The translations under genes were made by a program, and so were the position numbers. Under the pieces are notes generated by a model, which had not been told where the DNA came from, ran no database searches, and was given only the letters and a program-made list of their open reading frames with translations. Shown here one piece after another: positions 1 to 55,544 of a stretch of DNA of 55,544 nucleotides. Positions within the stretch are counted from its first letter, which is position 1, and every line of letters starts with the position of its first letter. The stretch covers positions 1 through 55,544 of IMG/VR virus record IMGVR_UViG_3300012667_000989. One strand, written 5' to 3'. This DNA comes from a virus (Duplodnaviria; Caudoviricetes).

Positions 1-55
1 AGAATTTACCCACTAATCATAAAAAGAAAAAGAAGATATGTAAACCACCGAGCCT
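1..55. repeat. 55-bp terminal direct repeat (assembly overlap, circular genome)
   Basis: AGAATTTACC...CCGAGCCT at 1-55 is identical to 55490-55544. Confidence 0.97.
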
Positions 56-309
56 CTAATAAAAGTGGCTTTGAAAGTTCTGCAATCTTATCTGGTGAAT
101 TAGCAAGAAGCGTAAGAGGAAAGACTCTTGGAACTAATAGATTAGAAATATCCGCTGATACACCTTACGCAGCAATTCAAGAAAAAGGTGGTATAAATTC
201 TGATAACAATTATATCCATCCAAGATACAACCTTATACGCCCAATTAGACAAAGTCGTGGCAACATCATGAACAACATAAGACAAGGCATAAATTCTAAA
301 ATAAAGTAG
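1..309 (+). CDS. 3' part of head-tail/tail-completion protein (HK97 gp10 / virion morphogenesis-like), continuing from 55325
   Basis: Frame open from ATG 55325 across the junction to TAG 307-309; SGELARSV...ADTPYAAIQEKG motif; follows the head-closure gene. Confidence 0.75.
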   Translation, partial: RIYPLIIKRKRRYVNHRASNKSGFESSAILSGELARSVRGKTLGTNRLEISADTPYAAIQEKGGINSDNNYIHPRYNLIRPIRQSRGNIMNNIRQGINSKIK

Positions 310-324
310 TTGTTGTAATTTAGT

Positions 325-347
325 TTTATTAACTTATAGTTAATAAA
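325..347. promoter_or_regulatory. Palindromic operator TTTATTAACT-N3-AGTTAATAAA (contains TTAA-N7-TTAA)
   Basis: Perfect 10-bp arms; recurs at 4622, 50292 and 43924. Confidence 0.65.
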
Positions 348-390
348 TATTAGAAACTAACCGATAAATAACTACGAAAAAATTATCAAT

Positions 391-846
391 ATGACGGATT
401 CAAATGATTATTTACAATTTAGAGCTTTTTGTTATAAGTCTCATAAATTAATTTATGGAGCTACCAATAGTAGCAAGAGTAGTTCTTGGGTTCTTGCTTG
501 TTATAGTGCTATGAAAAATAAAGAAGAATGGGAGATTCAACAAAGCACGGGATATAGAGATTCTGATAATGAATTAATATTTGAGGGAGATTTAATAGAA
601 TATAACCTAGAACGAACTAAGAATAGAATAGGTGTTTTGAATGATCCTATACCATTAAGTCAAGAATTTGTTTTTAAAAAAGATGGTTGTTTATATTTAG
701 GAGATAAATTTACAAAATTATCAACAATTTATAAAGTGTGTAAGGAAGAAAATTCCACTACTCAAAAAAGCAGTTTTAAAAAAATTGGAGATATTTCTAC
801 TCATTTCTTGCAATGGATAATTTTAAGAGATTCTAAACTTATTTAA
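391..846 (+). CDS. YopX-family protein
   Basis: LQFRAF...QSTGYRDSDNELIFEGDLI...KIGDI pattern typical of YopX. Confidence 0.8.
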   Translation: MTDSNDYLQFRAFCYKSHKLIYGATNSSKSSSWVLACYSAMKNKEEWEIQQSTGYRDSDNELIFEGDLIEYNLERTKNRIGVLNDPIPLSQEFVFKKDGCLYLGDKFTKLSTIYKVCKEENSTTQKSSFKKIGDISTHFLQWIILRDSKLI

Positions 847-850
847 TATT

Positions 851-1051
851 ATGAAAAAACTATTTAAAGTAATAATTAGATTCTTTACAACTCAAACAAT
901 ACCTTCTCAATTCATATATCATTCAAATTCTTCTCTTCTAATGGAAGAGCTTGAAAAACAAAAAAAGAAAGAAGAAGAAAAACGGGTTAAACAATTTATC
1001 CGTTTGGAAGTGAGAAAACAATTAAATAAGAAGCAACAATGGAAAAACTAA
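851..1051 (+). CDS. hypothetical protein
   Basis: 66-aa ORF tightly packed in operon. Confidence 0.55.
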   Translation: MKKLFKVIIRFFTTQTIPSQFIYHSNSSLLMEELEKQKKKEEEKRVKQFIRLEVRKQLNKKQQWKN

Positions 1052-1251
1052 CTCTAAAAAAACTAGCCGAATACTGGTTTTATGTAGGAGATTATCAAAG
1101 AATAATACCAAACTCTCCAGAAAATACAATAATGACTGCAAAACAAGCTAATGAGTTAGGAAGAGATATTCTTAATTTATTTGAAAGAATAGAAGAAATG
1201 GAATCTACAATTCAATCTATACTTAATTGTCAAAACAAAGAAATTAAATAA
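1039..1251 (+). CDS. hypothetical protein
   Basis: 70-aa ORF overlapping the upstream gene. Confidence 0.55.
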   Translation: MEKLTLKKLAEYWFYVGDYQRIIPNSPENTIMTAKQANELGRDILNLFERIEEMESTIQSILNCQNKEIK

Positions 1252-1257
1252 AAAGAA

Positions 1258-1578
1258 ATGAAAACATACTTCATAAAATATAACCAGCCTTACAGTGAGC
1301 AAGATAGTGATGTTCTTGAAAAAGATTGCGTTGAAATAGAAGATAAATTTTTGCCAGTAAGAATAAACTGGGGTGAATTTGTTGGTAGGACTAAGATATT
1401 CAGTGATGAAATTGGTGTTTATGTAGAAGAAACAAAGTATCAGCAAGATAAAATTAAAATAGATTTTACAAAAGATTTAAAAATTGATTTTGGGTTTCTT
1501 ATTGGTGAATCAGAAATTAAGAATAACATTAGGCATATTAAAAAAATCGAATTAAAAGAACTCTCAATTAGACAATGA
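1258..1578 (+). CDS. hypothetical protein
   Basis: 106-aa ORF, ATGA overlap with next gene. Confidence 0.6.
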   Translation: MKTYFIKYNQPYSEQDSDVLEKDCVEIEDKFLPVRINWGEFVGRTKIFSDEIGVYVEETKYQQDKIKIDFTKDLKIDFGFLIGESEIKNNIRHIKKIELKELSIRQ

Positions 1579-2942
1579 AAACAGAAGAAATAGTAAATCA
1601 GCTTAAAGCAATATTACCAAGATATACTGGTGATTTTACAACCAATTTATCAGTTAGTTCTTTAATACAAACAGCAGGAACAGCAACGGCTACAACTGCG
1701 ACTGCTCACGGCTTAACAGTTGGAGAAAAGGTCTTAATTGTTGGCGCAAAAGTTCCTTTAACAATTACTTCTCTAACAAGAACTGGTAATTATGTTTTAG
1801 CAATTACATCGGGCAAGCACCCTTTAATTAGAGGCAACACAACGGTTGAAATAAGCGGAGCTAACCAATCTGACTATAATGGGACTAAAACGCTTTATAC
1901 CGATAAAAACCATTTCTTATCTGCACCTCTTATTGATATTGAGAGCATAACAATTAGCGGAACTACTGCAACAGTTACCACTAAGACAGCGCACGGATAT
2001 GTTAATAACGCAAATGTTGAAGTGCAGGTTTTCGGTGCAACTAATGAAAATTACAACAAACTAACAACGCTTGATAGCGTACCAAGTGATACAACTTTTA
2101 CCTATACTGTTTATGGAGCAACAGAAGATGCGGTTTCGCTGCAAAACCTACAATGCAAACAATTAATTAATGCCTATACTTTTATTTTTGAAGTAAGTGG
2201 AAGCCCTACCACTCCAGCAACAGGAACTGTCACCCAATTAACAACTTACAAAGATGGTTACAACGGTTATAAAACTGTTGTATCAGTGCCAACCTCTACA
2301 ACTTTTACTTATGCCTGCACCTCAACTTTAGGAAGCCCAGCGCAAGGCACTATCTTAGCAAGATTTGATCCTTGTATTACTGGAGCTGTTGACTATGAAA
2401 GAGCTGCTGCAATGTTTCAAAGCGATGTTGATAGCGGACAATCAACTAAATGGGTAGTTGTTGTTTTGGGAGAAGAAACAACCTCTAAAAATCAAAGAAA
2501 TACTGGAGATGGAATAAGTAATAACTTGAATGGCGAATCAATAAGAGAAAACTTTTATCAGAATGCTACTGTTTATATTTTTATACCTTGTGGAGCTACA
2601 AACGATGAATTGCTTTATGCTTTAACAAAAGATAGAGCTTATTCTTACAAGCCTCATATTTTTAGAGCATTACTTGGATTTAAGCCGACCTCTAACCTAG
2701 AGCAAGTAAGATATTCAAGCCTTATTTCTGTAAGTAACGGAATGTTTTTATTTAATGGCTCTTTTTATGTTCATCAATATACCTTTCAAGCTAATGGTTG
2801 GTTTAATCAAGGCGATGGAATTGAACCTGATGATGTATTTGCATTTAGAACATTTGACTTTGATGTTTTAGACAATGAAGGATTTGAAACTTCTGTAATG
2901 CAAATTGATGGAGATGTTGATGAGGAGGATTCTAATGTCTAA
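1575..2942 (+). CDS. Tail terminator/completion-like protein with inserted E1-FCCH-like beta domains
   Basis: Lies before the sheath; TAHGL..G..V.I.GA...YNG...TFTY modules inserted between N- and C-terminal parts. Confidence 0.6.
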   Translation: MKTEEIVNQLKAILPRYTGDFTTNLSVSSLIQTAGTATATTATAHGLTVGEKVLIVGAKVPLTITSLTRTGNYVLAITSGKHPLIRGNTTVEISGANQSDYNGTKTLYTDKNHFLSAPLIDIESITISGTTATVTTKTAHGYVNNANVEVQVFGATNENYNKLTTLDSVPSDTTFTYTVYGATEDAVSLQNLQCKQLINAYTFIFEVSGSPTTPATGTVTQLTTYKDGYNGYKTVVSVPTSTTFTYACTSTLGSPAQGTILARFDPCITGAVDYERAAAMFQSDVDSGQSTKWVVVVLGEETTSKNQRNTGDGISNNLNGESIRENFYQNATVYIFIPCGATNDELLYALTKDRAYSYKPHIFRALLGFKPTSNLEQVRYSSLISVSNGMFLFNGSFYVHQYTFQANGWFNQGDGIEPDDVFAFRTFDFDVLDNEGFETSVMQIDGDVDEEDSNV

Positions 2943-3132
2943 TAAACAAGAGCATAAATTCTGCAGATGTTGCGATAAAATTATGCCAGCAAATAAAAAA
3001 GTACCTAATCATATTTTACACTTTATTTTAGGTATTTTTACTTATGGTTTCTGGATATTTGTTTGGCTAATTCTTATTCTTTGCAACTCAAATGAACCAT
3101 TCTATTGTGAAAAATGCGGTAGTCATATTTAA
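2935..3132 (+). CDS. Small membrane zinc-ribbon (LITAF-like) protein
   Basis: CRCC...NHILHFILGIFTYGFWIFVW...CEKCG; SD GAGGAGG before ATG 2935. Confidence 0.7.
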   Translation: MSNKQEHKFCRCCDKIMPANKKVPNHILHFILGIFTYGFWIFVWLILILCNSNEPFYCEKCGSHI

Positions 3133-4607
3133 AAGACCGTAAACATTTTATCCCAATCAATGGAGTTGTTTTTAAAATATGTAAGGAACTGTGCGAGACA
3201 ATCAGGGTCTTCATCATGAGAACCATTTGGAAATTGCATTAAAGAATCTTCAAAATCAAATAACCAAGTAGCTTGCTTTGGAATATAAATATTTCCATTA
3301 GCCATTGCACCAGTTGCGTTATAAAATCTAATTTCTTTCTTAACGCCCCCATGAGAAATTGGCACTATACCAAAACTACACTCTTTCGGCAGCTCTTGAA
3401 TTAAAGACGAGCCAGTATTCGCATCTTCAATTAAAATAGAGTTTGCTGTTGGAAATTTAGAGGCAAACATTAAAAGATTTTTCTTTGTGTCTTGATAGAT
3501 TGCCCTTTGATTATAACGGTCAATTAAATAAATTGAAGTGCCTTTTACACCAAATTTAAGAAATCCAGAAGGGTCATTTATTTCTTTCACCTTTTGAGCT
3601 GTATCTGCGCTAACAAAAACAGAATCAAACTGCATGTACGGCAAGTTTTCAAGGTCAAATCTCTGAAACCAATTCATATCAACCATATTACCACCTTCTG
3701 CAACTGGCTTTTGCATGTATTGCGTATAAAATACTTGCTTACCATTTGCAATTCCTGTTTCAGTATCTACGGTGCGGTTTTTTAACTCATCAACTTTCTC
3801 TCTTGTGAATCTTGGCAATTCAGGAGCAAGTAAATCTCCCTCGTTAATTTCTTTCTTAAAATTACCAAAATAGAAGTATTGTTTTTTCTCGAACTCAACT
3901 GGCAAACACAAATGAGTATATTCCTTGCCTCTAGTTCTCAATAAGAAGCCAGTTAAATCACTTACACCAAGTCTTTGCTCTATTATTGCAAAAATATTTC
4001 TTACAACACTTCCACGACTTTCAAATGTATCTGCAAACTTATTTAGAAGCCTGATTTTGGTAGCTTCTGATTGCATCATTGTTGAAGACATGTAATCATC
4101 AAATAAAAGATAATTTGCCCTTTCACCTGTAATATTTCCTTCTGTTGCAAAGCCCTGCATTTCTCCGCCCATCGTGGTTCTAAAATGCGTTTCCGTGTTC
4201 TTTCTATCATCAGCCTTAAATTCTGGGAAAAGCTCGTGAAATCTAGCTGTTTCAGTAATTCTTTTAGTCCAACCAATATTTCTATTTACAAGGTTTTCTT
4301 TGTTTGAGATTGCAAAGATTTTTTCGTAGGGAGTTCGTCCGAGAATATAAGAAGGAAGAGCAGAAGACCAAATTGTGGACTTCATTAGACCAGGGGGAAT
4401 ATTTATGATAAGTCTTTCAATCTCGCCATCAGCAACAGCCTGTGCATATTCGCACATTAAATCAATACTCCAAGTTTCAATCAATGGAGAACTGGGATGA
4501 ATAAACGGATAAGCAAACTTTTTAAAGTAATCAGTAAAGTTTGTTTTGATTGTCTCGTTAGCACTTTCTTGTGCTAACTTTGCTAAGAAGTTTGGGTCTA
4601 AGTTCAT
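3129..4607 (-). CDS. terL: Terminase large subunit (Terminase_6-type)
   Basis: RLIINIPPGLMKST Walker A, LLFDD Walker B, SADTA..K..ND.S and HDEDPDCLAQ nuclease motifs; ATG 4607 preferred to TTG 4661. Confidence 0.93.
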   Translation of the reverse strand: MNLDPNFLAKLAQESANETIKTNFTDYFKKFAYPFIHPSSPLIETWSIDLMCEYAQAVADGEIERLIINIPPGLMKSTIWSSALPSYILGRTPYEKIFAISNKENLVNRNIGWTKRITETARFHELFPEFKADDRKNTETHFRTTMGGEMQGFATEGNITGERANYLLFDDYMSSTMMQSEATKIRLLNKFADTFESRGSVVRNIFAIIEQRLGVSDLTGFLLRTRGKEYTHLCLPVEFEKKQYFYFGNFKKEINEGDLLAPELPRFTREKVDELKNRTVDTETGIANGKQVFYTQYMQKPVAEGGNMVDMNWFQRFDLENLPYMQFDSVFVSADTAQKVKEINDPSGFLKFGVKGTSIYLIDRYNQRAIYQDTKKNLLMFASKFPTANSILIEDANTGSSLIQELPKECSFGIVPISHGGVKKEIRFYNATGAMANGNIYIPKQATWLFDFEDSLMQFPNGSHDEDPDCLAQFLTYFKNNSIDWDKMFTVF

Positions 4608-4621
4608 ATAATAAGTGGTGT

Positions 4622-4659
4622 TTATTAACTTAAAGTTAATAAGAACTAATATTAATTGC
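4622..4659. promoter_or_regulatory. Palindromic operator between divergent terL and tail operon
   Basis: TTATTAACTTAAAGTTAATAA; 34/38 identical to 50292-50329. Confidence 0.7.
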
Positions 4660-4742
4660 AACTTGTTTTTTTATAAGTTTAATAACCTTCAAGGTATCAT
4701 CACTACCTAGTTTTTAGTTCACCACACTAAACAAAATAGAAA

Positions 4743-4952
4743 ATGAAAGCAGAATTAAAATTTTTAAAGCCATTTTATATCCAAAAAAAATGGTATGGAA
4801 CAACTGATAGAAATTCTTCAATAGAAATTGAAGTAGATGAAGCTAATACCCCCCTAGATTCCATTTGGTTTGAACAACTTAGATTTCAAGAAAATAAATC
4901 TAACTTCCAACTTATTACAAAATCATCACTTAAAACTAAATCCAAAGAATAA
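4743..4952 (+). CDS. Small protein preceding the sheath (Mu gp38 position)
   Basis: 69 aa, synteny only. Confidence 0.55.
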   Translation: MKAELKFLKPFYIQKKWYGTTDRNSSIEIEVDEANTPLDSIWFEQLRFQENKSNFQLITKSSLKTKSKE

Positions 4953-4954
4953 TT

Positions 4955-6493
4955 ATGGCTGGCACTTATCCTATTTCAGAATTTAACTTAGTTTCATCAT
5001 TGCAAAAAATTGATGCTGGAGCAAGAATCCCTTTAATTTTAGCGCAAGGAACCTCTGCTGGTTCTTTTACAAGCGGTAATTTGGTTTCAAATATTGGAAC
5101 TGATATTAACGCAGGTAAAGACCTTTGCGGAGCTGGTTCAATTGGTCATTTAATGATTGATGCTTTTAGACAAGCAAGCCCTAATACAAGACTAGACGCA
5201 ATTATTGTTTCTGACAATGGTTCTGGTGTTCAAGCTACTGGTTCGGTTGCTTTTACAGCCTCAAGCCCTGTTGCTGGTACTTTATATGTAACTGTTGGTT
5301 CTTATACTAAAAATAGATATGCAATTGCAGTAACAACCGCCTCAACAGCAACAACTATTGGTGATGATTTAGAAGCTGCTATTAATGCTGATGATAATTC
5401 ACCAGTAACAGCTTCAAATACAACTGGAACAGTTACTTTTACCGCTAAAAATGATGGAACAGAAGGTAATAGAATTTCAATTAAAGTTGAATCTTTACCA
5501 AGTGGAGTTGCTGCAACAATAACAGCTTTTACAAGTGGCGCAACTGATCCTGTTTTGACTGGTATTTTAACTAAAATTGATGCTGCAAGATATGATATTA
5601 TTTTCCCAGTATGTTTCTTATCGACTGTTAAAACTCACTTAGAAGCTAAATTTAACACTAGAAACGCTATTTTAGATGGTGTTGGTATAGTTTGTAAAAC
5701 TGATACTTACGCTAACCATGTAACCGCTTTAGCTCCTGCAACACTAGCTTCAAAAGTAATTACTCCTTACATCTGCTTAAAATTAGTGAATGATTCTGAT
5801 TGGAAAGGAAACGAAATTGTTGAATTAGATTATGTTTTGCCAGCTTATTCTGCTGGCTTGAGAGCGCAAAGACTAAAAGAAAATGCTTCTATTAGTCCAT
5901 TCATGATGAGCAATAACAACAGAGGTGGTTTATTTACTGCTGGCTTGCCTTATGCTAACATGAAGCTTAATGATCTTAACACGATTGCAACTGGAAAAGG
6001 ATTCACTTTAACTGAAATTGAAGGTTTAGGTGATTTAGGTGGTTCAACTTTAAGCATGGATGAAAGTGGAACTGTTGCAGTTACTAATAAATTTTGGACA
6101 ACTGCTTACAAACAAGCAACTCCAACTGCTGATGGTTACACTTACCAAACTTTGAATAAGTCTGATTGTGCAACTATTGCTAGAGAGTATATCTTCAAAA
6201 ATATGAAGAATTTTTATGCTCAATCTGGTTTAACAGAAGGTACTTTACCAAACAATCCATTAGCAACTTATGCTAACGAAAAATCAATTAGAGCTTATAT
6301 TGTAAGTCTTTGGTTAGATTTGACTGACTTCCCTTATAATGTGCTTCAATATTCAGCAGAACTTGAAACTGAATTTAAAACAAACCTAAGCGTTGTAGTT
6401 AATACTTCAACTGGAGCAGTTACTGGTTCAATGAAATTTAACTTAATGGGTCAATTAGATTCATTTACTTTTGATTTAACACCACAATTATAA
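4955..6493 (+). CDS. Contractile tail sheath (Mu gpL-like)
   Basis: GAGSIGHLM, ATGSVAF, PVTA..TGTVTFTAKNDG.EGN, GATDP motifs; 512 aa. Confidence 0.92.
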   Translation: MAGTYPISEFNLVSSLQKIDAGARIPLILAQGTSAGSFTSGNLVSNIGTDINAGKDLCGAGSIGHLMIDAFRQASPNTRLDAIIVSDNGSGVQATGSVAFTASSPVAGTLYVTVGSYTKNRYAIAVTTASTATTIGDDLEAAINADDNSPVTASNTTGTVTFTAKNDGTEGNRISIKVESLPSGVAATITAFTSGATDPVLTGILTKIDAARYDIIFPVCFLSTVKTHLEAKFNTRNAILDGVGIVCKTDTYANHVTALAPATLASKVITPYICLKLVNDSDWKGNEIVELDYVLPAYSAGLRAQRLKENASISPFMMSNNNRGGLFTAGLPYANMKLNDLNTIATGKGFTLTEIEGLGDLGGSTLSMDESGTVAVTNKFWTTAYKQATPTADGYTYQTLNKSDCATIAREYIFKNMKNFYAQSGLTEGTLPNNPLATYANEKSIRAYIVSLWLDLTDFPYNVLQYSAELETEFKTNLSVVVNTSTGAVTGSMKFNLMGQLDSFTFDLTPQL

Positions 6494-6499
6494 TAAAAT

Positions 6500-6907
6500 A
6501 TGGTAGATACTTTTACTCCAAAACGAATTGAAATAGATGGTAAAACATTTCTTTATGTCCCAAATACTTTAGTTGAAAAAGCTGGATTTGGAGAAACTAA
6601 TACTAGAACGCAGGTATCTGGTCGCTCTGTTGTCATTTTGCCATCTGAAAATTTAGAAACTCAATTTGCTGAATTAAGTTTCGATATAATGATGGTTGAT
6701 TCTGATAGTGATTCTGATCCGATTGTCTTAATCCAAGCTTGGAAATCTAGCAATGGAACTCACCTAGTTAAATTAATACCAGATGGTGCTGGTCAAAGCA
6801 GATTATATAAAAACGCTTCTTTAATGAACGATCCTACTTTTCAACACAGTTCTGATGGCGTTATTTCATTAACTTGGAATGCTTCTAAAGTAACCTTAAC
6901 TAACTAA
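6500..6907 (+). CDS. Tail tube (Mu gpM-like)
   Basis: 135-aa beta-rich ORF directly after the sheath. Confidence 0.8.
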   Translation: MVDTFTPKRIEIDGKTFLYVPNTLVEKAGFGETNTRTQVSGRSVVILPSENLETQFAELSFDIMMVDSDSDSDPIVLIQAWKSSNGTHLVKLIPDGAGQSRLYKNASLMNDPTFQHSSDGVISLTWNASKVTLTN

Positions 6908-6909
6908 TT

Positions 6910-7224
6910 ATGACTGAATTACTAAGAGAAAAAAAATATCCACTTTTATCTGAATGTTCTTATTTTATCAATAATGATTATAAGAAGACCAAAGAAGTTA
7001 ATTTATTAGCTCTAAAATTTTGTGATTCTGACAAGTTGTTAGATTTTCTTATAATAAATAAAAAGTTTGAAGCTCTTAATTTTCTTTGTGAAAAAGGTTA
7101 TATTGCACCAGTTGAAGGCGGAAAGCTTAAAATTGATGATTTAGACTTTAGGGCTTCTGTTGTATTATTGGAGGAGTATACCTCAAGTTTTTTAGACATA
7201 TCGCCTTTCTTGCAGACAAAGTAG
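6910..7224 (+). CDS. Tail assembly chaperone (short form)
   Basis: Between tube and tape measure; slippery site near the 3' end. Confidence 0.8.
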   Translation: MTELLREKKYPLLSECSYFINNDYKKTKEVNLLALKFCDSDKLLDFLIINKKFEALNFLCEKGYIAPVEGGKLKIDDLDFRASVVLLEEYTSSFLDISPFLQTK

Positions 7225-7436
7225 AAAGGCGGAAGTTTAGAGAGTCTATTTTTAGTTTTTTGAAATATGCAACTGCTTTTACCTACAACGATATTAACAA
7301 TATGGCTTTCCCTGAATTATTTGAATGGTATGACATCGCTGTAAAAGATAGCCAATCCGAGCAAAGGAAAGCCGCTGATGAAAGAAAGAAAGCGCAAGAG
7401 TTGGTAAACTCAAGAAATAGAGGGTATAGAAGATGA
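7188..7436 (+). CDS. -1 frameshift extension of tail assembly chaperone (lambda GT / P2 E' analogue)
   Basis: T TTT TTA at 7188-7194; -1 frame open (FRHIAFLADK...FTYNDINNMAFPELFEWYD...GYRR) to TGA 7434-7436 overlapping the tape-measure ATG. Confidence 0.85.
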   Translation, partial: FFRHIAFLADKVERRKFRESIFSFLKYATAFTYNDINNMAFPELFEWYDIAVKDSQSEQRKAADERKKAQELVNSRNRGYRR

Positions 7437-9058
7437 GTGATAAAATCAGTTATATCTTGGAGGTTTTAGATAAATATTCTCCAAATACAAAAAAACTTAA
7501 GAAAGAAATTAGTTCTTTAGAATCTTGCGTACAATCCCTGAATAACCAACTAAAAACAACTTCTCTAAATGTTGGCAAATTAGGAAGTAGTCTTGGATTA
7601 ACCCAAGCAATCAAGCAAACTGATTCTCTAAAAAGAAATATAGATAACTTAAATAGGTCTAGCCAGCAATCCGTAAATATCACCAAGCAACAAGCAAGAG
7701 CTTTGGGAAATACTCGCAGAGCTTTTGCTGGATCATTTACGCCTATTAAGTTTAATCCTTATGAAGGCAAGTATCAACCGATACAGCAAAAAACACCTTA
7801 CGAACCCCAGCCTCAACCTCAACAACCATCAAGACGAGGCGGTTTTTTTGCTGGCGGAGATGGCGTTTCTTTAACAAATGTTGCTAAAGGTATGGGTTTT
7901 TATCGAGCAATTGATATGGCTGTTTCTGCTCCATCAAAAATCCATGATGTAACTGTTGAAATGGATTCTTTAAGGGCTGGTTTATCTGCTTTGATTCCAA
8001 CAGTAAAAGGAATGGAGAATGCAACTGCTGAAAGCGAAGTTGCTTATTTAAGAAGCATTTCTAACAAGTATGGTTTTGCCTTCTCTGATGTTGCGCCTTC
8101 TTATCTAAAATTAATGGGTACTGGCGGGAAAACTGACGCATCTTTGATAAAAGGAATACTTGAAAATGTTGGTGGATATGGTGGCTTAATAGGGATGAGT
8201 AGTCCAGCATTAGAAGGAACTCTAAGAGGCTTTCAAGATATGCTTACTAAGCAAGTTTTAAATGCTCAAGAGGTCAACTTACAAATGCAACAAATGCCTG
8301 GTGCAAAACCAATGTTACATAAGGCATTTAAAAGATTCGCAGAAAGTAAGGGTGTAAAAGGCATAACTGACGAAAATGTAAGTGCTAAATTCACCGCAGC
8401 TATGGCGACAGGAAAATTACCTTCTGTTGATATTTTGAGAGAATTTGTAAAAGTCTTATATGAGATGTTTGGTGAGGAGATGATTAAGAAGTCATCTAAA
8501 CTAAGAAACGAAGAAAAAAGGTTATCAAATGCTTTTCAAGAACTAGGTGATGAAATTGGCTTACTTACTTATGAGTCTCAAATCGGAGGAGTTAGATCAT
8601 TAACAAACTTAACCAAAAGCGTTAATGGATTTGCAGGAGAAGCTAATAGAGTAGCTGAATATATGAAAGGTTTATTCTCTGGTATATTGCCAGAAAAAGG
8701 TGGAGTTGTAGAAAAAACCGCAAGTGCGGTTGGTGGAACTGCCATAGATTTATTTAAAATGTCAATAGGAAGTCCTTTCTATGCTGCGAAATATGGTGGT
8801 GCTTTGGCTTTGGCTCAAGGTGCTTCGATAATGGGAGATGATACCTTAAAAGAAAATTTTGGATCTTGGGCAAAAGAAGAGTTCTTAAAAAATAACTTTG
8901 AAGATTTGCAAGCTGTATATAAAACTGACTTTATGTCACTTATAAATGCGCTAAAAGATGGTCAAAAAGTAGATATTACAATCAAATCAGATAATAATAT
9001 AAAAGTTGAAGATGTTAAATCTAGTCGTCCATCAACTGTAAAAGCGGGGCAGAAATGA
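7433..9058 (+). CDS. Tape measure protein
   Basis: 541 aa; coiled-coil N-terminus; QDMLTKQVLNAQEVNLQM.Q.MPG tape-measure domain. Confidence 0.88.
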   Translation: MSDKISYILEVLDKYSPNTKKLKKEISSLESCVQSLNNQLKTTSLNVGKLGSSLGLTQAIKQTDSLKRNIDNLNRSSQQSVNITKQQARALGNTRRAFAGSFTPIKFNPYEGKYQPIQQKTPYEPQPQPQQPSRRGGFFAGGDGVSLTNVAKGMGFYRAIDMAVSAPSKIHDVTVEMDSLRAGLSALIPTVKGMENATAESEVAYLRSISNKYGFAFSDVAPSYLKLMGTGGKTDASLIKGILENVGGYGGLIGMSSPALEGTLRGFQDMLTKQVLNAQEVNLQMQQMPGAKPMLHKAFKRFAESKGVKGITDENVSAKFTAAMATGKLPSVDILREFVKVLYEMFGEEMIKKSSKLRNEEKRLSNAFQELGDEIGLLTYESQIGGVRSLTNLTKSVNGFAGEANRVAEYMKGLFSGILPEKGGVVEKTASAVGGTAIDLFKMSIGSPFYAAKYGGALALAQGASIMGDDTLKENFGSWAKEEFLKNNFEDLQAVYKTDFMSLINALKDGQKVDITIKSDNNIKVEDVKSSRPSTVKAGQK

Positions 9059-10260
9059 GCGTATTAAGCGGATTTTATAGAGCAAGTTATAGCATCAACG
9101 GCAAGAAAGCTACTTTTTATGCAAGGAATGTTTCTGATAGCGGATTAGGAAGAAAAACAGTTATTCACGAATATCCAAACTCTTCTGAAAGATATGTTCA
9201 GGATATGGGTAAAAAGTCTGGAATTTATGACTTTGACATTGAAATTCAAGAAACCACCTTTTCACGATATAAACGATCTAAAAAGAAGCTAGAAGATAAC
9301 TTAAACGCAATTGGAAGAGGAACTTTAACGCATCCTACAATTGGTGAAAAAAAAGTTGTGGTTGTTTCTGCTTCTGTTGATGAGAATTTTATTAATGAGC
9401 TAGGAATTGCTAAGTATAAAGTAACTTTTGCCGAATCAACTGTTAATAAGTATCCTGAGGAAGGTTCTAGTAAAAGTGCTTTGTCTAAATGGTTCGATCA
9501 ACACTTTGCGAGTGCTAAAGCTGCTTTTGATAAAGCTGCTGAATACTATGACAAAGGAATTGAAGGATTTAACATTGCTAGGGATTATATTCAAAATACT
9601 ACGCAAACAGTAAATGATATTGTTTCAACTGTAAATGGTGTTGCTGATGAAGCCGCAGCTTTTGTTGCTGATATTGCAGATTTGACAGCTTCTTTGACAG
9701 AGCTAATGCAAACTCCATCTAATCTTTCTCGAAGATTTCAAAATATATTTGGAGCAATATCGGCAATTACAGATAGTTTTAATACAATGGTTGACATTGC
9801 TTTGAACATCTTTGATTCAAGTAAGAATGAACAATATCCAGCTTCTTCTGCAAGAAATGAGCAACTCAACACAAACAATCAAGAGTTAGATAATTATTTT
9901 AAAACATCATCGTTAGCTGTTGCTTGCCTCGCCTCGACAAATATTGATTACACTTCGCAAGAAGAAATAGACGGCATAATTAAAAGGTTAAGCACTGCTT
10001 TTGATAGCTTAAATCCTAATAAGATAGATGAAGATGTTTATTACAACTTACAAAATCTTAAAGTTGGAACTACAGCATTTCTTAAAAATTTAAGAACTAC
10101 ATTGCCGTTTTATGTTAGCATAAAAACAAACAGCGTACCAAGTGCGGTTTTGGCTTACAATTATTATGGAGCTAGCGATAGGTCTGATGAAATACTCCTT
10201 TTGAATAACATTGAAGACCCTGCTTTTGTTAGCGGAAATATTAATATACTTTCTGGATAA
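9055..10260 (+). CDS. DNA circularization protein (Mu gpN-like)
   Basis: GRKTVIHEYP....YVQDMG, GTLTHP, LAYNYYG...R..EI..LNNIEDPAFV. Confidence 0.92.
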   Translation: MSVLSGFYRASYSINGKKATFYARNVSDSGLGRKTVIHEYPNSSERYVQDMGKKSGIYDFDIEIQETTFSRYKRSKKKLEDNLNAIGRGTLTHPTIGEKKVVVVSASVDENFINELGIAKYKVTFAESTVNKYPEEGSSKSALSKWFDQHFASAKAAFDKAAEYYDKGIEGFNIARDYIQNTTQTVNDIVSTVNGVADEAAAFVADIADLTASLTELMQTPSNLSRRFQNIFGAISAITDSFNTMVDIALNIFDSSKNEQYPASSARNEQLNTNNQELDNYFKTSSLAVACLASTNIDYTSQEEIDGIIKRLSTAFDSLNPNKIDEDVYYNLQNLKVGTTAFLKNLRTTLPFYVSIKTNSVPSAVLAYNYYGASDRSDEILLLNNIEDPAFVSGNINILSG

Positions 10261-11654
10261 TGGCTTTTGAAGATAATATAACAATAGATATAGCGGGAGT
10301 TAGCTTTAAAACCTTTAAATCCGTTTCGGTCAATGAAAGCTTAGATTTCTTTGGAAAGACTTTTAATATTGACATCAATATTCCAACTCAAGATGCCGAT
10401 ATTTTTTACGAAGGGCAGGGAATTAAACTTTATTTAGATGATGAGCCTTTTTTAACTGGTTATATTGATGAGGTAGATATTGATTATTCTGTTGGCTCTT
10501 GCGACATAAGATTTTCTGGTAGAGATAAAGTTTCTGATTTAATTGATAGCCGAATATCAAACAAAGTTTTTGCAACACCTACAACCTTTGAGAATGTTTT
10601 AAAAAAAGTTTTAGAAGCTGTTGGTTACGAGGTTTTAAGTGCTACAAAAATAGGAACTTCAATTTCTAAAATAGAAATACCTTCGAGCCTAACATCTTTA
10701 GCAAGCAAATTCAACATTCCGACCTCTTTTGAAGAAGGTTTAGCTTTAGCGGAAAATCAAATTGCGGTTATTAATGAATATGGATATATAGAGCCATTTT
10801 CTAATTCTGAAGGAATTGGATTTAGTAAAGATGAAAGTGCTTACGAGTTAATTCAAAGACTAGCTGACAAAAGAAGACTGGTATTAGGCACTGATGGCAA
10901 TGGAAACATTATCATTAGAAAAATAGGCAACAAGCAAGCTCTTGTAAAATTACAAAACTTGACTGAACTTAATAAAAAAAGTGGATTACTTGGTGGATTA
11001 CTTGAGAGCGGAGCTTCTGCAACAGTAGATACATCTCAAAATAACATAAAAGATGCTTCTATTAAAAGGGATTTAAAAAATAGATATTATGAATACAAAA
11101 TAGTTTCAAGTTTAACTGGAACTAATCCAGATGGTAAAGATTGGAAAGCTGTAATGGATAATTTAAAAAATAATACAGTTCAATATAGCGGTGTTTTTTA
11201 CGATAAATCAGTAAGAAAAACAAGAAAGTTTGTTGATTATGTAGCTAACCTAAACAACTCTCAATGTAAAGAAAGAGCTGAATGGGAATGCAATATTAGA
11301 TATTCTAAATCCCATGTTTATTCTTGCAGCGTAGTTGGTTGGAGACAAGGATTAAGACCTATTACTTTTAAATCTTTAGCAACGGCATTAAGCAGCCCTT
11401 CTAACTTTCTCAAGCCTCAAAAAAACGAGCCTTGGCAAGCAAATCAATTAGTACAGATAACTGATAACTTGGCTCAAGTAGATGATAATCTTCTGATAAA
11501 AGATATTACTTACAATCTAAGCAAAGAGTCTGGCTCTTATGTTAGATTGAGTCTGGTTGATAAATTGTCTTATACTAATTCTGTATTTGAGCCAAAAATT
11601 AAAAAACCAAGAAAAAAATCAAATTCAGTAATAAAAGGATTAGGGTTGGAATGA
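10260..11654 (+). CDS. Baseplate hub (Mu gp44/gpP-like)
   Basis: LTGYID...SGRDKVSDLIDS; RAEWE; PWQANQLV.I.D. Confidence 0.9.
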   Translation: MAFEDNITIDIAGVSFKTFKSVSVNESLDFFGKTFNIDINIPTQDADIFYEGQGIKLYLDDEPFLTGYIDEVDIDYSVGSCDIRFSGRDKVSDLIDSRISNKVFATPTTFENVLKKVLEAVGYEVLSATKIGTSISKIEIPSSLTSLASKFNIPTSFEEGLALAENQIAVINEYGYIEPFSNSEGIGFSKDESAYELIQRLADKRRLVLGTDGNGNIIIRKIGNKQALVKLQNLTELNKKSGLLGGLLESGASATVDTSQNNIKDASIKRDLKNRYYEYKIVSSLTGTNPDGKDWKAVMDNLKNNTVQYSGVFYDKSVRKTRKFVDYVANLNNSQCKERAEWECNIRYSKSHVYSCSVVGWRQGLRPITFKSLATALSSPSNFLKPQKNEPWQANQLVQITDNLAQVDDNLLIKDITYNLSKESGSYVRLSLVDKLSYTNSVFEPKIKKPRKKSNSVIKGLGLE

Positions 11655-12175
11655 TTAGAATAGCAGAAATAAAACAATTAGAATATGTTGGGCAACTTGG
11701 TAGAATAAGAGTTCAGTTTAAAGACCCAGCTTCAACCAATGTTGAAAACGGAGTTTTAATTCTACCAACTGGTGATAATGTTTGCCCTTCTGTTGGTGAT
11801 TCTTGTTATGTTTTATGTGTTGGCGATGAATATGGAATAAATTATGTAATACCTTATGATGTTGATAGCGCACCTAAAATTCTTGAAGGTGAAAAGATTA
11901 TTTATGGAAAAAAGCAAAACCAAATTTATTTCAAACAAGATGGCTCAATAAGTATTACAACCTCTGATAGCAAGCAAATTGATATTACTGCACAAGGTGG
12001 AGTTAATATTACTGGAGCGGTAAATATTACTGGGAATGTTGCAATTACTGGGAACCTAAGTGTTAGCGGAACTTCTAACTTACAAGGCACAACTACTATT
12101 GAAACCAAGCCATTTATTACTCACACTCATAGTGGAGTAATAGTTGGCGTTGGTAATACTGGAGCAGTAGTCTAA
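11651..12175 (+). CDS. Baseplate spike (Mu gp45/gpV-like)
   Basis: GEKIIY, V.ITG beta-helix repeats, C-terminal HTH iron-binding tip (THTHSGV). Confidence 0.9.
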   Translation: MIRIAEIKQLEYVGQLGRIRVQFKDPASTNVENGVLILPTGDNVCPSVGDSCYVLCVGDEYGINYVIPYDVDSAPKILEGEKIIYGKKQNQIYFKQDGSISITTSDSKQIDITAQGGVNITGAVNITGNVAITGNLSVSGTSNLQGTTTIETKPFITHTHSGVIVGVGNTGAVV

Positions 12176-12251
12176 TGATTAGGAAACCAAAAGGTACCAC
12201 ACCCGCAAACCTAACCATTAGACCAATAAAAATTTATAAACAATATTAACT

Positions 12252-12704
12252 ATGTCAATAAAAGATTTAAAATTAATAAAAAATTCTGATGGGATATTTG
12301 ACATTTCTTTTGAGAATGGGGACTTTGCTTTAACAGGCGGTCTTGAGACTTCTTTTATGATGACAATTTATTGCCAAAAAAGAGAGGATTCAATTGAAGA
12401 CCCTCGTTCTCGTGGAGGTTGGATTGGCAACGAGTTAAACGAAGACGGATTTGAACAAGGCTCTTTAGTTTGGACGCTTTATCAAGAAAAATTAGATGAT
12501 GATACTGTTAATATTTGCCAGAATTATTTAGAAGATGCTTTTCAATGGTATATTGACAAAGGAATTGCAAAAGAAATTGATATTATTGTTGAAAAAGATA
12601 TTGACTTAGAAAAATTAACAGCAACAATTACCGCAATAAGGAATGATAATACTGAATTTGTGCAGTATTATGATTTATGGATAAACACAATTAATGCAAG
12701 CTAA
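12252..12704 (+). CDS. Baseplate protein (Mu gp46-like)
   Basis: RGGWIGN...GSLVWTL...EDAFQWYIDKGIA. Confidence 0.9.
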   Translation: MSIKDLKLIKNSDGIFDISFENGDFALTGGLETSFMMTIYCQKREDSIEDPRSRGGWIGNELNEDGFEQGSLVWTLYQEKLDDDTVNICQNYLEDAFQWYIDKGIAKEIDIIVEKDIDLEKLTATITAIRNDNTEFVQYYDLWINTINAS

Positions 12705-12715
12705 CACCACGGCTA

Positions 12716-14257
12716 ATGACATTAAACCTACCCTCTGATAGAAAAGAGGTATATAACAGGATTGTTTCAGATGTAACCGCACAGTTGCCAGACAGTGGGG
12801 CGTTTTTGCCTACCTCTTATTTAGGTTCTTTAATTAAAGGTTTAGCTTACAGAGTTTATGACAATTATCAGAAGATTCTGATAATGATTAATCAATTCTT
12901 TGTAAATACCGCAACTGGTGTTTATTTAGAAAGATGGGGCAATACTTACGGAATTACAAGAACTGTTGCAACCTCTGCCACAGGAAATGTTGTTTTTTCA
13001 GGAACTGCTGCAACTTCTGTCCCCTCTGCCACAAGCCTTCAAAGCGCATCTGGAATAACTTACACAACGCAATCTACTTCAACTATTTCATTAAACAGCG
13101 TTTCAGTTTCTTCAATGTCAAGAACTGGAACTTTAGTAACTGTTAATTTTACTGCTGAACATAATTTAGCAAGTGGAATCGCCGTTACAATTACTGGCGC
13201 AAGCCCTTCTGACTTCAATGCTTCAAATGTTATAATTACTGTAACTTCTACTACGCAATTTCAATTTACACAAGCTGGAACTGCTGGAAGCGCAAGTGGC
13301 ACAATTATTGCTGAATGGACTACCGCAAGTGTAGCTGTAACTGCAAGCTCTCAAGGGCAAAATACCAATATTACTTCTGGTGGAATTTTAACATTAGGAA
13401 GCCCTATTGTTGGCGTTAATAATAATGCTTTTGTTGATTTCAATGAGTTATCCGGTGGTACTGATATTGAAGGAGACGCTTCTTATCGCTCAAGAGTTTT
13501 ATTTAGAATACAATTCCCTTTTTCATTCTTCAATACAAGCGCATTAATTAATCAAGCAAAATTAATTGCTGGCGTAACTAGAGTTTGGATATTTTCACCA
13601 AGCACCACATCTGCCTCAATTTCTATTTCAAACCTTGTAAGAGCTGGACAAATTGCAACTGCTACTTCAACCGCTCATGGCTTAGTAAGTGGATCTTATG
13701 TTACTGTTACTGGTGCGGTTCAAAGTGAGTATAATGTTATTGAAGAAAGAGTTATTGTAATTGATGCAAACACTTTTGCCTATCCTGTAAGTGGAAGCCC
13801 AACAACCCCTGCAACTGGCACAATTTCAGCAGCTTATTCTTATGTTGAAGAAGGACAAGTTAGAATTGGTTTCACAAGAGATAATGATGCTTCAATTATT
13901 CCAAGCTCAACAGAAGTAAATACTGTAAAAGATAAAATATTAGAGATTAAACCAGCTCATATGAGTGATGATGATGTTATTGTTTTTGCTCCAACTGCTG
14001 TATCTATCCCAGTTACTTTTTCAAGTTTAAGCCCTAACACAACCGCAATGCAAACAGCTATTACAAGCTCTTTGACTGACTTCTTTAAGCTATCAAACAA
14101 CATTGGTGAGAATGTTAAATTAGCTGATATAAACGCTGTTATTTCTCAAACAATTGATTCAAGTGGAAGTGTGCCAATTTATACTTTATCTGCACCAAGT
14201 GCGGACACTACGATTGGTTTAAATGAAATTGGAACTTTGGGGGTGATTACTTATTAA
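12716..14257 (+). CDS. Baseplate wedge J (Mu gp47-like) with two FCCH-like inserts
   Basis: TATGVYLERWG..YGITR..AT.ATG.V; GGTDIE.D..YR.R; GVTRVWI. Confidence 0.92.
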   Translation: MTLNLPSDRKEVYNRIVSDVTAQLPDSGAFLPTSYLGSLIKGLAYRVYDNYQKILIMINQFFVNTATGVYLERWGNTYGITRTVATSATGNVVFSGTAATSVPSATSLQSASGITYTTQSTSTISLNSVSVSSMSRTGTLVTVNFTAEHNLASGIAVTITGASPSDFNASNVIITVTSTTQFQFTQAGTAGSASGTIIAEWTTASVAVTASSQGQNTNITSGGILTLGSPIVGVNNNAFVDFNELSGGTDIEGDASYRSRVLFRIQFPFSFFNTSALINQAKLIAGVTRVWIFSPSTTSASISISNLVRAGQIATATSTAHGLVSGSYVTVTGAVQSEYNVIEERVIVIDANTFAYPVSGSPTTPATGTISAAYSYVEEGQVRIGFTRDNDASIIPSSTEVNTVKDKILEIKPAHMSDDDVIVFAPTAVSIPVTFSSLSPNTTAMQTAITSSLTDFFKLSNNIGENVKLADINAVISQTIDSSGSVPIYTLSAPSADTTIGLNEIGTLGVITY

Positions 14258-14880
14258 TGCCTAATTTTCAAGCCCACACATTAGAACAACATGAACAGGC
14301 GATCAGCCAATACATGCCTAATGATAGGCTATTTCAAGCTAAGAATGTTAAGGATACAAACCTTTATAAATTATTCTTAGGTTTAGGCGGAGAGTTCACA
14401 AGAGTTGACGAGATATTTCAAAATGTTTGGGATAATACAAATATTCTAACCACAAATGATTTAGAATATATCTCAAGATGGGAAGCTGCAGTTGGAATAC
14501 CTGATGATTGTTTCACGCAAACAACATCGCTTTCTTTAGAAGAAAGAAGAGAGCAAATTCTAGTTAAATTAACTTCTTTGGGAGTTTTGACAGAACAAGA
14601 TTTTATTGATTTGGCGGCTATCTTTGGATATACGATTGAAATAAGTAATGGAATAGAATATGGGACTTTCCCATTAACTTTTCCATTTACATTTTTCGCA
14701 AACCCTAAACAAGCAAGATTTACAATGATTGTAAATATGCCAACAAGTTTAGCCCCAACATCTGTTTTTCCTTTAACCTTCCCTTTCACTTTTAGTAGTG
14801 GTGGTGGTTCAGTTATTGAGTGTTTATTTAACAAGCTAAAACCAGCTAATACATCAATTGTTTTTAATTATATTTTATAG
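14257..14880 (+). CDS. Baseplate wedge (Mu gp48 / DUF2313-like)
   Basis: WEAAVGIPD.C, F.DLAA.FGY.I, IECLFNKLKPANT; duplicated FPLTFPFTF. Confidence 0.88.
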   Translation: MPNFQAHTLEQHEQAISQYMPNDRLFQAKNVKDTNLYKLFLGLGGEFTRVDEIFQNVWDNTNILTTNDLEYISRWEAAVGIPDDCFTQTTSLSLEERREQILVKLTSLGVLTEQDFIDLAAIFGYTIEISNGIEYGTFPLTFPFTFFANPKQARFTMIVNMPTSLAPTSVFPLTFPFTFSSGGGSVIECLFNKLKPANTSIVFNYIL

Positions 14881-14883
14881 AAA

Positions 14884-15897
14884 ATGGACATAGTATCAAA
14901 GATAAATGGAAATACATTATCGGCAACAGAATTTAACCAAATTCCAACTGAATTAGAAGCTGGAATTACTGCTTCAGGACAAACTCCTTCTGATGCAACT
15001 CTAAACCAAGTACCGATTTTTGTTTCAAGATTTGCAGCAAATAATTTCTACATAGACAGCGGCGTTGCTGACGCTTATGTTTTAGCTCTTGCTGCTTCAA
15101 TGACTAACCCAGTTAGTGCAACTGTTGGTTACTTCATCGGAATGACAATCCGCTTTAGAGCGGGAAACGCCAATACAGGAGCTTCAACAGTAAATGTAAA
15201 CTCTGGCGGCGTTAAATCAATTAAACTTGGGGATGGATCTACCAATCCTCCAGCAGGATCTATTTCTACTACCGCCGATACTATTGCTAGATATGACGGC
15301 ACTGTTTTTAGATTAGAGCAAGTTAATCTAGTTGGTGGAGTTATAGGAAACTTACCTGTGGCGAATCTAAATAGCGGGACTTCTGCATCCTCTTCTACTT
15401 TTTGGCGTGGTGATGGAACTTGGGCAGCTCCCTCTGTCAGTGGATCAATAATTCAAACTACATCAGTTGCTAAAACAGATACCTCGACCGTTACTGGAAC
15501 TACTTTTGCAACAACTGGTTTAACAGCCGCCATAACACCAAGCTCCGCTTCGAATAAAGTTCTGGTTACAATAAATTGGCAAGGTGGCACGGATACCTCT
15601 TCGTTAGGATTCTTAAAATTATTAAGAGGTTCTACCCCTATTTGCATTGGAGATGCAGCGGGAAGTAGGTTGCAGGTTTCGGCTTTGGTTTATACAGCGG
15701 ATGCCAACGGTGCTTTAGGTGTTGCGTTATCTTTTTTAGATTCCCCTGCGACCACAAGCTCTACAACTTATGTGCTTCATGCCGCCTCTGCAACTGGTGG
15801 TACATCGGTATTCACTAATAGATCAAATACAGACCCCAATTCTACATCTGGCGCAAGAATGGCTTCAACTATAACTTTACAAGAAATCAAAGTATAA
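14884..15897 (+). CDS. Tail fibre protein
   Basis: Follows gp48; [21 protein letters not shown] and [13 protein letters not shown] motifs; beta-sandwich C-terminus. Confidence 0.85.
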
Positions 15898-15901
15898 ATC
15901 T

Positions 15902-16450
15902 ATGAAAAATAAAATATGTGAAATTATTGCATGGAAATATAAACAGTATTCCCATGCTTGTCCATCTGAAAATGACTATGAATCTATTTGGTGGAATCCT
16001 GAAAATGACATTCCTAAGCCTTCTTTATATGAAATAGAGCAAGTTGATTCAGAATATTCATCTTTTTTACAAATTAAGTCTTTTGAAAATTTAAAAAATT
16101 CTAAAATATCTCAACTTAAATTAAATCTTGAATTACAGAACAACAAGCCTTGTCTAGTAAAAGTTGGAGATGTTGAGTTTCTAATAAAAAAAGAAGACGA
16201 AATAACTATTGGAAGAAGAATTAAAAGACTTTCAGCTTTGCCATCTGGCTCTACTGCTGAATGGAGCAACTCTTCTAATGAGCGATTGGATCTTACTTTA
16301 CCTCAATTTGAAGAATTATTAAGAACTCTTCAAAACCATCTTGATGTAAGAGACGAGCAAAATTTCGCAATTTATTTTCCAATCAAAAAAGAAATTGAAG
16401 CTGCTTTAACAATTGAAGAATTAAACGATATTAACATTAATTTTAATTAA
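15902..16450 (+). CDS. Tail fibre assembly-like protein (DUF4376-like)
   Basis: Follows the fibre; W...SN...L, KKEIEAALTIEELNDI C-terminus. Confidence 0.65.
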   Translation: MKNKICEIIAWKYKQYSHACPSENDYESIWWNPENDIPKPSLYEIEQVDSEYSSFLQIKSFENLKNSKISQLKLNLELQNNKPCLVKVGDVEFLIKKEDEITIGRRIKRLSALPSGSTAEWSNSSNERLDLTLPQFEELLRTLQNHLDVRDEQNFAIYFPIKKEIEAALTIEELNDININFN

Positions 16451-16452
16451 AT

Positions 16453-17481
16453 ATGCTAGGATTATTAGGAAGCTTACTGGAATCAAGTGGTGGTGGTGGT
16501 GGAGGATCTCCAGGTGGATCTAATACCCAAGTTCAATTTAATGATGCAGGTTCATTTGGGGGAGATGCTGGATTTACTTACAATAAAACAACAGATTCAC
16601 TTACACTAGCTGGGAATCAAACATTTAGCGGAACAGCAAAAAGAATTACTGGCGACTTCACAAATGCCACTAAATCAAATCGCTTAAGCCTCCAAACTTC
16701 TACAGCTAACAGCACAACTGGGGTTGCTGCTTTACCAAGTGGGACTGGTCAAGTTGGTTCTTTTTTTGCTCACGGCGGATCAGATGCAGATAATTCAGCT
16801 TATGCACAATTCCATTGTGACTCTTCTGGTGGTCATGTTGGTATTAATTCAAGTAAAACTGGTACTGGAACAACCCTGCCTATTCGTTTACAAATTGATA
16901 ATACAACGAAAGTTAGTGTAGATACTAGTGGAAATTTAAATTATGTTAACGCAACCGCTTCTACTGCTGCGGCATTTGATTCTAGTAAGAATCTTGTTAG
17001 CGTTACTAACACGGGGACTGGAGATAATGTTTTAGCTACTTCTCCAACTTTTACGACTTCCACAACGACAGCAGGAACTGGTGGGACGGTTATTCAAACT
17101 TTAAGTAGTGGGGCGTCTGGCGGTATTTATAATACAGTAATTGCAAATTACGATTTTACCTCTGACGCTACCCCTGTTTTAATTTATACTCTAACTTTAG
17201 CAACCAATACCACTTACGCAATAAAAGGATTTGTAAGAGGGAGAAGAAGTGGAGGAGGAGGATCCGCAGGCGATTCTTCAGTATTTAATTTTTTTGGCTG
17301 CGTTAAAAATGTTGCGGGAACTGTGAGCATAGTTTCTACAATTGATGTAATTTCTAAATTAGACATTGCGGGTCCAAATATTACTTTCTCAACCTCTGGA
17401 GCAACATTACAATTTTATGTAACAGGCGTTGCGGCAACCAATATAAATTGGTCATTCTTTTTAGAAACTTTTGGAAGATAA
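16453..17481 (+). CDS. Gly/Ser/Thr-rich fibre or virion decoration protein
   Basis: PGGSNTQVQFNDAGSFGGDAGFTYNK motif common in phage fibres. Confidence 0.7.
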   Translation: MLGLLGSLLESSGGGGGGSPGGSNTQVQFNDAGSFGGDAGFTYNKTTDSLTLAGNQTFSGTAKRITGDFTNATKSNRLSLQTSTANSTTGVAALPSGTGQVGSFFAHGGSDADNSAYAQFHCDSSGGHVGINSSKTGTGTTLPIRLQIDNTTKVSVDTSGNLNYVNATASTAAAFDSSKNLVSVTNTGTGDNVLATSPTFTTSTTTAGTGGTVIQTLSSGASGGIYNTVIANYDFTSDATPVLIYTLTLATNTTYAIKGFVRGRRSGGGGSAGDSSVFNFFGCVKNVAGTVSIVSTIDVISKLDIAGPNITFSTSGATLQFYVTGVAATNINWSFFLETFGR

Positions 17482-17499
17482 TAATTAATTTTAATTTAT

Positions 17500-18843
17500 A
17501 TGAAAATTCAAAATGATGTTGTAGACGGCGCAAGTTTTACAACTCCAGACCTAGGAACTCCTTCGGCGTTAATTGGAACTAATATTACTGGAACGGCTGC
17601 TGGACTAACCGCTGGGAATGTCACTACAAATGCAAACTTAACTGGCGATGTGACCAGTGTGGGGAATGCAACTACGATTGCAAATAATGCCGTCACAACA
17701 GCAAAAGTTCTAAATTCAAATATCACCTTGGCAAAAATTGCCAACGCTGCAGCAAATAGTAAACTGCTGGGATCAGGTGATGCTGGATCTGGGGCAGCTT
17801 ATACCGAGATTACTCTTGGGACTAACCTTTCTATGAGCGGCAGCACTCTTAATGCCGCTTCTGCAGGCGCCACAGCTTTCAACGCAATAACTTCAGGCAC
17901 AAATACAACCGCTGCAATGGTTGTCGGAACTGGGTCTTCTTTAGCAGTTTCTGGATCAGGTACTATTGCGGCAACAACCGTGGTTACAAATGCAAATTTA
18001 ACGGGCGCAATTACTTCAGTTGGCAATGCGACATCTCTTGGTTCATTTACTTCAGCTCAATTAGCTACTGCTTTGACGGATGAAACTGGAACGGGAGCAA
18101 ATGTTTTTGCTACTTCTCCAACTTTAGTAACTCCAGCCTTAGGAACTCCTTCTTCGGGGGTTCTTACTAATTGTACTGGCTTACCAAAAACTACAGGCAT
18201 TGCGAATTGGTCTGCTCCAACTGTTCAGAAATTTCTCTCTGGTTCAGGAACATACACAAAACCAGCCAATGTCCTTTACATTAAAGTATTGATGGTTGGT
18301 GGAGGCGCAGGTGGATGCGGCAGCGGCACAAGTAATACTGGAGGCATAGGTGGCGCTGGTGGCAATACTACATTTGGCACCTCTCTTCTGGTAGCTAATG
18401 GAGGTAGCGCTAATGTAGTTCCTTATCAAAGCGGAGCTGGAGGAAGTGCTTCTTTAGGTACTGGACCAATTGGAACAGCTATTGCTGGGGGAGTTGGTGA
18501 TAGCGGGGTTAGTTTTAACCTCGCAAGCACATATGTTCTTGGCGGTCGTGGCTCGTCAAGCCCTCTTGGAGGGGCGGCTGGGGGAAATCTTGTTGTTGGC
18601 GTTGCGGCAATAACTAATACTGGTTCTGGTGGTGGTGGAGCGGGTTCCAATGCGGTTACTTTGTGCGTAACTGGGGCTGGCGGCTCTGCTGGTGGGTTTG
18701 TTAACGCTATAATACTTTCTCCATCAGCTACTTATAGTTATGCGGTAGGAGCTGGTGGCGCTGGCGGGACTGCTGGGACTTCAGGTCTTGCTGGTGGCGC
18801 TGGTGGCTCTGGTTATATCGAAGTAACTGAATATTATCAATAA
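17500..18843 (+). CDS. Fibre protein with C-terminal glycine-rich domain
   Basis: TNANLTG.(V/I)TSVGNAT and TP.LGTPS repeats; SGTYTKP....IKVLMVGGG Gly-rich domain ending IEVTEY. Confidence 0.75.
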   Translation: MKIQNDVVDGASFTTPDLGTPSALIGTNITGTAAGLTAGNVTTNANLTGDVTSVGNATTIANNAVTTAKVLNSNITLAKIANAAANSKLLGSGDAGSGAAYTEITLGTNLSMSGSTLNAASAGATAFNAITSGTNTTAAMVVGTGSSLAVSGSGTIAATTVVTNANLTGAITSVGNATSLGSFTSAQLATALTDETGTGANVFATSPTLVTPALGTPSSGVLTNCTGLPKTTGIANWSAPTVQKFLSGSGTYTKPANVLYIKVLMVGGGAGGCGSGTSNTGGIGGAGGNTTFGTSLLVANGGSANVVPYQSGAGGSASLGTGPIGTAIAGGVGDSGVSFNLASTYVLGGRGSSSPLGGAAGGNLVVGVAAITNTGSGGGGAGSNAVTLCVTGAGGSAGGFVNAIILSPSATYSYAVGAGGAGGTAGTSGLAGGAGGSGYIEVTEYYQ

Positions 18844-18852
18844 GGAGAATTT

Positions 18853-19392
18853 ATGAACATTGAATCTGTAAAAATCACAACTGGTGGCTATAATGTCACT
18901 TCTGAAGGCAATAGGTTTTTTATCCCAAACGATCCTGAAAACCTTGATTGTCAAGATGTTTTAGCGTGGGCTGCAATAGAAGGTAATTTTATTCAACCAG
19001 AATTTACTAATGAAGAACTTTTAAATAAAGCCAAGGAAATTAAAAAAATTGAAATTAAAAATTTAAGATCAACGAATTTATGCAAAAATCTTTTTGCTAA
19101 AACTGTTGATGGAGTAGATTTTTATGTAAAAACAGATCCCGAAATTAATTTATTCCAATCAGCAATTTTAATGTCAGATAACGGAATTCGTTTATGGGGC
19201 TGTTATAGTAGTAATGGCAAAGCTTTACTTTCTTTCTCTAAAGAAGAGTTACTTAATATTGCTAGTCATTACGAAACAAGAAAGAATCAAGAATATAATC
19301 TTTGCGATTTAAGAAGAGAAGCAGTAGATAACCTGACTACTATCCAAGTCCAAGAAATTGAGGCTTTTGATATTACTCAAGTTTTTGAGTAA
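18853..19392 (+). CDS. Tail fibre assembly-like protein
   Basis: FIPNDPEN.D.Q...W...GN motif plus DUF4376-like C-terminus; SD AGGAG. Confidence 0.65.
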   Translation: MNIESVKITTGGYNVTSEGNRFFIPNDPENLDCQDVLAWAAIEGNFIQPEFTNEELLNKAKEIKKIEIKNLRSTNLCKNLFAKTVDGVDFYVKTDPEINLFQSAILMSDNGIRLWGCYSSNGKALLSFSKEELLNIASHYETRKNQEYNLCDLRREAVDNLTTIQVQEIEAFDITQVFE

Positions 19393-19415
19393 TATTAATT
19401 AAAAGAGAAAATTTA

Positions 19416-19814
19416 ATGGACGAAATACTTGATAGCATAAACTATTTAATTTTAAAAACAGCAGGCGGCTTAATTGCGCTTTGGGGAGTGGCAGTTTACG
19501 GATTAGTAAAAATCGCTACATTTCTTGGAGGCTGTGCAGCAGAAGGTGCAATTAATAAAGCTCTATCAAAAATGGTACCTTTAGTAAAGTCTCAATTTAA
19601 GATTGAATTTGAATCTATCAAAGAAGATGTTAGTCAACTAAAAGAAGAAGTTGGAGATTTAAAATCTTCAATTGAAAAATATAGAAAAGTTAAGCATGAT
19701 ATAGAAACTGAAAATCAATATCTTGGAGAAGCTTTGATTTCTAAAGATGAAGAGATGTTGGAAGAATTTAGAGAAATTCTTATTAAAAGAGAAAAAAGGA
19801 AAAAATATGAATGA
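19416..19814 (+). CDS. Membrane protein, holin/antiholin candidate
   Basis: N-terminal hydrophobic segment plus coiled coil; first gene after the fibres. Confidence 0.5.
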   Translation: MDEILDSINYLILKTAGGLIALWGVAVYGLVKIATFLGGCAAEGAINKALSKMVPLVKSQFKIEFESIKEDVSQLKEEVGDLKSSIEKYRKVKHDIETENQYLGEALISKDEEMLEEFREILIKREKRKKYE

Positions 19815-20010
19815 CCAATGTGAAAGACCACCAACTAACATGGAAGTTGCGTATAAAATAGTAAAAGAGTTCTTCAAGTTCTTTTCTAAGCCTCCATTGC
19901 GAGCTACATTCTTCACTATAAGTTTTTGTAGTGGAATGTTCTTTTTCATCTCTAAACTCTCAATATCTGATTGTATCGAGGGGGCTAAGTGGTTAATCTC
20001 ATTGGTGTAA
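19807..20010 (+). CDS. Small membrane protein (holin candidate)
   Basis: Hydrophobic FFTISFCSGMFFFI; ATG 19807 overlaps the upstream stop. Confidence 0.45.
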   Translation: MNDQCERPPTNMEVAYKIVKEFFKFFSKPPLRATFFTISFCSGMFFFISKLSISDCIEGAKWLISLV

Positions 20011-20012
20011 AA

Positions 20013-20213
20013 ATGATTGAATATTTAAAAGCAATTGGTACTTTTATTGCTGTAATAGCAATTTTCTATTGTGGTAAATTAAGAACTGAAAAGAAAAGGC
20101 TAGAACAAGATTTGGAAGAGAAAGATTCAACAATAAATACAATCAAGGAAAATGAAAAGGTTAAAGAAACTAATTCTACCATGTCTAAGTCTGATCTTAT
20201 TAACGGCTTGTAG
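20013..20213 (+). CDS. Inner-membrane spanin (Rz-like)
   Basis: N-terminal TM plus coiled coil, overlapped by a lipoprotein ORF. Confidence 0.6.
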   Translation: MIEYLKAIGTFIAVIAIFYCGKLRTEKKRLEQDLEEKDSTINTIKENEKVKETNSTMSKSDLINGL

Positions 20214-20370
20214 TACTAAATATGTTTCTGATGGTTGTATTATCTTTCCTGATATTGTAGTTTTAGAATCCGACAAAGAAACTTTACTAGAAAACCAAGA
20301 AATGCTATCAAGAGATTTTTTGGTTTCATTTAAAAACTATAAAGACTTAAGAAAGAAAAATTGCAAATGA
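20152..20370 (+). CDS. Outer-membrane spanin lipoprotein (Rz1-like)
   Basis: Basic N-terminus, LILLTA-C lipobox, extra cysteines, overlaps the Rz-like gene. Confidence 0.68.
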   Translation: MKRLKKLILPCLSLILLTACSTKYVSDGCIIFPDIVVLESDKETLLENQEMLSRDFLVSFKNYKDLRKKNCK

Positions 20371-20774
20371 AAATACTTTTAATAGCTCTGTTCTTACTAT
20401 TCTCACCTACTGCCTACGCTTACGAGTGGGAAATTTTGCGCGTAATAGACGGCGATACATTAGAAATCAAAAACGAGTGCTTCTCAAAAGAATTAAAGCT
20501 ATCTGTTAGAGTTTTAGGCATTGATACGCCTGAAAAAGGTTCAAGAGCTAAGTGTGATAAAGAAGCTAAATTAGCAGAACAAGCCTCAAAGTTTACTAAG
20601 CAATTTATCGGTAAAAATAAGAAAGCTACTTTCAGAAATATCAAGTGGGACAAGTACGGTGGAAGACTACTTGCAGATGTTGAAATAAACGGCAAAAGCC
20701 TTGCAGGTGAGCTAGTTAAAAACAATTATGCAAGATCATACGATGGAAAAAAAAAGGGTTCTTGGTGTGAGTAA
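20367..20774 (+). CDS. Secreted thermonuclease (SNase family)
   Basis: Signal peptide (AYA), VIDGDT, VRVLGIDTPE, DKYGGRLLADV. Confidence 0.93.
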   Translation: MKILLIALFLLFSPTAYAYEWEILRVIDGDTLEIKNECFSKELKLSVRVLGIDTPEKGSRAKCDKEAKLAEQASKFTKQFIGKNKKATFRNIKWDKYGGRLLADVEINGKSLAGELVKNNYARSYDGKKKGSWCE

Positions 20775-20858
20775 AATAGCGTTTAAAGTTGTGTCAAATT
20801 CTAGTGATGCAATCCACTTTAGCAATTCTATAAATTTAACAATAACTTTTGCCTTCTA

Positions 20859-21260
20859 ATGTTTTTAATCAATTTCCTAAAATCAATATTCAAGAGACTA
20901 GTTAATCACTACAGAATAGTTTCTTGGGTTGGATTTCTTACCAATAAACCTAAAGAACAGTTATTAGCAGAAGCGCCACCAAGAAAAACAAATTGGGATA
21001 GATTGGCTTTCGAGAAATATTGGGTCTATTATGCTATCTTAGTTTTAACGATACTGCTTGCTTCTTATAACGCCTTAGCTACTTTTTTCATAAACACTAA
21101 ATCAAAAATAGATGTTCTTAATTATCAAGGAGAAGGCAGCCCTTTAACAATAGTTTATAAAGCAGCATCTGTAATTTATCTACTTGATTATACAGTACAA
21201 ACCATTGCTTTTATTTGCCTAGTCTCTCTAGTTATTTATGCTTGGAAGCGTAAGAAATAA
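20859..21260 (+). CDS. Membrane protein (2 TM)
   Basis: Two hydrophobic segments, basic C-terminal tail. Confidence 0.55.
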   Translation: MFLINFLKSIFKRLVNHYRIVSWVGFLTNKPKEQLLAEAPPRKTNWDRLAFEKYWVYYAILVLTILLASYNALATFFINTKSKIDVLNYQGEGSPLTIVYKAASVIYLLDYTVQTIAFICLVSLVIYAWKRKK

Positions 21261-21310
21261 TACGCTAGCTGCAACGGCAAAGAATCCTGCCCAAATCCAT
21301 AGTTCATTTT

Positions 21311-22231
21311 TCATTTTCTCTTTAGCTCCTCAATATCCTTCTGCATTTGCTCGAAGGAGTTGATGAAATCGGTTATGGTGCAATATTCTTTTTTAAATTC
21401 CAATCCAGAAGGGGAGTGATCTATTTCACCATTTTCATTGTAAAAAATTGTTCTAGCTACATTGCCATTCTTATCCCTAATCAAAGAATCTAAAGTATCT
21501 CCTTCTAATATTTTTGGCAACTCACTAACATCCTTCCAAATACTCACTGGCTCGACATATTCCTCTTTCCATATACTTTCTTTTAACTCTTTTTCTATCT
21601 CTGTATTTCCCCGCTCAATAGCGTCAATAAATTCCTCTTTAATGTCGATTTTAGGCTCTGGTTTCGACATAGGATATTGTTCATCCATCCTCTGATTAAA
21701 TTCTTCCATTTGTTTAACGCCATCTTTCAAAGCGTCTTTTACTAGATTCATTCCAGCTTTCTCAACTTCTAAAGCATTAATCAGATTTTGAACTGCTTTG
21801 CCATATAAACTATATTGCGCTGGCAGGCTATTATAAATTTGTTTCAACTCCTCCAAAGCCCTATCAACTTCGCTTGCTTCCTTCTCATTAACAATATTTT
21901 TTAATTTTGACTTACCCAAACATTTAAAAGAGCAGAATTTATTATATTCTTTGCTATCTTGACAAACCTTCTCAAGCTCCTTAACCTTAGCTTCAAGTTT
22001 ATCGCAGTGCGCGTAAATCGGCTTATTCAAGAAATGATTATGATTCTCTAAAATTATATCATAGTTTTCTTGAAGCTCCTTAACCTTAGCTAGGAGGGTT
22101 TGGTTTTCTGCTTGAAGCTCTTCGATCACTTTCATAGCTTTAAAGAACTCATTATTGGTTGGCTCAAACTCATATGATTTTTTAATTTCATTAAGTTCTG
22201 CGATTCTCTCGCTTAGTGTTTTATTTATCAT
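21311..22231 (-). CDS. Coiled-coil hypothetical protein
   Basis: 306 aa; duplicated AKVKEL and SIWK segments. Confidence 0.65.
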   Translation of the reverse strand: MINKTLSERIAELNEIKKSYEFEPTNNEFFKAMKVIEELQAENQTLLAKVKELQENYDIILENHNHFLNKPIYAHCDKLEAKVKELEKVCQDSKEYNKFCSFKCLGKSKLKNIVNEKEASEVDRALEELKQIYNSLPAQYSLYGKAVQNLINALEVEKAGMNLVKDALKDGVKQMEEFNQRMDEQYPMSKPEPKIDIKEEFIDAIERGNTEIEKELKESIWKEEYVEPVSIWKDVSELPKILEGDTLDSLIRDKNGNVARTIFYNENGEIDHSPSGLEFKKEYCTITDFINSFEQMQKDIEELKRK

Positions 22232-22271
22232 TTTCTACCTCAATTTAATTGTTAATAACTTTAAAATGTCT

Positions 22272-22442
22272 TTATTTTATTCTAAAAGTTTTCCATGTCC
22301 CGCATTTTTCACAAACGCATTGTTTTCTAGTTTCATAATAAAAACCTTTTTCATCAAAAGAGCAGTCATACATTCGAGTTGATTTAATCAATTGCCATTT
22401 GTGATGGCAAAAACCAAGCCATTTTAGAATTGATTTTATCAT
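22272..22442 (-). CDS. Small CxH...CxxCG zinc protein (DUF1660-like), not in ORF track
   Basis: Manual translation MIKSILKWLGFCHHKW...CVCEKCGTWKTFRIK (56 aa); ATGA overlap with upstream gene. Confidence 0.65.
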   Translation of the reverse strand: MIKSILKWLGFCHHKWQLIKSTRMYDCSFDEKGFYYETRKQCVCEKCGTWKTFRIK

Positions 22443-23023
22443 TTCACCACCTCAAAACTCACAACCCAACAAAATGGGTTAGCCTCAAACTTCTCTTCTG
22501 GTTTTTTGTGGGTTGCGTTCCAAAGCTCTTGGAATTTATCAAAAATAACATCTGGCGAATCCCAACCATTTACAAATTGGATCCCTTCTTTAATTACATC
22601 GCCTAGCGTAATATCCGCCAAGCGTTCCACTTTTATCTCTTTAATCAGCGGGGTTAGGCGTGAGTGTTCTTGCTTCATGTGTTGAGCCGGTTTCCACTTA
22701 TAATTATTTTCTTTATCTTGGTTATCCGCATTATAAATTATGTCTCTATAGTGCTGATTCTTATAAATGGTACATGGTCCTAGGGGAAAACTTGAAAGAG
22801 CCTCTTCCGCTTTTCTAAAAGCGTCTTTCCAATTAAAAAACTTCTCCTTCGCAAAAATCTTTTGTCCTACTTGGTAGGGGCAATCACTAAAAGACATAGC
22901 GCTGCAACGGCTATTTAATTTTAAGAAGTCGATTTTATCAGTTTTAATCACCTCCCTAAACATAACTTTTGATCCGTTTAGAATCGCTTGCACTTCTTGT
23001 GCTGTAAAAACTTTACCTTTCAT
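22439..23023 (-). CDS. ASCH/PUA-like phage protein
   Basis: VQAILNG.K..FRE.IK, CPYQVG, WKPAQHM...SR...I....VERL.DI, NPFCWVVSF. Confidence 0.8.
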   Translation of the reverse strand: MKGKVFTAQEVQAILNGSKVMFREVIKTDKIDFLKLNSRCSAMSFSDCPYQVGQKIFAKEKFFNWKDAFRKAEEALSSFPLGPCTIYKNQHYRDIIYNADNQDKENNYKWKPAQHMKQEHSRLTPLIKEIKVERLADITLGDVIKEGIQFVNGWDSPDVIFDKFQELWNATHKKPEEKFEANPFCWVVSFEVVK

Positions 23024-23266
23024 TTATTTGCCCTCCAATTGTTTTTTTGTCTCAGCAATCATTGCATCAATGAGTTGCACGCTAATAATTGCCTCTGTTT
23101 TTCCAGTCGCTAAAATTGCCGATCTTATCCCATTTAATGCGTGAAAATAGCCTTCATCAAATCCGTGCCCGATACTTTCATATTTATTGTAGAAAAAACC
23201 GTGATACCAACAACCAACTGTAGCATGATGTTGTTTTCGGATAAAAAATCTTTTTATTTGCTTCAT
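23024..23266 (-). CDS. hypothetical protein
   Basis: 80 aa, SD AGGGA. Confidence 0.55.
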   Translation of the reverse strand: MKQIKRFFIRKQHHATVGCWYHGFFYNKYESIGHGFDEGYFHALNGIRSAILATGKTEAIISVQLIDAMIAETKKQLEGK

Positions 23267-23732
23267 AATTCCCTAAATTAAATTAATACAGCCCCCTACG
23301 GCAATTAAAGCCAAGCTATCACGACTGGCATGAAGCCAACCGCTGTATCTTACCCCATAAGAGTTCGTTTAGAAGGTACAGAGACTTTCCACTGGTGCGA
23401 TTCTTACTCCCCTTTTGCCCCAGAAGGACGGATCTTAAGCTCCTTTTCAGATGACGAGTTTCCAAAGTCTCGACTTCGCTTTAATACCGACCACGAAAAG
23501 CGCAATCCAAAATATTAAAGCCGTTTATTCCACCTGCTTCTGGTATTCTTTGAAAATTCAAAAAGTCGCAATCAATAGAAGTTGCGCTTGCTTCTATTAG
23601 TCTTTACCCTCCTACCCCTACAAAAGGATCAGATTTAGATACCTATGGCAAGTCTTTGTGGAACCCCAGTATCGGTTAGCAACATGACCTGTTGTTGCCC
23701 GTGTAGATTGCGACCATTTGAAAATTCATAAA

Positions 23733-23834
23733 GCAACGCTGGTAAGGCATTTCACCTTACATGCAACCTTTCGTCTTTAAGGTTCTTGTGAGTGCGTCCG
23801 CCTGACTGCGTCTATATTTCCGCCACAGCGTTGC
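23733..23834 (-). ncRNA. tRNA-like RNA A (no canonical anticodon arm, no encoded CCA)
   Basis: 9-bp GCAACGCTG/CAGCGTTGC stem; TG-GCG GAAATATAGA CGC D arm; GTAAGG TGAAATG CCTTAC T-like arm. Confidence 0.65.
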
Positions 23835-23890
23835 CATAAAAATTCTCAACTATAATAAAGTTACCATAGTTTAGTGTAAATCGTTATACT

Positions 23891-24042
23891 TGGTGGGAGG
23901 GGCAGGATTGTAACCTACGAAACCAAATTAATTAAAATATTCGTGGGTAATTATTCCACTATTTTTTAAATTAACCATACTGGTGGTTTGCCTACTGGTC
24001 GACCGCTGACAAACTGACATTAACATACTCGTCCACCCTCTC
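23891..24042 (-). ncRNA. tRNA-like RNA B with encoded CCA and about 100-nt central insert
   Basis: GAGAGGG/CCCTCCC-A-CCA acceptor; TG-GAC GAGTATGTTAAT GTC D arm; GTAGG TTACAAT CCTGC T arm. Confidence 0.72.
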
Positions 24043-24385
24043 CATTGTCCAGTTTTTTAGTAAATAAACTGGACGAATTTGCCTTTTTACAGAAGGCTAA
24101 CTGGCTTTCTCTCTAGCTGTCACGGATGTCTTACCGTCCTCCATAGTTACCCTGTTTTTTACATGGTTAGGCGTTCCGTAAACTTTCCATGAAGGCGGCA
24201 TAAGTTTATAGAGTCCTGACGCTTATTGTCCTCTTTCCTGCAACCATCTTAAGCCGTTGCCGCTTTTAAAACACCCGCAGCCAAGTAAGCTTTCTTTCTC
24301 TTTTTTAAAAGACTGCGGATGTTATCAATACCAGTACACGCAGGAACCTTTCAAAAAACCTTGTTTACTGATATTGATAGAGAGT

Positions 24386-24413
24386 ATTATCTACATTGAT
24401 TTAGTTAAGTCAA
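24386..24413 (-). promoter_or_regulatory. Sigma70-like promoter for ncRNA array I
   Basis: TTGACT-N16-GATAAT; predicted start about 24379 coincides with the first stem. Confidence 0.7.
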
Positions 24414-24456
24414 GAGAAAAGATTAAAATAAATGAAAATAAAGTGCTTGACATGAT

Positions 24457-24786
24457 TTATCTTAGAGTTTCAAGCTTTACCTTAAAATATTCGTAACCTT
24501 TTTTAACAATAATTTTCTTTATATTGGCTTCGTAAATATCTTTATCATCAAAGCCATATTTCTTTTGCATGATGTCTTGAAGTGGCTTAACTGGATTATC
24601 CCAGTCAGAAGCTTTATTGCTAAATCCGAACTCAAAATAAATGCGATAAGGTGGTTCTGGTAGCTTTTTTCTAGGTAAAGCTAACAGTAAATCTTCTTGA
24701 TAGTCTAGGTATTCTTTGGATTTGTATCTTTTTCCTTGCCAGCATTTATTAACTGACAATGGTGGTATTTCTAGTTTAATTTCCAT
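24457..24786 (-). CDS. rusA: RusA-family Holliday junction resolvase
   Basis: PPLSVNKCW, DWDNPVKPLQD......DDKDI. Confidence 0.88.
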   Translation of the reverse strand: MEIKLEIPPLSVNKCWQGKRYKSKEYLDYQEDLLLALPRKKLPEPPYRIYFEFGFSNKASDWDNPVKPLQDIMQKKYGFDDKDIYEANIKKIIVKKGYEYFKVKLETLR

Positions 24787-25139
24787 TATTTATTAATCCT
24801 AAAATTAAACCCCTGACCATCCACAAACTCAATCACGAAAGTTTCAGGATACCTTAAATAGTTTGCAAAAGAGAAAAGCGTTCTCTTCTTAAAAGCTTTC
24901 TCATTAAGCCCTATCTCTAACTGCATATCATAATAATCAAACAATTGCTTTTGAGTTGCTCTGTATCTTAAAGCAGTAACAATTTTATCTAAGTTGAAAT
25001 AATAATCTCCAACCTCAAGTATTCCGCCAACATCATCAGCGATCCAACGCCAATCAGCATCTTTGTCGAAGTATTTTCTAACAAACTTCTTAGCAATTCC
25101 ATTGCAGGATTGTTCGTAAGCTATAATTTCTTTAATCAT
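24786..25139 (-). CDS. hypothetical phage protein
   Basis: 117 aa, coupled overlaps; WIADDVGG. Confidence 0.65.
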   Translation of the reverse strand: MIKEIIAYEQSCNGIAKKFVRKYFDKDADWRWIADDVGGILEVGDYYFNLDKIVTALRYRATQKQLFDYYDMQLEIGLNEKAFKKRTLFSFANYLRYPETFVIEFVDGQGFNFRINK

Positions 25140-25404
25140 TTTTAGTTTTCCTCTTTAATTTTTCTTTAAGCATTGCCTCTGCTATATAATAAGATTCCTC
25201 TGCCAGAATGACCGCAGGGTTACTATTATGAAATCCGTCGTATATAAGTCCCTGCATAGCCCTCATAGCACAATCATCAACATACTTCTCGCAAAGTATA
25301 TCAAAGTCAAACTCGTTTTCGTGAAACTTTTTATCTACGAGTTGGTTTCTAAGTTGATATATTTCATCATCTTTAATTTTAATAGTTCTTTTAAGTTCTT
25401 TCAT
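25132..25404 (-). CDS. hypothetical phage protein (D..AM.AMQG...Y.IA.AML family)
   Basis: Motif common in small phage proteins. Confidence 0.7.
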   Translation of the reverse strand: MKELKRTIKIKDDEIYQLRNQLVDKKFHENEFDFDILCEKYVDDCAMRAMQGLIYDGFHNSNPAVILAEESYYIAEAMLKEKLKRKTKND

Positions 25405-25405
25405 A

Positions 25406-25666
25406 TTAATTCTCTATGTTAATTATTTCCCTAAATCTCTTAGCTCTATCCGCGGGTGTATCAACCCCATCAAACTCAAATAGATAAACCCTCTTATCTT
25501 CAAAATCATGCTCTTGAGAATCCAGCCACTCTTCTTCTGGCTTTATGCAATCAGATTTAGGATAATATCTAGCATTGCCATTGTTAAACCTCAAGCTATG
25601 AGATACTTTCTTGCCGCATCTCTGGCATGTTTTGAATAGGATTTGTTTTACTTTTTTATTCTTCAT
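25406..25666 (-). CDS. hypothetical zinc-binding protein
   Basis: CQRCG motif. Confidence 0.55.
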   Translation of the reverse strand: MKNKKVKQILFKTCQRCGKKVSHSLRFNNGNARYYPKSDCIKPEEEWLDSQEHDFEDKRVYLFEFDGVDTPADRAKRFREIINIEN

Positions 25667-25850
25667 AATAAGTGCAAATTAAATCCCAGTTATTCTTACT
25701 GGTTCTGAAATTAAACTTTTCCTTTCGCTCAATTGTAAATTTATTAGTACCCTCTACTCCCCATTGAATATTATCTGTTAAAAATTTAGCAATAATTATT
25801 CGCTTATATTCTGGGTCTCTCCATTTCTGGACTATGTTTTTACTGGTCAT
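25656..25850 (-). CDS. hypothetical protein
   Basis: 64 aa, packed in operon. Confidence 0.5.
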   Translation of the reverse strand: MTSKNIVQKWRDPEYKRIIIAKFLTDNIQWGVEGTNKFTIERKEKFNFRTSKNNWDLICTYYEE

Positions 25851-25855
25851 GTTTA

Positions 25856-26035
25856 TTATTTAATTCCTAATTTTGCGTAAATAGGAGCAGCTTTTATCCT
25901 AGCTTCTCTTATTACTTTTTTATCAGTCAAGCATTTGTGACAATCTTTACAGAAGATATGTTCTGCAATCATAACGCCTCCAAATATATCAAGGTTCGTG
26001 TGTTTGCAAAAGATTTGTTTTAAAAGTTTTTTCAT
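25856..26035 (-). CDS. Small CxH...CxxC protein (DUF1660-like), not in ORF track
   Basis: Manual translation MKKLLKQIFCKH...FCKDCHK... (59 aa). Confidence 0.65.
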   Translation of the reverse strand: MKKLLKQIFCKHTNLDIFGGVMIAEHIFCKDCHKCLTDKKVIREARIKAAPIYAKLGIK

Positions 26036-26044
26036 GTTTATTGT

Positions 26045-26227
26045 TTAAATGTTTTTCAAATATAACTTTAGTTCCATTAATTGAGATATTTCTGATTTAT
26101 TTAATGGCAAATATTTTTCAATAATAGTTTTCAAAAAATTACCATTCTCATTTCTTAGTGCTTGCGACTCATTTTTAACAGTCCACCTGTACCAATCTAA
26201 GCAATCTTTAAATTCTCTTTCTCTCAT
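26045..26227 (-). CDS. hypothetical protein
   Basis: 60 aa, packed in operon. Confidence 0.5.
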   Translation of the reverse strand: MREREFKDCLDWYRWTVKNESQALRNENGNFLKTIIEKYLPLNKSEISQLMELKLYLKNI

Positions 26228-26282
26228 CGTATTATTTAAAAGTTACCCTCAAGACTTGTTACGAAGCCTTGAGGTTGTAGGG

Positions 26283-26618
26283 CTAGAAGGGTATCGAGTC
26301 TGATTCTTCCTCAACTTGTGGTTGGAAACCATTCCCCTTAGCTTGAGAATGTTGATCCACCTTATCTTTCTTAACATAAGCTGCTTTAATGTTCCCCGCT
26401 AAATATTCTAAACCAGTTTTAGAAATAGACCTATAAACAGAAACCTCATAATCACCTGCTGGCAATCCTTCTGGCAAATTAATCTTTCCATTGAAAGCAC
26501 CTTGCAAGATTTCCTCACCATTAGCTTTGGTGACAAAAGTGCCATCTTGCTTCTTAATTGGCTTACCTTCGTGCTGGTTGATAAATAGCGTTAATCTTGG
26601 TTTTGGTTCGTATGACAT
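26283..26618 (-). CDS. SSB-like OB-fold protein with acidic DSIPF tail
   Basis: FNGKINL...SKTGLEYLAG.I; C-terminal EEESDSIPF. Confidence 0.72.
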   Translation of the reverse strand: MSYEPKPRLTLFINQHEGKPIKKQDGTFVTKANGEEILQGAFNGKINLPEGLPAGDYEVSVYRSISKTGLEYLAGNIKAAYVKKDKVDQHSQAKGNGFQPQVEEESDSIPF

Positions 26619-26867
26619 TTATTCTCCTTTGTTTATTGTAACATTATTATTCTCATTATTATCAGTAATTATGCCTTTTGAGCGTAATTCTGACATAACT
26701 AATTTTTCATTCCAAAAAATATCTTTTGTTGAAACTTCTATATTGTAATGACTTTTTAAGTATTGCGCTTGTTGATATGATGCTATTAATCCAATCCCAA
26801 AAAATAGTCCGAACATTAACATTAGTATTGATCCCGCCAAAAACATGGTTTCTAGTATATCTCTCAT
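26619..26867 (-). CDS. Membrane protein
   Basis: N-terminal TM segment, SD AAGGAG. Confidence 0.6.
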   Translation of the reverse strand: MRDILETMFLAGSILMLMFGLFFGIGLIASYQQAQYLKSHYNIEVSTKDIFWNEKLVMSELRSKGIITDNNENNNVTINKGE

Positions 26868-26870
26868 TTA

Positions 26871-27440
26871 TTACTCCTTATTATTATAATATTCTACCAA
26901 CCCCTGCAATTCCGCAGAAGTTAGCTTTAACTCTTTCCAACCCATTGTATTGCCTAATTCCTCAATACCCTGAATCAAACCCATCATTTCCTCTTTGGTT
27001 GCTGTTGCAAAGCTGCGAGGCTTCCTAAGAGTTTCTTTAAACTCATTGAATAGAGCAACAAACTGTCCCCTAGTCATTTCTTCACCACCTTGCAGAATCT
27101 TATTCTTTTCATTAATAGCTTCTGCCAAAGCCTGCTCTTCGCTAACCTTTTCAGTAAAGCCAAGTCTCCATTTAATAAAATCCTTAGCATTCTCCATTGA
27201 GTAAGTAATGCCATTAGATTCTGTAAGCCTTACTGCTAATAACTGGCATAATCTATGAACCCCTTTTAATTGAAGCCAACTCTTACTTGCCTTAACCTCG
27301 CTAAACTCAACCTCAAAATCCTTACCACAATTAAGGTATTCTCTAATTGCTCTTGAGATATCTGCCTGCAAGTTTCCCCAGTTTGAGTTATCGGCTTGGA
27401 AGAAGGTTAGTTTCATCTTATTAAAAAAGTTTAGATTCAT
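26871..27440 (-). CDS. NinB/Orf-like recombination accessory protein
   Basis: KS..Q....H.L...L; SFATATKEEM..LI..IE motif. Confidence 0.6.
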   Translation of the reverse strand: MNLNFFNKMKLTFFQADNSNWGNLQADISRAIREYLNCGKDFEVEFSEVKASKSWLQLKGVHRLCQLLAVRLTESNGITYSMENAKDFIKWRLGFTEKVSEEQALAEAINEKNKILQGGEEMTRGQFVALFNEFKETLRKPRSFATATKEEMMGLIQGIEELGNTMGWKELKLTSAELQGLVEYYNNKE

Positions 27441-28684
27441 CTAACTCTTCTTCAAAAGCTATCAAAACGCATTGTTTACCATCAATATCTCCTTCTGTCA
27501 CAAAATGAATTTGCATATCTTCGCAATAATTTCTGTCGTAGATTATAACCTCCATCTCCAAAGCCTCTGGTCTTTCCTTAGCTAATTGGTTTAGTTGTTC
27601 CAGTAGTTGTTTAAGTTTCATTTGTTACCTTTTTGAGTATTCTTAATATAATCAAAAACTTCTTGCATTAAATCTCTGTCTCTAATCAAAGAGCCAACAC
27701 ATACTTTAAATTCTCTACCGTTTAAACAATTTACCACTATTGCAGTTCTTTTAACTAATTTATTTATCATCACGGCTTGTATATTAAGTTCGCCAACACC
27801 GTGAGTTAAATAAACTATTTCACCAACTTTAAAATTATCTTTCATCTACTTCCCCCTATTTGCTTTATAATTAAACTCTTGCTCATAATAACCTATTTTA
27901 CCTTGTCTATCTAAGAAAGACTCCGCTGCTTCTAACGAAGTAAATTCAACAATCTCCCACCCTGTGGGATGAAGTCTCGCCGCCCCAAAAGGCTCCAATT
28001 TTTCTACAAAATTATTCCAAAAGAAAAATCTTTTATATTGTGGTCTATAAACAACTTCCTCTTTCAATCCCCATGGTTTATTTTCTATATTAACAACTTT
28101 AATTATTCTGTATTCACTCATTTACTCCCCCCCCCTAATTTGTTTTAACTTCTTAGCTATTTCTAATTTCTGAATTTTTCTCAAATCTTTCTCAATTTGA
28201 GTTTTATCTTCAAAAAGAACTGAATTGCCACCGTTTACCCAAACTTGATAATCAAGAAAGCATAAGGTTGAAAGTAACAATCCTAATGCAATATTGTTAT
28301 TATGAATAACTAGATATAAAACGCATATTATTAATAGTATTCTTAAAAGATTTATTATAAAATTTAGTATCATTTACTCCTCCATTCTACTGCCATTTCA
28401 AACTTACGCTCAAAACGAGTATCTATTCTCTCTTTTAAAAATTTAGCAGCTTCTGAATATGTTTTGAAGACAAAACTTTCTTTATCATTTTGTAAGAATT
28501 CTGGACATAAATCAGCTTCTTCGCAATTAAATCTATCATAAATTTTTCGATGACCATTATAAATAATTGAGTCTTTTTGTAAAGTTACTGATTTAATAAT
28601 AATCTTTTTCATTAACCAATTTTCAGTATCTTGGGTCTGGCGCGCTAGATATAGATAATCGCCAATCTTATATTTTACTTTCAT
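27421..28684 (-). CDS. Run of five small hypothetical genes (27421-27621, 27618-27845, 27846-28121, 28122-28373, 28370-28684)
   Basis: Abutting ORFs with overlapping stops/starts and SD-like sites. Confidence 0.6.
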
Positions 28685-28704
28685 CTACTCCCCCATTAAT
28701 TTAA

Positions 28705-29583
28705 TTATTTTTCTAAGTTTCCAGATCCAACCATTTCATAGATTTCTGGCTCCGATTCTTCGCCATTAATTCTAGCAATTTCTGCCGCCTTAACCTTCTT
28801 AATCTTAGCTTGGAGAGTTTTGTTTAAACCATCAACATCAGCTCTCTTTTCAGCGCAAGCGGCTTCCAATTCAGCAATAGAACCTCTATTTGTGATATGA
28901 AGCTTGATTAAATCAAATACCTCGTCTTGCTTATCAAAAACCTCTTTCATTGCACTACCATCAGTTAAAGCAGTCCCCACTTTAAGACCAGAAGCATTTC
29001 TTTTAGCTCCTAAGGCTTCCATTACTGTTGGATTGTCAAGTGGCGATTGCATTTCACTTACTATCTTTATTTCATCTGCTTGGTTCATTTCATCAGAAGT
29101 ATAAAGACCAGATAAATCTTGTGGAAAAGCTTTCCTCAAAGCCAAGGCTTCTGCAACTTTTGCAATCATTGCATGAGGCATTGTTTTTTGTAAATTCATA
29201 GGGCTTGGATAATATTCCTTAAAATGAGCTACTCCAACACCAGCGCAATATCTTTGCTCAAAATTTGGCGTAAATTTATAAACTTTAACTGTGCATTTAA
29301 TTGGAAAGCCTTTTTCGTCATCTTCCCAAAGTGGCTCGTCCTGTCCCGCATAGTTCCCGCTTCTTTCTGCGATAACTCTAAAACCATCAATAGAAGTCTG
29401 GATTGTCATTCTTCCAGCTCTTTTAATAGCATAAATTTGACGCGTAAGTGGGTTCAAGCCAGTTTGCTTACATTGATATAAAAATAATTCTAATTCATTG
29501 TTATTGCAATCTTTGGCAATTTGTGATTTGATTAAGTTAATTTGGTCTTCATTAAAATTCACTAACGCTATTTCTTTTGACAT
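28705..29583 (-). CDS. bet: Red-beta/RecT single-strand annealing protein
   Basis: FLYQCKQTGLNPLTRQIY, SIDGFRVIAERSG.YAG, MIAKVAEALALRKAFPQDLSGLYT.DEM. Confidence 0.93.
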   Translation of the reverse strand: MSKEIALVNFNEDQINLIKSQIAKDCNNNELELFLYQCKQTGLNPLTRQIYAIKRAGRMTIQTSIDGFRVIAERSGNYAGQDEPLWEDDEKGFPIKCTVKVYKFTPNFEQRYCAGVGVAHFKEYYPSPMNLQKTMPHAMIAKVAEALALRKAFPQDLSGLYTSDEMNQADEIKIVSEMQSPLDNPTVMEALGAKRNASGLKVGTALTDGSAMKEVFDKQDEVFDLIKLHITNRGSIAELEAACAEKRADVDGLNKTLQAKIKKVKAAEIARINGEESEPEIYEMVGSGNLEK

Positions 29584-29659
29584 ATTTCCCTATAATTCAT
29601 TAATAATTTCATCACTTAGCCAGTATTGCAAAGCGAGATAATCTGTGTTGTCTTCCATG

Positions 29660-29995
29660 TTACCCCTTTATTAAATTCCATTTAGAACAATATTCTTGAC
29701 ATTCATATTGCCCTACTTGAATAGACAAATTACAAACTAATATTTGCAGAACAGTCTCCATTTCTTTGTGAATTTTGTTTATATAAATATTTTGTTCTTT
29801 GCTAATATGCTTTTCTCCGTAAGCATCTTCAAATAATTCTAAACCTAGAATTTCAGCAATATCACCTTCTACATCACTATTTCCATAAGGACGCTTAGGA
29901 TTTATTTGCGGCGCACCAAATTCGCAATCATTCCAAGACACATACATATTTTTTAGCAATCTGAGATGATTCTCATTAACTGTGAATTTCTCCAT
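29660..29995 (-). CDS. Conserved hypothetical phage protein
   Basis: GAP.INPKRPYGNSDV..DI motif. Confidence 0.7.
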   Translation of the reverse strand: MEKFTVNENHLRLLKNMYVSWNDCEFGAPQINPKRPYGNSDVEGDIAEILGLELFEDAYGEKHISKEQNIYINKIHKEMETVLQILVCNLSIQVGQYECQEYCSKWNLIKG

Positions 29996-29996
29996 A

Positions 29997-30332
29997 TTAC
30001 TTCTCTCCTTTTATTTTTAATATTCTTCTAACCTTCCGAGCATTAATCTTAGGATCTTTTACAATCGCTTTCTTAATGTCATCAGAGATTAGACCATAAG
30101 CCCCCAAGAACTCATCAAGACTAACCTTAGCCCCTTGAGTTTTTAGATAACCTACTATCTTCACAACATCTTCTTGCGTAATTCTATTTAACTTGAAGCA
30201 CGCAAAAGATATGCTTTTCTTATTAACCTTTGTAGCTCTTGCCACATCAGCCTGTGATTTCTTAACTTCTAGTAGAGCTGACATTAGCAGCTTACCGAAG
30301 TCATTATATGGGTTCTTTGATTTTCTTGTCAT
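29997..30332 (-). CDS. XRE-like HTH regulator
   Basis: FGKLL...L.....SQADVARATKVNKKSIS. Confidence 0.65.
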   Translation of the reverse strand: MTRKSKNPYNDFGKLLMSALLEVKKSQADVARATKVNKKSISFACFKLNRITQEDVVKIVGYLKTQGAKVSLDEFLGAYGLISDDIKKAIVKDPKINARKVRRILKIKGEK

Positions 30333-30369
30333 ATTTTATATTGTTAATAGCTACTATCTATGTCCTTTT

Positions 30370-30579
30370 TTAAGAAGATTGTGTTAAATTTTGTAACACT
30401 TTTAAATCTTTCTCAAAATCATTAAATACTATTCTAGCCTTCCTTTCACATTTCCCTTTTTTTATAATAGTCGTCAAATAAATTCTATCAGGATGCGAAG
30501 CCCATTGCACAAAATTAATATTATTATTTAAGCAAAAATCTTTTATTTTTGATAGATTGTTTATATTTAATTTTTCCAT
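30370..30579 (-). CDS. hypothetical protein
   Basis: 69 aa directly downstream of a promoter. Confidence 0.55.
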   Translation of the reverse strand: MEKLNINNLSKIKDFCLNNNINFVQWASHPDRIYLTTIIKKGKCERKARIVFNDFEKDLKVLQNLTQSS

Positions 30580-30612
30580 TTTTACCTTAAATTAAAATTT
30601 TTAACACCGCCT

Positions 30613-30641
30613 ATTATCCTAATCAATTTAGTTAAAGTCAA
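30613..30641 (-). promoter_or_regulatory. Sigma70-like promoter
   Basis: TTGACT-N17-GATAAT; spacer shares TAACTAAAT with the 24386 promoter. Confidence 0.7.
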
Positions 30642-30724
30642 GCATTATTTCAAAAAATATTTGCATTTTATAAACCCTTGTGTTTACTTGCTAAAATACT
30701 TGTCAACTACTTTTTTTATAGAAA

Positions 30725-31228
30725 ATGGATTTAGAGAAATTAAAAAAACAATTGATTATTGATGAAGGTTGTAAACTTGAGGTTTACCTTGACCATCTTG
30801 GTTATCCAACTGTTGGCATAGGGCATTTACTTACAAAGAAAGACCCTGAACTTTTACAATACCAACTTGGCAAGAAAAATAATCCTAATTATTCCATGAA
30901 GATAACAGAAGCAAGGTGTCAAGAATTATTCTTGTCGGATATTGCCAATGTCATTAAAGATTGCAAAACACTATTCCCAAACTTTGATTCTTACGCAGAA
31001 GAAATTAAACAAATTATTGCAAATATGATGTTTAACCTTGGACTGACAAGACTTTCTAAGTTTAAGAAATTCGTTGCCGCTATTACCTCTTTAAATTACA
31101 AAGAGGCTGCTAAACAAATGGCAGACAGTGCTTGGTCTAAACAAGTTCCTAATCGAGCTAAACGCCTAATTGACAGGATGAATAAATATGCTGATGATAT
31201 TTTATGCAAGTTTGTCAGTAATAGTTAA
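30725..31228 (+). CDS. Endolysin, T4-like lysozyme (GH24)
   Basis: DEG.....YLDHLGYPTVGIGH (E-8-D-5-T triad), NMMFNLG, S.W.KQVPNRAKR. Confidence 0.94.
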   Translation: MDLEKLKKQLIIDEGCKLEVYLDHLGYPTVGIGHLLTKKDPELLQYQLGKKNNPNYSMKITEARCQELFLSDIANVIKDCKTLFPNFDSYAEEIKQIIANMMFNLGLTRLSKFKKFVAAITSLNYKEAAKQMADSAWSKQVPNRAKRLIDRMNKYADDILCKFVSNS

Positions 31229-31389
31229 TTTACCCTCAAAGCAATAACCAGCCGCTTTCATTGCCGCTTCTAAGAAAAGTAGTAGCTCCTCCATATCCAT
31301 TTCACCCTCTCTTTCGACTCTTGTCTTAAAGCTTGAGCATGGGATTTGGTCTTCAAATATTATTGTTATTTTTTGCATTTATATTCCTT

Positions 31390-33315
31390 TTAAAAGTTGG
31401 TTGATGTGTTGTTGCGATATTTCAGCATTTCAGCAGTTTCTTTTGCCAAATCTTGTGGTGGACAAAGTAAGCTTTTAGGTAGCTGCACAGCCTCCAATAT
31501 CAACCTACGATTCTCTTCCTGTATTTCTTGTAATGTCTGCTTACCAAACTTACCAGATTTAGCATGTTGTTGCATTATCTCTTCTTGTCTGTTTTCTTTA
31601 ATCATAAGCTTTTCCGTTAATTGTTCTTCAAAACATTCCTCACAGCATTCCTTCCCGTCTAATTCAGCACAGTTGAAATCGCTGTCTTTTTGGTTGTTGC
31701 AGATTGTGCAGATGTAGATACTCATTTTGACTCTGATTCATTTAATGATTGTAATGCTGCCTTTGCTAATTCAGACCCTTCATCTGCTAATTTCTGCAAA
31801 ACAGCAATGGTAAACTCCAAAGATCCAGCTAGTTTTCCACAAGCCTCCTCTAATTTAGCTATTCTGCCGGTAGTTCCCATCTCTTCTCTAATATTATTCA
31901 TTTAATCCTCACATTTAAAGTTTCTATACAGAATGTTTTTTCTGCTTCGTTATCAAAAACTTCACAACCAGAAAATTTACTTCTTTTGTGTTGTCTTTTA
32001 CATGTTGGCTCTATTGCTAGAATATAATCGGTAGCAAGTTTCTTGGTTTTAAAGATAGCTCCTTTCCAGATATTACCTCCTGTGTTAATTGCATAGACTT
32101 TCATAGTTAGTTTATTGGTTCATAAAAAATAAGCTAATCTCATCACGATATAAAATCGCAAAAAATAGCATAACTGATAAAATTGCATTTATTATATTTA
32201 AGTTTAAGTATTTCATACCAAGCCCTCCTGTTTCAATTTTAGCCACAATCTCGCTGCGGCGTCTGCTAGTGATTCGTTATGTAATTTAATACATGAAAAC
32301 ATCGAATCTTTATCAACATCGCTTTGGCAATGGTAGTAATAACAATATTCAATCCACTCTTTTGTTATTTCTAGTTGCCAATCACCTAGAAACTTATTTT
32401 TATTTTCTATTTTTGGGGGCAAAGCCTCTAAAATCGTCTCTAAATGATAAGAAAAACAGTCCACAATTGATTCTCCATCACATATTGTAGGGTTATATCC
32501 AAATTCTTGCCCATTTCTAATTAACCTTCTGTCGTCAAGATAACAGCAGTCAGCGTCTCCCTTAAACCCCGCTTCCTTAAGTTTCTTAGAAATTAAATAA
32601 TTAGTTGTTTTCATAATTTACCCTCCTAAATTCTCTTTAACAATCGCAAGTTCTTGCTCCAATTCTGCGAAAAATCTTTTTATCAATGATGTCCAGTCTT
32701 TTTCAGGAGAAGAGGATACCATAATTTCTATTTTAAGAAGAGTAGAGCTTAAAATATTAAGATGCCTAGACCTTGCCCACTCAACATCTCTTAATCTAGA
32801 ATTAGCATCGCTAACTTGTTGAGATAGCTTTCCGAACTCGCAGTCAACTTCATTCAAATATTTATCTGTTTTAATCATAATTTACCCCCCAATCGTTAAT
32901 AAAAAACTCTCTAAATCAAAGCTACTATTAGCCTTGATTATTTCCTCAATCTTCCCAAAATTCCCTGCTAGAATCAAAGCTTGATACTGATTAGCTGAAT
33001 CAAAGTATCTCAAGAATTTATCTTGGTTGTTCTGGTAGAATTTCTTTTTGCTTATGTTTTCTTTTAGTGTAGTCATTAATTCGCTAATGTGTTTCATTTT
33101 GCCTCTAATTTTTTTAATAATTTTCTCACATTATAAGTAACTGTATTAAGGGCATCTTCGACATTATCTAGAGAATCCGAAACTTCTTCAGCTCCTTCAA
33201 AACCAACTTTATCTAAAATATCAAAAACTCCTTCTTGTTTAAAAAATTCTATAATTTTTTCTGCTTGTAAAAAAGTTGTATTTTCTCGAATAACTCTTTC
33301 AATATTCTTTCTCAT
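31390..33315 (-). CDS. Run of small hypothetical genes (31390-31725, 31722-31901, 31898-32104, 32213-32614, 32618-32878, 32882-33097, 33094-33315)
   Basis: Co-oriented packed ORFs; 31722-31901 (59 aa) found manually. Confidence 0.6.
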
Positions 33316-33337
33316 TTTCTCTCCTTAAAAATTATTA

Positions 33338-34627
33338 TTACCAATCAGAAAACCTTTGAAACTCACCCTCAAAGTGCAACTTAGCATCGCCACATTTGCC
33401 ATCACGAACTTTAGCAACCATGCAATAAGCAACGCCTTTGAGTCTTTGCATCTCAGCTTCCCATTGTTTTAATCTTGCTGAATCATCTGGCTTTTGTCTT
33501 TCCAGATAATATTCAGGTCTAAAAGTAAACATTACCACACTTGCATCTTGCTCAATTGAACCAGATTCTCTTAAATCAGAAAGGATTGGTCTTTTATCAT
33601 CTCTTGATTCAACCGCTCTTGAAAGTTGAGACAATCCAATAATTACAATGTTAAACTCCATTGCCAAATCCTTCAAAGTGTTAGTAATTTCAGTCACATC
33701 ATCAACCCTTTGACCTTTTCCCTTATGCTTGATTAGCTGGATATAATCAATTATAACCACTTTCCCTTTAGTTTTATTCACAAACTTTTTGATCTGATAG
33801 CGTAGTTTTGGCAATGTTAAGCCCCCACTATCCTCAATAGTGATTGGCAAGGTATCTGCGAGAGTTATAGCATTTTGGAAAGCCTCAAACTCTTGTTGAG
33901 AATTTAGATTATTATTCTTTAGCTTGGTTAAATGAATCGAAGAAAGGCAAGCAATCATTCTTTTAGAAATTTGATCCGCTTTCATCTCTAAAGAAATAAA
34001 CAAAATAGGATTTCCTTGTTTTGCTAATCTTAAAGCCATGTTTGCAGCAAGGCAGCTCTTCCCCATAGCAGGACGACCAGCAATAACAATTAAATCTCCT
34101 AAATCAAAACCATTAATTATTTCATCAATTGATTGATAGCCAGAAGATACAGATATAACTTTTTCTTTTGAAAACGCTTCTTTAGCTGCTTTTCCAAGAG
34201 AAATTGATTGATTTTGAGTTTTTATAGAGATAGCTTCCAGCCTTTCAGATATTACATCTTTAATTTCTTGGCTATTTTTAGAAGCGTCTGATAACATTTC
34301 CTTTGTCTCAAGTGTAATATCATCTAATTCTCTCTTAAACCTCAATTCTCGTAAAATTTTAAGGGTTTCTGATGGACTTATTATACAACTTTGATTGTTT
34401 AAAAGTTCTGCAATATAACCTTTTAAGTTCAAACTTTCAAAAAAGGAAGTCAGGCTTATTCTGTTAGCAGGTGCATTGTTCTTAATGCAATTGCTTATGT
34501 AAGTAAAAATCTTTTTATGGTTTACTTCTAAGAAATCTTCTTCTTCTGCTCCAGTTATTAACAACCAGTCATTGTCCCGAATGATATAAGCAAGTAGATT
34601 TTGTTCAGCTTGAAAGTTATAGTGCAT
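33338..34627 (-). CDS. dnaB: Replicative DNA helicase DnaB
   Basis: IAGRPAMGKS, ISLEM, IIDYIQL, LSQLSR.VE.R.DKRP.LSDLRESGSIEQDA. Confidence 0.96.
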   Translation of the reverse strand: MHYNFQAEQNLLAYIIRDNDWLLITGAEEEDFLEVNHKKIFTYISNCIKNNAPANRISLTSFFESLNLKGYIAELLNNQSCIISPSETLKILRELRFKRELDDITLETKEMLSDASKNSQEIKDVISERLEAISIKTQNQSISLGKAAKEAFSKEKVISVSSGYQSIDEIINGFDLGDLIVIAGRPAMGKSCLAANMALRLAKQGNPILFISLEMKADQISKRMIACLSSIHLTKLKNNNLNSQQEFEAFQNAITLADTLPITIEDSGGLTLPKLRYQIKKFVNKTKGKVVIIDYIQLIKHKGKGQRVDDVTEITNTLKDLAMEFNIVIIGLSQLSRAVESRDDKRPILSDLRESGSIEQDASVVMFTFRPEYYLERQKPDDSARLKQWEAEMQRLKGVAYCMVAKVRDGKCGDAKLHFEGEFQRFSDW

Positions 34628-35349
34628 TAGTATTTACTCCATTGAGTTGAGTTAAATGATGTTGGTTCAGATTTTGAAGTTGAATAATCATCCTTCCAGC
34701 ATTCTTGATTTAGCCAAGTGCTAGGATTTTTCCAATACTGCGAATCAGGACTTCTTGCCATGATATATTTCTCAAGACCAGCAATGATATTCTCAAAAGT
34801 ATCTATCTTGAGTGCTGCTTTGAATTTCTTTTCTGCATCTGGTTTGCTTTTCTTTTTGTCGTAGAGATTCCAAAAAGATTCAAATTGAGATTCAAATAAA
34901 ATCTTTTTATTTTTTTCTTGTTCTTTTTTTATTTCTGTATCTGTTTCTGTATCTGTTTCTGTATGGCACTCCTCAAGCATTGCTTCTGGTATGCTTGTAG
35001 GTATGCTTGTAGCATTACCCTTTGACCACCTCTTATTAGCGGCTTTAGAGGCTTTTTGTCTATTTTTCTCTCTGACTTTCCTTTGCTTCTTTAATATTTC
35101 TAATCCAAGTCTGATAACCTCATCTTTTACTAAAGATAAAGCGGCTTGTTCATCTTGATTAAATGCACCTGCCATCCTGAATAATTTGTTTAAATCTTCT
35201 GGTATTTTACCGTCTTCTGAAAGATAAACGCAAAGCAGGGCTATAAATGCACCTTTTTCAAGAAAGGAATAGCCAGCAAGCAAGCCTTGATATTGATTTA
35301 TATAAAATGGAAAATGTATTAACGGATCTTTATCCTGTGAGCTTTTCAT
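34627..35349 (-). CDS. Replication initiator (DUF1376/YdaU N-terminus, lambdoid O-like)
   Basis: FPFYI..Y.......EKGAF..LL; KAANKRW; FESFWNLY.KK..K..A; P.TWLN...W.D; directly upstream of dnaB. Confidence 0.82.
   Translation of the reverse strand: MKSSQDKDPLIHFPFYINQYQGLLAGYSFLEKGAFIALLCVYLSEDGKIPEDLNKLFRMAGAFNQDEQAALSLVKDEVIRLGLEILKKQRKVREKNRQKASKAANKRWSKGNATSIPTSIPEAMLEECHTETDTETDTEIKKEQEKNKKILFESQFESFWNLYDKKKSKPDAEKKFKAALKIDTFENIIAGLEKYIMARSPDSQYWKNPSTWLNQECWKDDYSTSKSEPTSFNSTQWSKY
34932..35011. repeat. 12-bp tandem repeats inside the initiator gene (candidate origin iterons)
   Basis: TTTCTGTATCTG x2.7 (34932-34964) and GGTATGCTTGTA x2 (34988-35011), next to an A/T tract. Confidence 0.6.
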
Positions 35350-35352
35350 CTG

Positions 35353-35445
35353 TTCCCTAACATATGATTTTGGCGGTAAAGCAGGTTAGGGGCTACTTTA
35401 CCATAAAATAAAACTTTCTATAACTCAACTTCCCTAACGAGTTAT
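35353..35445 (-). promoter_or_regulatory. Kissing-loop/anti-RBS RNA element in the initiator leader
   Basis: Hairpin loop GTTAGGGAA, second hairpin loop CCCCTAAC, second GTTAGGGAA at the RBS. Confidence 0.72.
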
Positions 35446-35449
35446 TTCT

Positions 35450-36440
35450 AACATTCTCAACGCCCCTAGTCCGAGTTTCCAACTTACATTGGCTGGTCTT
35501 TACTCCCACGGTTTGCCTTGCGACTTAACACTAGCGATTGCGCTGGTTTTATTTATTCTCAACCCCTATTTCTAAGAATCAAGAGAAAAATAAGTTTTAA
35601 TGTATCCGAATTCGGTAACATTAAAAATAAAGCTTTTTGCCAATGTATAGCTTTCGATCTGATGCTAACAGTACTATTAACATTTTTCTGCACTAATCAT
35701 AACCCCGTGTCGAGGTTGGTCGGAGCGCCTAAATTAGAAACTACCCCGTTTTCAGCGTCTAATCGCCTAGATTGCTTTCAATCGGTCAGATTCTTTGGCT
35801 CTCAAGTGCCATTTCACGGATTCAAACCGCCTCTCGTCTTTACCAAAACTCAATCACCGATCAGGAATTGAACCTGCATTTTTCGCGCTTTCTTCTTTAG
35901 TCAGGCTGACTTTGGTGGCGTGGAGGGGATTTTCACCGATGATTTACAAACTAGAATAATGTAAAACCATTTTTACCAATACTTCTGACTACTTCTTCAA
36001 TTAAATTCTAGATAGATAATTAAATTTTCTTCAGATGCTTTCTAATAAGCTACTCACGCCGTATGTCCCCCACTGGTGCGATCCTTTCGGGTTCGTTTGG
36101 GGGCACTATTCAAAGGGCTAAAACCTGCCCTCTGGCTTGATTTGCATTTCCAAAATATTTCTATTTTCCGACCATGTTTCAGGTATCGGCGGTGTTTTAT
36201 TAATATTAAACTAGAAGAGCCTAAACCCCACGCGAAGCTTTCTCCTGTACTTTGCAAAAAACGCATTTCTGCGCTTTTCTATACATGTTTTTTTGATATG
36301 TATAGAAAACCAAAGAAATCTATATATGAACCCCGTAAGCCATTGTCTAGAATAACTTACAGGGCTACTAGATACAGTTGCAACCGCTCTAGTACCAGCT
36401 CTATCACTTACATTGAAAAGGAGGGAGGTGACTGGTCTTT
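35450..36440 (-). ncRNA. Structured ncRNA region II
   Basis: About 1 kb without a credible ORF; many hairpins, T-loop motifs, long-range 9-bp complementarity; upstream promoter. Confidence 0.6.
35853..35944 (-). ncRNA. tRNA-like RNA D (acceptor plus T arm only)
   Basis: ATCATCGG/TCGGTGAT stem; CAGG TTCAATT CCTG T arm; no recognisable D arm. Confidence 0.5.
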
Positions 36441-36446
36441 GTGTTT

Positions 36447-36474
36447 ATTCTAACTTTAGTTTTGTTAAAGTCAA
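36447..36474 (-). promoter_or_regulatory. Sigma70-like promoter for region II
   Basis: TTGACT-N16-TAGAAT. Confidence 0.65.
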
Positions 36475-36481
36475 TTATAAT

Positions 36482-36937
36482 TCACTCTTCAAAACAGTTA
36501 AATTCTCTCTCTCTCTTTCTTCCATTCATCCTAACTATGACATTGCCAAGCCCTACAAGATTATATATAGCATTACCAACTGATTGCCTTTCTTTAAAAT
36601 CAATGCCTGCAATCGTTACTTTCTTCAACAAAGCTTTATCAGTAATGTCATCCGTTTCTTTTAGGATTGGCAACAAAGCACGCAATTTTGCTAAATACTT
36701 TGGGCTGAAATCAGAAGCAGAACGAGGTTTAATAATTCTTTCGGCTAGTGTATTCCTTGGCTTTTTTACTTTTTCTTCTTTATTTCCAAATATTTCGCTA
36801 TGTTTAAAATAAATAGTGCGAAATTCTGGGTTAAGATATCCTTTTGTTTCAATATCGTTTTTTGAAGTTTGTTTTTTCTTAACTTCTTTGTCTAAATCTT
36901 TAATAGCATTTTTTAGTACTGTGTCTAATTCTTGCAT
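36482..36937 (-). CDS. Basic protein, possible winged-helix DNA binder
   Basis: 151 aa, SD AAGGGGG; C-terminal helix-helix-wing-like pattern. Confidence 0.5.
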   Translation of the reverse strand: MQELDTVLKNAIKDLDKEVKKKQTSKNDIETKGYLNPEFRTIYFKHSEIFGNKEEKVKKPRNTLAERIIKPRSASDFSPKYLAKLRALLPILKETDDITDKALLKKVTIAGIDFKERQSVGNAIYNLVGLGNVIVRMNGRKREREFNCFEE

Positions 36938-37000
36938 ATAATCCCCCTTAATTTAGCAAATAGTGTTGATTTCAAGCTTCTTATTCGCTTTATTAGTTGT

Positions 37001-39801
37001 TTAATTTTGTGTTTCATTTTCTTTATTAATATAATTACTTAAAAATTCAATTGCCTCGCTAGGATTAAATATATCTTTCTCTAATACTGGCTCTGCGAAG
37101 CTGCCTTCCAAATAATATTCAACTTGGTCAACATATAAAGTAACGCTGTCTATTTTTGCTTTGCAGATTTCAAATTGTTTAAAATCTTCATTCCAATAGA
37201 CAAAAATTACTTTATCGCCCGCATTATGTTTATTTTTCATTTTCACGCTCCTGATTCTTTAAATATTTTTCGCATTGCTTAACAACAAAAGTGGTTTTCG
37301 GTCTTTGTTCCTCGAACTTCTTTATCTCATCATTTACTAATTGACTATCGCAATCCATAAATTTCATGGCAATATCAAATTTTTCTACATTATTCTTTCT
37401 AACTATTGCTTGCGCTATTCTTTTAAGCATATTTTACCTTCAAATCGTTTAATATTTCTTCGCTGTCCATCATGTCAGCAAAGCTTAGTTGCTTCTTTCT
37501 TGCTTCTTCAATGCGATAATTGCAGTCATCAAGAACTTGCTCTTTGAACTCGCAATCAGTCTTTTCGATAATTCTGATAATGTCTTGATTGAGTGCTAGT
37601 ATTGTTGCGTTGATGAAAGCTGGGTCTGTTATGCTTTGTATTTCTTTAGTCATTTTTGTTTGTTTCGTTAAAATTAATAATCCCTCATTTCGTCATCTCT
37701 CTCTAATTCCGTTAATTCTAAAGCGTGGAGTTTTTCTTTCTTTGTCTCTAATTCTTTTTTCCACTGTTCACAAAACTTAGCATAGCGAGGCTCTTTTTCC
37801 TTATGCTTGATGTCTCTTTCTAGGTTTTCGATCTCATCCTCTAAAATTTCTTCCAAAGTGAATGATTCCCTAGAATAACTCACCGAAACCTTTTGCCAAT
37901 ATTCACGCTCACAAGCTCCACAAGTTACCTCTCCCGATTCATCATCGTTCCAGCTTAAAGATTCTGCATCGTGTTCATTTTCTTCACCGCAATAAGGGCA
38001 GATAGTTTCAAGTTTATTATTTGTGTAAGTATCAAATTTTTCTGTAGTCATATATTTATTAATTAAGTTTCTTACCATGCGCCGCCGCTACTATCTCAAG
38101 TAGTAAATCTTTGTGTACTTTTGATTTATCACCTTCAAGCAAATCGAATTGTAAATTTTCTAATTGCGAAAAAGCGTGATCTCGCTCTTTCATTACTCTT
38201 TGCGCTGTATCTCCCAAAACTTTATTTGTTGCTTTTAGCTCAGCTATTTCTTGCTCTAGTATTATAATCCACTTATTTTGATCTTCTTTTTTAAATCCAT
38301 CAGCCAAACCATAATTCCAAATGTAATATCTCTTGGTTTCGCTTTGCCAGTCAAAAGCTTCAAATTTATACAAAGAATTTTGATGAAAAAAGAAAAGTTC
38401 TGGTGATTTTTCTTGCGTCCAAGATACGCCCAAAATTTCAGCTATCTTGTCTTTATCGGTATTGATTGATAATTCATCAGGGATCATTGGTAATGAGAGT
38501 AATTGTCTTTTCATGTTATTATTTATTAAATTATTATTGATATAAACCACACGCCAGCCCAAACCATTACAACTGTTGCAACCACTAGAGCTGCAAGAGG
38601 TAGAGGGCTTTCGCTTTCAAATATTGTGTCTATTAAGTCTTTTTTCATTGCATTAACTCCTTTAAAATTATTAAACCTTCTTCACAGTCTTTATCATCCC
38701 GACTTTCGCCATTTTCAGTTTCTTCAATCATTTGATTAGAATAAGCACAAATTTCGTCAACATCTTCTTTGTCAAAATATGCTTTCGCTTTCTTTTGGAG
38801 TTTGCGCTCGATCATCACAAATAATTTCGATCTGTCTTTCATATTATTTTCTGATTAAGATTTTTAATTCTTTACGAAGTTCACGAATCAAGCGAGATAA
38901 CAAAGCTCTTTCTTCTTCCAAATTATCAAGTCTTACATTAGCATTTTTAATCTTTCTTAGATTAGTCTCTTTGTTCTTTATCATAATCCCTCAAGTTTGG
39001 TTTAGTAAAAGTTTCGTTATCAACATCTTTTATTTCAAGATAGCTGTTGATAGCGAGTAAGATAAGCGAGCCGATTAAGCCGCCTAAAATTCCTGGTAAA
39101 ATACACATGTTTTTATTCTCCTTTATTAAAAAATTTCTCTAATTTTAGCTCTAATTTTTGCCTTTCTAAATCTAAAAAAGTCTCTTTATGACAACCAGCA
39201 TAAAAATATTCGTGAGAGTGTTTATATTGGTCTAAAGCCTCATCTAACAAATATTGCTTACCCTTTTTCAAATCACTTTTACTTGTAAATCCTTCATTAG
39301 TTCTTTTAATGCGCTCCATTTTTTCCATTTTGCGTTTTTTAGCGTATTTTGCACTAATTCTATAATCTTGCCCTATATCTCCCATTTTATTCTCCTTTTA
39401 AATTTCTCATTGAAGTATTGCCGCCGAAGCTGTCAATTAAGTATTCAGTACGCTTGTTGATTGATTCTTGAGCATCTTCGATATAATCAGCCAGAATCTC
39501 ACGAGCTGAATTTGCGCTGTCTATGTAATCAGCGGCAACGACTGAATTGTAAAACTTATTGTTAAGCTCTTGGAATTGTTTTATAAATTCTTGTTGTGTC
39601 ATGATAATATTAAATTGATTTTGATAAAAAACTCAAAGCTTCTTCAAAAGAGAAAAACACTTGAGATTGACCTTTTTTATTGATTGCAGCGTATTTCTTA
39701 TTGACGCTTAGAAATTGAATCTTTCCATCTCTATAAAGCAAAGTGCAAGCAGCGGCTTTCTTTTCTTTTACTAACCCTATTTCTTCAAAAGAATCTTTCA
39801 T
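37001..39801 (-). CDS. Run of small hypothetical genes (37001-37246, 37230-37430, 37423-37653, 37674-38051 CPxCG/CxxC zinc finger, 38059-38514, 38645-38842, 39113-39385, 39387-39602, 39610-39801)
   Basis: Co-oriented packed ORFs, several with SD. Confidence 0.6.
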
Positions 39802-39846
39802 TTCTTTGCCTCGTTTTAATTAAAGTTAATGTTATTTGTTAAACCA

Positions 39847-39874
39847 ATTATTAATGTATTTTCTTTAGTGTCAA
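39847..39874 (-). promoter_or_regulatory. Sigma70-like promoter
   Basis: TTGACA-N16-AATAAT. Confidence 0.5.
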
Positions 39875-39981
39875 ATTATTTAGCTAAATAGACTTAGATT
39901 TATTTAGAGTGATTCAAATTGATACAATATAAGTCTCAAGCCTTTATTTATAAGGCTCAAGAAGTTGTCAAACTGTTTCTT

Positions 39982-40185
39982 TTACTTTGTGTTAAAATGA
40001 AACACTTTGCGCTTTCTTCCGCTGTTTTTTCTAGCTTCGTAAACTATGTCTAAATATTTTATTCTATTATCTAGGGTTTTCCAGCACACGCCGAAATATT
40101 GCGCTGCTTTACCTTTTCCAAGTTTCTTTAAAACAAGTTGAATTTCTTCTTTTTCTTGCAGTTCTGCGGTTGTGTAAATTTTCAT
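39982..40185 (-). CDS. Fis-like HTH protein
   Basis: EEIQLVLKKLGKGKAAQYFGVCWKTLDNRIK. Confidence 0.7.
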   Translation of the reverse strand: MKIYTTAELQEKEEIQLVLKKLGKGKAAQYFGVCWKTLDNRIKYLDIVYEARKNSGRKRKVFHFNTK

Positions 40186-40267
40186 ATTAAAATTATTCAA
40201 ATTGATTGTTAATAAAAAGTTCTTTGTAATCTTTAGCCATTTTTGTTTTCCCATTTTGAAAATTTAA

Positions 40268-40642
40268 CTAGCAAGAATAATTAAAAGTGAAAAACTTTTT
40301 GTCTCTAAGTTCAATACTGATTGAACCTTCAAAACTGTCTCCACTATCCCCAACGCTATATTGACAAACATAAATTTTATTCCAAAACTCTCTATAAAAT
40401 TTTTTATTTGCTGGCTTGTCAGTAATTCTAAAATCCCAAACCCCATTGCATATTGAAGAGGTATAAATAAAATCTTCCCAGCCATCTTCTAAATAAAGTA
40501 AAATTCCCCTAAACTTCTTTGCAGAAGTTAATTTTTTTAATTTCTTTAAAAATTGCCTTTTAGAATCAGCTTCCTCTTTTTCTTGAATAGCTAACTCTCT
40601 ATACATTTCTTCAATAAAATCTTGCTCACTTTTTTTAGTCAT
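40268..40642 (-). CDS. hypothetical protein
   Basis: 124 aa; YVCQYS....DSFEG.I motif. Confidence 0.6.
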   Translation of the reverse strand: MTKKSEQDFIEEMYRELAIQEKEEADSKRQFLKKLKKLTSAKKFRGILLYLEDGWEDFIYTSSICNGVWDFRITDKPANKKFYREFWNKIYVCQYSVGDSGDSFEGSISIELRDKKFFTFNYSC

Positions 40643-40645
40643 AAT

Positions 40646-41524
40646 TTAAGCTAATTTAGGTTTAATATAATAATTAAAAGCGTCTAAGCAATTTTCATTT
40701 AAAAGTCTTTGCCAAGCTCCAAAGCGAGGCGACCATTTGAAGCCTTTACTTTTCAATAAGTTGATCATTTCTTGCGCTGGTTTTCCATCAAAAATTAATT
40801 GCAATCTCATTTCTTCTTTATTTTGAATTATTTTCACGCCGTTAATTTCTTCTTCTTTTTCTTCCACTTTCTCCATTTTTTCAAGTGCAATGATTCTTTG
40901 CTCGATTGTTTTAATATTCTGCAAGTTATTTGTTAAATGAAAGCTAAAGCCAACACGCCCGCAAAAATCAGGCTTTAAAAGTTCGTCAATTATTATTTCT
41001 GCTTTATCGCCAGTAAAAATTTTAAGTAATTCCGCTCTTTTTTCTTCTTCAGTGATTTTTTTTCTTACAATTTTATTACTCGCCTTCATTTTTTCTTGAT
41101 TGTCTTTTAGTGTCGCAAGCTTTTGTTTTAGCTTGTCTAAAGCGTTTTCATCATCTGATCTAATAGCGTTTGAGGCGTATTTTTCTGGATGTTTTTCTTT
41201 GTCGATTGCTTTTCTTATGCGCTCAATATAAGCCAATAGCTCATCGCTAACTTTTCGTTCTCTATCGTTCGCTCTTCTGTTTCTTTCAACATTAAAATTT
41301 GCGGAACCTGTAACCATTGAAGAAGCGCAACGGCTTTTTGCGGCTAAAGACAGTAAAAACAGGCGTTCAAATTTAGCTTTTCCAGCTTCATCAACTCCCG
41401 CCGCCTCAAATTCTACTAGTATTTCATCGAAAAATTGGCATTCGCTTTCTGCTCTTTTTTCTGGTGAGAAACTAGACCAATAGTAAGCTCTTCTTGCTGT
41501 TTCATAGTGTTTGTGATTTTTCAT
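40646..41524 (-). CDS. DUF3560-like early protein
   Basis: S.SPEKR, S.MVTG.ANF, I.SDD.NA..KL, RLQLIFDGKP......LK..GFKWSPR.GAWQR. Confidence 0.72.
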   Translation of the reverse strand: MKNHKHYETARRAYYWSSFSPEKRAESECQFFDEILVEFEAAGVDEAGKAKFERLFLLSLAAKSRCASSMVTGSANFNVERNRRANDRERKVSDELLAYIERIRKAIDKEKHPEKYASNAIRSDDENALDKLKQKLATLKDNQEKMKASNKIVRKKITEEEKRAELLKIFTGDKAEIIIDELLKPDFCGRVGFSFHLTNNLQNIKTIEQRIIALEKMEKVEEKEEEINGVKIIQNKEEMRLQLIFDGKPAQEMINLLKSKGFKWSPRFGAWQRLLNENCLDAFNYYIKPKLA

Positions 41525-41537
41525 AAGTGTTTTATTA

Positions 41538-42876
41538 TTAATTGTTGATAATTTCTTTTTCTTGCCCAAACTTTCCGCTTGCTGCATGCAATTGCATAAT
41601 CTTTTCTTGCTTCAATTCTTTTTGAAATTGATTGTTGATAATTTTAATTTTTCTTTTTTCTTCGTTTTTGGTTCCAAACCAAAAACAGTCCCAGACTAAA
41701 TAAATCTTATTTTCTTCATCAAAGCCGAAAATTTCCGCACAAGCTAAAATATCATCATTGTAACCTGTCATAAATTGAATTTTGTCACCAGCTTTCAAGT
41801 TTTCGTTTGAGAGTTTTAGATTGTGCTTTTCCGCAAATTCCGCACATTTAGCTTTTAAAGCTTCATAATTATCTTTTTTTGTTAAATCCCACATTTTTTT
41901 TCCCCTGTTTTTTAATTGTTATTTAGATTTTTTTGAAAAGACTTTGAAGCTAAAAGTTGTTTGATCGCAATAATAATCAGATTTACCTTTTTCAATACAA
42001 TCAATTTCTCTTTGTATATCTGATTGCGTGCCTTCACTATAGCATTGATCTAAATCACAATTTGCAATTCTTATTAGTTCGTTTCGAGCTTCAATAAAAG
42101 CTTCTTTTTTATCACTGCCGCTAAAAATTTCATGTGAAAATTTTTCTGATTGACCAGCTTTTTGTTTAAAAATTTTAATTGTAAATTCTTTTTCCATTTT
42201 TTCCTTGTTTTTAATTTTTAATAATTAACCAATAATTTCTATCTTTTTGATTTTTATAATAGTTCCATTTTTGCCCACATTATTACCAAATTCATCAACA
42301 AATTGAACATTGCGCACAAAATCCCCAACCTTAATTTCTGGCAATTCAATTGCTGTAATAGTGCCCTCTTTTAGATTTTTTAATGATACTGTGTATTTAA
42401 CGATTTGATTTTGATAGTTTGTCATAATTTTTAAATTTAATTGTTATTTAGTTAGAGATTTTCTTTATAAATTTTAACTTCTTCTAATTTCATTTTGTTG
42501 CATAAATCCTTAATTTTATTAAATTCTAATAGCTCGCCATTTTTCTTATATGCTTCAACTGCAATCTTTTTAGTGTTGCAATATAGAATTTGACAAATTC
42601 CCGTTGCTCTTGCGTGTAATTCTAGCCACCATTTACCAGCAATTTTCTCAACTGCCAAAATATAATCTTGATTTTCTTTTAAAATTTCTTTCATAAGTTT
42701 TTAGTTAATTGTTATTATTTTTGAATTTTCCAAACAATTTTAGAGCCGTGAAAAATCACTAGATCGTTATTTTTAAAACTGTAATTGTTTTTATTTTCTT
42801 CTAAAGCTTGTCTATTTTCAAAACTAAACCAGCTTTTGTTGTCAACATTAGTTATTTTTGATTTTACTAAAACCAT
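41538..42876 (-). CDS. Early small hypothetical genes (41538-41894, 41919-42197, 42225-42425, 42452-42694, 42715-42876)
   Basis: Co-oriented, similar AT-rich leaders; the last (53 aa) found manually. Confidence 0.6.
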
Positions 42877-42930
42877 TTTAATTACTTTTTAAGTTATCAT
42901 TCCCAAAACTCATTTCGTTTTGTTGAGATC

Positions 42931-42959
42931 ATTATGCGCCATTACTTTTATTAATGCAA
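42931..42959 (-). promoter_or_regulatory. Leftward early promoter
   Basis: TTGCAT-N17-CATAAT. Confidence 0.65.
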
Positions 42960-43327
42960 CTATTTATTTAATCTTTTTTATAATTATTTAATTAAGTTAT
43001 AAATAGTGTGTCAAAATGAAACAAAAGAGGAGTGGAGGCAATGGAATCAAGGGTTTGAATTGTGTCAATAAAAAAGTGATTAAATATTAATAAAAGTTTA
43101 AATTAGATTAAATTTGTGTCAAATTGAGATGAAAAGAAGGGAAATTGATTTTAAGGGGTTTACAGCGTAGTAAAAAAAATATAGAGAATCACAAGCAAAG
43201 AAAAAAATAGAGGGCTTAAAACGCAAGAAAAGTTGTCAATAAAAATCAACATTGAAAAAGAAAGTGTATCAAATTGAAACTAGATGAAAGATTGAATAAA
43301 TAATTTAATAAATAGTTAATAAATTGT

Positions 43328-43355
43328 TTGACATAGTAAAATTTGAGGCTATATT
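43328..43355 (+). promoter_or_regulatory. Rightward promoter
   Basis: TTGACA-N16-TATATT, preceded by TTAA-N7-TTAA at 43305-43319. Confidence 0.65.
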
Positions 43356-43402
43356 TAACTTATCACTTTTGGAAGTGAGATAACAATTAAAATTAAAGAA
43401 TT

Positions 43403-43708
43403 ATGAAAATCGAAACATCATCTTACGGCAAGATTGCCACAACTTCAATTGAAGTGAAAACTGGTTTTGAAGTGGAAGCTTTAACAATGAAAAGATACAG
43501 CGGTAATCTAGTCACAACTTTCACACTTTTTAAAAAGATAAGTGAGAATTGCAAACAAACTTGTGTTAATTTTAAAAATTCATCAGTTGATCATGGAAAG
43601 CAAAGAATAACAGAAAAGAATTTAACAAAATTTCACAATGAAGCACTTGAAAGATTAGGTGATTTTAAAGAGCATTTTGAGAAAGAAATTATTAACTTTA
43701 ATCAGTAA
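43403..43708 (+). CDS. hypothetical protein
   Basis: 101 aa downstream of the promoter. Confidence 0.65.
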   Translation: MKIETSSYGKIATTSIEVKTGFEVEALTMKRYSGNLVTTFTLFKKISENCKQTCVNFKNSSVDHGKQRITEKNLTKFHNEALERLGDFKEHFEKEIINFNQ

Positions 43709-43712
43709 AATT

Positions 43713-43856
43713 ATGAAAAAATATTTTAAACTAGAAAATTCAAAATGGATTTTACTTAATTCAACTGAACTTTTCAAGATTCTAATGAGTAAAAAAGTTA
43801 GAACGGTTAAGATTTATAATGATGATCTGGAATTTGAAGGGATAGGAATTTATTAA
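43713..43856 (+). CDS. hypothetical protein (47 aa)
   Basis: ATG 43713 just after the upstream stop. Confidence 0.5.
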   Translation: MKKYFKLENSKWILLNSTELFKILMSKKVRTVKIYNDDLEFEGIGIY

Positions 43857-43877
43857 AAAAGACAAAGCAAAGAATCC

Positions 43878-43916
43878 AAAAGCTCGCTAACTGTAAAAAG
43901 TAGTGGGCTTTTTTTT
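43878..43916 (+). terminator. Rho-independent terminator
   Basis: AAAGCTCGCTA...TAGTGGGCTTT followed by a T run. Confidence 0.8.
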
Positions 43917-44021
43917 GTTGCTTTTTATTTACTTTTAGTTAATAAATAAATCACTGATTGCTTGATTTAAAAGGCAAGAGGAATTGTAAGTTTAATAGTA
44001 ATAATTTGGGAGTGTATCAAA

Positions 44022-44660
44022 ATGGCAATAAGACCAGCGGCGGCATTGAGGGAGAGAGAGGCGAAAGTTGCAGCGGCGGAATTGGGAAATTTTAAGAGTT
44101 TGGCACAGAAAGAAGCGTTGGTGAAGAAACAAAAATCAGGAAATAAAGGAAGGCAGATTAAAGGCGAGATGAAAAGAAAAAAGATCGTGAAGGAATTTTT
44201 AAAAAGTCAAAGCTTAGAAAGTGCAGCTAAAAGCGTGGGAATTTCTATGACACAGGCTTCACGCTATTTGAATAGTGGTGAAAGTGCAAAATCATTGGCT
44301 GAAGCCTTCGAAAAAGCAGGTCTTGGAAAAGAAGAAATTGCACGAATTGCAAAGGATGAATTTCTTAACTATAACAAAGAAAAAGTTGTAAGATCTTACG
44401 GCGAAGGAATGAACGCAAGAGAAGTTGAAGAGATGCGAGACGGTCGATTAGCTTTTAACTCATTACAATTTGCAGCTAAGTATATTGAAGCTGACGCTAA
44501 CACAATAGCAACGGCGGGAGCTGGTGAAGTATCAAGCGAAATTGCAATGCTAGCAATCAAGAATCTGATTCAAAAGCTGGATGAAAAACAATTGCGAGTT
44601 GTGAAAGAATCAATCGAAGTTTTACTTGAGAAGAATTTAAAAGTAGTGGCTGGAGCTTAG
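44022..44660 (+). CDS. terS: Probable terminase small subunit
   Basis: HTH (SLESAAKSVGISMTQASRYL), helical middle, RDGRLAFNSLQFAAK; lies upstream of the portal. Confidence 0.6.
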   Translation: MAIRPAAALREREAKVAAAELGNFKSLAQKEALVKKQKSGNKGRQIKGEMKRKKIVKEFLKSQSLESAAKSVGISMTQASRYLNSGESAKSLAEAFEKAGLGKEEIARIAKDEFLNYNKEKVVRSYGEGMNAREVEEMRDGRLAFNSLQFAAKYIEADANTIATAGAGEVSSEIAMLAIKNLIQKLDEKQLRVVKESIEVLLEKNLKVVAGA

Positions 44661-45151
44661 AGAGAGTAAGGAATGGGCGGTAGTGGTTAGAAATAGATGG
44701 ATGGAGGATTAAGGGGGGTATTGTTGAGAAATAGACGACCCCCACCCCTCCTAGTTTGAATACCCACCCCACACATTCCTAAAATATTTTCACAATCTAA
44801 GAAAATGACTCTAAACATTCCCAACAAAACAATCATAAACCCTCTTTTTAGCCTCACACAACACTTTTCTGCTAATAAATACACAATCTACCATTAAACA
44901 TTTCTAAAACCCTTTCTACCCCCCTCTTTTTCTAAAACTGATTTTTCTTTTTTTTTATTTCCTAAAATCCATTTTAGAGTTTTCTAAAATTTTTCCATTT
45001 AAACCTTTTTTATAATGTAATAAGAAAATGTATTGAATCTGGTTTTTGTCCGAGTTTGTTGAAAGTACGATAATAACACATATAAAATATAGATAGGAAA
45101 TGGATTTTGAAAAAAAGCTGGAATCCTTACTCTCTGTGGTTATTTCAGCCC

Positions 45152-45252
45152 GTGAAACATTTTTGACTTATATATCCCCAATATATAACTATTATACTGT
45201 GGATATATAAGTTGTATACTGTGGATATACAAGTGTGAATGTTTCACATATA
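45152..45252. repeat. Iteron cluster (candidate RepL origin)
   Basis: TATACTGTGGATATAYAAGT x2 (45193-45212, 45215-45234), inverted partial copy 45166-45180, flanking GTGAAACAT/ATGTTTCAC. Confidence 0.7.
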
Positions 45253-45328
45253 TAAGACTTGATTTTAAGTTTTTGGTTTGTATGGTAATTTGTGTTAATT
45301 GTTATTAATTTTTTTAGTATAGGCAATA

Positions 45329-45805
45329 ATGATAAATTTAAAACTGGCAGAATACAAAGATGGGAAGTTTGAGAGATTTTTGGAACTTGGTAAGGATTTC
45401 GGGTATTTTGAAGATTTTATTTCTGTTGCCAGTGATTGTTCTTTGGCAGAAAATTTGCTAATAGAAACAGACGAATGGGCACTTGCCAGTAGAACTGTAA
45501 TAAGGTTCCGTAAAGACGAAAAAGACCCCCTAAGTCGTTTTGATGGTTTGTTTGATGACAGGACTTATGGAGAGGGTAGGTTTGTTTTGATAGAGGGATT
45601 TAAATTTAAAGAAAAAATAATCTGGGAAGATGATGTTTTAGGTTTTTATAATGAATTAATCAAATTTAAAAAAGATTTTGTTATGTCAAATTGCGGACAT
45701 GGAGAGCAATCTAGCATGAACCGAATAGGATTCTACTTTTGTAATACCGATACTTCTTTTAAAGGAAACCTTCATAAAAACCCAGAACTTTTTTTAGGAA
45801 TATAA
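45329..45805 (+). CDS. Divergent YopX-like protein
   Basis: IWEDDVL ... GNLHKNPEL C-terminus. Confidence 0.55.
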   Translation: MINLKLAEYKDGKFERFLELGKDFGYFEDFISVASDCSLAENLLIETDEWALASRTVIRFRKDEKDPLSRFDGLFDDRTYGEGRFVLIEGFKFKEKIIWEDDVLGFYNELIKFKKDFVMSNCGHGEQSSMNRIGFYFCNTDTSFKGNLHKNPELFLGI

Positions 45806-46263
45806 TGGCTCGTAAAATCAAAAACCAAACAATTACCAATTTTATTGATGAATTTGGAGAAGTTCACCAAAAAGAGAGTTTCCAGAGTTATTCAATTGCT
45901 GGTGAAGATGATTATATTAAAATCTACATTAAACACATAAACTACTTATCAAATCTGCCTTCTGGTTTGGAAGGGTTGATTTATGAGTTAATTAAGTGTA
46001 TGAGTTATGGAAATAAAATTATAATTAACTCTTACATCAAAAGAGATATTGCCGTTAGACTTGGAAAAACCTTTAATACTGTAAATCAATACATCACAAA
46101 GCTATCTGAAAGCAAAATCCTTATTCGTGAAGGAAGAGGCGTTTATTATCTTAATCCTGCTTTTTATGGAAAAGGAAAATGGAAGGATATTTTAGAGCTA
46201 AGAGAGAAATTAGAAGTAAAAGTAAGTTATGAAGATGGAATTTATAAAATAACCCATAAATAA
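45805..46263 (+). CDS. repL: RepL-family replication/maintenance HTH protein
   Basis: YIKIY, IA..LG.T..TV...I..L....IL....RGVYYLNP.F..KG. Confidence 0.75.
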   Translation: MARKIKNQTITNFIDEFGEVHQKESFQSYSIAGEDDYIKIYIKHINYLSNLPSGLEGLIYELIKCMSYGNKIIINSYIKRDIAVRLGKTFNTVNQYITKLSESKILIREGRGVYYLNPAFYGKGKWKDILELREKLEVKVSYEDGIYKITHK

Positions 46264-46327
46264 CTTCTTGCTAATTAAATGCCTGTGATTAGTTTTTAAT
46301 GGATTATTACTCACCACATAATAAAAC

Positions 46328-47845
46328 ATGGCTTTTGAAAACTTTAAAAGGAAGATAGCTCTAAATTACTTAGAGAAGAAGGGAAGTGCTTATAGTCCTC
46401 TATTGTTTAACTTTCTTACCAATGATTTTTCTTTTGGTACTACCTCTGGCAAATATTTAGAATATTACTGCCAAGTTGCTCCTGTTGGAGACGCAATCAA
46501 TAAAATAGCTAATGAAACCGCTTGTGTTTCTCTTTTTCCTTACGCCAAATCTGAAAAGGAATCAAGAATAGCTCTACCGAATAGCCCTTTTGTCAAAACT
46601 TTCCGCAAACCTAATTTTAAGCAAACTGGGATAGATTTTAAGCAAGAGGGTTTTATACACTACTTAGCCACTGGAAATAATTATATTTATCTTTCTGGTG
46701 TGCTAAGTGCTGATAAGAGAAGTGTTTATCAAAGTCCGCTAGAAGTCTATAATCTACGCCCTGATTACATTACGCCAGTTCAAGATATGTCTGGTTATCC
46801 AGAATATTACCTTTATAATCCGAATGGAAAGCAGAAATGTTTCCGCAAAAGATACATAAATAACATAAATGGGCAATTAATTGAAGCCTATGTCGAAGAT
46901 GAAGGTTTTGGCGTACTATTGCATTGGAAAGAGCCTTCCAATAACCAACTGTTCTCAATGCTTTATGGTGATTCACCTTTACAGAATGTAGAAATTGAGA
47001 TTAACCAATATTTAGAAGCTTCAATACATAATGCGAACCTTTTGAAGAATGGTTTATCTTCTAAGATGTTATTTAGCCCTAAAGATGGATCAAATCCACC
47101 AAATCAAGACCAATTAGACAAAATAAGAGATTATTTGAAAAGTGCTTACTCTGGCTTTAACAATGCAGGCAAGAATCTACTTATTGGAATGCCTTTTGAT
47201 GTTAAGCCTTTGGATATAAACCTCAAAGATATGGATTTTGAGAAGCTGATGCGAAGAATGAGGGTGGCAATTTACAATAAAATGAATATTCCGCTTCCTA
47301 TGGTTGAAGGTGAGTTCACCTCAAATACAAACATGAAAGAGGCTAACCTAAACTTTTACGACAAAGCTGTTCTGCCGCTTCTTGCTAAATACTGCGAATA
47401 CTATTACTGCTTTGTTTATTCTAATTTTTACCGAGATGATGGTGTTTTTGAGATAGGTTTTGAAGAATCTTCAATTCCCGCATTACAACCTCGCTTATTT
47501 GAAACAGTGCAAGTTTTACAAAAAGCTAAAATAGCTACTTCAAACGAACTAAGAGAATTTGTTGGCTTAGGACGCTGCGGAATTGGTGGAGATGCTCTTT
47601 ATGTTGACGGAAATCAAGTTGCTGTTGCTGGTGATGAAAATATGAGTGATACAATTGGTGTTCCTGCTGGAATGGTTAATATGCCTGATGAAGAGGAAGG
47701 AGAGTTGGACGAAGAAGAGGAGGAAACTGAATTTGAAGAAGAAGGTAAAAGCATTTTAAAGAAACTCTTAGTAAAAACTCTTGATATTAAAGGAAATAGG
47801 GTTTATTCTGATGAGGAAGTGGAGAAGTTAGTTGCTGGTGAATAG
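46328..47845 (+). CDS. Portal protein (HK97 family)
   Basis: LATGNNY, LRPD, YGDSPL, G..NAGK, KDMDF, T.NE.R..VGL. Confidence 0.94.
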   Translation: MAFENFKRKIALNYLEKKGSAYSPLLFNFLTNDFSFGTTSGKYLEYYCQVAPVGDAINKIANETACVSLFPYAKSEKESRIALPNSPFVKTFRKPNFKQTGIDFKQEGFIHYLATGNNYIYLSGVLSADKRSVYQSPLEVYNLRPDYITPVQDMSGYPEYYLYNPNGKQKCFRKRYINNINGQLIEAYVEDEGFGVLLHWKEPSNNQLFSMLYGDSPLQNVEIEINQYLEASIHNANLLKNGLSSKMLFSPKDGSNPPNQDQLDKIRDYLKSAYSGFNNAGKNLLIGMPFDVKPLDINLKDMDFEKLMRRMRVAIYNKMNIPLPMVEGEFTSNTNMKEANLNFYDKAVLPLLAKYCEYYYCFVYSNFYRDDGVFEIGFEESSIPALQPRLFETVQVLQKAKIATSNELREFVGLGRCGIGGDALYVDGNQVAVAGDENMSDTIGVPAGMVNMPDEEEGELDEEEEETEFEEEGKSILKKLLVKTLDIKGNRVYSDEEVEKLVAGE

Positions 47846-47880
47846 TGTCATTGCTAATTAACTTCTTTCTTTAAGAATAA

Positions 47881-48019
47881 ATTCGAGTGGTGGAATGGTA
47901 AACACAATCAGAGCGGCTAGAAATAGCAATGCGAGCGTATCCTGAATTGACAGGAAGTTCTTGTATGTGAGATAGGGGTGTTTAATATCTCCTTTGTGGG
48001 TTCGAGTCCTACCTCAGAA
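47881..48019 (+). ncRNA. tRNA-like RNA C with about 90-nt multi-hairpin insert
   Basis: TG-GTG GAATGGTAAA CAC D arm; GTGGG TTCGAGT CCTAC T arm; bulged TTCGAG/CTCAGAA acceptor; TTGCTA..AAGAAT promoter-like site at 47851-47878. Confidence 0.72.
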
Positions 48020-48043
48020 AACACATACCTTAATTTATCACTT

Positions 48044-48322
48044 ATGGCAGAAATTATTAATTTAGCGGAATATCGCAAAAAGAAAGAGCGAGAAAAATAT
48101 ATTACAAACTGCCAGACAAGAATTGCGGTTTCAGATATTAGTTTTTCTAGTTTAAACGAAATCGAACAAAGACTAATTGACCACTTTATAAAGGAGGGAG
48201 AGTCTAAGATGTTGATTCTTGATGATCCAATAAGTTGTGGCTATGTACCAGATGAGAATTTCTTAAAAGAATATTCAAAAAATTTTAAATACAGAATAGA
48301 CTTTGGTAATGAATCTTCGTGA
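48044..48322 (+). CDS. hypothetical protein
   Basis: MAEIINLAEYRKKK start at ATG 48044 (the upstream GTG lies inside the RNA). Confidence 0.6.
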   Translation: MAEIINLAEYRKKKEREKYITNCQTRIAVSDISFSSLNEIEQRLIDHFIKEGESKMLILDDPISCGYVPDENFLKEYSKNFKYRIDFGNESS

Positions 48323-49223
48323 AATTGACATTGAAAAAAGAAAAATAGAAAGCCGATACATAAAACCTATCCGCTCTATTTTTTGTCAAATGAACCAAGA
48401 TGCTATTAATCTTTACAAAGCAACTAAATCTGTAAACGCTGAATCGGTTGCTAGAAACTGCACCCCAGACTTTTTAAAAGTTTGCAAAGACTGCCTAAGA
48501 GAAACAATTCAGACTTTTGGCTATTTGGAACGCAAGCCAAGTAAAAAAGCCATAGATGTTGAAATAGACCAAGATCAACTAGAAAACATCAATAAAGAGT
48601 TTGAAAGACTTGCTATTCTCTTTATAGCAACTGAAAGCGAGAGACAAGCTCTTTATATTCAAAACACCAACGCAAAAGAATTATCAGAAGCCCAAATCAA
48701 TGCTTTAACTAAGCACATCAGAAAAGAAGCTAGATTGCAGACGGCTATCCAAGAATTAGAGCAAAGAATAATGCAAATTCGCTTTCAAGGATTTATTCAA
48801 GGAAAAGAAACTGATTTAAGCAAATTAGATGCAAGATTGGCTAAATACAAAAAAGAACTAACTGCCTTACAAAAAACCAAAGATAATGCAGTTGCGGAAG
48901 AGATAAACATTGCTTTAGACAAGAAAGAAGAGTCAAGAGCAGAGCTAATTGCTGAAACTTTGGTCGGAAGTGCTGAAAGCTGGTCAAGACAAGAAGAGGT
49001 AACTTTGATTGCCTTAAATCTTGGAGTACAGATAAAAAAAGCTTGGCGTGGAATTTTAGATGGAAGTATTAGACCAACTCATTTAGCTGCAAACGGGCAA
49101 ACAGTTCCTTTAAATCAGAACTTTGTTGTTGGTGGTTATTTAGCACAAAGACCAAGAGATTCTAAACTTCCTGCTTCTGAAAGTTTAAAATGCCGTTGTT
49201 ATGTTGAATATTCTAGGGTTTAA
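48309..49223 (+). CDS. Head morphogenesis protein (SPP1 gp7 / Mu gpF-like)
   Basis: RAELIAET, KKAW....D..IRPTH..ANGQ, PRD..LP.SE..KCRC. Confidence 0.88.
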   Translation: MNLREIDIEKRKIESRYIKPIRSIFCQMNQDAINLYKATKSVNAESVARNCTPDFLKVCKDCLRETIQTFGYLERKPSKKAIDVEIDQDQLENINKEFERLAILFIATESERQALYIQNTNAKELSEAQINALTKHIRKEARLQTAIQELEQRIMQIRFQGFIQGKETDLSKLDARLAKYKKELTALQKTKDNAVAEEINIALDKKEESRAELIAETLVGSAESWSRQEEVTLIALNLGVQIKKAWRGILDGSIRPTHLAANGQTVPLNQNFVVGGYLAQRPRDSKLPASESLKCRCYVEYSRV

Positions 49224-49231
49224 TAATAAAC

Positions 49232-49368
49232 CAGACATTGAGGAGATTAGAGTTAAAAATCGAAAAGCACCGTTTAATTCCTCGAAAACTCTAAGCATCT
49301 CCCCCCTCTTTCGACCCGCTGTCTGTTGTCGGCTCTTCTTATGATCGAGGCAGTGCGTTCTTTTAACT
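49232..49368. ncRNA. Structured intergenic element between convergent genes
   Basis: Two competing sets of long stems. Confidence 0.4.
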
Positions 49369-49380
49369 TTCGTTATTCTT

Positions 49381-50285
49381 TTAGGTAAAATCCCTTAATT
49401 TGTAATTGCTAGTAAGATATTCGCATAGTTCGTCATAAGCTTTATCTCTAGCTTCTTCTGTTTCATAAAAAAACTGCTGAATCCTAATGTTGTCTTTACT
49501 CCTCATAAATATAGCAGGACTGAATTTTATTGATGCAAGTTCATTTTCTGACAATGACATTGCAGAACTATATTCAAGATTGTTGATAGTTTTAATCTCA
49601 TTTTTTTCAATTCTTTTAATTTCCTCTAAAGCGATCAGACAATCATTAATAGCAGTTGAGCTTCTTATAAACATATTATTATTCCTTAATTAATATTTTT
49701 TCCAATAAAATTCTAAATTTTGAATAATTATTTTCAAGACACCATTTCCAAATTGAATTCTTGTATTTATTTCTATTTAAAATAAAATGATTAGCATGTT
49801 TAGATTTATATTTCTTCCCACATTTAGTACATTCTTGCCAAGTTTTAGCCGAATCTCCTTGCCATTTTCTAATTCCATTATCTTTTGAACACATAACGCT
49901 TAGGCACATAAAATGCCCACAACTTTGAAAACTAAGTTTATCAATTAACTTATGATTGCAATCAATGTTCTGCAGAATCCATTTCTGTAAAATTCTCATT
50001 TTAAAAATTATATTATTTTTTTAGCAATTCATCAAGTTGTTTCTCTAAATTATCTCTATCTTCCTGTAATTCTTTTACTTCCTCTAAAAGGTCGGCAACA
50101 ACATAAAAAACTTTTCTTAAATCATTTTTTTCATAAAGTTTTATCCAATATGTTTCGCCATAGCCAAGATAATCTCTAAAAAAAGATTCCTTAGTTGGCT
50201 CTTTCATTTTTCCTTGGTCAACTAAATTAGAATAAAATTCTTTTATTCTAATCAAATATTGATATGTTTTTGAAGTTCCGCGCAT
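49381..50285 (-). CDS. Three-gene reverse-strand insert (49381-49674; 49679-49999 zinc protein; 50013-50285 possible regulator)
   Basis: Packed operon opposite to the head genes. Confidence 0.6.
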
Positions 50286-50291
50286 AAATAA

Positions 50292-50329
50292 TTATTAACT
50301 TAAAGTTAATAAAGATTATTATTAATTGC
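50292..50329. promoter_or_regulatory. Palindromic operator between divergent insert and protease gene
   Basis: TTATTAACTTAAAGTTAATAA, near-copy of 4622-4659. Confidence 0.7.
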
Positions 50330-50383
50330 TTTTTATTAAGCAATAACATTTATTGAAAATAATTATTAACCATAATCACCACT

Positions 50384-51493
50384 ATGGAATTAAGCTACAA
50401 GCAATTTACATTAGAAGTAAAAAATCTTAAAGAAGATGGCTCTTTCGAGGGCTATGTTGCTGCCTTTAATAATATTGACTTTGGCAATGACATCTTAGAT
50501 CCAAAAGCTTTCCAAGAAGAACCTGCTGGGAAATATTACCCACTACTTGCTGACCACGATACAAAAAAGCCAATTGGTAAATTCCAAATAGAATTTGATA
50601 ACTATGGTGTAAAATTCAAAAACGCTAGGTTTAACTTAATGCGTGATGAAAAAACTGGTAACTTCTTAGTTCCTTACGCCGCAGAAAAATATGCTAACCT
50701 TAAAAATGGCGATATTTCTGGATTCTCAATGGGCTATATGACTAGGTCAGATGATTGCGAGCTTAAAACAGTTGAAGGCAAAAGATGCAGAGTAATTAAT
50801 AAAGCTCAATTAATGGAAGGATCAGTTGTTACCTTTCCGATGAATGACAAAGCAAGACTTACTGGAATTAAAACTGTCAATCCAACAACTAATTTCCCTT
50901 TTGCTAATAGAAATTATGAGTGGGATTCTTCAAGTGCTGAAAAGAGAATAAGAGAATATACAGAAAGTGAAAACGAACCTGCTGCCTCTTATAACAGATA
51001 CTTTATGTATTTTGATAATGGTCGCTCAAAGTTCTTTGATGCCTACAAGCTACCTTTCGTAGATATTATTGACGGTGAGCCTCATATTGTCCCAAGAGCT
51101 ATTTTTGCTATTGCTGGAGTTTTGGAAGGCGCAAGAGAAGGTGTAAATATTCCTGAAGCAGACAAAGCTAAAATCAAAGAAATTATCAACAACATATATA
51201 TTGCAATGGCAAAAGAGTTTAATGACCCTTCTTTAGAAAGTCCTTTAAAAGGCAAGAGCCTTGACGAAGTTTCTTCTATTAAAGAAGTGGAATCTATTTT
51301 GAAAGAAAGCGGTTTTTCTAATAAAGAAGCAAAGACGCTTATTTCAAAAGTAAAAGAATTTTCTAATCAAGTTCAATGTGATGTTGAAAATGAGAAGACA
51401 ATGCAATTGTTGCGTGATGCAACAGAACAAATGAAGTTTAATAACTTTTTAACATCGCTTAATAGCGAAAATATTTTTAACAAACAATCGTAA
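50384..51493 (+). CDS. HK97-type prohead protease with C-terminal extra domain
   Basis: FEGYVAAFNNID.G.D, LADHD, GFSMGY, EGSVVTFPMN..AR; extension WD...A...YKLPFVDIIDG. Confidence 0.93.
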   Translation: MELSYKQFTLEVKNLKEDGSFEGYVAAFNNIDFGNDILDPKAFQEEPAGKYYPLLADHDTKKPIGKFQIEFDNYGVKFKNARFNLMRDEKTGNFLVPYAAEKYANLKNGDISGFSMGYMTRSDDCELKTVEGKRCRVINKAQLMEGSVVTFPMNDKARLTGIKTVNPTTNFPFANRNYEWDSSSAEKRIREYTESENEPAASYNRYFMYFDNGRSKFFDAYKLPFVDIIDGEPHIVPRAIFAIAGVLEGAREGVNIPEADKAKIKEIINNIYIAMAKEFNDPSLESPLKGKSLDEVSSIKEVESILKESGFSNKEAKTLISKVKEFSNQVQCDVENEKTMQLLRDATEQMKFNNFLTSLNSENIFNKQS

Positions 51494-51498
51494 ATAAA

Positions 51499-52674
51499 AT
51501 GACAGATTTTACACCACAAAATATGATGGAAGCCGTATCGGCTCTTCAAAAGGCAGTAAAAGAAAATAACGAAGGTGTAGTTACCAAAGTTAGCTCTTTT
51601 ATTGATTCACAAGAAAAAAAGAACCAAGAATTGGTAAAGCAACTTGAAGCTGAAAAAGCTGAAAGACTTAAATTTGCTGACGAAGTAAAAGCCCGTGAAG
51701 CTATTCTTTCTCGTCCAAATTTTGATGTTAAATCAGAAGCAGGAAAAGAAGAAATGAAAGCTTTTGATGCTTTCTTGAGAACTGATATTAAAGGCATGTC
51801 AGAAGCTGAAAGAAAATATCTTCGTACTGATTCTTTAGTTGATGGTGGAGCTTTAGTTCCTGAAGCTTTCTCAACCGATATTACTAAGAAAATCATTGAA
51901 ATTTCTAATTTTAATGGAGTTATTAATTTTATTCGTGTTGGAGCTAAAACAACTAGACTTCCAATCAGAAATACTCTTTTGACTGCTTCAATGGTTGGAG
52001 AAGGTCAATCAGATTCACTTTCTAATTCTAAATATGGCGAACAGCTTTTAACTTTGAAAAAAATGCAAGTTACTGTTCCAGTTACTATTGAAGAGTTAGA
52101 AGATGCTGGAGTTTCTATTGCTGACCAAATTCAACAAGATGTTGCTGAAGCTTTTGCGGTTAAACTTGGTCAACAAATTGTTCAAGGTACTGCTGCTCCT
52201 ACACAACTTCAAGGCTACATGGCTTCTGGTGTTGTAACTCAAGAAATCAATTCTGGAATTGCAGATGCAATTACTTGGAAATCAATGACTCTTTTAACTG
52301 GTCAATTAAAAACTGGTTATAATCCTATCTATGGTTTCAACCGCTTAACTCGCGCTACTTTGTTAGCTCAAGAAGATGGTGTTGGTCGTCCACTATGGCA
52401 ACCTGGTAATCTAGCTGCTGGTATTCCAAATACTATTAACGGCTATGCTTACCTAGAAATACCTGATATGGCTGATATTGGTGCTGGTAACTATCCAGTA
52501 GTTTTTGCTGACTTCGCAAGAGGTTATGCCGCTGGTAATGGTATCGACATGAGAGTTATTAGAGACGAAGTTTCTCGTAAAAGAGAAGGCATTGTTGAAT
52601 ATACCTTTATGAGAAGAGTTGCTGGTTTAGTTAAGCTTCCTGAAGCTTTTGCTAAATTAAAAATTTCTGCTTAA
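51499..52674 (+). CDS. Major capsid protein (HK97 fold)
   Basis: Coiled-coil delta domain, DGGALVPE, DG.GRPLWQP, FADFARGY. Confidence 0.95.
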   Translation: MTDFTPQNMMEAVSALQKAVKENNEGVVTKVSSFIDSQEKKNQELVKQLEAEKAERLKFADEVKAREAILSRPNFDVKSEAGKEEMKAFDAFLRTDIKGMSEAERKYLRTDSLVDGGALVPEAFSTDITKKIIEISNFNGVINFIRVGAKTTRLPIRNTLLTASMVGEGQSDSLSNSKYGEQLLTLKKMQVTVPVTIEELEDAGVSIADQIQQDVAEAFAVKLGQQIVQGTAAPTQLQGYMASGVVTQEINSGIADAITWKSMTLLTGQLKTGYNPIYGFNRLTRATLLAQEDGVGRPLWQPGNLAAGIPNTINGYAYLEIPDMADIGAGNYPVVFADFARGYAAGNGIDMRVIRDEVSRKREGIVEYTFMRRVAGLVKLPEAFAKLKISA

Positions 52675-52698
52675 TTTTAACCTTAATTTATATATACA

Positions 52699-53112
52699 AT
52701 GTTTGATTTACATAATATTACAGTAAAGCAGCCAGTTCTTGCTCCTGCTGCTGTTACCGACAATACTGCTCAAGTTTGTGCGGTTGTTGATTTAGCTGGA
52801 TTTGACGCTTTAGAATACTCAATCAATATTGGTACATTGGCTGATGCTGATGCAACTTTTACTGTTTTAGTTGAAGATTCTGATGACGATGTAACTTATG
52901 CCGCTGTTGCTGATGACTTCCTTTTAGGAACTGAAGCTGGAGCTAGTTTTACATTTGCCAATGATAATAAAGAGCGTTCAATCGGTTATAATGGATCTAA
53001 AAGATATAACAGAATGACCATTACTCCAGCTAATAATACTGGTTCAGCTATCTTTAGTGTTACTGCAATTAAAGGTTATCCTTTAAATGCTCCAACTACT
53101 AACAATGCTTAA
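52699..53112 (+). CDS. Capsid decoration / head protein
   Basis: VDLAGFD, V.VEDSDD...Y..V, IGYNGSKRY.R; directly after the capsid gene. Confidence 0.7.
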   Translation: MFDLHNITVKQPVLAPAAVTDNTAQVCAVVDLAGFDALEYSINIGTLADADATFTVLVEDSDDDVTYAAVADDFLLGTEAGASFTFANDNKERSIGYNGSKRYNRMTITPANNTGSAIFSVTAIKGYPLNAPTTNNA

Positions 53113-53117
53113 TTAAA

Positions 53118-53143
53118 TTGAGGGGGCGTAAAAACCCCCTCAA
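53118..53143 (+). terminator. Stem-loop after the capsid genes
   Basis: TTGAGGGGG-cgtaaaaa-CCCCCTCAA; A-rich rather than T-rich 3' side. Confidence 0.55.
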
Positions 53144-53157
53144 CAATTAAAAAAACT

Positions 53158-53469
53158 ATGAAATTTAAAGTTTTAAAAACATTTAAAGGATCTTTAGACG
53201 GATTCAATCTAGCTGATTTTAATAATGGCGAGATCTTAGAAGAAAATGACAATAGATTAACAAAACATTTCCTTACTTGGGTTTCTGCTAATAAAGGTTT
53301 TATTGAAGAAATTAAAGAAGAAAAAATGTTGCCACAATTTGAAAATAAAGCTATTTTTTCTACTCCTGAAAACAAAGAAGAAGAAATAATTACTGAAATT
53401 GTTGAAGAAGTATCTGAAAACAAAGAAGAAGAAATCAAAATTAACAATAAAAAGAAAGGTAAAAAATAA
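53158..53469 (+). CDS. Small acidic head-associated protein
   Basis: Synteny; duplicated ENKEEEI, basic tail. Confidence 0.6.
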   Translation: MKFKVLKTFKGSLDGFNLADFNNGEILEENDNRLTKHFLTWVSANKGFIEEIKEEKMLPQFENKAIFSTPENKEEEIITEIVEEVSENKEEEIKINNKKKGKK

Positions 53470-53906
53470 TGGCTGAAACATTAAACTATTTTAAACCAGT
53501 ATCTACTGGGCAAGATAACGAACTTATTCTGGGTGGAACTGTTGAGACTGGATCTGGTCAATCACTTAAAAAAATTCGTTTATACACTTCAATTGCGGAT
53601 ATTTCAACTGCTGGTCAAATTTATGTAGTATCTCCAGTTGCTGGAACTATCTCTAAAATTTATTCAGTAATCAATGGAGCTATTGGAACCGCTGATGCTG
53701 TTCTAACTCCTAAAATCGCTGGTACCGCAATCACTAACGGCGCTATCACAGTTGCTTATTCAGGTTCTGCTGCTGGCGATGTTGATTCTTCAACTCCAAC
53801 CGCAGCTAATACAATTACTGCTGGTGCAGCGATTGAAATTGAAACTGATGGAGCTTCTTCAAACACAGTTGAAGTTGTTTTAACAATTGAAATCACATTA
53901 AGCTAA
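53469..53906 (+). CDS. Head fibre/decoration-like protein
   Basis: A/T/G/S-rich beta protein in the head module. Confidence 0.6.
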   Translation: MAETLNYFKPVSTGQDNELILGGTVETGSGQSLKKIRLYTSIADISTAGQIYVVSPVAGTISKIYSVINGAIGTADAVLTPKIAGTAITNGAITVAYSGSAAGDVDSSTPTAANTITAGAAIEIETDGASSNTVEVVLTIEITLS

Positions 53907-54265
53907 TGGCTACTAAAGATTTTCAACCAGTTATTAATTTTGACTTAGAAGTTGTAATTGCTGATGGCGCGACAACTTCTAATGCAATTGATTTACTAGG
54001 CACAAGCTTACTTGCGTTTATTACTGATGCTGCTTTAGATGGAACTGCTTTTACTTTTACAGTTTCTGACGAATTAGATGGAGCTTATGTTCCATTAAGA
54101 AGAATGTCTGATGGCACAGATTTAACTGCTGTTGTTGCTGTATCTGGACAATATGCAACAAACCCTGCTGACTTTGCGTCTGTAAGGTTTTTAAAGATTG
54201 TTTCAGGAGCTGCTCAAAGCGGAGCGGCAACTACAATTAAACTTGTTAATAGAAGACTAGCGTAA
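53906..54265 (+). CDS. Virion structural protein
   Basis: I..G.T.S.AIDL, RFLKIVS..AQ motif; head module. Confidence 0.6.
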   Translation: MATKDFQPVINFDLEVVIADGATTSNAIDLLGTSLLAFITDAALDGTAFTFTVSDELDGAYVPLRRMSDGTDLTAVVAVSGQYATNPADFASVRFLKIVSGAAQSGAATTIKLVNRRLA

Positions 54266-54933
54266 TGGCAAACAACACTAACTGGCTACCTTTCCAGCAA
54301 CCACTTAACTATATTTTAGTAACTGGAGCTGGTTCAACATTGCCAGTTAGTTTGTCTGATGTTAAAACTTGGTTAAAAGTGCCAAGCACTATTAGCGTTG
54401 ATGATAACCTAATCACTGCTCTTATTAAATCTGCTGCCGCAACCTTTGAAAAAATAACAGGCAGAGACTTAATAAATAAAACCTATAAAACCTATTTAGA
54501 TTCTTTTCCTTGCGTTGATGGGCTTAATTATTATACAGGCGTAAGTTCATTACTCCCTCAATACAACGACAATGGGATTGTTTTAAGAAAATCTAAATTA
54601 CAATCAATTACTTCAATTCAATATTACCTTGACGGAGTTTTAACAACTTGGAGTTCTGCTAATTATTACATTACAGACTTACCCGACTATTCTGCAATTT
54701 ATCTTGTTGCTGACAAAGAATTTCCATCTGATATTGACATTAGAAAACAAGCTGTTGTAATTAACTTTGTTGCTGGCTATGGTTCTTCTGATGCAAGTGT
54801 GCCAGAAGATGCAAAACAAGCCCTTTTACAATTCATTACTTACCTTTATGAGAATAGAGGTGATTGTGGAAGCTCAAAAGATATGCAAGCTGGCATGGAT
54901 TTATTTAGTCAATTTAAAATTATAGATTTTTAA
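54265..54933 (+). CDS. Head-tail connector (HK97 gp6 / phiE125 gp8-like)
   Basis: PVSL.DVK.WLKV...DD.LI..LI..A; F.AGYG.....VP...KQA.L.....YENRG. Confidence 0.92.
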   Translation: MANNTNWLPFQQPLNYILVTGAGSTLPVSLSDVKTWLKVPSTISVDDNLITALIKSAAATFEKITGRDLINKTYKTYLDSFPCVDGLNYYTGVSSLLPQYNDNGIVLRKSKLQSITSIQYYLDGVLTTWSSANYYITDLPDYSAIYLVADKEFPSDIDIRKQAVVINFVAGYGSSDASVPEDAKQALLQFITYLYENRGDCGSSKDMQAGMDLFSQFKIIDF

Positions 54934-55328
54934 TGGGAAGTTGTGCTAGAATTAAAATAAGACCAGCAAAAGCCTGCATAGGTGATATGAAAGCTTATGT
55001 TTCTATTTATAAGAAAACAAAGCAAGCAACAAGTACCACAGCAGTTGACCCAAACTTAAATCTTACTTTGGTTGTTTCAACTTGGGCTTTACAAAAAAGT
55101 GTAAGTGGTGAAGAAATATTTGATGGTGTAAATATGATTGGCAAAATTACCGACCATTTCTTTATTCGTTACGGAGCAATCACAGCTTCAAAAATTCACC
55201 TTTTAGAGTATTCTAGCAATAGATATGAAATTGTTGAAGTAATTCCTAATTATGAAGGAAAAAGCGAACTAACGCTTCTTAAATGCTCAATTAGAGGTGA
55301 TGCGACTTTAACTAATACTAAAATATGA
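54933..55328 (+). CDS. Head closure / head-tail joining protein
   Basis: IGDM...V.I, WA, T..F.IRY, YEI..V. Confidence 0.82.
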   Translation: MGSCARIKIRPAKACIGDMKAYVSIYKKTKQATSTTAVDPNLNLTLVVSTWALQKSVSGEEIFDGVNMIGKITDHFFIRYGAITASKIHLLEYSSNRYEIVEVIPNYEGKSELTLLKCSIRGDATLTNTKI

Positions 55329-55544
55329 ATGTTAAGTCTAAAATCCCAAAATCAATTTTTAATCTTGATAAAATAATCCAACAAGGAATCAGAAAAGGCT
55401 TACAAAATAGCTCAATAGAAATTGCAGGAAGCGCAGGAACGAAAACAGGCGGACTTATCAAAGATGAGATGAATAAGCCTAAAACAGGCAGAATTTACCC
55501 ACTAATCATAAAAAGAAAAAGAAGATATGTAAACCACCGAGCCT
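55325..55544 (+). CDS. 5' part of tail-completion gene, continuing at 56-309
   Basis: ATG 55325 overlaps the upstream TGA; PKTGRIY motif; frame open to the window end. Confidence 0.75.
   Translation, partial: MNVKSKIPKSIFNLDKIIQQGIRKGLQNSSIEIAGSAGTKTGGLIKDEMNKPKTGRIYPLIIKRKRRYVNHRA
55490..55544. repeat. Terminal direct repeat copy
   Basis: Identical to 1-55. Confidence 0.97.

What the first reader, a model, noticed from the sequence alone, without database searches (positions are those of the whole stretch)
23286..24379. Promoter-driven array of about 10 self-contained structured RNAs, including tRNA mimics
Seen: 1.1 kb with no credible ORF, visibly more GC-rich than its flanks, built of back-to-back units each closed by its own inverted repeat: ATACAGC/GCTGTAT (23286-23348), GAGACTTT/AAAGTCTC (23381-23471), GTCGCAATC/GATTGCGAC (23565-23713), tRNA-like 23733-23834 and 23891-24042, GTCCAGTTT/AAACTGGAC (24047-24074), 24122-24179, 24193-24265, 24270-24323 and 24323-24379. 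TTTGAAAATTCA recurs as a linker near 23550 and 23717. C-A mismatches in several stems become G-U pairs on the minus strand. TTGACT-N16-GATAAT (24413-24386) would start transcription at the first stem. Inference: a polycistronic ncRNA cassette that is cut into separate RNAs, possibly using the tRNA-like units as RNase P/Z punctuation, with the products acting as decoys or guides against host proteins. A single large phage ncRNA of the GOLLD/ROOL kind is the alternative. This is the best candidate for an undescribed system.
Basis: partly seen in the sequence, partly recalled or inferred. Interest (0 to 1): 0.9.

Follow-up and report, generated by a model that had tools for sequence, protein, structure and literature searches.

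The report
Phage array of tRNA-derived structured RNAs
A 1.1-kb gene-free stretch of an uncultured phage carries a conserved promoter followed by a string of separately folding RNA modules, several descended from tRNAs, which related phages gain, lose and swap like cassettes; what the RNAs do is not known.

Summary
Window 23267-24456 is an ORF-free, GC-richer gap (0.41-0.42 against 0.30-0.35) on the minus-strand operon of a complete 55.5-kb phage. It lies downstream of a RusA-like gene, behind a promoter whose TTG and GATAAT are invariant in 5 of 5 lineages. No Rfam family, tRNA or tmRNA is detected in it. Nine related contigs give seven different array layouts, all built from the same kit. 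The kit is a leader of two hairpins followed by self-closed modules of 50-160 nt, separated by an AU-rich linker. Modules are present, absent or re-ordered between relatives, which argues against one large RNA. The best conserved module ("unit C", 151 nt, five helices) keeps 98% of base pairs. Six of its pairs show changes on both sides, and eight are G-U pairs that read only on the minus strand. Several modules descend from tRNAs. One window module ends in a T-arm, a 7-nt acceptor strand and ACCA. Homologous modules in two relatives score 22.8 and 24.1 bits against the tRNA model, and true tRNAs occupy the same locus in more distant phages. I read it as a phage tRNA island turned into a polycistronic array of tRNA-framed stable RNAs. 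Processing and function are untested.

The parts
24386..24456 (-). Promoter region: conserved AT-rich stretch after the RusA-like stop, -35 TTGACT (24413-24408) and -10 GATAAT (24391-24386)
   Evidence: Consensus scan 10 of 12. TTG and GATAAT are invariant in 5 of 5 lineages although the region is only about 71-73% identical overall.
24323..24379 (-). M1: first leader hairpin, starting about where transcription would start
   Evidence: Sequence and MFE. Relatives carry a different hairpin (M1', CCCTAG...CTAGGG) at this place, or both hairpins.
24268..24322 (-). M2: second leader hairpin (10-bp stem 24272-24320, conserved purine-rich loop) followed by GUUUU; possible attenuator/terminator
   Evidence: Present in 7 of 7 aligned lineages. 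70 of 70 cells are paired, one pair is G-C in 4 and A-U in 3 sequences, and 17 of 500 shuffles score as high. It also heads a protein-coding insert in L043, L050 and L039.
24194..24263 (-). M3: 70-nt unit closed by GCGGCA/UGCCGC; its first ~29 nt are homologous to the 5' part of a decayed tRNA-like element in L050
   Evidence: 29-30 nt match to L050 and L039. Folding z -0.80. L050 has T-arm-like hairpins downstream of the homologous stretch.
24123..24190 (-). M4: unit closed by CAUGGA/UCCGUG; seen in the window only
   Evidence: Sequence and fold (z -1.79 together with M5). No homologue found.
24076..24122 (-). M5: small conserved hairpin unit
   Evidence: 47 nt 98% identical in L050. A 31-nt match lies in L034 next to a true tRNA-Gly. 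Contigs of runs X1 and X16 carry it.
24047..24074 (-). M6: hairpin GUCCAGUUU...AAACUGGAC, first part of a 232-nt cassette
   Evidence: Sequence. A contig of X16 joins 24081 to 23848 and X1/L050 joins 24076 to 23843, so 23849-24080 is an insertion within a linker.
23891..24042 (-). M7: 152-nt tRNA-like unit. Acceptor-like stem (GAGAGGG / CCCUCCC, 6 of 7 pairs), 3-bp D-like stem, long inserts, T-arm GUAGG-UUACAAU-CCUGC (23918-23902), then A and CCA (23894-23891)
   Evidence: Sequence. The MFE keeps the closing stem and the abutting 5-bp/7-nt-loop hairpin. It is the only one of 52 loose T-arm+acceptor hits in the window that is followed by NCCA (post hoc). Not called by ARAGORN or Rfam. No other copy in IMG/VR (0 matches).
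23846..23890 (-). Spacer with a second promoter-like site (TTTACA-17-TATTAT, 23880-23852), ending in the linker GAAUUUUUAUGG
   Evidence: 10 of 12; no comparative support.
23733..23835 (-). T module: closed by GGCAACGCUG/CAGCGUUGC, with a 6-bp hairpin abutting the 3' strand and a D-arm-like GCG...CGC after UG
   Evidence: The same closing stem frames unrelated interiors of 91 nt (L050), 137 nt (L049, canonical GGUUCGAAUCC T-arm) and 158 nt (L036, L038, L040, L044). The L039 counterpart scores 24.1 bits and the L040 interior 22.8 bits against RF00005, whose gathering score is 29. Folding z -3.68, 0 of 200 shuffles.
23716..23732 (-). Linker 1 (UUUAUGAAUUUUCAAAU)
   Evidence: recurs between modules in L039, L049 and L050.
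23565..23715 (-). Unit C: 151-nt five-helix RNA (9-10-bp closing stem, three hairpins plus one small one, last hairpin abutting the 3' strand); the most conserved module
   Evidence: 89-98% identical in 9 other contigs whose adjacent RusA DNA is 72-78% identical. 45 pairs, 98.1% of cells paired, 6 pairs changed on both sides, 0 of 500 shuffles, slid controls at most 2. z -2.57. No Rfam match.
23545..23564 (-). Linker 2 (UUUUUGAAUUUUCAAAG)
23419..23544 (-). Module E: closed by CCAGAAG/CUUCUGG; conserved apical hairpin on a stem that differs between lineages; window-specific 33-nt insertion
   Evidence: Alignment of 4 lineages; 34 predicted pairs, 1 changed on both sides.
23286..23418 (-). Module F: two hairpin domains, ending at the ribosome-binding site of the next gene
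   Evidence: Differs from L050 at 1 of 133 aligned positions, so it gives no covariation. Absent from L049 and L039.

Best explanation
The region is the phage's tRNA island, remodelled into a polycistronic array of small stable RNAs.

A strong sigma-70-type promoter just after the RusA-like gene starts a minus-strand transcript. The transcript opens with two leader hairpins. The second, M2, carries a short U run and probably attenuates or gates read-through. It then runs through 8-10 independently folding modules of about 50-160 nt.

Each module is closed by its own 6-10-bp terminal stem. In at least five modules a hairpin abuts the 3' strand, which is the acceptor/T-arm arrangement of tRNA. 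Modules are separated by an AU-rich single-stranded linker.

Inferred: the linkers and tRNA-like frames are where host tRNA-maturation enzymes (RNase P at the 5' side; RNase Z, RNase E-type cuts or exonucleases at the 3' side) release the modules. The frames also protect the released RNAs.

Shown by comparison: the identical closing stems and linkers are the points at which modules are exchanged between phages, so the array evolves by cassette gain, loss and swap.

Unit C is the constant payload. The tRNA-derived modules range from near-tRNAs (in relatives) to forms that can no longer decode (in the window).

My guess at function, at low confidence: the RNAs engage host tRNA-binding or RNA-processing proteins during infection.
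For: Shown:
- The gap is non-coding.
- The promoter is conserved in 5 of 5 lineages.
- Folding exceeds shuffles and coding controls.
- Seven different layouts are built from shared modules. Examples: unit C lies before the T module in L036/L038/L040/L044 and after it in the window, L049, L050 and L039. The 232-nt M6+M7 cassette is missing at a linker in two run contigs and in L050. F is absent from L049 and L039.
- Unit C has structural constraint and minus-sense G-U pairs. M2 has one covarying pair.
- tRNA descent: L039 scores 24.1 bits (E 0.025) and is called tRNA-Tyr by ARAGORN; L040 scores 22.8 bits (E 0.022). Canonical T-arms occur in L049, L039, L040 and L050. M7 has the T-arm, acceptor strand and ACCA.
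- True tRNAs sit at the same locus in more distant phages: 3 of 38 loci scanned (tRNA-Gln in L011 and L020, tRNA-Gly in L034). In L034 the tRNA is preceded by the same type of linker.
- One contig from an RNA library spans unit C to F in a relative.

From the literature (passages read): RNase P processes phage T4 multimeric tRNA precursors and other phage small RNAs (PMC11143913).
Against: - No transcript ends, strand or abundance are known. The RNA-library contig may be DNA carry-over and does not stop at module borders. The other RNA run laid, X17, gave nothing.
- The family is small: the window plus 9 contigs, about 6 distinct lineages. All six double changes in unit C come from one sequence (L039), whose central part may be a swapped-in segment rather than gradual compensation.
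- The whole-region z-score is the same on both strands, so strand choice rests on the G-U pairs, the sense of the tRNA-model hits, the ACCA and gene orientation.
- M3, M4 and M7 fold no better than shuffles (z -0.80, -1.79, -1.16). M3 and the T module of L039 look decayed.
- Only M7 has a CCA end.
- Most relatives were found by searching with unit C itself, so its 'constancy' (6 of 7 layouts) is biased.
- The host is unknown, so the processing enzymes are assumed.
Confidence: 0.55

Rival explanations
1. Decaying tRNA island. The stretch is mostly debris of former tRNA genes and recombination scars, kept only because it lies in a recombination-prone, dispensable slot. Only the promoter/leader, which serves the downstream genes, and perhaps unit C are functional.
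For: The window has no functional tRNA. M3 keeps a closing stem but no T-arm, while its L050 homologue keeps T-arm-like hairpins but no acceptor pairing. The tRNA-Tyr-like element of L039 pairs at only 4 of 7 acceptor positions. The L040 tRNA-like interior has three non-standard acceptor pairs. Interiors of the T module are unrelated between lineages. The same slot holds ORFs instead of RNAs in L043, L050 and L039. M3, M4 and M7 fold like shuffles.
Against: The region stays GC-rich and more structured than coding controls. Closing stems are intact in every module, even where interiors differ. Unit C and M2 show pairing constraint. Unit C is better conserved than the neighbouring gene in each comparison. 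Debris would not be expected to keep 6-10-bp terminal stems in 8 or more consecutive units.
Confidence: 0.2
2. One large structured RNA of the GOLLD/ROOL kind: a single ~1.1-kb transcript whose modules are peripheral domains of one fold, possibly multimeric, with tRNA-like elements in a linker region.
For: The genomic setting is the same. [quoted passage not shown] GOLLD has a conserved 3' part and a variable 5' part, loosely like the conserved unit C/E and the variable 5' modules here. The global MFE draws some long-range pairs.
Against: No GOLLD, ROOL or other Rfam match at E<=10 in the window or in three relatives' arrays. Relatives keep working-looking arrays of 470 nt (L002) to ~1100 nt, with modules deleted, added and re-ordered. 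Every module closes on itself.
Confidence: 0.1
3. A DNA-level element (replication origin, packaging or attachment site, or recombination hotspot), whose inverted repeats act as DNA rather than RNA.
For: It lies among recombination and replication genes: RusA-like, NinB-like, RecT and DnaB. The linker contains a 14-bp palindrome. The z-score is as good on the plus strand. A tRNA 3' end such as that of M7 is typical of phage attachment sites.
Against: No tyrosine or serine integrase in the complete genome (0 matches at E<=1). Eight of 45 unit C pairs are G-U in the minus sense and would be A-C mismatches in DNA or in plus-sense RNA. The tRNA-model hits, the T-arms and the ACCA all read on the transcribed strand behind a conserved promoter. 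No iterons or tandem repeats were seen in the sequence.
Confidence: 0.05

Closest known systems
Phage tRNA gene clusters processed from multimeric precursors (phage T4 tRNA operon; recalled: it also encodes two stable, tRNA-sized-plus RNAs of unknown function, 'species 1 and 2')
   Same: One promoter and a string of closely spaced small structured RNAs with acceptor-like terminal stems. Maturation is by RNase P and 3' trimming (PMC11143913, passages). True tRNAs sit in the same locus in related phages.
   Different: The window has no decodable tRNA at all. Modules are 50-160 nt with large inserts. A conserved linker and identical closing stems frame unrelated interiors. The T4 species 1/2 comparison is from memory and was not checked in any call.
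GOLLD and ROOL large phage RNAs
   Same: Phage-borne, non-coding, highly structured, near tRNA islands, function unknown.
   Different: No match to their Rfam models. This is a modular, re-orderable set of self-closed units rather than one conserved fold. No evidence of multimers.
Bacterial and phage Y RNAs (YrlA)
   Same: A tRNA-like domain (D- and T-arm mimicry) carried inside a longer RNA whose 5' and 3' ends form a stem. M. smegmatis YrlA is cut by RNase P and receives CCA (PMC4201824, passages). The L040 T module, with its tRNA-like interior inside a 10-11-bp closing stem, has this general look.
   Different: No Ro60/TROVE gene in the phage and no YrlA Rfam match. In YrlA the acceptor-like stem is a hairpin between the T and D arms, whereas the L040 interior aligns to the tRNA model in the ordinary tRNA order. 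The Ro-binding motif was not looked for.
tmRNA tRNA-like domain and engineered 'tRNA scaffolds' (scaffolds recalled)
   Same: Acceptor stem plus T-arm kept as a frame around a large foreign insert (the L049 T module, the L020 element and M7).
   Different: ARAGORN finds no tmRNA. Rfam tmRNA hits are T-arm-only, with E above 1. No tag reading frame.
tRNA punctuation of polycistronic transcripts (mitochondria; herpesvirus MHV68 tRNA-miRNA units) - recalled
   Same: tRNA-like folds used as cutting signals to release neighbouring RNAs.
   Different: Not known for phage ncRNA arrays. Here each module carries its own frame, rather than being flanked by tRNAs. Untested.

Membership tests
tRNA (RF00005) | Cloverleaf recognised by covariance model or ARAGORN at or above threshold | tested here: not met
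   Window: ARAGORN finds none in the region at default, 80% thresholds or with introns. RF00005 gives 0 matches at E<=10. Relatives: 24.1 bits (L039) and 22.8 bits (L040), both below the gathering score of 29.
tRNA (RF00005) | T-arm (5 bp, 7-nt loop with U1 and A5) abutting a 7-nt acceptor strand, then discriminator and CCA | tested here: met
   M7 only: 23918-23891. The T module has a 6-bp hairpin with loop UGAAAUG abutting its closing strand, but no CCA.
tRNA (RF00005) | Anticodon arm with a 7-nt loop and U33 | tested here: not met
   No such arm can be drawn in the window's T module or M7 (read). L039 has a plausible GUA anticodon arm.
GOLLD / ROOL | Match to the family covariance model (conserved core) | tested here: not met
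   cmscan of all 4227 Rfam families: nothing at gathering score in the window. Nothing from these families at E<=10 in 22800-24900 or 23700-24280, nor in the arrays of L039, L049 and L050.
GOLLD / ROOL | Phage or prophage location near a tRNA island | tested here: met
   Complete phage. tRNA-derived modules here and true tRNAs at the locus in L011, L020 and L034.
GOLLD / ROOL | Homo-oligomeric cage | not testable with these tools
   Needs cryo-EM or SEC-MALS.
Y RNA (YrlA) | Encoded next to a Ro60 (TROVE) gene | tested here: not met
   PF05731: 0 matches at E<=1 in the complete genome.
Y RNA (YrlA) | Match to the Rfam model / Ro-binding helix motif | tested here: not met
   No YrlA hit in any cmscan. 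The Ro-binding motif itself was not searched.
tmRNA | tRNA-like domain plus tag reading frame | tested here: not met
   ARAGORN finds no tmRNA. Rfam tmRNA hits of 7-9 bits cover the T-arm only.
Phage attachment site in a tRNA gene | Integrase in the genome, usually adjacent | tested here: not met
   PF00589 and PF00239: 0 matches at E<=1.
Promoter-proximal terminator/antitermination leader (lambda pR'-6S-tR' type; recalled) | Constitutive promoter, short structured leader, intrinsic terminator, downstream of the nin/rusA region | tested here: inconclusive
   The promoter and two hairpins are conserved in all lineages, and M2 is followed by GUUUU. The terminator scan finds none on the minus strand, because the loop is too large for its rule. 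No antiterminator gene was identified.

The most novel reading that the evidence does not exclude
A natural 'RNA cassette array'. The phage uses a standard frame (AU-rich palindromic linker, 9-10-bp acceptor-like closing stem, abutting hairpin) to express, excise, stabilise and horizontally swap diverse structured RNA payloads, much as an integron does for genes. Its payloads would include an undescribed 151-nt five-helix 'giant cloverleaf' RNA class (unit C) and tRNA mimics with 60-100-nt inserts. These would act on host tRNA-binding or defence proteins.
Probability: 0.2. Interest if true: 0.85.

Novelty: new variant of a known kind. Interest (0 to 1): 0.55.

Why it matters
Phage tRNA islands are known to harbour enigmatic RNAs such as GOLLD and ROOL. 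This locus shows a different outcome of the same setting. An island has lost all decodable tRNAs, yet it keeps the tRNA frame around new, self-contained structured RNAs and trades them between phages at conserved linkers.

If the modules are released and stable, three things follow. They would be several new small-RNA classes in a virus. They would be a natural precedent for the tRNA-scaffold trick used to stabilise recombinant RNAs. They would also be candidates for RNA-based interference with host tRNA-directed enzymes or defences.

Unit C is a concrete, compact target of 151 nt for structure probing.

The case is limited by the small family, the unknown host and the lack of any transcript data.

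Tried and rejected
- Rfam. The whole window at gathering score gave 0 matches. Permissive scans of the region, of 23700-24280 and of the arrays of L039, L049, L050 and L040 gave only chance-level hits, apart from two sub-threshold tRNA matches.
- Cultured phages. blastn 'distant' of 23200-24500 found no match. The portal and DnaB proteins are at most 27.5% and 33.5% identical to any record, so there is no host lead.
- Pattern scans that gave only chance matches inside coding DNA: L041 and L051-L055. All were dropped from every count.
- The M7 3' end had 0 matches in IMG/VR. The M2-loop pattern gave 6 stretches, none new.
- Unit C covariance model R1. It was found in 1 of 121 genomes searched around the MAG that holds L050, namely that MAG itself. 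It hit only the window among 35 sources. The MAG is 3.0 Mb against about 1.1 Mb for its listed relatives, and it holds three contigs with pieces of the locus. I treat it as a mixed bin and draw no host from it.
- RNA run X17 laid no contig.
- Alternative genetic codes and the antisense 62-aa frame: no coding signal.
- Ro60/TROVE and integrases are absent.
- Loose T-arm+acceptor scan: 52 hits in the window against 36.6 +/- 5.6 in shuffles. It is not discriminating on its own.
- Palindromes in loops and linkers as dimerisation signals: 6-nt palindromes are expected by chance about 17 times in 1.1 kb (my arithmetic), so this was dropped.
- Linker as a per-module promoter: no suitably spaced -35 (read), so rejected.
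- The MFE difference between strands reflects composition. The z-scores are equal, so it is not used as strand evidence.
- Paper searches listed no description of such an array. One search failed on a term with a slash. Only listings were seen, plus passages of three papers.
Full report
**What the window is.** The window is a complete 55,544-bp viral record with direct terminal repeats. The finding lies in a long run of minus-strand early genes: DnaB helicase, RecT, a NinB-like protein and a RusA-like protein. No cultured phage is close. The portal is at most 27.5% and DnaB at most 33.5% identical to any record, and blastn of the region finds nothing.

**The observation.** Between the stop of the RusA-like gene (24457) and the next start codon (23266) there are 1190 bases without a credible reading frame. 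This also holds under table 4 or TAG=Q.
- The only notable frame, 62 aa antisense, resembles its counterpart in the closest relative only where the DNA is nearly identical.
- GC is 0.41-0.42 against 0.30-0.35 around it.
- The inverted repeats, the twice-repeated TTTGAAAATTCA and TTGACT-16-GATAAT are all there.
- The 1094-nt core folds better than dinucleotide shuffles: z -4.39 minus strand, -4.51 plus strand, 0 of 25 shuffles each. It also folds better than four equally long coding stretches of the same operon, which gave z -0.35, -2.11, -2.61 and -2.14.
- The lower MFE of the minus strand is a composition effect and is not evidence of strand.
- Rfam finds nothing at gathering score in the whole window, and nothing meaningful at E<=10 in the region. 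ARAGORN finds no tRNA or tmRNA there.

**Relatives.**
- Of 32 viral loci that encode a relative of the RusA-like protein, one (L002) shares DNA with the gap.
- Exact-word scans with conserved pieces added L036, L038, L039, L040 and L043 from IMG/VR, and L044, L047 and L049 from metagenomes. They also added L050, an 1818-nt contig of a MAG.
- Matches L041 and L051-L055 lie in coding DNA and are chance; I dropped them.
- The family is therefore the window plus 9 contigs, giving seven layouts.
- Most relatives were found with unit C as bait, which biases how often it appears.

**The shared kit.** Every layout starts with the same promoter (TTG and GATAAT invariant in 5 of 5 aligned lineages) and a leader.
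- The first leader element is hairpin M1 or M1'.
- The second is hairpin M2. Its 10-bp stem is paired in 70 of 70 cells, with one G-C to A-U switch in 3 of 7 sequences (17 of 500 shuffles as high). Its loop is conserved and it is followed by GUUUU.
- What follows differs between layouts:

| Layout | Order after the leader |
|---|---|
| L043 | an ORF and one hairpin |
| L002, L047 | a ~90-nt unit, then unit C |
| L036, L038, L040, L044 | the same, plus a 158-nt T module after unit C |
| L049 | T module, unit C, a hairpin unit, a 78-nt unit, E |
| L039 | an ORF, ~350 nt of GC-rich non-coding sequence, a tRNA-Tyr-like unit, unit C, E |
| L050 | an ORF, two decayed tRNA-like units, M5, T, C, E, F |
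| window | M1, M2, M3, M4, M5, M6, M7, T, C, E, F |

- Units are separated by variants of one AU-rich linker (UUUAUGAAUUUUCAAAUGG or UUAUGAAUAUUUUUAUGG).
- A contig of run X16 joins 24081 to 23848, and L050 and its twin contig in X1 join 24076 to 23843. So M6+M7 is a 232-nt insertion inside a linker.
- The T module shows the frame most clearly. The same closing stem, GGCAACGCUG/CAGCGUUGC, encloses interiors of 103, 91, 137 and 158 nt that share no sequence.

**Unit C.** This 151-nt module is 89-98% identical across contigs whose adjacent RusA DNA is only 72-78% identical.
- The consensus fold has a 9-10-bp closing stem and four internal helices. The last helix abuts the 3' strand.
- On 6 distinct sequences, 98.1% of cells pair and 6 pairs carry changes on both sides. 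None of 500 shuffles reaches this, and slid controls give at most 2.
- All six double changes come from L039. Its central 60 nt differ while its flanks are identical, so this may be a segment swap that preserves two helices rather than stepwise compensation.
- Eight of the 45 pairs are G-U in the minus sense, which fixes the strand.
- Unit C alone folds with z -2.57.
- A covariance model of it found no further copies in 35 sources, nor in the 120 other genomes searched around the MAG.

**tRNA descent.** In the window nothing passes as a tRNA. The evidence for descent is as follows.
- M7 ends with a 5-bp stem and the 7-nt loop UUACAAU. A 7-nt strand follows directly and pairs at 6 of 7 positions with the start of the module, then A and CCA. 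Among 52 loose hits of a T-arm/acceptor scan of both strands, it is the only one followed by NCCA (a post hoc test).
- The T module begins, after its closing strand, with UG and a 3-bp stem GCG...CGC, where the D-arm lies in tRNA. From memory, 3-bp D-stems go with long-variable-arm tRNAs.
- The L039 counterpart is called tRNA-Tyr by ARAGORN and scores 24.1 bits against RF00005. The L040 interior scores 22.8 bits. The gathering score is 29.
- Canonical T-arms stand in the arrays of L049, L039, L040 and L050.
- In more distant phages the same locus holds true tRNAs, in 3 of 38 loci scanned. In L034 the tRNA-Gly is preceded by the same kind of linker and followed by an M5-like hairpin. In L020 a tRNA-Gln sits beside a ~140-nt element with an 8-bp acceptor stem and a canonical T-arm around a ~120-nt insert.
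- Some units are clearly decayed: the acceptor of L039 pairs at 4 of 7 positions, and M3 has lost its T-arm.

**How it probably works.**
- Shown: a conserved promoter; a non-coding, structured, minus-sense string of self-closed modules; cassette-like turnover at linkers; tRNA ancestry; and structural constraint on unit C and M2.
- Inferred: the modules are co-transcribed, released at the linkers and closing stems by tRNA-maturation enzymes, and persist as small stable RNAs. M2 gates read-through.
- RNase P is known to process multimeric phage tRNA precursors and several non-tRNA phage RNAs (PMC11143913, passages). It is also known to cut a tRNA-like Y RNA (PMC4201824, passages).
- Function is a guess: engagement of host tRNA-binding or RNA-processing proteins.
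- The only expression hint is a 359-nt contig, under 90% alike, from one RNA library, spanning unit C to F of a relative. A second RNA run gave nothing.

**Rivals.**
- *Largely dead tRNA island (0.2).* This fits the decayed units and the ORFs that occupy the slot in some relatives. It does not fit the intact closing stems, the GC and folding signal, or the constraint on unit C.
- *Single GOLLD/ROOL-like RNA (0.1).* This shares the setting. It fails the model match and is hard to square with module loss, gain and re-ordering.
- *DNA element or attachment site (0.05).* This is contradicted by the G-U pairs and by the absence of any integrase.
- Y RNA membership fails on the absent Ro60 gene.

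**Verdict.** The locus is best filed as a new variant of the phage tRNA-island theme, holding at least one RNA (unit C) that belongs to no described family. Five paper searches (listings only, plus passages of three papers) showed no description of such an array. Supplementary lists of the Y-RNA and GOLLD/ROOL papers could not be seen.

Noticed in passing
window 47940-48020 (+): ARAGORN calls an 81-nt tRNA-His. The drawn cloverleaf has mismatches and a long extra arm, and the Rfam tRNA model finds nothing in the whole window at E<=10. It is probably not a real tRNA, so the phage may encode none.
   Followed up: partly
window 35586-35634 (+); L049 6540-6590; L044 1881-1917: A ~50-nt AT-rich hairpin that forms one unit of the L049 array also lies in an intergenic stretch of the window's early region, in the opposite orientation (82% identical to L049; 37 nt identical to L044). 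It may be a small mobile hairpin or a terminator.
   Followed up: partly
L034 1860-2240: A more distant phage has, upstream of its phrog_874-like gene, a linker-like GAGAATATTTTT, a true tRNA-Gly with encoded CCA, about 250 nt of GC-rich non-coding sequence and an M5-like hairpin followed by a U run. This may be another ncRNA in the same kind of island.
   Followed up: no
L020 2480-2625 (+): A ~140-nt element with an 8-bp acceptor-like stem and a canonical GGUUCGAAUCC T-arm around a ~120-nt insert, next to a true tRNA-Gln. ARAGORN does not call it, and its folding z is -0.13.
   Followed up: partly
L039 9709-10059 (-): About 350 nt of GC-rich, ORF-free sequence between a 66-aa ORF and the tRNA-Tyr-like unit. 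No Rfam match at E<=10. It may be a further large structured RNA.
   Followed up: partly
window 22439-23023 (-); L043, L049, L050: The 194-aa phrog_874 protein (no Pfam match) directly follows the array in L043, L049 and, cut by the contig end, L050. In the window it follows after one 80-aa ORF. It is the most constant protein neighbour of the array, and its function is unknown.
   Followed up: partly
window 23852-23880 (-): A second promoter-like site (TTTACA-17-TATTAT, 10 of 12) lies inside the array, just upstream of the T module and within the window-specific cassette. It could drive the 3' half of the array separately.
   Followed up: no
G001 (the MAG that holds L050): contigs C228, C131, C244: The MAG is 3.0 Mb while its listed relatives are about 0.8-1.5 Mb. 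It carries three contigs with pieces of this locus at 90-95% identity. This looks like a mixed bin containing phage variants, so it is not usable as host evidence.
   Followed up: partly
window 3129-4661 (-): A 510-aa protein with a terminase RNaseH-like domain is encoded on the minus strand among plus-strand structural genes.
   Followed up: no

Follow-up and report, generated by a model that had tools for sequence, protein, structure and literature searches.

A patchwork of RNA and promoter-like modules, with a candidate RNA switch, upstream of the replication genes of an uncultivated phage

The complete 55.5-kb virus record IMGVR_UViG_3300012667_000989 (Duplodnaviria; Caudoviricetes), analyzed here over its full length of 55,544 nucleotides (the window), carries a non-coding gap of ~1.1 kb (35350-36481, minus strand) upstream of the genes for a replication initiator or primosomal protein and for DnaB. 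What does a stretch of this size do in front of a replication operon? A preliminary description, made from the letters alone, had read most of it as a single 1-kb cassette of structured RNA that begins at a promoter, contains tRNA-like parts and doubles as the leader of initiator-dnaB. Three parts of that reading have stood: the gap is non-coding, a promoter-like start is followed by strongly structured RNA, and a structured leader of the operon makes up the 3' part. The tRNA-like parts and the single cassette have not. Instead of one large RNA, the gap is a mosaic of individual RNA and promoter modules; its best supported module is the leader of the initiator gene. The features are collected in Table 1.

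Coding content and relatives of the gap

Neither Pfam nor PHROG returned a family match for the 70-, 117-, 125- and 123-aa frames in the gap. The 70-aa ORF (36266-36054) was considered as a gene and rejected, its frame being broken in L006 and L025, the two closest relatives; the overlapping ORFs thus hold no conserved protein-coding signal, as the preliminary description had expected. Since relatives have only short patches in common with the gap, the long plus-strand frames cannot be kept. A recoded genetic code (TGA = W, TAG = Q) was also tried and rejected, because nothing convincing opens under it. The covariance-model check (cmscan) that had been proposed for an ncRNA cassette returned no Rfam match in the entire window at the gathering score and, at E <= 10 in 35200-36700, only ten matches to families that are unrelated, all at chance level (E 0.2-6.1); the C4, GOLLD, ROOL, tRNA and tmRNA models were matched at neither setting. 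The sole tRNA reported by ARAGORN over the window is a tRNA-His (47940-48020). A 650-nt center, as found in this gap, is unusual for an otherwise tightly packed phage genome.

Short modules of the gap recur in ~25 related viral contigs, and their order is unchanged. The spacing between the modules M1 and M4 is ~25 nt in L031, ~100 nt in L023 and ~1360 nt in L035, so variable that the view of a 1-kb single cassette is unsupported; the block is reducible to <150 nt in relatives, and its center has fold z values of up to +1.41. The number of related loci per position falls to 0 at 36050-35920, 35870-35790 and 35650-35600. These relatives make up a group of phages that are uncultivated and come from aquatic, sediment and wastewater samples. 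Among 50,697 phage records, blastn with the gap gave no match, and a protein search with DnaB gave matches of at most 34% identity only, and no host; when loci were searched with the 151-aa ORF upstream, the result was empty. Genome contigs were also scanned with a 17-mer of M4, and of the 101 stretches listed a single one matched the window by blastn, on a 4.2-kb contig (L105) from a Peribacteria genome bin. The same 17-mer occurs in ten contigs of one Rickettsia-endosymbiont bin, in a repeated, coding-looking stretch that is otherwise unlike the window.

RNA data were available as assembled contigs from two runs of one study, which carry no strand, ends or level and may include carried-over DNA. 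In these contigs 36005-36250 and 35706-35957 are joined to 35463-35542, and in one of them 35543-35705 is swapped for 179 other letters. Run X1 has no contig across most flanking genes or M1, and the contigs cannot rank expression.

Taken as a whole, the gap is probably a control region that recombines and separates the early genes from the replication operon, and its leader probably controls translation of the initiator as an RNA switch or by antisense pairing, in the manner of P4 CI RNA and P1 c4 RNA; the probability attaches to both parts of this account together.

Table 1. Modules of the gap and the genes downstream of it, in minus-strand order
Feature	Position	Strand	Remarks
P1, putative sigma-70-like promoter TTGACT-N16-TAGAAT	36447-36474	-	10/12 matches
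M1, five consecutive hairpins	36250-36440	-	minimum-energy fold z = -6.36
M1 H1	36394-36436	-	
M1 H2	36367-36393	-	
M1 H3	36333-36366	-	
M1 H4	36265-36319	-	
M1 H5, GCGCA-GAAA-UGCGU	36251-36264	-	followed by U-run
M2, GC-rich hairpin, inner CGAAA-loop hairpin, conserved single strand AUCGCACCAG	36058-36114	-	9 related contigs
T-loop-like hairpin CAGG-UUCAAUU-CCUG between two AUCGGUGA copies	35853-35944	-	
M3, small conserved module with short hairpins	35716-35789	-	L002, L010, L022
Perfect-type palindromic hairpin just 5' of the promoter-like core	35595-35626	-	16-nt arms, 88% complementary
M4 core, putative promoter TTGATT-N16-GAGAAT inside near-invariant ATTCTTAGAAATAGGGGTTGAGAAT	35555-35582	-	
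Three-way-junction RNA (~95 nt), GNRA-capped hairpins	35459-35552	-	3' strand is a second, partial M4 core copy
HP1, AUAACUC[GUUAGGGAAGUU]GAGUUAU	35420-35445	-	word X GUUAGGG (35432-35438) in loop
HP2, GGUAAAG...CUUUACC	35375-35402	-	loop CCCUAAC (35385-35391), complement of X
Tail GCCA-AAAUCAUAU, directly 3' of HP2	35362-35374	-	
Second X copy (GUUAGGG), 5 nt before ATG	35355-35361	-	position of G-rich Shine-Dalgarno-like words in other genes
Replication initiator / primosomal protein gene	34627-35349	-	DUF1376 E 1.6e-7; phrog_9327 E 2.6e-28
dnaB, 3' of the initiator gene	33338-34627	-	DnaB_C E 7.4e-80

The upstream modules and the central stretch

The promoter that had been proposed at the upstream end, P1, was found again. 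Because the promoter scan gives 11 promoter-like sites per 2.4 kb against 6.7 +/- 2.2 in shuffles, the match is weak by itself. In L023 P1 and the M1 segment occur together again, there behind an additional ~1 kb, and of 14 distinct contexts of the H4 core 3 have a similar promoter upstream; P1 is a candidate promoter.

The four hairpins previously placed behind P1 (H1 to H4) are all present in the minimum-energy fold of M1, whose z of -6.36 on the minus strand compares with -2.58 on the plus strand and with a mean z of 0.12 (sd 0.91) in 15 coding windows that served as controls. Only these first 190 nt of the block are more stable than shuffles. In relatives the stem of H3 is altered on both sides and its 16-nt loop is kept; the complement of this conserved loop was found elsewhere at chance level (7 matches, 4.0 expected). 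Across 17 sequences the H4/H5 core is near-invariant, with 95% pairing and 0-1 compensatory pairs; these sequences are too conserved to show co-variation, so that the RNA structure of H4/H5 is a prediction. As an intrinsic terminator H5 fails, since only the window has the U-run, relatives reading GCGTTAGC, GCGTATGT and similar at this place, and the terminator scan does not report H5. M1 would form a very stable RNA segment of ~190 nt behind P1, and H4/H5 may mark the boundary of the operon by acting as a small RNA, or else in termination or anti-termination. Elements that they might work like are boxB of lambda nut and put of HK022: in H5 a GNRA-type loop caps a short GC stem, which stands beside a second hairpin, and the pair is conserved in sequence and lies between early and replication genes. 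No N-like protein was identified here, no likeness in sequence is known, and the comparison is pure analogy.

Behind M1 the phage would carry ~650 nt of phage-specific 'cargo' with a few common hairpin modules (M2, M3). This middle part folds no better than shuffles (z = -0.93 for 36005-36250, +1.41 for 35706-35957 and +0.17 for 35700-35850) and is almost without relatives. The GAAA-loop hairpin described at 36066-36104 is real and recurs in the 9 contigs that share M2, with 85-96% identity and a closing pair changed from A-U to G-C; a 13-mer of M2 is found again at 23389-23401, in the window's other non-coding block. The word GTAAAGAC is likewise present, as had been said, in three minus-strand copies in two non-coding blocks, and it occurs 6 times in the window (1.25 expected; none of 100 shuffles reaches 6). 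M3 is 85-98% identical in its three contigs.

An acceptor plus T-arm element had been proposed at 35853-35944, together with a second T-loop hairpin at 35816-35830. Neither is supported as tRNA-like, ARAGORN and Rfam being negative. In the former, the T-loop hairpin is canonical-looking, the flanks pair only with G-U wobbles and z of the fold equals +0.40. In a blast comparison with all fetched loci, 35853-35944 had no relative other than one 35-nt patch in L037, and a 21-mer from it had two matches in metagenome contigs, both unrelated and GC-rich; RNA-library contigs from the two runs contain it at 99% identity. A 9-bp long-range pair, TACATTGGC/GCCAATGTA, does exist as reported, and its supposed meaning is unsupported: the gap outside 36250-36440 holds 3 such 9-mers against 1.2 in shuffles, 16% of which reach 3, and the 5' partner lies in a segment without relatives.

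The center (~35700-36050) might therefore be read as functionless, i.e., as debris of a decayed tRNA gene or attachment site embedded in neutral recombination DNA. It does contain a T-loop-like hairpin and a CCACC-A-CCA-like word without a full tRNA, it lacks both excess stability and, virtually, relatives, and L037 fuses the flanking patches directly, so that 35692-35877 behaves as an insertion. On the other side, the central part is present in two RNA-library runs at 99-100% identity and a gap of 650 nt is at odds with the tight packing of the genome, and we regard this reading as unlikely.

The M4 core and the leader of the initiator gene

Downstream of the center, the palindrome just 5' of the M4 core has no relatives among the fetched loci; the segment around it (35590-35705) has a z of -2.0. 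The M4 core itself occurs in 24-25 distinct related loci, often in tandem copies; in some loci the leader cassette comes next, in others small ORFs adjoin it directly. The preliminary description's direct repeat, ATTCTCAAC(G)CCCTA, is real and corresponds to two copies of this promoter-like core. The core, a putative promoter, is absent from the promoter-scan list, and its -35 TTG is missing in some copies. The consensus fold of the three-way junction that follows (6 sequences) has 25 pairs, 2 of them with changes on both sides, and loops GCAA, GAAA and GUAA; in L029 and L019 the junction ends in GGUUUUAUC, after which a complete new M4 core begins. Fold z is unremarkable both here (-0.21) and in 35350-35458 (-0.80).

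HP1, HP2 and the word X (35355-35445) lie just outside the coordinates of the preliminary description, which did not mention them. A covariance model of HP2 (R1) finds 23 copies, 22 of them distinct and one of them in the window. HP2 is a hairpin of 24-28 nt with a stem of 8-12 bp, in which 99.4% of the cells are paired and 7 of 8 pairs show changes on both sides; none of 500 shuffles pairs as highly, and slid controls reach 48-59%. On the minus strand the stem cells include 13 G-U and 4 U-G. HP2 is framed by U at -1 and G at +1 in 22/22 copies and is followed by CCA in 22/22, the preceding base being G in 18, A in 2 and U in 2. R-CCA is thus present in 20/22, which, with G(+1) and U(-1), is the pattern of an RNase P minihelix for which cleavage is predicted.

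The word X is 6-8 nt long and has nine variants, GGUUCAC and GUGCGG being two of the classes other than that of the window. It stands 1-6 nt before the ATG in 18/18 leaders and, judged from this position, may serve as the ribosome site; Shine-Dalgarno-like words precede 21 of 68 genes in the window. GTTAGGG has four sites in the window, three of them in the initiator leader. A stem around the upstream X, i.e., HP1, is present in 22/22 leaders; it averages 9.0 bp, and 4.4 bp when the flanks are shuffled. In 18/18 leaders the HP2 loop is complementary to the pre-ATG site over at least 6 nt and to the upstream site over at least 5 nt, a three-way match that shuffled loops attain in 0.44 of 18 on average and in 5 at most. 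A leader element complementary to one upstream and one downstream site, as in P4 CI and P1 c4, is hence found in all 18, and with all nine words an H-type pseudoknot of 6-8 nt is predicted. In the cassette of L025 the downstream X is missing.

X is uncoupled from the downstream protein as far as the sequences compared here go. The first genes of L031 and L037 have N-termini 83% identical over 71 aa and a different X; L007 and L039 have X and leader in common and unrelated first genes; L035 and L012 hold two cassettes each, with different X.

The same words could be read as DNA sites: the three X copies (two direct, one inverted) would serve the initiator or a repressor as iterons or operators, and the H4 palindrome and M4 core would be protein-binding sites of a replication origin or switch region. 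A position directly 5' of the initiator gene is typical for origins, H4/H5 and the M4 cores are sequence-invariant without co-variation, and the variation of X between phages resembles that of binding specificities. Against this, the stems around X co-vary with pairing kept, and their many G-U pairs would be A-C mismatches on the other strand; X does not track the downstream protein; and neither its place 1-6 nt before the ATG nor the U / G / N-CCA frame of HP2 is needed by a DNA site. DNA sites are accordingly judged improbable, somewhat more so than a functionless center.

Candidate mechanism and known systems

For the favored RNA switch, the M4 core would start a leader of ~200 nt that runs through the three-way junction, HP1 and HP2 to the initiator start. 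The HP2 loop would be an anti-ribosome-site whose pseudoknot with X at the Shine-Dalgarno position blocks initiator translation. The loop of HP1, carrying the same X, would compete for HP2 by loop-loop kissing and leave the ribosome site free, and separation of HP1 from HP2, or additional HP2 supplied in trans, would switch initiator synthesis off. Variants of X would then represent specificity classes (immunity or incompatibility). Because HP2 is enclosed, like a tRNA minihelix, by an invariant U and an N-CCA tail, it may be excised by RNase P and tRNA 3' trimming and subsequently act in trans. According to the abstract of PMC12710915, a 3' RCCA motif can be required for cleavage by RNase P. 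Alternatively, the conserved A-rich tail could be the third loop of the pseudoknot and not an RNase P signal.

A further extension is offered tentatively and with appreciably less confidence. HP2, cut by RNase P at U|G and trimmed to CCA, would be a mini-tRNA-like antisense RNA of ~30 nt that accumulates and shuts off initiator translation on any genome with the same X; the at least nine X variants would be a hypervariable immunity or incompatibility code by which related phages exclude each other or avoid cross-talk, and HP1 a decoy through which the first transcripts escape.

According to an excerpt of PMC4825925, phage P4 obtains its CI RNA by processing of the replication operon's untranslated leader, and this RNA pairs with two sites, seqA on the upstream and seqC on the downstream side. 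Measured against that excerpt, the likeness lies in an RNA element in a replication-operon leader with an exposed sequence complementary to direct repeats upstream and downstream. The P4 RNA is ~79 nt in size, in contrast to the hairpin of 24-28 nt here, and the two leaders have no sequence or covariance-model likeness. The downstream target here lies on the ribosome site and the upstream target in a hairpin loop; the former suggests translational control and not premature termination as in P4.

The c4 RNA of P1 and P7 has targets upstream and downstream, the latter over the icd ribosome site, and differences in its loops set P1 versus P7 specificity. C4 antisense RNA is, in an excerpt of PMC11143913, an RNase P substrate, and c4 RNA blocks downstream gene expression (PMC8198154). 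As in the immI operon, the candidate RNA would be made from the leader of the operon under its control; unlike there, Rfam C4 is unmatched, the operon is one of replication instead of an antirepressor, and one loop word is used instead of two. In IncI-alpha and IncB plasmids a hairpin loop of the rep leader pairs with a word beside the rep ribosome site, a kissing competitor decides about this pairing, and loop words define the incompatibility groups; in these plasmids translation is switched on by the pseudoknot and the competitor comes as an antisense transcript of its own, whereas here the pairing would cover the Shine-Dalgarno position and the competitor, HP1, is on the same RNA. With RCCA-ending RNase P substrates and tRNA minihelices, HP2 shares the G after U and the R-CCA; it differs in having no T-loop motif, and its cleavage by RNase P is a prediction.

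GOLLD and ROOL are likewise long, non-coding phage stretches rich in GNRA hairpins, and a single transcript of ~1.1 kb from P1, being both a large RNA of this kind and the leader of initiator-dnaB, with the modules as domains and the variable parts as peripheral insertions, would account for the one module order in all relatives, for the GNRA loops on many hairpins and for the joined segments in the RNA-library contigs, but it is the least probable reading considered, since the outer modules are just ~25-100 nt apart in L031 and L023 and the block falls below 150 nt in some relatives, a conserved and often repeated promoter-like core lies inside it, stability exceeds that of shuffles in the first 190 nt only, and no Rfam family is convincing, GOLLD and ROOL being unmatched in 35200-36700 even at E = 10.

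Very few cultured models (P4, P1/P7) have shown RNA to control phage replication and immunity, and the present leader would place the same logic in a different, much smaller RNA of uncultivated phages. Its 22 copies and nine specificity words suffice to recognize the pairing rules by co-variation alone. What results is a compact, testable candidate switch of ~100 nt with a swappable 7-nt specificity word, a covariance model with which further copies can be found, and possibly a new natural class of RNase P substrates. What had looked like a 1-kb 'RNA block', finally, would be a recombination hot spot of portable promoter, hairpin and small-RNA modules.

Genome setting and coding status

The 55,544 bp of the window make up a whole virus record, bounded by direct terminal repeats, with a G+C content of about 33%; its genes include those for terminase, portal, RecT-like protein, primase and DnaB. 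No cultured phage close to it was found: blastn of the non-coding stretch upstream of the initiator-dnaB operon (the gap) gave no match, and DnaB matches were at most 34% identical. The gap is non-coding, as the preliminary description had held. No Pfam or PHROG family matches any of the four overlapping frames, which are 70-125 aa long, the sole sizeable minus-strand frame (36266-36054, 70 aa) is broken in the two closest relatives, and recoding of TGA or TAG as sense opened no convincing frame. Rfam covariance models gave no match at the gathering score in the whole window and ten matches, all at chance level, at E ≤ 10 in 35200-36700. ARAGORN called one tRNA in the window, tRNA-His (47940-48020).

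Features of the gap and its surroundings, with the z-scores of folding energies
Feature	Position	Strand	Remark	Fold z
151-aa ORF	36937-36482	minus	upstream of gap	
Gap	36481-35350	minus	1,131 nt	
P1, promoter-like site	36474-36447			
M1	36384-36260 (core 36325-36260)	minus	up to 18 loci	
M2	36114-36058	minus	9 loci	
M3	35789-35716	minus	3 loci	
M4	35597-35446 (core 35589-35557)	minus	core in 24-25 loci	
HP1	35445-35420	minus		
HP2	35402-35375	minus		
GCCA	35374-35371	minus		
Second X	35361-35355	minus		
ATG of initiator gene	35349	minus		
DUF1376 / primosomal initiator gene	35349-34627	minus	downstream of gap	
dnaB	34627-33338	minus	after initiator gene	
Octamer GTAAAGAC	5115, 23600, 35496, 35836, 45510, 49492	minus for three copies	window count	
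Segment	36250-36440	minus		-6.36
Segment	36250-36440	plus		-2.58
Segment	36005-36250			-0.93
Segment	35845-35960			+0.40
Segment	35706-35957			+1.41
Segment	35700-35850			+0.17
Segment	35590-35705			-2.01
Three-way junction	35459-35556			-0.21
HP1/HP2 leader	35350-35458			-0.80

Modules of the gap in related contigs

Searches with the initiator and DnaB, together with two IMG/VR pattern scans, yielded about 25 distinct related contigs, which were compared with the window by blast. In the resulting maps short patches (modules M1 to M4) recur in a single fixed order, and the distance from M1 to M4 ranges from about 25 nt (L031) and about 100 nt (L023) to about 1,360 nt (L035, with ORFs between them). 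The parts 36050-35920, 35870-35790 and 35650-35600 had no relatives among the fetched loci by blast, and in one RNA-library contig 35543-35705 is replaced by 179 other letters. Because of this variable spacing, the parts without relatives and the replacement, the gap is a hot spot of recombination whose ends stay constant and whose cargo varies. The preliminary description was confirmed in part; its reading of 35450-36440 as a single RNA of about 1 kb is not supported. Among the gap segments, exceptional folding energy is confined to 36250-36440 (fifteen coding windows used as controls: mean z 0.12, sd 0.91).

This segment holds M1, whose five hairpins (H1-H5) follow P1, the predicted promoter of the preliminary description (10/12 matches). 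P1 and M1 stay together in L023, where an extra stretch of about 1 kb separates them from the upstream homologue of window 36482-36937; of 14 contexts of the H4 core, only 3 have a promoter similar to P1 upstream. Between sequence types the stem of H3 shows two-sided changes (C-G to U-A and U-A to C-G, with wobbles besides), but the 16-nt loop UUAUUCUAGACAAUG(G/A) does not change, and other relatives have a different hairpin at this position. Across 17 sequences there is almost no variation in H4, whose AU-rich stem has 12 bp, or in H5 (GCGCA-GAAA-UGCGU), with 95% pairing and 0-1 compensatory pairs. Their variation, mostly U-A to U-G or U-G to C-G, fits an RNA of the minus strand and proves little. 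Their invariance beside freely varying neighbours points to recognition by a conserved partner, polymerase or protein. In an alternative pairing, the 5' flank of H4 joins the 5' half of H5. Because the U-run 3' of H5 occurs in the window and is absent from relatives, H5 does not qualify as a conserved terminator. M1 may be a small RNA, may terminate transcription at the boundary or may take part in anti-termination. The C-rich word CACCUCCCUC of H1 (minus strand, 36421-36430) resembles an anti-Shine-Dalgarno sequence and is not preserved in L023. Read on the plus strand, these positions give GGAGG, 12 nt upstream of a GTG that opens a frame of 123 aa running antisense to the 151-aa ORF; third-position substitutions are favoured in both frames and do not distinguish the coding strand.

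M2 consists of a GC-rich hairpin, an inner hairpin with a CGAAA loop and a single-stranded stretch that is conserved; among 10 sequences the closing pair of M2 changes from A-U to G-C, and in L042 M2 adjoins the M4 core, followed by a U-rich run. Regarding the 'acceptor + T-arm' of the preliminary description, the T-loop hairpin is canonical-looking, and the two direct copies of ATCGGTGA that flank it can pair with each other through wobbles only. The element failed every tRNA test (ARAGORN and Rfam), and no relatives of it were found. Compared with L037, it looks like a piece of inserted sequence. RNA-library contigs (two runs of one study), which show presence and not strand, ends or level, cover 35706-35957 (3 differences), 35757-35946 (1) and 36005-36250 (0); this presence is the sole positive sign for the T-arm-like element.

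A second ORF-poor block of about 1.1 kb, array I (23270-24440, minus strand), has a higher G+C content and has the 13-mer ATCGCACCAGTGG (23389-23401) in common with M2. It also contains a small hairpin, TTAGCCTTCTGTAAAAAGGCAAAT (about 24076-24102), which in relatives is located between H5 and the M4 core, and a T-arm-like hairpin (about 23890-23925) ending in ...CCCCTCCC-A-CCA, at which ARAGORN called no tRNA. The sharing of an octamer by both blocks was borne out: GTAAAGAC occurs six times in the window versus 1.25 expected (reached in 0/100 shuffles), with three minus-strand copies within the two blocks. Relatives of the three-way-junction element described below do not strictly keep it.

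The M4 core ATTCTTAGAAATAGGGGTTGAGAAT, usually with TTG in front, reads TTGATT-N16-GAGAAT. Because its downstream context differs between phages, being either a leader cassette or directly small ORFs (L002, L003, L004, L011, L022, L029, L047), and because copies are often repeated, it behaves as a portable unit with putative promoter activity. An element of about 95 nt follows it in the window, L006, L008, L019, L029 and L035. In the consensus fold its hairpins, capped by GNRA loops (GCAA / GAAA / GUAA), meet in a three-way junction, and 2 of the 25 pairs show changes on both sides. The direct repeat noted earlier is real, its second copy being the closing strand of this junction. In L029 and L019 the element ends in GGUUUUAUC before a full new M4 core and looks like a separate small-RNA unit. 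The M4 17-mer was also matched in contigs otherwise unrelated to the window. In the IMG/VR contigs L045, L048 and L051 it is followed by CAA, so that GGTTGACAA gives a TTGACA -35, with a TATAAT- or TATACT-like -10 at 17 nt downstream; these sites may be due to chance or may belong to a related family of promoters, shifted in register. Among genome contigs, in ten contigs of one Rickettsia-endosymbiont bin (L085, L094, L099, L112, L121, L125, L130, L132, L136, L137), likewise otherwise unrelated, it lies inside a repeated stretch that resembles a coding sequence in several copies, perhaps that of a transposase.

Leader cassette of the initiator gene

Hairpin HP1 begins seven nucleotides 3' of GAGAAT and has a 5-12-bp stem with the word X in its loop. 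An AU-rich linker ending in UUUUAU leads to hairpin HP2, whose loop contains the complement of X; then follow N-CCA-A, an A-rich tail (often ACUACA) and a second X, 1-6 nt upstream of the ATG. Three of the four GTTAGGG sites of the window lie within the leader. Three-way complementarity was found in 18/18 leaders with nine words (GTTAGGG, GTGCGG, GGTTCGG, GTGCAG, GGTTCAC, AGGGGAC, GTAGGGC, AGGGCAC and GGTTCAG), compared with a mean of 0.44/18 (maximum 5) in the shuffled-loop control. With a covariance model of HP2, 23 copies, of which 22 are distinct, were recovered from related loci totalling 488 kb, and one from the window. In the alignment, which is fitted to its model and so favours structure somewhat, 99.4% of cells are paired and 7 of 8 pairs show two-sided changes; the gap-free seed shows the same pairs, 0/500 shuffles reach the observed values and slid controls are 48-59% paired. 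The HP1 stem encloses X in 22/22 leaders (mean 9.0 bp versus 4.4 with shuffled flanks). U(-1), G(+1) and CCA of HP2 are invariant (22/22), with a purine before CCA in 20/22.

Two cassettes with different X, each before a different gene, occur in L035 (7062-7171, 7408-7524) and in L012 (3537-3584, 4255-4314), and look like orthogonal copies of one control device. In L025 (1433-1480, minus strand) HP1 and HP2 with X = AGGGGAC are followed not by a downstream X but by a small ORF, which has an upstream region of its own. A complete cassette (X = GGTTCAC) is present in L105, a contig of 4.2 kb from a Candidatus Peribacteria genome bin, 91-97% identical in patches to window 31613-33062 and the sole true relative among 101 genome-contig stretches; the bin is a weak hint to the host, as a short viral contig may be mis-binned.

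Proposed mode of action and related systems

Many sense-strand G-U pairs and the co-varying stems argue for HP1 and HP2 acting as RNA. Binding of the X sites by a separate DNA-binding regulator is possible. That X copies are iterons specific to the initiator is opposed by the uncoupling of X from the downstream protein: L031 and L037 have an N-terminal domain 83% identical and different X, L007 and L039 have X and leader in common before unrelated first genes, and L035 and L012 each carry two cassettes that differ in X.

Shine-Dalgarno-like G-rich words stand upstream of 21 of 68 window genes, and the downstream X is at the equivalent position. As an RNA device, the HP2 loop would pair with the downstream X and hide the ribosome site. 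HP1, made first, would show X in its loop and hold HP2 by kissing, leaving the site free, and a cut in the AU-rich linker or at the U/G junction, or an excess of HP2, would close the leader. The U/G-stem-RCCA frame of HP2 is, by analogy, that of an RNase P minihelix substrate; the A-rich tail may just as well form the third pseudoknot loop, as an alternative to an RNase P signal.

As PMC4825925 describes, P4 CI RNA arises by processing of the untranslated replication-operon leader, and it pairs with seqA upstream and seqC downstream. This layout, a replication-operon leader element with upstream and downstream targets, matches the leader cassette. P1/P7 c4 RNA is an RNase P substrate (PMC11143913) and blocks downstream genes of its own operon (PMC8198154). 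The leader cassette resembles c4 RNA. The IncB / IncI-alpha rep pseudoknot offers a further comparison. None of these three likenesses gave a family match by Rfam model, and a narrow literature search, with the older literature mostly outside its scope, found no published description of the leader element. Good support exists for three or more RNA elements in the region, namely M1, the three-way junction and the HP1/HP2/X leader, beside a conserved promoter-like core, and the leader cassette is probably a previously undescribed form of antisense control embedded in a leader.

Follow-up and report, generated by a model that had tools for sequence, protein, structure and literature searches.

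A hairpin with a conserved CACCAC loop at the starts of late genes in a tailed phage: candidate RNA operators of virion-gene translation

Results

The window, i.e. the complete stretch of 55,544 nucleotides that was analysed (G000), carries the hexamer CACCAC in front of several late genes. The original prediction had described six copies located 1 to 17 nt upstream of an ATG, and all six are present in the sequence as claimed. A seventh copy lies inside the capsid gene:

4620-4615, minus strand: CACCAC before terL, 7 nt from ATG 4607
4720-4725, plus strand: CACCAC before the 69-aa ORF ("first tail gene"), 17 nt from ATG 4743
6480-6485, plus strand: CACCAC before the putative tube gene (the ORF after the sheath gene), 14 nt from ATG 6500
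12705-12710, plus strand: CACCAC before the baseplate J gene, 5 nt from ATG 12716
46312-46317, plus strand: CACCAC before the portal gene, 10 nt from ATG 46328
50377-50382, plus strand: CACCAC before the protease gene, 1 nt from ATG 50384
51512-51517, plus strand: CACCAC in codons 5-7 of the capsid gene, 5 nt upstream of an in-frame ATG

The gaps between CACCAC and ATG are 1, 5, 5, 7, 10, 14 and 17 nt. For terL, the mechanical ORF call begins at TTG 4661, and ATG 4607 is the likelier start. PHROG profiles match the portal, the protease (here the match starts at residue 1), the major head protein, terL, the sheath and the baseplate wedge/J protein. The gene names given originally therefore hold for portal, protease, terL and J; the "tube" (135 aa) and the "first tail gene" (69 aa) are positional names only, because neither protein matched any family in the PHROG profile search. 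The 69-aa ORF (ATG 4743) is conserved and is the first gene of the sheath/tube operon.

Positional enrichment against shuffled controls, a check proposed together with the motif, came out in its favour. Genome-wide there are 24 copies of CACCAC on both strands compared to 6.6 expected, and none of 100 shuffles reached 24; many of the antisense copies correspond to coding runs of GGT repeats. CACCAC is present within 25 nt upstream of the start in six of the 104 called ORFs (binomial p = 7.8e-6 vs the genome frequency), and it is the sole enriched hexamer in the leaders of these ORFs that is neither A/T-only nor similar to a Shine-Dalgarno (SD) sequence. Seven of the nine sense-strand copies are located at a start, the remaining two (13603 and 31460) are internal, and no early-gene start in the window carries the motif.

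As judged from the sequence, CACCAC is the constant 3' part of a predicted loop of 7-9 nt with the consensus U-C-A-Y-C-A-C, closed by a stem of 4-7 bp. The original prediction, which saw a linear box in front of the late genes, was right about the site and missed the hairpin loop. There are eight copies of the hairpin in the window, every one on the sense strand of late genes:

4609-4627, minus strand: terL hairpin, TAATAA-acaccac-TTATTA, 1 nt upstream of ATG 4607
4692-4708, plus strand: distal tail-operon leader hairpin, AGGTA-tcatcac-TACCT, a CAUCAC loop variant found in the descriptor scan
4713-4731, plus strand: proximal tail-operon leader hairpin, TTTAGT-tcaccac-ACTAAA, 11 nt upstream of ATG 4743
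6472-6490, plus strand: tube hairpin, TGATT-taacaccac-AATTA, in the last sheath codons, 9 nt upstream of ATG 6500
12699-12714, plus strand: baseplate J hairpin, AGCT-aacaccac-GGCT, in an 11-nt spacer, 1 nt upstream of ATG 12716
46304-46324, plus strand: portal hairpin, TTATTA-ctcaccaca-TAATAA, 3 nt upstream of ATG 46328
50370-50387, plus strand: protease hairpin, CCATA-atcaccac-TATGG, its 3' arm including the start codon ATG 50384
51506-51522, plus strand: capsid hairpin, ATTTT-acaccac-AAAAT, in the major capsid gene (ATG 51499)

The genes served are those for terL, the 69-aa protein at the head of the tail operon (two copies), the putative tube, baseplate J, the portal, the protease and the capsid. 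The stem sequence is different at every site and none is conserved. Seven of the eight hairpins fall into the translation-initiation region, with the 3' end between 11 nt upstream of the ATG and 4 nt into it; the capsid hairpin spans codons 3-8. Computation thus places hairpins of constant loop sequence at the sites of translation initiation, the arrangement that characterizes operator hairpins.

Several statistics support the fold. At all seven start-site copies of CACCAC, the flanks can pair over 4-6 bp; the mean stem score is 5.14, as compared to 1.84 at 1571 control positions in late leaders (0 of 200,000 resamples as high) and 1.56 for the other 17 copies of the hexamer. A scan with a hairpin descriptor gave 11 matches vs 2.8 +/- 1.7 in 100 shuffles. 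In seven related genomes, a stem of at least 4 bp is present at 19 of 29 distinct start-proximal sense copies vs 7 of 68 copies elsewhere (Fisher p = 7e-8). Among 30 distinct rows, 69.4% of the cells are paired vs 38.9 +/- 3.5% upon shuffling (0/500 as high), slid registers reach 32-48%, and the covariation score is 0.672 vs 0.193 in shuffles (0/500). Both sides vary in all six stem pairs, with compensating substitutions in the relatives. The predicted stem energies range from 0 to -2.8 kcal/mol, and the counts of G-U and A-C pairs (9 vs 13) do not distinguish an RNA fold from a fold of the non-template DNA strand. A covariance model (R1) run over the whole window gave no convincing further copy besides the CAUCAC hairpin at 4691-4709, i. 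e. the distal tail-operon hairpin, which was the first match outside its training set. Rfam had no match at the gathering score in the whole window, and E-value scans of 4000-13000, 42600-50400 and 50200-51700 returned only unrelated, sub-threshold matches.

Conservation in relatives, the second check proposed for the motif, was also found, and the motif is kept inside hairpin loops. In the tail-operon leader, the loop stays constant while the stems are replaced: the proximal orthologues have the stems GGCAAT/ATTGCC, GGCAGT/ACTGCC, GTTAGC/GCTAAC, GGCAA/TTGCC and CATAGT/GCTATG, and the distal site has a CACCAC loop in relatives on the stems GGTA/TACC, AACA/TGTT and AGAGTT/AACTCT. The terL hairpin reads GTTAATAA-tcaccac-TTATTAAT in G003, a near-identical genome, and none was found upstream of terL in G001, an 81%-identity relative. 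The tube hairpin is identical in G001, though the proteins are only 45-78% identical, and it has been lost from the relatives L059 and L060. For baseplate J, the relatives have TTGCG-tcaccac-CGCAA (G006), GCT-tcaccac-AGC (G001) and, as read by eye, a TTGCA/TGCAA stem with the loop tcacgc (L090). In G001, the portal leader contains CTTTATT-tcaccat-AATAAAG (read by eye) and the capsid gene a hairpin with a 7-bp stem, AGATTTT-tcaccac-AAAATCT. The protease hairpin is CCATA-ttcaccact-TATGG in G001 and TCATAA-tcaccac-TTATGG in G004. The AUG lies inside the stem for the protease gene of G000, G001, G003 and G004 and for the 69-aa gene of G007; among the relatives, the distance between hairpin and AUG varies from overlap up to 38 nt. 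Relatives keep the hairpins until protein identity falls to about 58-70%, and more distant relatives without SD sequences are devoid of them. Contigs of relatives cover late genes in two RNA-library runs; such contigs cannot show transcript ends, and no position at which many of them start or stop was reported.

The contrast in SD usage that had been claimed between the two gene classes was confirmed. SD-like 4-mers occur at positions -20 to -4 in 27 of 47 early minus-strand genes (6/47 in a mock window) as opposed to 7 of 33 late plus-strand genes (mock 3/33), and the leaders of the hairpin-bearing genes, as read by eye, have none. In G001, the corresponding counts (4/37 and 3/32 vs 5/37 and 3/32 in the mock windows) are at background, and the leaders of relatives at 39-47% capsid identity are A/T-only, too; therefore, the lineage appears to translate without SD sequences. 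The likeness of the motif to the anti-SD strand was likewise correctly noticed: UCACCAC matches UCACCUC of the E. coli 16S tail at six of seven positions. CACCAC has the same sense as this tail and is not complementary to the CCUCC core (E. coli 16S rRNA ends with ...GGATCACCTCCTTA; it serves as a stand-in and may differ from that of the host). SD elements and the hairpins occupy overlapping positions with respect to the start codon; however, an SD element pairs with the 16S tail, whereas CACCAC resembles the tail and is structured. CACCAC is not a linear substitute for an SD sequence: the motif sits in a predicted hairpin loop.

For a possible binder of the loop, we scanned 87 ORFs of the window against Pfam and PHROG, and no RNA-binding domain was recognised. 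KH, S1, CSD, RRM, Hfq and CsrA domains were not found in the family scans, nor was a homologue of N or CsrA. The 69-aa protein has a predicted fold with a small beta-rich domain (pLDDT 79.5) and no clear match in the PDB (Foldseek E at least 3.4, VIA Z at most 3.8); its homologues occur in more distant relatives with hairpin-less leaders, which argues weakly against this protein as the binder. A second small gene (50013-50285, minus strand) co-occurs with the hairpin-bearing genomes. It encodes a helical protein of 90 aa whose predicted fold has no structural match, and it was not found in four hairpin-less contigs, which are partial and were searched without a positive control.

A Bacteroidota-type promoter consensus is not enriched in the genome (2 matches vs 4.4 expected), nor are sigma-70-like sites (55 vs 51 in shuffles). 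The pattern TTGCWA-N16-17-TnnWWT is conserved at the tail-operon leader, portal and terL, where transcripts started from it would begin at the hairpin or close to it. Since it is not enriched genome-wide (12 matches vs 13.7), this conservation is only suggestive. A nucleotide search against isolate phages gave no match; tblastn searches with terL and capsid against the same phages found only proteins of less than 33% identity from phages of many host phyla. In a search of genome contigs, terL had no match and DnaB a single 29% match, in a MAG; a look-up of the lysozyme in the Atlas led to viral clusters only.

Discussion

Our analysis suggests that the hairpins are RNA operators by which a putative sequence-specific factor gates the initiation of virion-gene translation, probably by repression. 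We hold this reading tentatively, at a probability of roughly 0.45. The original prediction had left open whether the motif serves late transcription or is bound by an activator or repressor of translation: the translational half agrees with the arrangement of the sites, since the element is strand-specific, tied to start codons, conserved and displayed in a hairpin loop, and a late promoter of the -10 type does not fit. The hairpins would act as operators within the late mRNAs: a factor, most likely a phage or host protein, would read the loop and clamp a stem that is barely stable alone, and the clamped hairpin would control the access of the 30S subunit to the start codons of the terminase, portal, protease/scaffold and capsid genes, the tail-operon leader gene, and the tube and baseplate J genes. 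The weakness of the stems (0 to -2.8 kcal/mol) is what one would expect for a site that requires a ligand. We think that repression or timing is likelier than activation, because in several cases the AUG is part of the stem or only 0-4 nt away from its end, and a stabilised hairpin would occlude the start. Several considerations run counter to the operator model, beside the lack of a recognised RNA-binding domain in the 87 scanned ORFs and the indecisive counts of G-U and A-C pairs. First, stems as short (4-6 bp) and A/U-rich as these may fail to form in the cell. Second, a distance ranging from overlap to 38 nt is loose for one geometry. Third, the promoter-like element at the tail-operon leader, portal and terL would also fit a role in stability or transcription. 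Finally, the genes served differ greatly in the copy number needed, from capsid to terminase.

Alternatively, the hairpin could recruit the ribosome: the 30S subunit, via rRNA, S1 or platform proteins, would read the hairpin or its C/A-rich loop, and late mRNAs would thereby have a replacement for the SD, or an enhancer, in a host where SD pairing is little used. The hairpin takes the usual place of the SD sequence at genes that have none, the lineage seems to translate without SD (background levels in G001, A/T-only leaders in distant relatives), and the loop equals the 16S anti-SD strand at six of seven positions. However, the SD-less distant relatives do without the hairpin, and GUGGUG is absent from the 16S, 23S and 5S rRNAs of E. 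coli, which as a stand-in may differ from those of the host. Moreover, the spacing is loose, stems that abut or include the AUG should hinder rather than help 30S binding, and the low-copy genes terL and portal carry hairpins as well. We regard recruitment as unlikely.

Even less probable in our view is a role in the processing or stability of the mRNA, either as an endoribonuclease mark on long late transcripts in front of key cistrons or as protection of 5' ends from decay. Three copies are indeed located at cistron junctions within operons (sheath/tube, before baseplate J, and protease/capsid), the conserved promoter-like element at the tail-operon leader, portal and terL would put the hairpin at about +1, and the tail-operon leader has a tandem pair. 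Yet pure protection needs no conserved loop, the stems are very weak, the promoter pattern is no more frequent than in shuffles (12 matches vs 13.7), and the genome offers no outstanding nuclease candidate, the only nuclease-like ORFs being SNase-like and RusA-like.

A signal acting at the level of transcription is improbable. In its favour, the motif follows the orientation of the genes (terL, on the minus strand, is no exception), the conserved promoter-like elements predict initial transcribed regions that hold four of the copies, and the wobble counts are compatible with a DNA fold. This has to be weighed against eight copies per genome that are mostly tight against start codons, three of them within operons and one in an intercistronic spacer of 11 nt, and against family scans that revealed no gene for a sigma factor, an RNA polymerase or a NusG-like protein. 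A late promoter consisting only of a -10 element is ruled out, because gaps of just 1 nt (protease) and 5 nt (baseplate J) to the ATG make a -10-like role impossible.

It is tempting to speculate that the loop U-C-A-C-C-A-C mimics the 3' tail of 16S rRNA (...A-U-C-A-C-C-U-C-C...), so that the hairpins dock late mRNAs on, or titrate, the platform proteins or assembly factors that hold this tail. Such mimicry, to which we give little credence, is proposed for hosts in which a protein groove of the ribosome conceals the anti-SD; in Flavobacterium johnsoniae, bS21, bS18 and bS6 are reported to hold it (PMC7797042). A bS21 gene was not found in G000, G001 and G003. If true, the virion genes would be under an SD-independent, ribosome-directed switch, and the SD-rich early genes of the same phage would use the complementary ribosome state.

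Very improbable is a kissing complex of the CACCAC loops with the GUGGUG loop of RNA C, a tRNA-like RNA for which pairing with the leaders had been speculated. The complement GAGTGGTG is present at 47885-47892 as claimed, and it even lies in the loop of a small hairpin, ATTC-gagtggtg-GAAT (47881-47896). Two further sense-strand hairpins with GUGAUG loops, at 51372-51388 and 51408-51424, are also present in G001, G003 and G004. However, these loops are coding sequence, and one of them has a synonymous change from TGT to TGC in G003. The hairpin of RNA C exists only in the window and in near-identical G003 and was not found in G001 and G004-G007; as a general partner of the CACCAC leaders RNA C is thus not supported, being absent from relatives that keep the CACCAC hairpins, and for the same reason a set of sRNA targets regulated by RNA C was rejected. 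Contigs from other runs, both of DNA and RNA libraries, join 47832 directly to 48324 and omit the RNA C block (those of runs X4, X19 and X20 skip or stop at 47832-48324), and the complementarity, as read by eye, does not extend beyond 6-7 nt. Finally, a by-product of chance or composition without function, conceivable for a motif of just six bases in A/T-rich leaders where short palindromes are common, is rejected by the positional enrichment, the stem statistics, the covariation and the conservation beside diverged flanks.

The timing of gene expression in tailed phages is for the most part attributed to transcription, and the post-transcriptional regulons that are known, as that of T4 RegA, concern early genes and unstructured sites. 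Hairpins that serve as operators can be compared to those of the RNA-phage coat proteins, which are small, have a loop that is read and carry the start codon in the stem, as does the protease hairpin described here. These operators and that of T4 DNA polymerase occur at one site per genome and have a cognate protein that represses initiation, whereas the element described here has eight structured late-gene sites and a putative binder. Lambdoid boxB and the CsrA-type GGA loops over ribosome binding sites are likewise short hairpins in which a small protein reads a constant loop on a stem of free sequence. BoxB affects transcription and is found near the promoter, one per operon, and the CsrA-type sites overlap the initiation regions of many genes; the loop sequence of both differs from that of our hairpins.

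Two systems share the distribution over many genes. In the Cluster K mycobacteriophages, the SAS/ESAS elements have been proposed to act in translation (PMC3203893), with a host or phage RNA or protein left as possible binder. Like our element, the SAS is short and asymmetric, keeps one orientation and precedes the starts of a subset of genes by a few nt; its conservation extends over related phages and over different gene families, and it can overlap the upstream stop codon. In contrast, the same report describes a 13-bp consensus with an SD core that can pair with 16S rRNA, found only at non-structural genes and with little support for a hairpin according to its authors; here, the loop U-C-A-Y-C-A-C is in anti-SD sense without SD core, the eight copies all belong to virion or packaging genes, and the loop is presented on covarying stems. 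The second system is T4 RegA, which vies with ribosomes for the initiation regions of some 30 mRNAs and thus also uses a cis site at or just upstream of the AUG of many messages (PMC3014915); its sites are A/U-rich, unstructured and located at early and middle genes, as opposed to the C-rich loops on covarying stems at late genes in our phage. No description of the element was found in the literature on phage translation initiation, non-canonical ribosome binding sites, operator hairpins, SAS and SD usage in Bacteroidetes phages.

If the operator model is true, the virion genes would form a late post-transcriptional regulon under coordinated control, independent of SD pairing, with a cis element that is compact and easy to test. 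This bears on the choice and tuning of start sites in mRNAs without SD sequences, for which the phages provide natural contrasts: SD-rich early and hairpin-bearing late genes within one genome, an 81%-identity relative without any SD, and more distant relatives with neither SD nor hairpin. The 19-nt element could also aid in calling the true start codons in this uncultured clade, as for the capsid gene, where the hairpin abuts the alternative in-frame ATGs at 51523 and 51526.

Results

The window is a complete phage genome of 55,544 bp (IMG/VR) with 55-bp direct terminal repeats and a G+C content of about 33%. TerL, the portal, the head-maturation protease, the major head protein, the tail sheath and the baseplate wedge/J protein were identified by PHROG profile matches, and DnaB and RecT are encoded in the minus-strand early block (Pfam). 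A nucleotide search with the window gave no match to isolate phages, and the terL and capsid matches in such phages are below 33% identity and spread over many host phyla. Gene starts were called with a crude longest-ORF method; for terL the mechanical call was TTG 4661, but the gene most likely begins at ATG 4607. A 69-aa ORF (4743-4952) before the sheath gene is what had been named the "first tail gene", and the tube is named from its position only.

The original prediction had placed CACCAC 1-17 nt before the ATG of six late genes. All six copies were confirmed at their exact positions, and a seventh had been overlooked: it covers capsid codons 5-7 and is followed, after 5 nt, by an in-frame ATG. 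The window contains 24 copies of the hexamer as compared to 6.6 expected copies (0 of 100 shuffles reach 24); many of the antisense copies are glycine-repeat coding runs, and starts hold 7 of the 9 sense-strand copies. CACCAC is present within the last 25 nt before the start in 6 of 104 called ORFs (p = 7.8e-6), and it is the sole enriched leader hexamer that is neither A/T-only nor Shine-Dalgarno (SD)-like. The proposed contrast in SD use was borne out as well: SD-like 4-mers precede 7 of 33 late genes (mock 3/33) but 27 of 47 early genes (mock 6/47), where the SDs are strong and G-rich (21311-42876, minus strand).

Every start-site CACCAC stands between short inverted repeats, as the 3' part of a loop of 7-9 nt. 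A descriptor scan added an eighth hairpin, whose loop reads CAUCAC.

Hairpins at late-gene starts of the window (arms in capitals, loops in lower case)
69-aa ORF: TTTAGT-tcaccac-ACTAAA
terL: TAATAA-acaccac-TTATTA
Portal: TTATTA-ctcaccaca-TAATAA
Protease: CCATA-atcaccac-TATGG, with the ATG within the 3' arm
Capsid: ATTTT-acaccac-AAAAT
Tube: TGATT-taacaccac-AATTA
Baseplate J: AGCT-aacaccac-GGCT
Eighth hairpin, 4 nt upstream of the 69-aa ORF hairpin: AGGTA-tcatcac-TACCT

The mean stem score of the seven CACCAC sites is 5.14, compared to 1.84 at 1571 control positions in late leaders (0 of 200,000 resamples reach 5.14) and 1.56 for the remaining 17 CACCAC copies. A simple descriptor has 11 matches in the window and 2.8 +/- 1.7 in shuffles. 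The first non-training match of a family covariance model in the window was the CAUCAC hairpin; beyond it, this search revealed no other convincing copy, and an Rfam search of the window gave no family match for the hairpins. On their own, the stems are barely stable (0 to -2.8 kcal/mol). The 3' end of the hairpin lies mostly between 17 nt upstream of and 4 nt inside the ATG, several stems contain the AUG or stop 0-4 nt from it, and one copy of the motif lies in an 11-nt spacer inside an operon. The orientation of the motif follows the gene, as for terL, and the early genes are without the hairpin.

The tube (6473-6490) and capsid (51505-51522) hairpin regions have a longer identical stretch in common, GATTT-N-ACACCACAA, which encodes D-L/F-T-P-Q, in one case at the C-terminus of the sheath protein and in the other at the N-terminus of the capsid protein. 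In the capsid gene (51499-51528), the in-frame ATGs 51523 and 51526 follow immediately 3' of the hairpin; in G001, a relative with 81% capsid identity (L014-L016), the first of the two is CTG, giving a longer stem. The N-terminal capsid peptide is nevertheless kept at the protein level in a 36% relative. Inside terL (4435-4521, minus strand), a microRNA precursor family of Rfam gave a sub-threshold match (30.6 bits, gathering score 52.2, E = 0.0019), most probably to a hairpin that arose by chance within the coding sequence.

Many IMG/VR relatives were gathered with capsid, sheath, baseplate J, portal and 69-aa-protein queries, and seven larger records were taken in full (the window itself as G000, G001 and G003-G007). 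The hairpins are kept down to about 58-70% protein identity, with a constant loop and exchanged stems: TTTAGT/ACTAAA, GGCAAT/ATTGCC, GGCAGT/ACTGCC, GTTAGC/GCTAAC, GGCAA/TTGCC and CATAGT/GCTATG at the 69-aa ORF, AGCT/GGCT, GCT/AGC and TTGCG/CGCAA at baseplate J, and CCATA/TATGG and TCATAA/TTATGG at the protease. The loop variants CAUCAC, CACCAU and UACCAC lead to the consensus U-C-A-Y-C-A-C. In the seven genomes, a stem of at least 4 bp is found at 19 of 29 distinct start-proximal sense copies and at 7 of 68 copies elsewhere (Fisher p = 7e-8), and at least three of these 7 are leader sites misfiled by the crude start calls. Among 30 distinct rows, 69.4% of the cells are paired in the named structure as compared to 38.9 +/- 3.5% in shuffles (0 of 500), a control that is generous because some rows are orthologous; the within-genome stem test is free of that weakness. 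Slid registers give 32-48% paired cells, the covariation score is 0.672 (0.193 in shuffles), and both sides vary at all six pairs.

There has been both gain and loss of hairpin sites. In G001, a 7-bp hairpin precedes the sheath gene and the terL copy is missing, in G006 two further hairpins lie downstream of the baseplate J site at a distance of about 3.7-4.6 kb, and the tube copy is lost in two relatives' loci (L059 and L060). At 39-47% capsid identity, the leaders of relatives are A/T-only and lack both CACCAC and SD, and the 36% relative G002 uses SDs throughout (53/70). In G001, SD-like 4-mers are at background only (4/37 early-like, 3/32 late-like genes). The window and G001 have almost no early genes in common; thus, closely related virion modules are coupled to early modules with opposite styles of translation initiation.

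Discussion

We argue that the hairpin is a sense-strand signal linked to translation initiation, as indicated by its orientation with the gene, its closeness to starts, its presence inside operons and its absence from early genes. All evidence for the structure is comparative. A loop that is kept while the stem is free to change its sequence is the hallmark of sites recognised by a specific ligand. Given how little stability the stems have by themselves, binding of a factor could switch them: a putative protein binding the hairpin would occlude the start site, resulting in repression or timing, and the position of the stems at or across the AUG favours such an occlusion. Pfam and PHROG scans of 87 of the window's ORFs revealed no binder, and the predicted structures of two conserved small proteins gave no clear match. 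As a lead only, the loop U-C-A-Y-C-A-C can be read as two overlapping YCAY units, a type of motif to which some KH domains bind.

Direct recruitment of the ribosome by the hairpin is an attractive alternative, as this lineage plainly translates without SDs, but the AUG-containing stems and the loose spacing weaken it. An element for mRNA processing or stability would suit the intercistronic copies, and a conserved promoter-like sequence, TTGCWA-N16-17-TnnWWT, would set the hairpins of three units (tail-operon leader, portal and terL) at about +1 of their transcripts; however, this sequence is not enriched genome-wide, and a protective hairpin does not need a conserved loop. A transcription-level signal is compatible with the wobble counts but fits the 1-5 nt gaps poorly. 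Finally, the speculation that CACCAC leaders pair with RNA C, a tRNA-like RNA with a GUGGUG complement (47885-47892), fails on its distribution in the relatives' genomes and in contigs of other sequencing runs.

For occlusion of the start site by a protein, the operators of RNA-phage coat proteins are among the closest precedents. RegA of T4 is another (PMC3014915). Among described elements, the nearest kind are the start-associated sequences (SAS) of Cluster K mycobacteriophages, to which no function has been assigned (PMC3203893). As described there, they resemble the hairpins in position, asymmetry and conservation; unlike the hairpins, they have an SD core, belong to non-structural genes and are without hairpin support (PMC3203893). 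A literature search on phage start-site motifs and operators, covering article text, found no description of the hairpin element.

At the tail-operon leader, portal and terL (4656-4690; 46268-46303; minus strand, about 4661-4628), the promoter-like sequence stops about 7 nt short of the hairpin, and it is also kept in G001, G004 and a further relative's locus (L144). The TTGCAA at 4656 is self-complementary and could be used by the two divergent units.

The block at 47833-48323 comprises the tRNA-like region and a 114-aa ORF. It is an indel: contigs of the runs X4 (DNA), X19 and X20 join 47832 to 48324 via 8 other letters. ARAGORN predicts an 81-nt tRNA-His at 47940-48020, without Rfam support even at E-values up to 1; G001 instead has tRNA-Thr, tRNA-Phe and tRNA-Met genes just outside the protease gene, on the portal-ward side. 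Two sense hairpins within the 3' portion of the protease coding sequence (plus strand), TTCAA-tgtgatg-TTGAA (51372-51388) and TGTTG-cgtgatg-CAACA (51408-51424), have loops complementary to the CAUCAC variant. Such GUGAUG loops recur in G001, G003 and G004 with different stems; their coding location and a synonymous substitution in one loop make a role as RNA uncertain.

A 15-bp palindrome, TTAACTTAAAGTTAA, is exact in both divergent control regions, at 4625-4639 (terL/tail operon) and at 50295-50309 (90-aa gene/protease), and variants lie before the first plus-strand gene (329-343) and before ORF 44022 (43928-43942). It is probably an operator for a dimeric DNA-binding regulator, and the adjoining helical 90-aa ORF (50013-50285, minus strand) is a candidate for this regulator. 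In a DNA contig of the run X1, loose ends join the protease-side control region (50292-50329) to terL leader sequence, suggesting that head and packaging modules are differently arranged in some relatives, with the shared palindrome region at the junction.

What the first reader, a model, noticed from the sequence alone, without database searches (positions are those of the whole stretch)
47881..48019. Third large-insert tRNA mimic inside the head operon with its own promoter-like site
Seen (plus strand): near-textbook D arm (TGGTGGAATGGTAAACAC) and T arm (GTGGGTTCGAGTCCTAC), separated by about 90 nt carrying GCTA-GAAA-TAGC (GNRA loop), TCCTG-AATTGA-CAGGA and GGGGTG..TATCTC hairpins. The acceptor is bulged and no CCA is encoded. 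TTGCTA..AAGAAT sits just upstream. The same design at a locus 24 kb from array I, with an unrelated insert, argues for a recurrent RNA class rather than one decayed tRNA. It might alternatively be a leader for the 48044 ORF.
Basis: partly seen in the sequence, partly recalled or inferred. Interest (0 to 1): 0.78.

Follow-up and report, generated by a model that had tools for sequence, protein, structure and literature searches.

The report
Rearranged tRNA-Leu relic in phage
This is a stretch of phage DNA derived from a leucine tRNA gene that keeps the tRNA's top half but has lost a working anticodon arm, so it is most likely a rearranged remnant, possibly still cut out as a small RNA, and not a new class of RNA.

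Summary
Window 47882-48020 (+) has a textbook class II D arm, a canonical T arm and a bulged acceptor, with 90 nt between the arms and no encoded CCA. It is tRNA-derived. The D arm is identical to phage and Gracilibacteria Leu/Ser tRNAs. A metagenome contig carries an ordinary CCA-encoding tRNA-Leu(UAA) matching both halves, with 29 nt where the window has 86.

It is not a decoding tRNA. Rfam's tRNA model finds nothing at E<=10, ARAGORN gives contradictory calls, the acceptor reads as a 7-bp stem missing one base, and no 5-bp stem with a 7-nt loop follows nucleotide 26.

The element lies in a ~475-bp accessory cassette between the portal and MuF-like genes. Three close relatives lack the cassette, two carry other ORFs there, and more distant ones carry ordinary tRNA-Thr genes and a tRNA fragment. 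One metagenome contig carries the cassette without the element. All copies found are near-identical, so covariation cannot be tested, and no RNA data exist.

Best reading: a rearranged tRNA-Leu(UAA) remnant whose intact elbow, T arm and acceptor may still be cut by RNase P/Z. Oversize tRNA-likes in other phages and T4 RNA C/D keep a functional reading alive. The promoter and the "recurrent class" claims are weak. Interest is modest.

The parts
46328..47845 (+). Portal protein gene, upstream neighbour; ends with TAG at 47843-47845
   Evidence: PHROG portal families, E = 1.9e-35; ORF list
47846..48308 (+). Accessory cassette of about 475 bp between the portal and MuF-like genes, holding the tRNA-like element and a 92-aa ORF
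   Evidence: Absent in L005/L007/L008, where portal and MuF overlap. Replaced by other ORFs in L002 and L006. Present at 98.5% identity in L003/L004 and also in L063
47851..47878 (+). Weak sigma-70-like words TTGCTA, 16 nt, AAGAAT
   Evidence: Only 8 of 12 consensus matches and not called by the scan; 1-nt deletion at 47876 in relatives
47862..48028 (+). 167-nt module holding the tRNA-like element; replaced by 27 other nt in one metagenome variant of the cassette
   Evidence: Run X1 contig joins 47861 to 48029 with 27 letters between. X1 has zero depth over 47882-48011 although both flanks are covered (one contig, depth 2)
47882..47887 (+). Acceptor 5' strand TTC-GAG, one base short of a 7-bp stem
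   Evidence: Model R1 aligns it with a deletion at model position 4; ARAGORN drawing
47888..47905 (+). U8-G9 and the class II D arm (3-bp stem, loop AATGGTAA with G18 G19)
   Evidence: The 17 bases 47889-47905 are identical in tRNA-Ser(GGA) L033, tRNA-Leu(CAA) L035 and Gracilibacteria tRNA-Leu(CAG) L055
47906..47995 (+). 90-nt middle in place of the anticodon and variable arms. H1 is 47916-47927 (GNRA loop). H2 is 47940-47955, extendable by 47929-35 pairing with 47960-66. H3 is 47969-47991; its alternative is a 5-bp stem 47975-79/47987-91 with the 7-nt loop GUUUAAU
   Evidence: MFE and constrained folds; R1 alignments. A canonical tRNA-Leu(UAA) contig has 29 nt where 47908-47993 lies
47996..48012 (+). 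T arm GTGGG-TTCGAGT-CCTAC. Base 48010 is T in the window (G.U pair) and C in all other copies (G-C pair)
48013..48020 (+). Acceptor 3' strand CTCAGAA and discriminator A; no CCA follows
48044..48322 (+). 92-aa ORF of the cassette, function unknown
   Evidence: ORF list. No Pfam or PHROG family above threshold. Its only distant relative is a multi-Cache-domain protein. AlphaFold2 pLDDT 42.7
48309..49223 (+). MuF-like head morphogenesis gene, downstream neighbour
   Evidence: PHROG head morphogenesis, E = 3.1e-24; start inferred from the alignment with L005/L007/L008

Best explanation
The element at 47882-48020 descends from a phage class II tRNA-Leu(UAA) gene. Its anticodon and variable arms have been replaced or expanded to about 86 nt of hairpins, and its acceptor stem has lost one base. 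It arrived as a ~167-nt module inside a small accessory cassette at a spot downstream of the portal gene where this phage group repeatedly gains and loses tRNA genes. It no longer decodes. It lies in sense orientation in the late head operon and keeps an intact D-loop/T-loop elbow, T arm and most of the acceptor. I therefore infer, without direct evidence, that host RNase P and RNase Z/E still recognise it and cut the polycistronic transcript on both sides. That would release a ~140-nt tRNA-like RNA and separate the portal message from the downstream message. Shown: the tRNA derivation, the loss of tRNA-model membership, and presence/absence polymorphism. Inferred: transcription, processing and any benefit.
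For: Derivation from a tRNA. The 17-base D-arm core (47889-47905) recurs exactly in ordinary class II tRNAs: Ser-GGA in L033, Leu-CAA in L035 and Gracilibacteria Leu-CAG in L055. A contig of run X5 matches 47884-47907 with 2 mismatches and 47994-48015 with 1. In between it has 29 nt that form an anticodon arm with anticodon UAA and a short variable arm, and it ends in CCA. TTA is the commonest Leu codon here, 444 of 980 in 45 ORFs, so an ancestral tRNA-Leu(UAA) makes sense. Model R1 aligns the whole element in tRNA register at 37.9 bits and reads the acceptor as a 7-bp stem with a 1-nt deletion.

Not a working tRNA. RF00005 gives no hit in the window at gathering score or at E<=10, although it scores the oversize tRNA-likes of other phages at 38.7-42 bits. 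ARAGORN gives His(GTG) for 47940-48020 by default and Lys(CTT) with a 44-nt intron and poor stems in intron mode. No CCA is encoded, whereas the relatives' tRNA-Thr genes do encode CCA.

Accessory and dispensable. The element is in 2 of 17 portal-anchored viral loci. L005/L007/L008 have no cassette, and L002 and L006 carry other ORFs. Run X1 holds the cassette without the element.

A tRNA hot spot. tRNA-Thr(TGT) lies on the minus strand just after the portal gene in L009, L012 and L014-16, and L012 also has a tRNA 3' fragment there.

Basis for the processing idea. U8, A14, G18G19, T54-A58 and C56 are all present. The cloverleaf-like fold with three inserted hairpins is -31.6 kcal/mol against an MFE of -33.9.
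Against: The D and T arms show no point-mutation decay: the 17-base D-arm core is identical to those of working tRNAs. One of the two substitutions among copies switches a T-stem G.U pair to G-C, which keeps the pair. That pattern could reflect selection on a functional tRNA-like RNA rather than a relic. Other phages carry oversize class II tRNA-likes with perfect acceptors (L019, L026/L036, L037), and T4 makes stable 139-nt and 119-nt RNAs from its tRNA cluster. A trans-acting role is therefore not excluded. No RNA-level data were obtainable: no RNA run was listed. The key variants rest on low-depth contigs (X1 depth 2, X5 record 14 depth 3.3). The true ancestor is unknown. R1's score is inflated by the way its training set was chosen.
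Confidence: 0.6

Rival explanations
1. It is a functional, discrete tRNA-like stable RNA in the manner of T4 RNA C/D. The elbow, T arm and acceptor are kept for RNase P/Z maturation and stability. The remodelled middle carries a trans-acting function, for example a decoy or sponge for tRNA-binding host factors or defence nucleases.
For: The D and T arms are intact, and T-stem variation is of the pair-preserving type. The structured alternative fold is near-optimal. Of 25 viral loci with the exact D-arm word, I read 10 as tRNA-like contexts; 6 of those 10 (4 lineages) are oversize. T4 rnaC is 139 nt, has a perfect T arm next to tRNA-Arg, and is a late RNA of unknown function (passages of PMC3014915 and PMC9697503).
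Against: All copies are at least 98.5% identical, so there is no covariation, and the element is no better conserved than the neighbouring ORF: about 1.4% divergence in each in run X4. A variant cassette lacks it. The acceptor is damaged, unlike in L019, L026 and L037. The inserts of the different lineages share no sequence. No Rfam family matches. No expression data exist.
Confidence: 0.2
2. It is a working tRNA, either Leu-UAA or an ochre suppressor with anticodon UUA. In this reading the ~68-nt block 47907-47974 is an intron or a tolerated extra arm.
For: A 5-bp stem (47975-79/47987-91) with the 7-nt loop GUUUAAU lies 4 nt before the T arm. In silico removal of about 47906-47975 yields ARAGORN calls of tRNA(tta) or tRNA-Leu(taa). 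TTA is the main Leu codon.
Against: The deletion scan is not discriminating. It gave 165 full-length calls from 3154 variants with 20 different anticodon calls, and the same scan on other elements gave calls for 16-56% of variants. No group I intron core was found, and the insert is far shorter than known group I introns (recalled). Bacteria have no tRNA-splicing endonuclease (established knowledge). TAA is the stop codon of 34 of 45 ORFs, so an ochre suppressor would be harmful. The competing hairpin H3 is at least as stable. The acceptor is bulged and no CCA is encoded.
Confidence: 0.06
3. It is a cis-acting 5' leader, either regulatory or stabilising, for the 92-aa ORF at 48044. It would be transcribed from the TTGCTA/AAGAAT site.
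For: It lies 24 nt upstream of the ATG and begins a few bases after the -10-like word. Hairpin 47940-47955 with its T-rich tail scores as terminator-like.
Against: The X1 variant keeps the ORF and the 16-nt proximal leader but lacks the element. The promoter-like site is weak and is altered by an indel in relatives. No riboswitch or leader family matches. The leaders of the alternative cassettes in L002 and L006 are short and unstructured.
Confidence: 0.08
4. It is a chance resemblance to tRNA arms within ordinary intergenic DNA.
For: The overall fold is no more stable than shuffles.
Against: The exact 18-nt D arm has 0.02 expected chance matches. The T arm and acceptor are in the correct register. 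A canonical tRNA-Leu contig matches both halves.
Confidence: 0.01

Closest known systems
Ordinary phage or bacterial class II tRNA-Leu(UAA), and other Leu/Ser tRNAs
   Same: Identical D arm, canonical T arm, U8, A14, G18G19 and discriminator A. The inner acceptor pairs GAG/CTC are shared with the canonical tRNA-Leu(UAA) contig of run X5.
   Different: It has about 86 nt where the canonical gene has 29. It has no regular anticodon arm after nucleotide 26 and no standard variable arm. The acceptor lacks one base and there is no CCA. It fails RF00005.
Phage T4 RNA C (species 1, 139 nt) and RNA D (species 2, 119 nt)
   Same: These are phage-encoded RNAs of about 120-140 nt associated with tRNA genes. 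RNA C ends with a perfect T arm followed by an acceptor-like tail. Their function is unknown (passages of PMC3014915 and PMC9697503). That they are matured by RNase P is recalled, not checked here.
   Different: There is no demonstrable sequence homology: R1 matches only part of rnaC, at 19.7 bits. The T4 RNAs sit inside a tRNA cluster and are known to be expressed. I saw no tRNA-type D arm in rnaC on reading. The window's element is solitary and its expression is unknown.
tRNA gene fragments and pseudo-tRNAs left by recombination
   Same: It is a partial or altered tRNA that gene finders miscall (ARAGORN gives His or Lys). It lies at a site of repeated gene gain and loss, and a bare tRNA 3' fragment sits in the same slot in L012. 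The general phenomenon is described in the abstract of PMC9897764.
   Different: Both halves of the tRNA are kept in order and in register around an insert, rather than a single truncated half.
Oversize class II tRNA-likes in other IMG/VR phage contigs (L019, L026/L036, L037)
   Same: They have the same exact D arm, a T arm, no CCA and 60-93 nt between the D and T arms.
   Different: They have perfect 7-bp acceptors. L019, L026 and L036 pass RF00005 at 38.7-42 bits, with the insert inside the anticodon loop of a recognisable anticodon stem. The inserts are unrelated in sequence to the window's.
tmRNA and YrlA (tRNA-like domains with large inserts)
   Same: The general idea is shared: acceptor, T arm and D-loop mimicry surrounding a large non-tRNA insert.
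   Different: ARAGORN's tmRNA search finds nothing even when relaxed, and no Rfam tmRNA or YrlA hit appears. Position 3:70 is U.G, not the G.U that tmRNA needs for alanine identity (that requirement is recalled). YrlA has a permuted topology (recalled).

Membership tests
Canonical tRNA (Rfam RF00005) | Scores at or above the family's gathering score of 29 bits | tested here: not met
   No hit in the window at gathering score, at E<=10 in 47700-48200, or at E<=10 over the whole record. The control genomes and the oversize elements L019, L026 and L036 do score.
Canonical tRNA (Rfam RF00005) | Acceptor stem of 7 base pairs | tested here: not met
   TTC-GAG against CTCAGAA gives 6 pairs with A48016 bulged. 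R1 reads this as a 1-nt deletion in the 5' strand.
Canonical tRNA (Rfam RF00005) | D arm with G18 G19 and T arm with a TTCRA loop, able to form the elbow | tested here: met
Canonical tRNA (Rfam RF00005) | Anticodon stem of 5 bp with a 7-nt loop directly after nucleotide 26 | tested here: not met
   A906 is followed by about 68 nt of other sequence. A possible anticodon-like hairpin (47975-47991) lies only next to the T arm and competes with a more stable hairpin.
Canonical tRNA (Rfam RF00005) | 3' CCA, encoded or added, and aminoacylation | not testable with these tools
   CCA is not encoded. Whether it is added and whether the RNA is charged cannot be tested here.
Descent from a class II tRNA-Leu(UAA) gene (homology, not function) | Sequence match of both tRNA halves to ordinary class II Leu tRNAs | tested here: met
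   X5 record 14 matches 24 nt with 2 mismatches and 22 nt with 1 mismatch, flanking a UAA anticodon arm. The 17-base D-arm core is identical in L035 (Leu-CAA) and L055 (Leu-CAG).
Group I intron-containing tRNA | Group I catalytic core (Rfam Intron_gpI) within the insert | tested here: not met
   No Rfam hit at gathering score or at E<=10. The insert is only 68-86 nt.
tmRNA | tRNA-like domain together with a tag reading frame and pseudoknots, detectable by ARAGORN or Rfam | tested here: not met
   ARAGORN's tmRNA search at a relaxed threshold found 0 genes, and Rfam gave none.
T4 RNA C/D-type stable RNAs | Sequence or structure homology to rnaC or rnaD | tested here: inconclusive
   Only the tRNA-derived T arm and tail are comparable. 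R1 gives a partial 19.7-bit hit on rnaC. No dedicated model exists.
T4 RNA C/D-type stable RNAs | Accumulates as a discrete, processed stable RNA during infection | not testable with these tools
   No RNA run was listed for the stretch.

The most novel reading that the evidence does not exclude
The window's element, the oversize class II tRNA-likes of unrelated aquatic phages (L019, L026/L036, L037) and T4 RNA C/D would together form one functional kind of phage RNA. These would be 'elbow-keeping' tRNA shells in which the acceptor, D arm and T arm are retained so the host matures and stabilises the RNA. The anticodon region would be swapped for lineage-specific hairpins that act in trans, for instance by titrating tRNA-binding host factors or tRNA-directed defence nucleases.
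Probability: 0.15. Interest if true: 0.65.

Novelty: new member of a known kind. Interest (0 to 1): 0.3.

Why it matters
If it is a relic, it is a clear worked example of how phage tRNA genes are rearranged at a gain-and-loss hot spot, and of how such remnants mislead gene finders: ARAGORN calls it His or Lys. If the tRNA top half is still processed, it would be a phage example of tRNA-like punctuation of a late operon. If the bolder reading holds, it would give a handle on the long-unexplained T4 RNA C/D type of RNA. None of these is a major surprise on present evidence.

Tried and rejected
- **Expression.** The look-up of sequencing runs listed 20 DNA or unknown holders and no RNA holder, so expression could not be examined.
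- **Cultured-phage relatives.** blastn 'distant' of 47700-48200 against 50,697 phage records found no match.
- **More diverged copies for covariation.** The ORF-anchored scan of viral contigs gave 2 loci and that of metagenome contigs gave 1 (L063), all the known haplotype. Laid contigs added only haplotype (A,C). Covariation is therefore untestable.
- **Host clue from the D arm.** The D arm plus T loop pattern has 0 matches in genome contigs. The 18-mer alone gave 17 loci. Only L055 (Gracilibacteria tRNA-Leu) is a clear tRNA, and two cyanobacterial loci (L048, L061) hold it inside odd tRNA-fragment repeats that I could not interpret.
- **Single-deletion scan.** This tested a non-canonical intron, but ARAGORN is too permissive for it. 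It gave 165 full-length calls from 3154 variants here, and 519 of 3160, 795 of 1431 and 470 of 1830 in three other elements, with no consistent anticodon.
- **Archaeal-type (BHB) splicing.** I considered this and dropped it without a test, because the gene content (DnaB-type helicase, RepL, MuF, PHROG hits) points to a bacterial host.
- **Ochre suppressor.** I considered and rejected this on stop-codon usage.
- **The 92-aa ORF.** It has no family above cut-off, the AlphaFold2 model is at pLDDT 42.7, and its only distant relative is a multi-Cache protein. It gives no link to the RNA.
- **Array I in relatives.** A DNA search in two records gave only a 30-nt match in one of them. L063's record is not held.
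- **Supplementary tables.** Those of PMC10690425 list candidate tRNA-like RNAs from IMG/VR. I could not see them, and they may already list related elements.

Full report
**What is there**

The window is a complete 55,544-bp viral record with direct terminal repeats. The finding lies between the portal gene (46328-47845) and a MuF-like head-morphogenesis gene (48309-49223).
- U8-G9 and a D arm at 47888-47905.
- A T arm at 47996-48012.
- 90 nt between the two arms, holding three hairpins.
- An acceptor TTC-GAG against CTCAGAA, with one bulged A.
- Discriminator A48020, with no CCA after it.

The 18-nt D arm has one match in the window even with up to 3 mismatches allowed, against 0.02 expected by chance.

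Standard detectors disagree or fail:
- ARAGORN by default calls tRNA-His(GTG) at 47940-48020.
- In intron mode it calls tRNA-Lys(CTT) with a 44-nt intron and poor stems.
- Rfam's tRNA model gives nothing at gathering score or at E<=10.
- No other Rfam family matches.
- The minimum-free-energy fold is no better than shuffles, z = -0.39.
- A cloverleaf-like fold (acceptor, D arm, three inserted hairpins, T arm) lies only 2.3 kcal/mol above the MFE.

**It descends from a class II tRNA, most likely tRNA-Leu(UAA)**

The exact 17-nt D-arm core occurs in 25 loci of the viral collection. By my reading:
- 14 of the 25 loci lie in apparently coding sequence.
- 1 locus is unclear (L041).
- 10 loci are tRNA contexts:
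  - 3 are ordinary-sized tRNAs: Ser-GGA in L033, Leu-CAA in L035, and an odd class II His-GTG in L025.
  - 1 is a truncated 5' half (L032).
  - 6 are oversize. They fall in four lineages: the window's own clade (L020/L030), L019, L026/L036 and L037.

In 185,579 species genomes the 18-mer gave 17 loci. Only a Gracilibacteria tRNA-Leu(CAG) (L055) is a clear tRNA among them.

I laid metagenome contigs on the stretch. A contig of run X5 matches 47884-47907 with 2 mismatches and 47994-48015 with 1 mismatch. Between those matches it has 29 nt that form an anticodon arm with anticodon UAA and a short variable arm, and its loose ends complete a G+C-rich acceptor and an encoded CCA. An ordinary tRNA-Leu(UAA) therefore shares both halves with the element. 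TTA is the phage's commonest leucine codon, 444 of 980 in 45 ORFs, so a phage tRNA-Leu(UAA) would have been useful to it.

I built a covariance model from 8 ordinary class II tRNAs. It aligns 47882-48020 end to end at 37.9 bits, and the relatives' copy at 42 bits. It reads the acceptor as a 7-bp stem with one base deleted from the 5' strand and treats the middle as a 63-81-nt insert. The score is inflated, because five of the eight training sequences were picked for sharing the D-arm word.

**It is not a working tRNA**

Beyond failing RF00005, it has no 5-bp stem with a 7-nt loop after nucleotide 26. A possible anticodon-like hairpin (47975-79/47987-91, loop GUUUAAU) sits 4 nt before the T arm, but it competes with the more stable hairpin 47969-74/47986-91. 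I scanned all single deletions. Of 3154 variants, 165 gave a full-length ARAGORN call. The commonest calls were tta (28), gtg (26), aga (24) and ctt (14). The same scan on three other elements gave calls for 16-56% of variants, so this test cannot discriminate. An ochre suppressor is implausible, because TAA ends 34 of 45 ORFs. No group I intron core is present.

**Context: an accessory cassette at a tRNA hot spot**

The portal protein found 17 related viral loci, and the element is in 2 of them (L003, L004; 98.5% identical). Among the eight loci with at least 92% portal identity:
- L005, L007 and L008 have the portal and MuF genes overlapping, with nothing between them.
- L002 has a small ORF there that I read as GroES-like. 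This was read by eye and not tested.
- L006 has another ORF.
- L009 is arranged differently and carries a tRNA-Thr.

More distant relatives (L012, L014-16) have an ordinary CCA-encoding tRNA-Thr(TGT) on the opposite strand just after the portal gene. L012 also keeps a bare tRNA 3' fragment there. The slot is therefore a place where tRNA genes and small ORFs come and go.

A contig of run X1 joins 47861 to 48029 with 27 other letters. X1 has no depth over 47882-48011 while both flanks are covered at 100% identity. This is the same cassette and ORF without the tRNA-like module. Those 27 letters share a 10-nt word with the leaders of the L002 and L006 cassettes, which suggests that the element-free form is the older one. 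The caveat is that this rests on one contig at depth 2.

**Variation**

Across the window, L003, L004, L063 and runs X2, X4 and X5, the element shows only two variable sites:
- 47907 is A or C.
- 48010 is T or C, and this switches a T-stem G.U pair to G-C.

In run X4 I counted about 1.4% divergence in both the element and the ORF, and about 3.8-3.9% in the flanks. The whole cassette is therefore young or recently exchanged, and the element is not specially conserved within it. No covariation test is possible.

**Promoter and leader claims**

TTGCTA, 16 nt, AAGAAT matches 8 of 12 consensus positions, and the scan did not call it. The -35 word lies outside the 167-nt module and the -10 word inside it. 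Relatives have a 1-nt deletion in the -10 word. By a loose pattern, 9 of 45 gene starts have a Shine-Dalgarno-like word. The absence of one before ATG 48044 is therefore normal for this phage. The X1 variant argues against the element being a required leader for that ORF.

**Mechanism**

The following is shown:
- The element is tRNA-derived.
- It fails the tRNA model.
- It is dispensable and polymorphic in the population.
- Its elbow nucleotides (U8, A14, G18G19, T54-A58, C56), T arm and most of its acceptor are intact.

The following is inferred. It is in sense orientation within the late operon, so it is transcribed with it. RNase P and RNase Z/E, which recognise the acceptor/T-arm stack and the elbow (established knowledge), probably cut on both sides. 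That would release a ~140-nt RNA and uncouple the portal message from the downstream message. Whether this brings any benefit is unknown. I rate 'rearranged tRNA-Leu remnant, non-decoding, possibly still processed' at 0.6.

**Rivals**

- A functional stable tRNA-like RNA (0.2). It is kept alive by the undecayed arms, by oversize tRNA-likes with perfect acceptors in other phages, and by T4 RNA C/D. The scores for those oversize elements are:
  - RF00005 gives 38.7-42 bits for L019, L026 and L036.
  - R1 gives 51-55 bits, including for L037.
  - T4 RNA C/D are 139-nt and 119-nt genes beside tRNA-Arg; RNA C has a perfect T arm, and their function is still unknown (passages of PMC3014915 and PMC9697503).
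- A working tRNA with an intron or an extra arm (0.06).
- A cis leader for the 48044 ORF (0.08).
- Chance resemblance (0.01).

**The 'recurrent class' claim**

That hit has a perfect 7-bp acceptor but lacks GG in the D loop and has no TTCRA T loop. With default filters, and with RF00005, nothing else in the window scores. On this evidence the window does not hold three copies of one design.

**Novelty**

It is a new member of a known kind: tRNA-derived or pseudo-tRNA elements in phage genomes. I ran four full-text searches (listings and abstracts read, plus passages of three papers). They found general mentions of non-canonical tRNA-like candidates in IMG/VR (PMC10690425, passages) but nothing describing this architecture. 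The supplementary tables of that paper were not visible to me.

Noticed in passing
window 23270-24330 (minus strand): This is an ORF-poor stretch of about 1 kb, relatively G+C-rich, between minus-strand genes. It has no Rfam hit. With filters off, the class II tRNA model gives a 17.1-bit tRNA-shaped hit at 23734-23832, which has a perfect 7-bp acceptor AACGCTG/CAGCGTT but non-consensus D and T loops, and an 8.8-bit hit at 23902-23961. It may be a large unknown structured RNA or a set of degenerate tRNA-likes. Only a 30-nt match was found in one relative's record.
   Followed up: partly
window 35350-36050 (minus strand): This is a second long ORF-poor stretch. It has two T-loop-like words (35818-35828 and 35864-35874) and a 9.9-bit model hit at 35853-35942. 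No Rfam hit was found at gathering score.
   Followed up: no
window 47728-47777, compared with L003-L008 and runs X4 and X5: Close relatives carry about 386-420 extra bases inside the 3' part of the portal gene. In the window the same place holds only 32-48 nt of acidic-tail coding sequence. The relatives' portals therefore have an extra C-terminal segment of about 130 residues.
   Followed up: no
L003/L004/L005/L007 about 2343-2932, corresponding to window 46263-46303: These relatives have about 590 bp inserted just upstream of the portal gene that the window lacks. It is another variable slot.
   Followed up: no
L006:4419-4492, L009:4771-4844, L012:3794-3867, L014:1988-2058, L013:5378-5608 (all minus strand): Relatives carry ordinary tRNA genes on the strand opposite to the head genes, near the portal and MuF genes. 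These are Thr-TGT, plus Met and Phe in L013. L012 also has a tRNA 3' fragment (T arm, acceptor and CCA) beside its tRNA-Thr. ARAGORN missed the L014-16 copies, which the custom model finds at 31.4 bits.
   Followed up: partly
L048:5100-5620 and L061:3380-3900 (cyanobacterial genomes, minus strand): The exact D-arm word sits inside a repeated array of tRNA-like fragments. These include units with perfect 7-bp acceptors, and an intact UAA anticodon arm next to a T arm about 95 nt downstream of the D-arm word. I did not interpret this array.
   Followed up: partly
L037:6300-9800 (minus strand): A phage tRNA array with at least 14 RF00005 hits also holds several tRNA-shaped genes that only the custom model finds. 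These are 8413-8522 (oversize, 51 bits), 8036-8122 (31.2 bits) and 7870-7948 (22.8 bits).
   Followed up: no
window 48044-48322: Residues 26-78 of the 92-aa cassette ORF match a unit repeated six times in a 1037-aa multi-Cache-domain protein, at 27% identity and E = 2.2e-10. It may be a stand-alone fragment of a Cache/PAS-like fold.
   Followed up: partly
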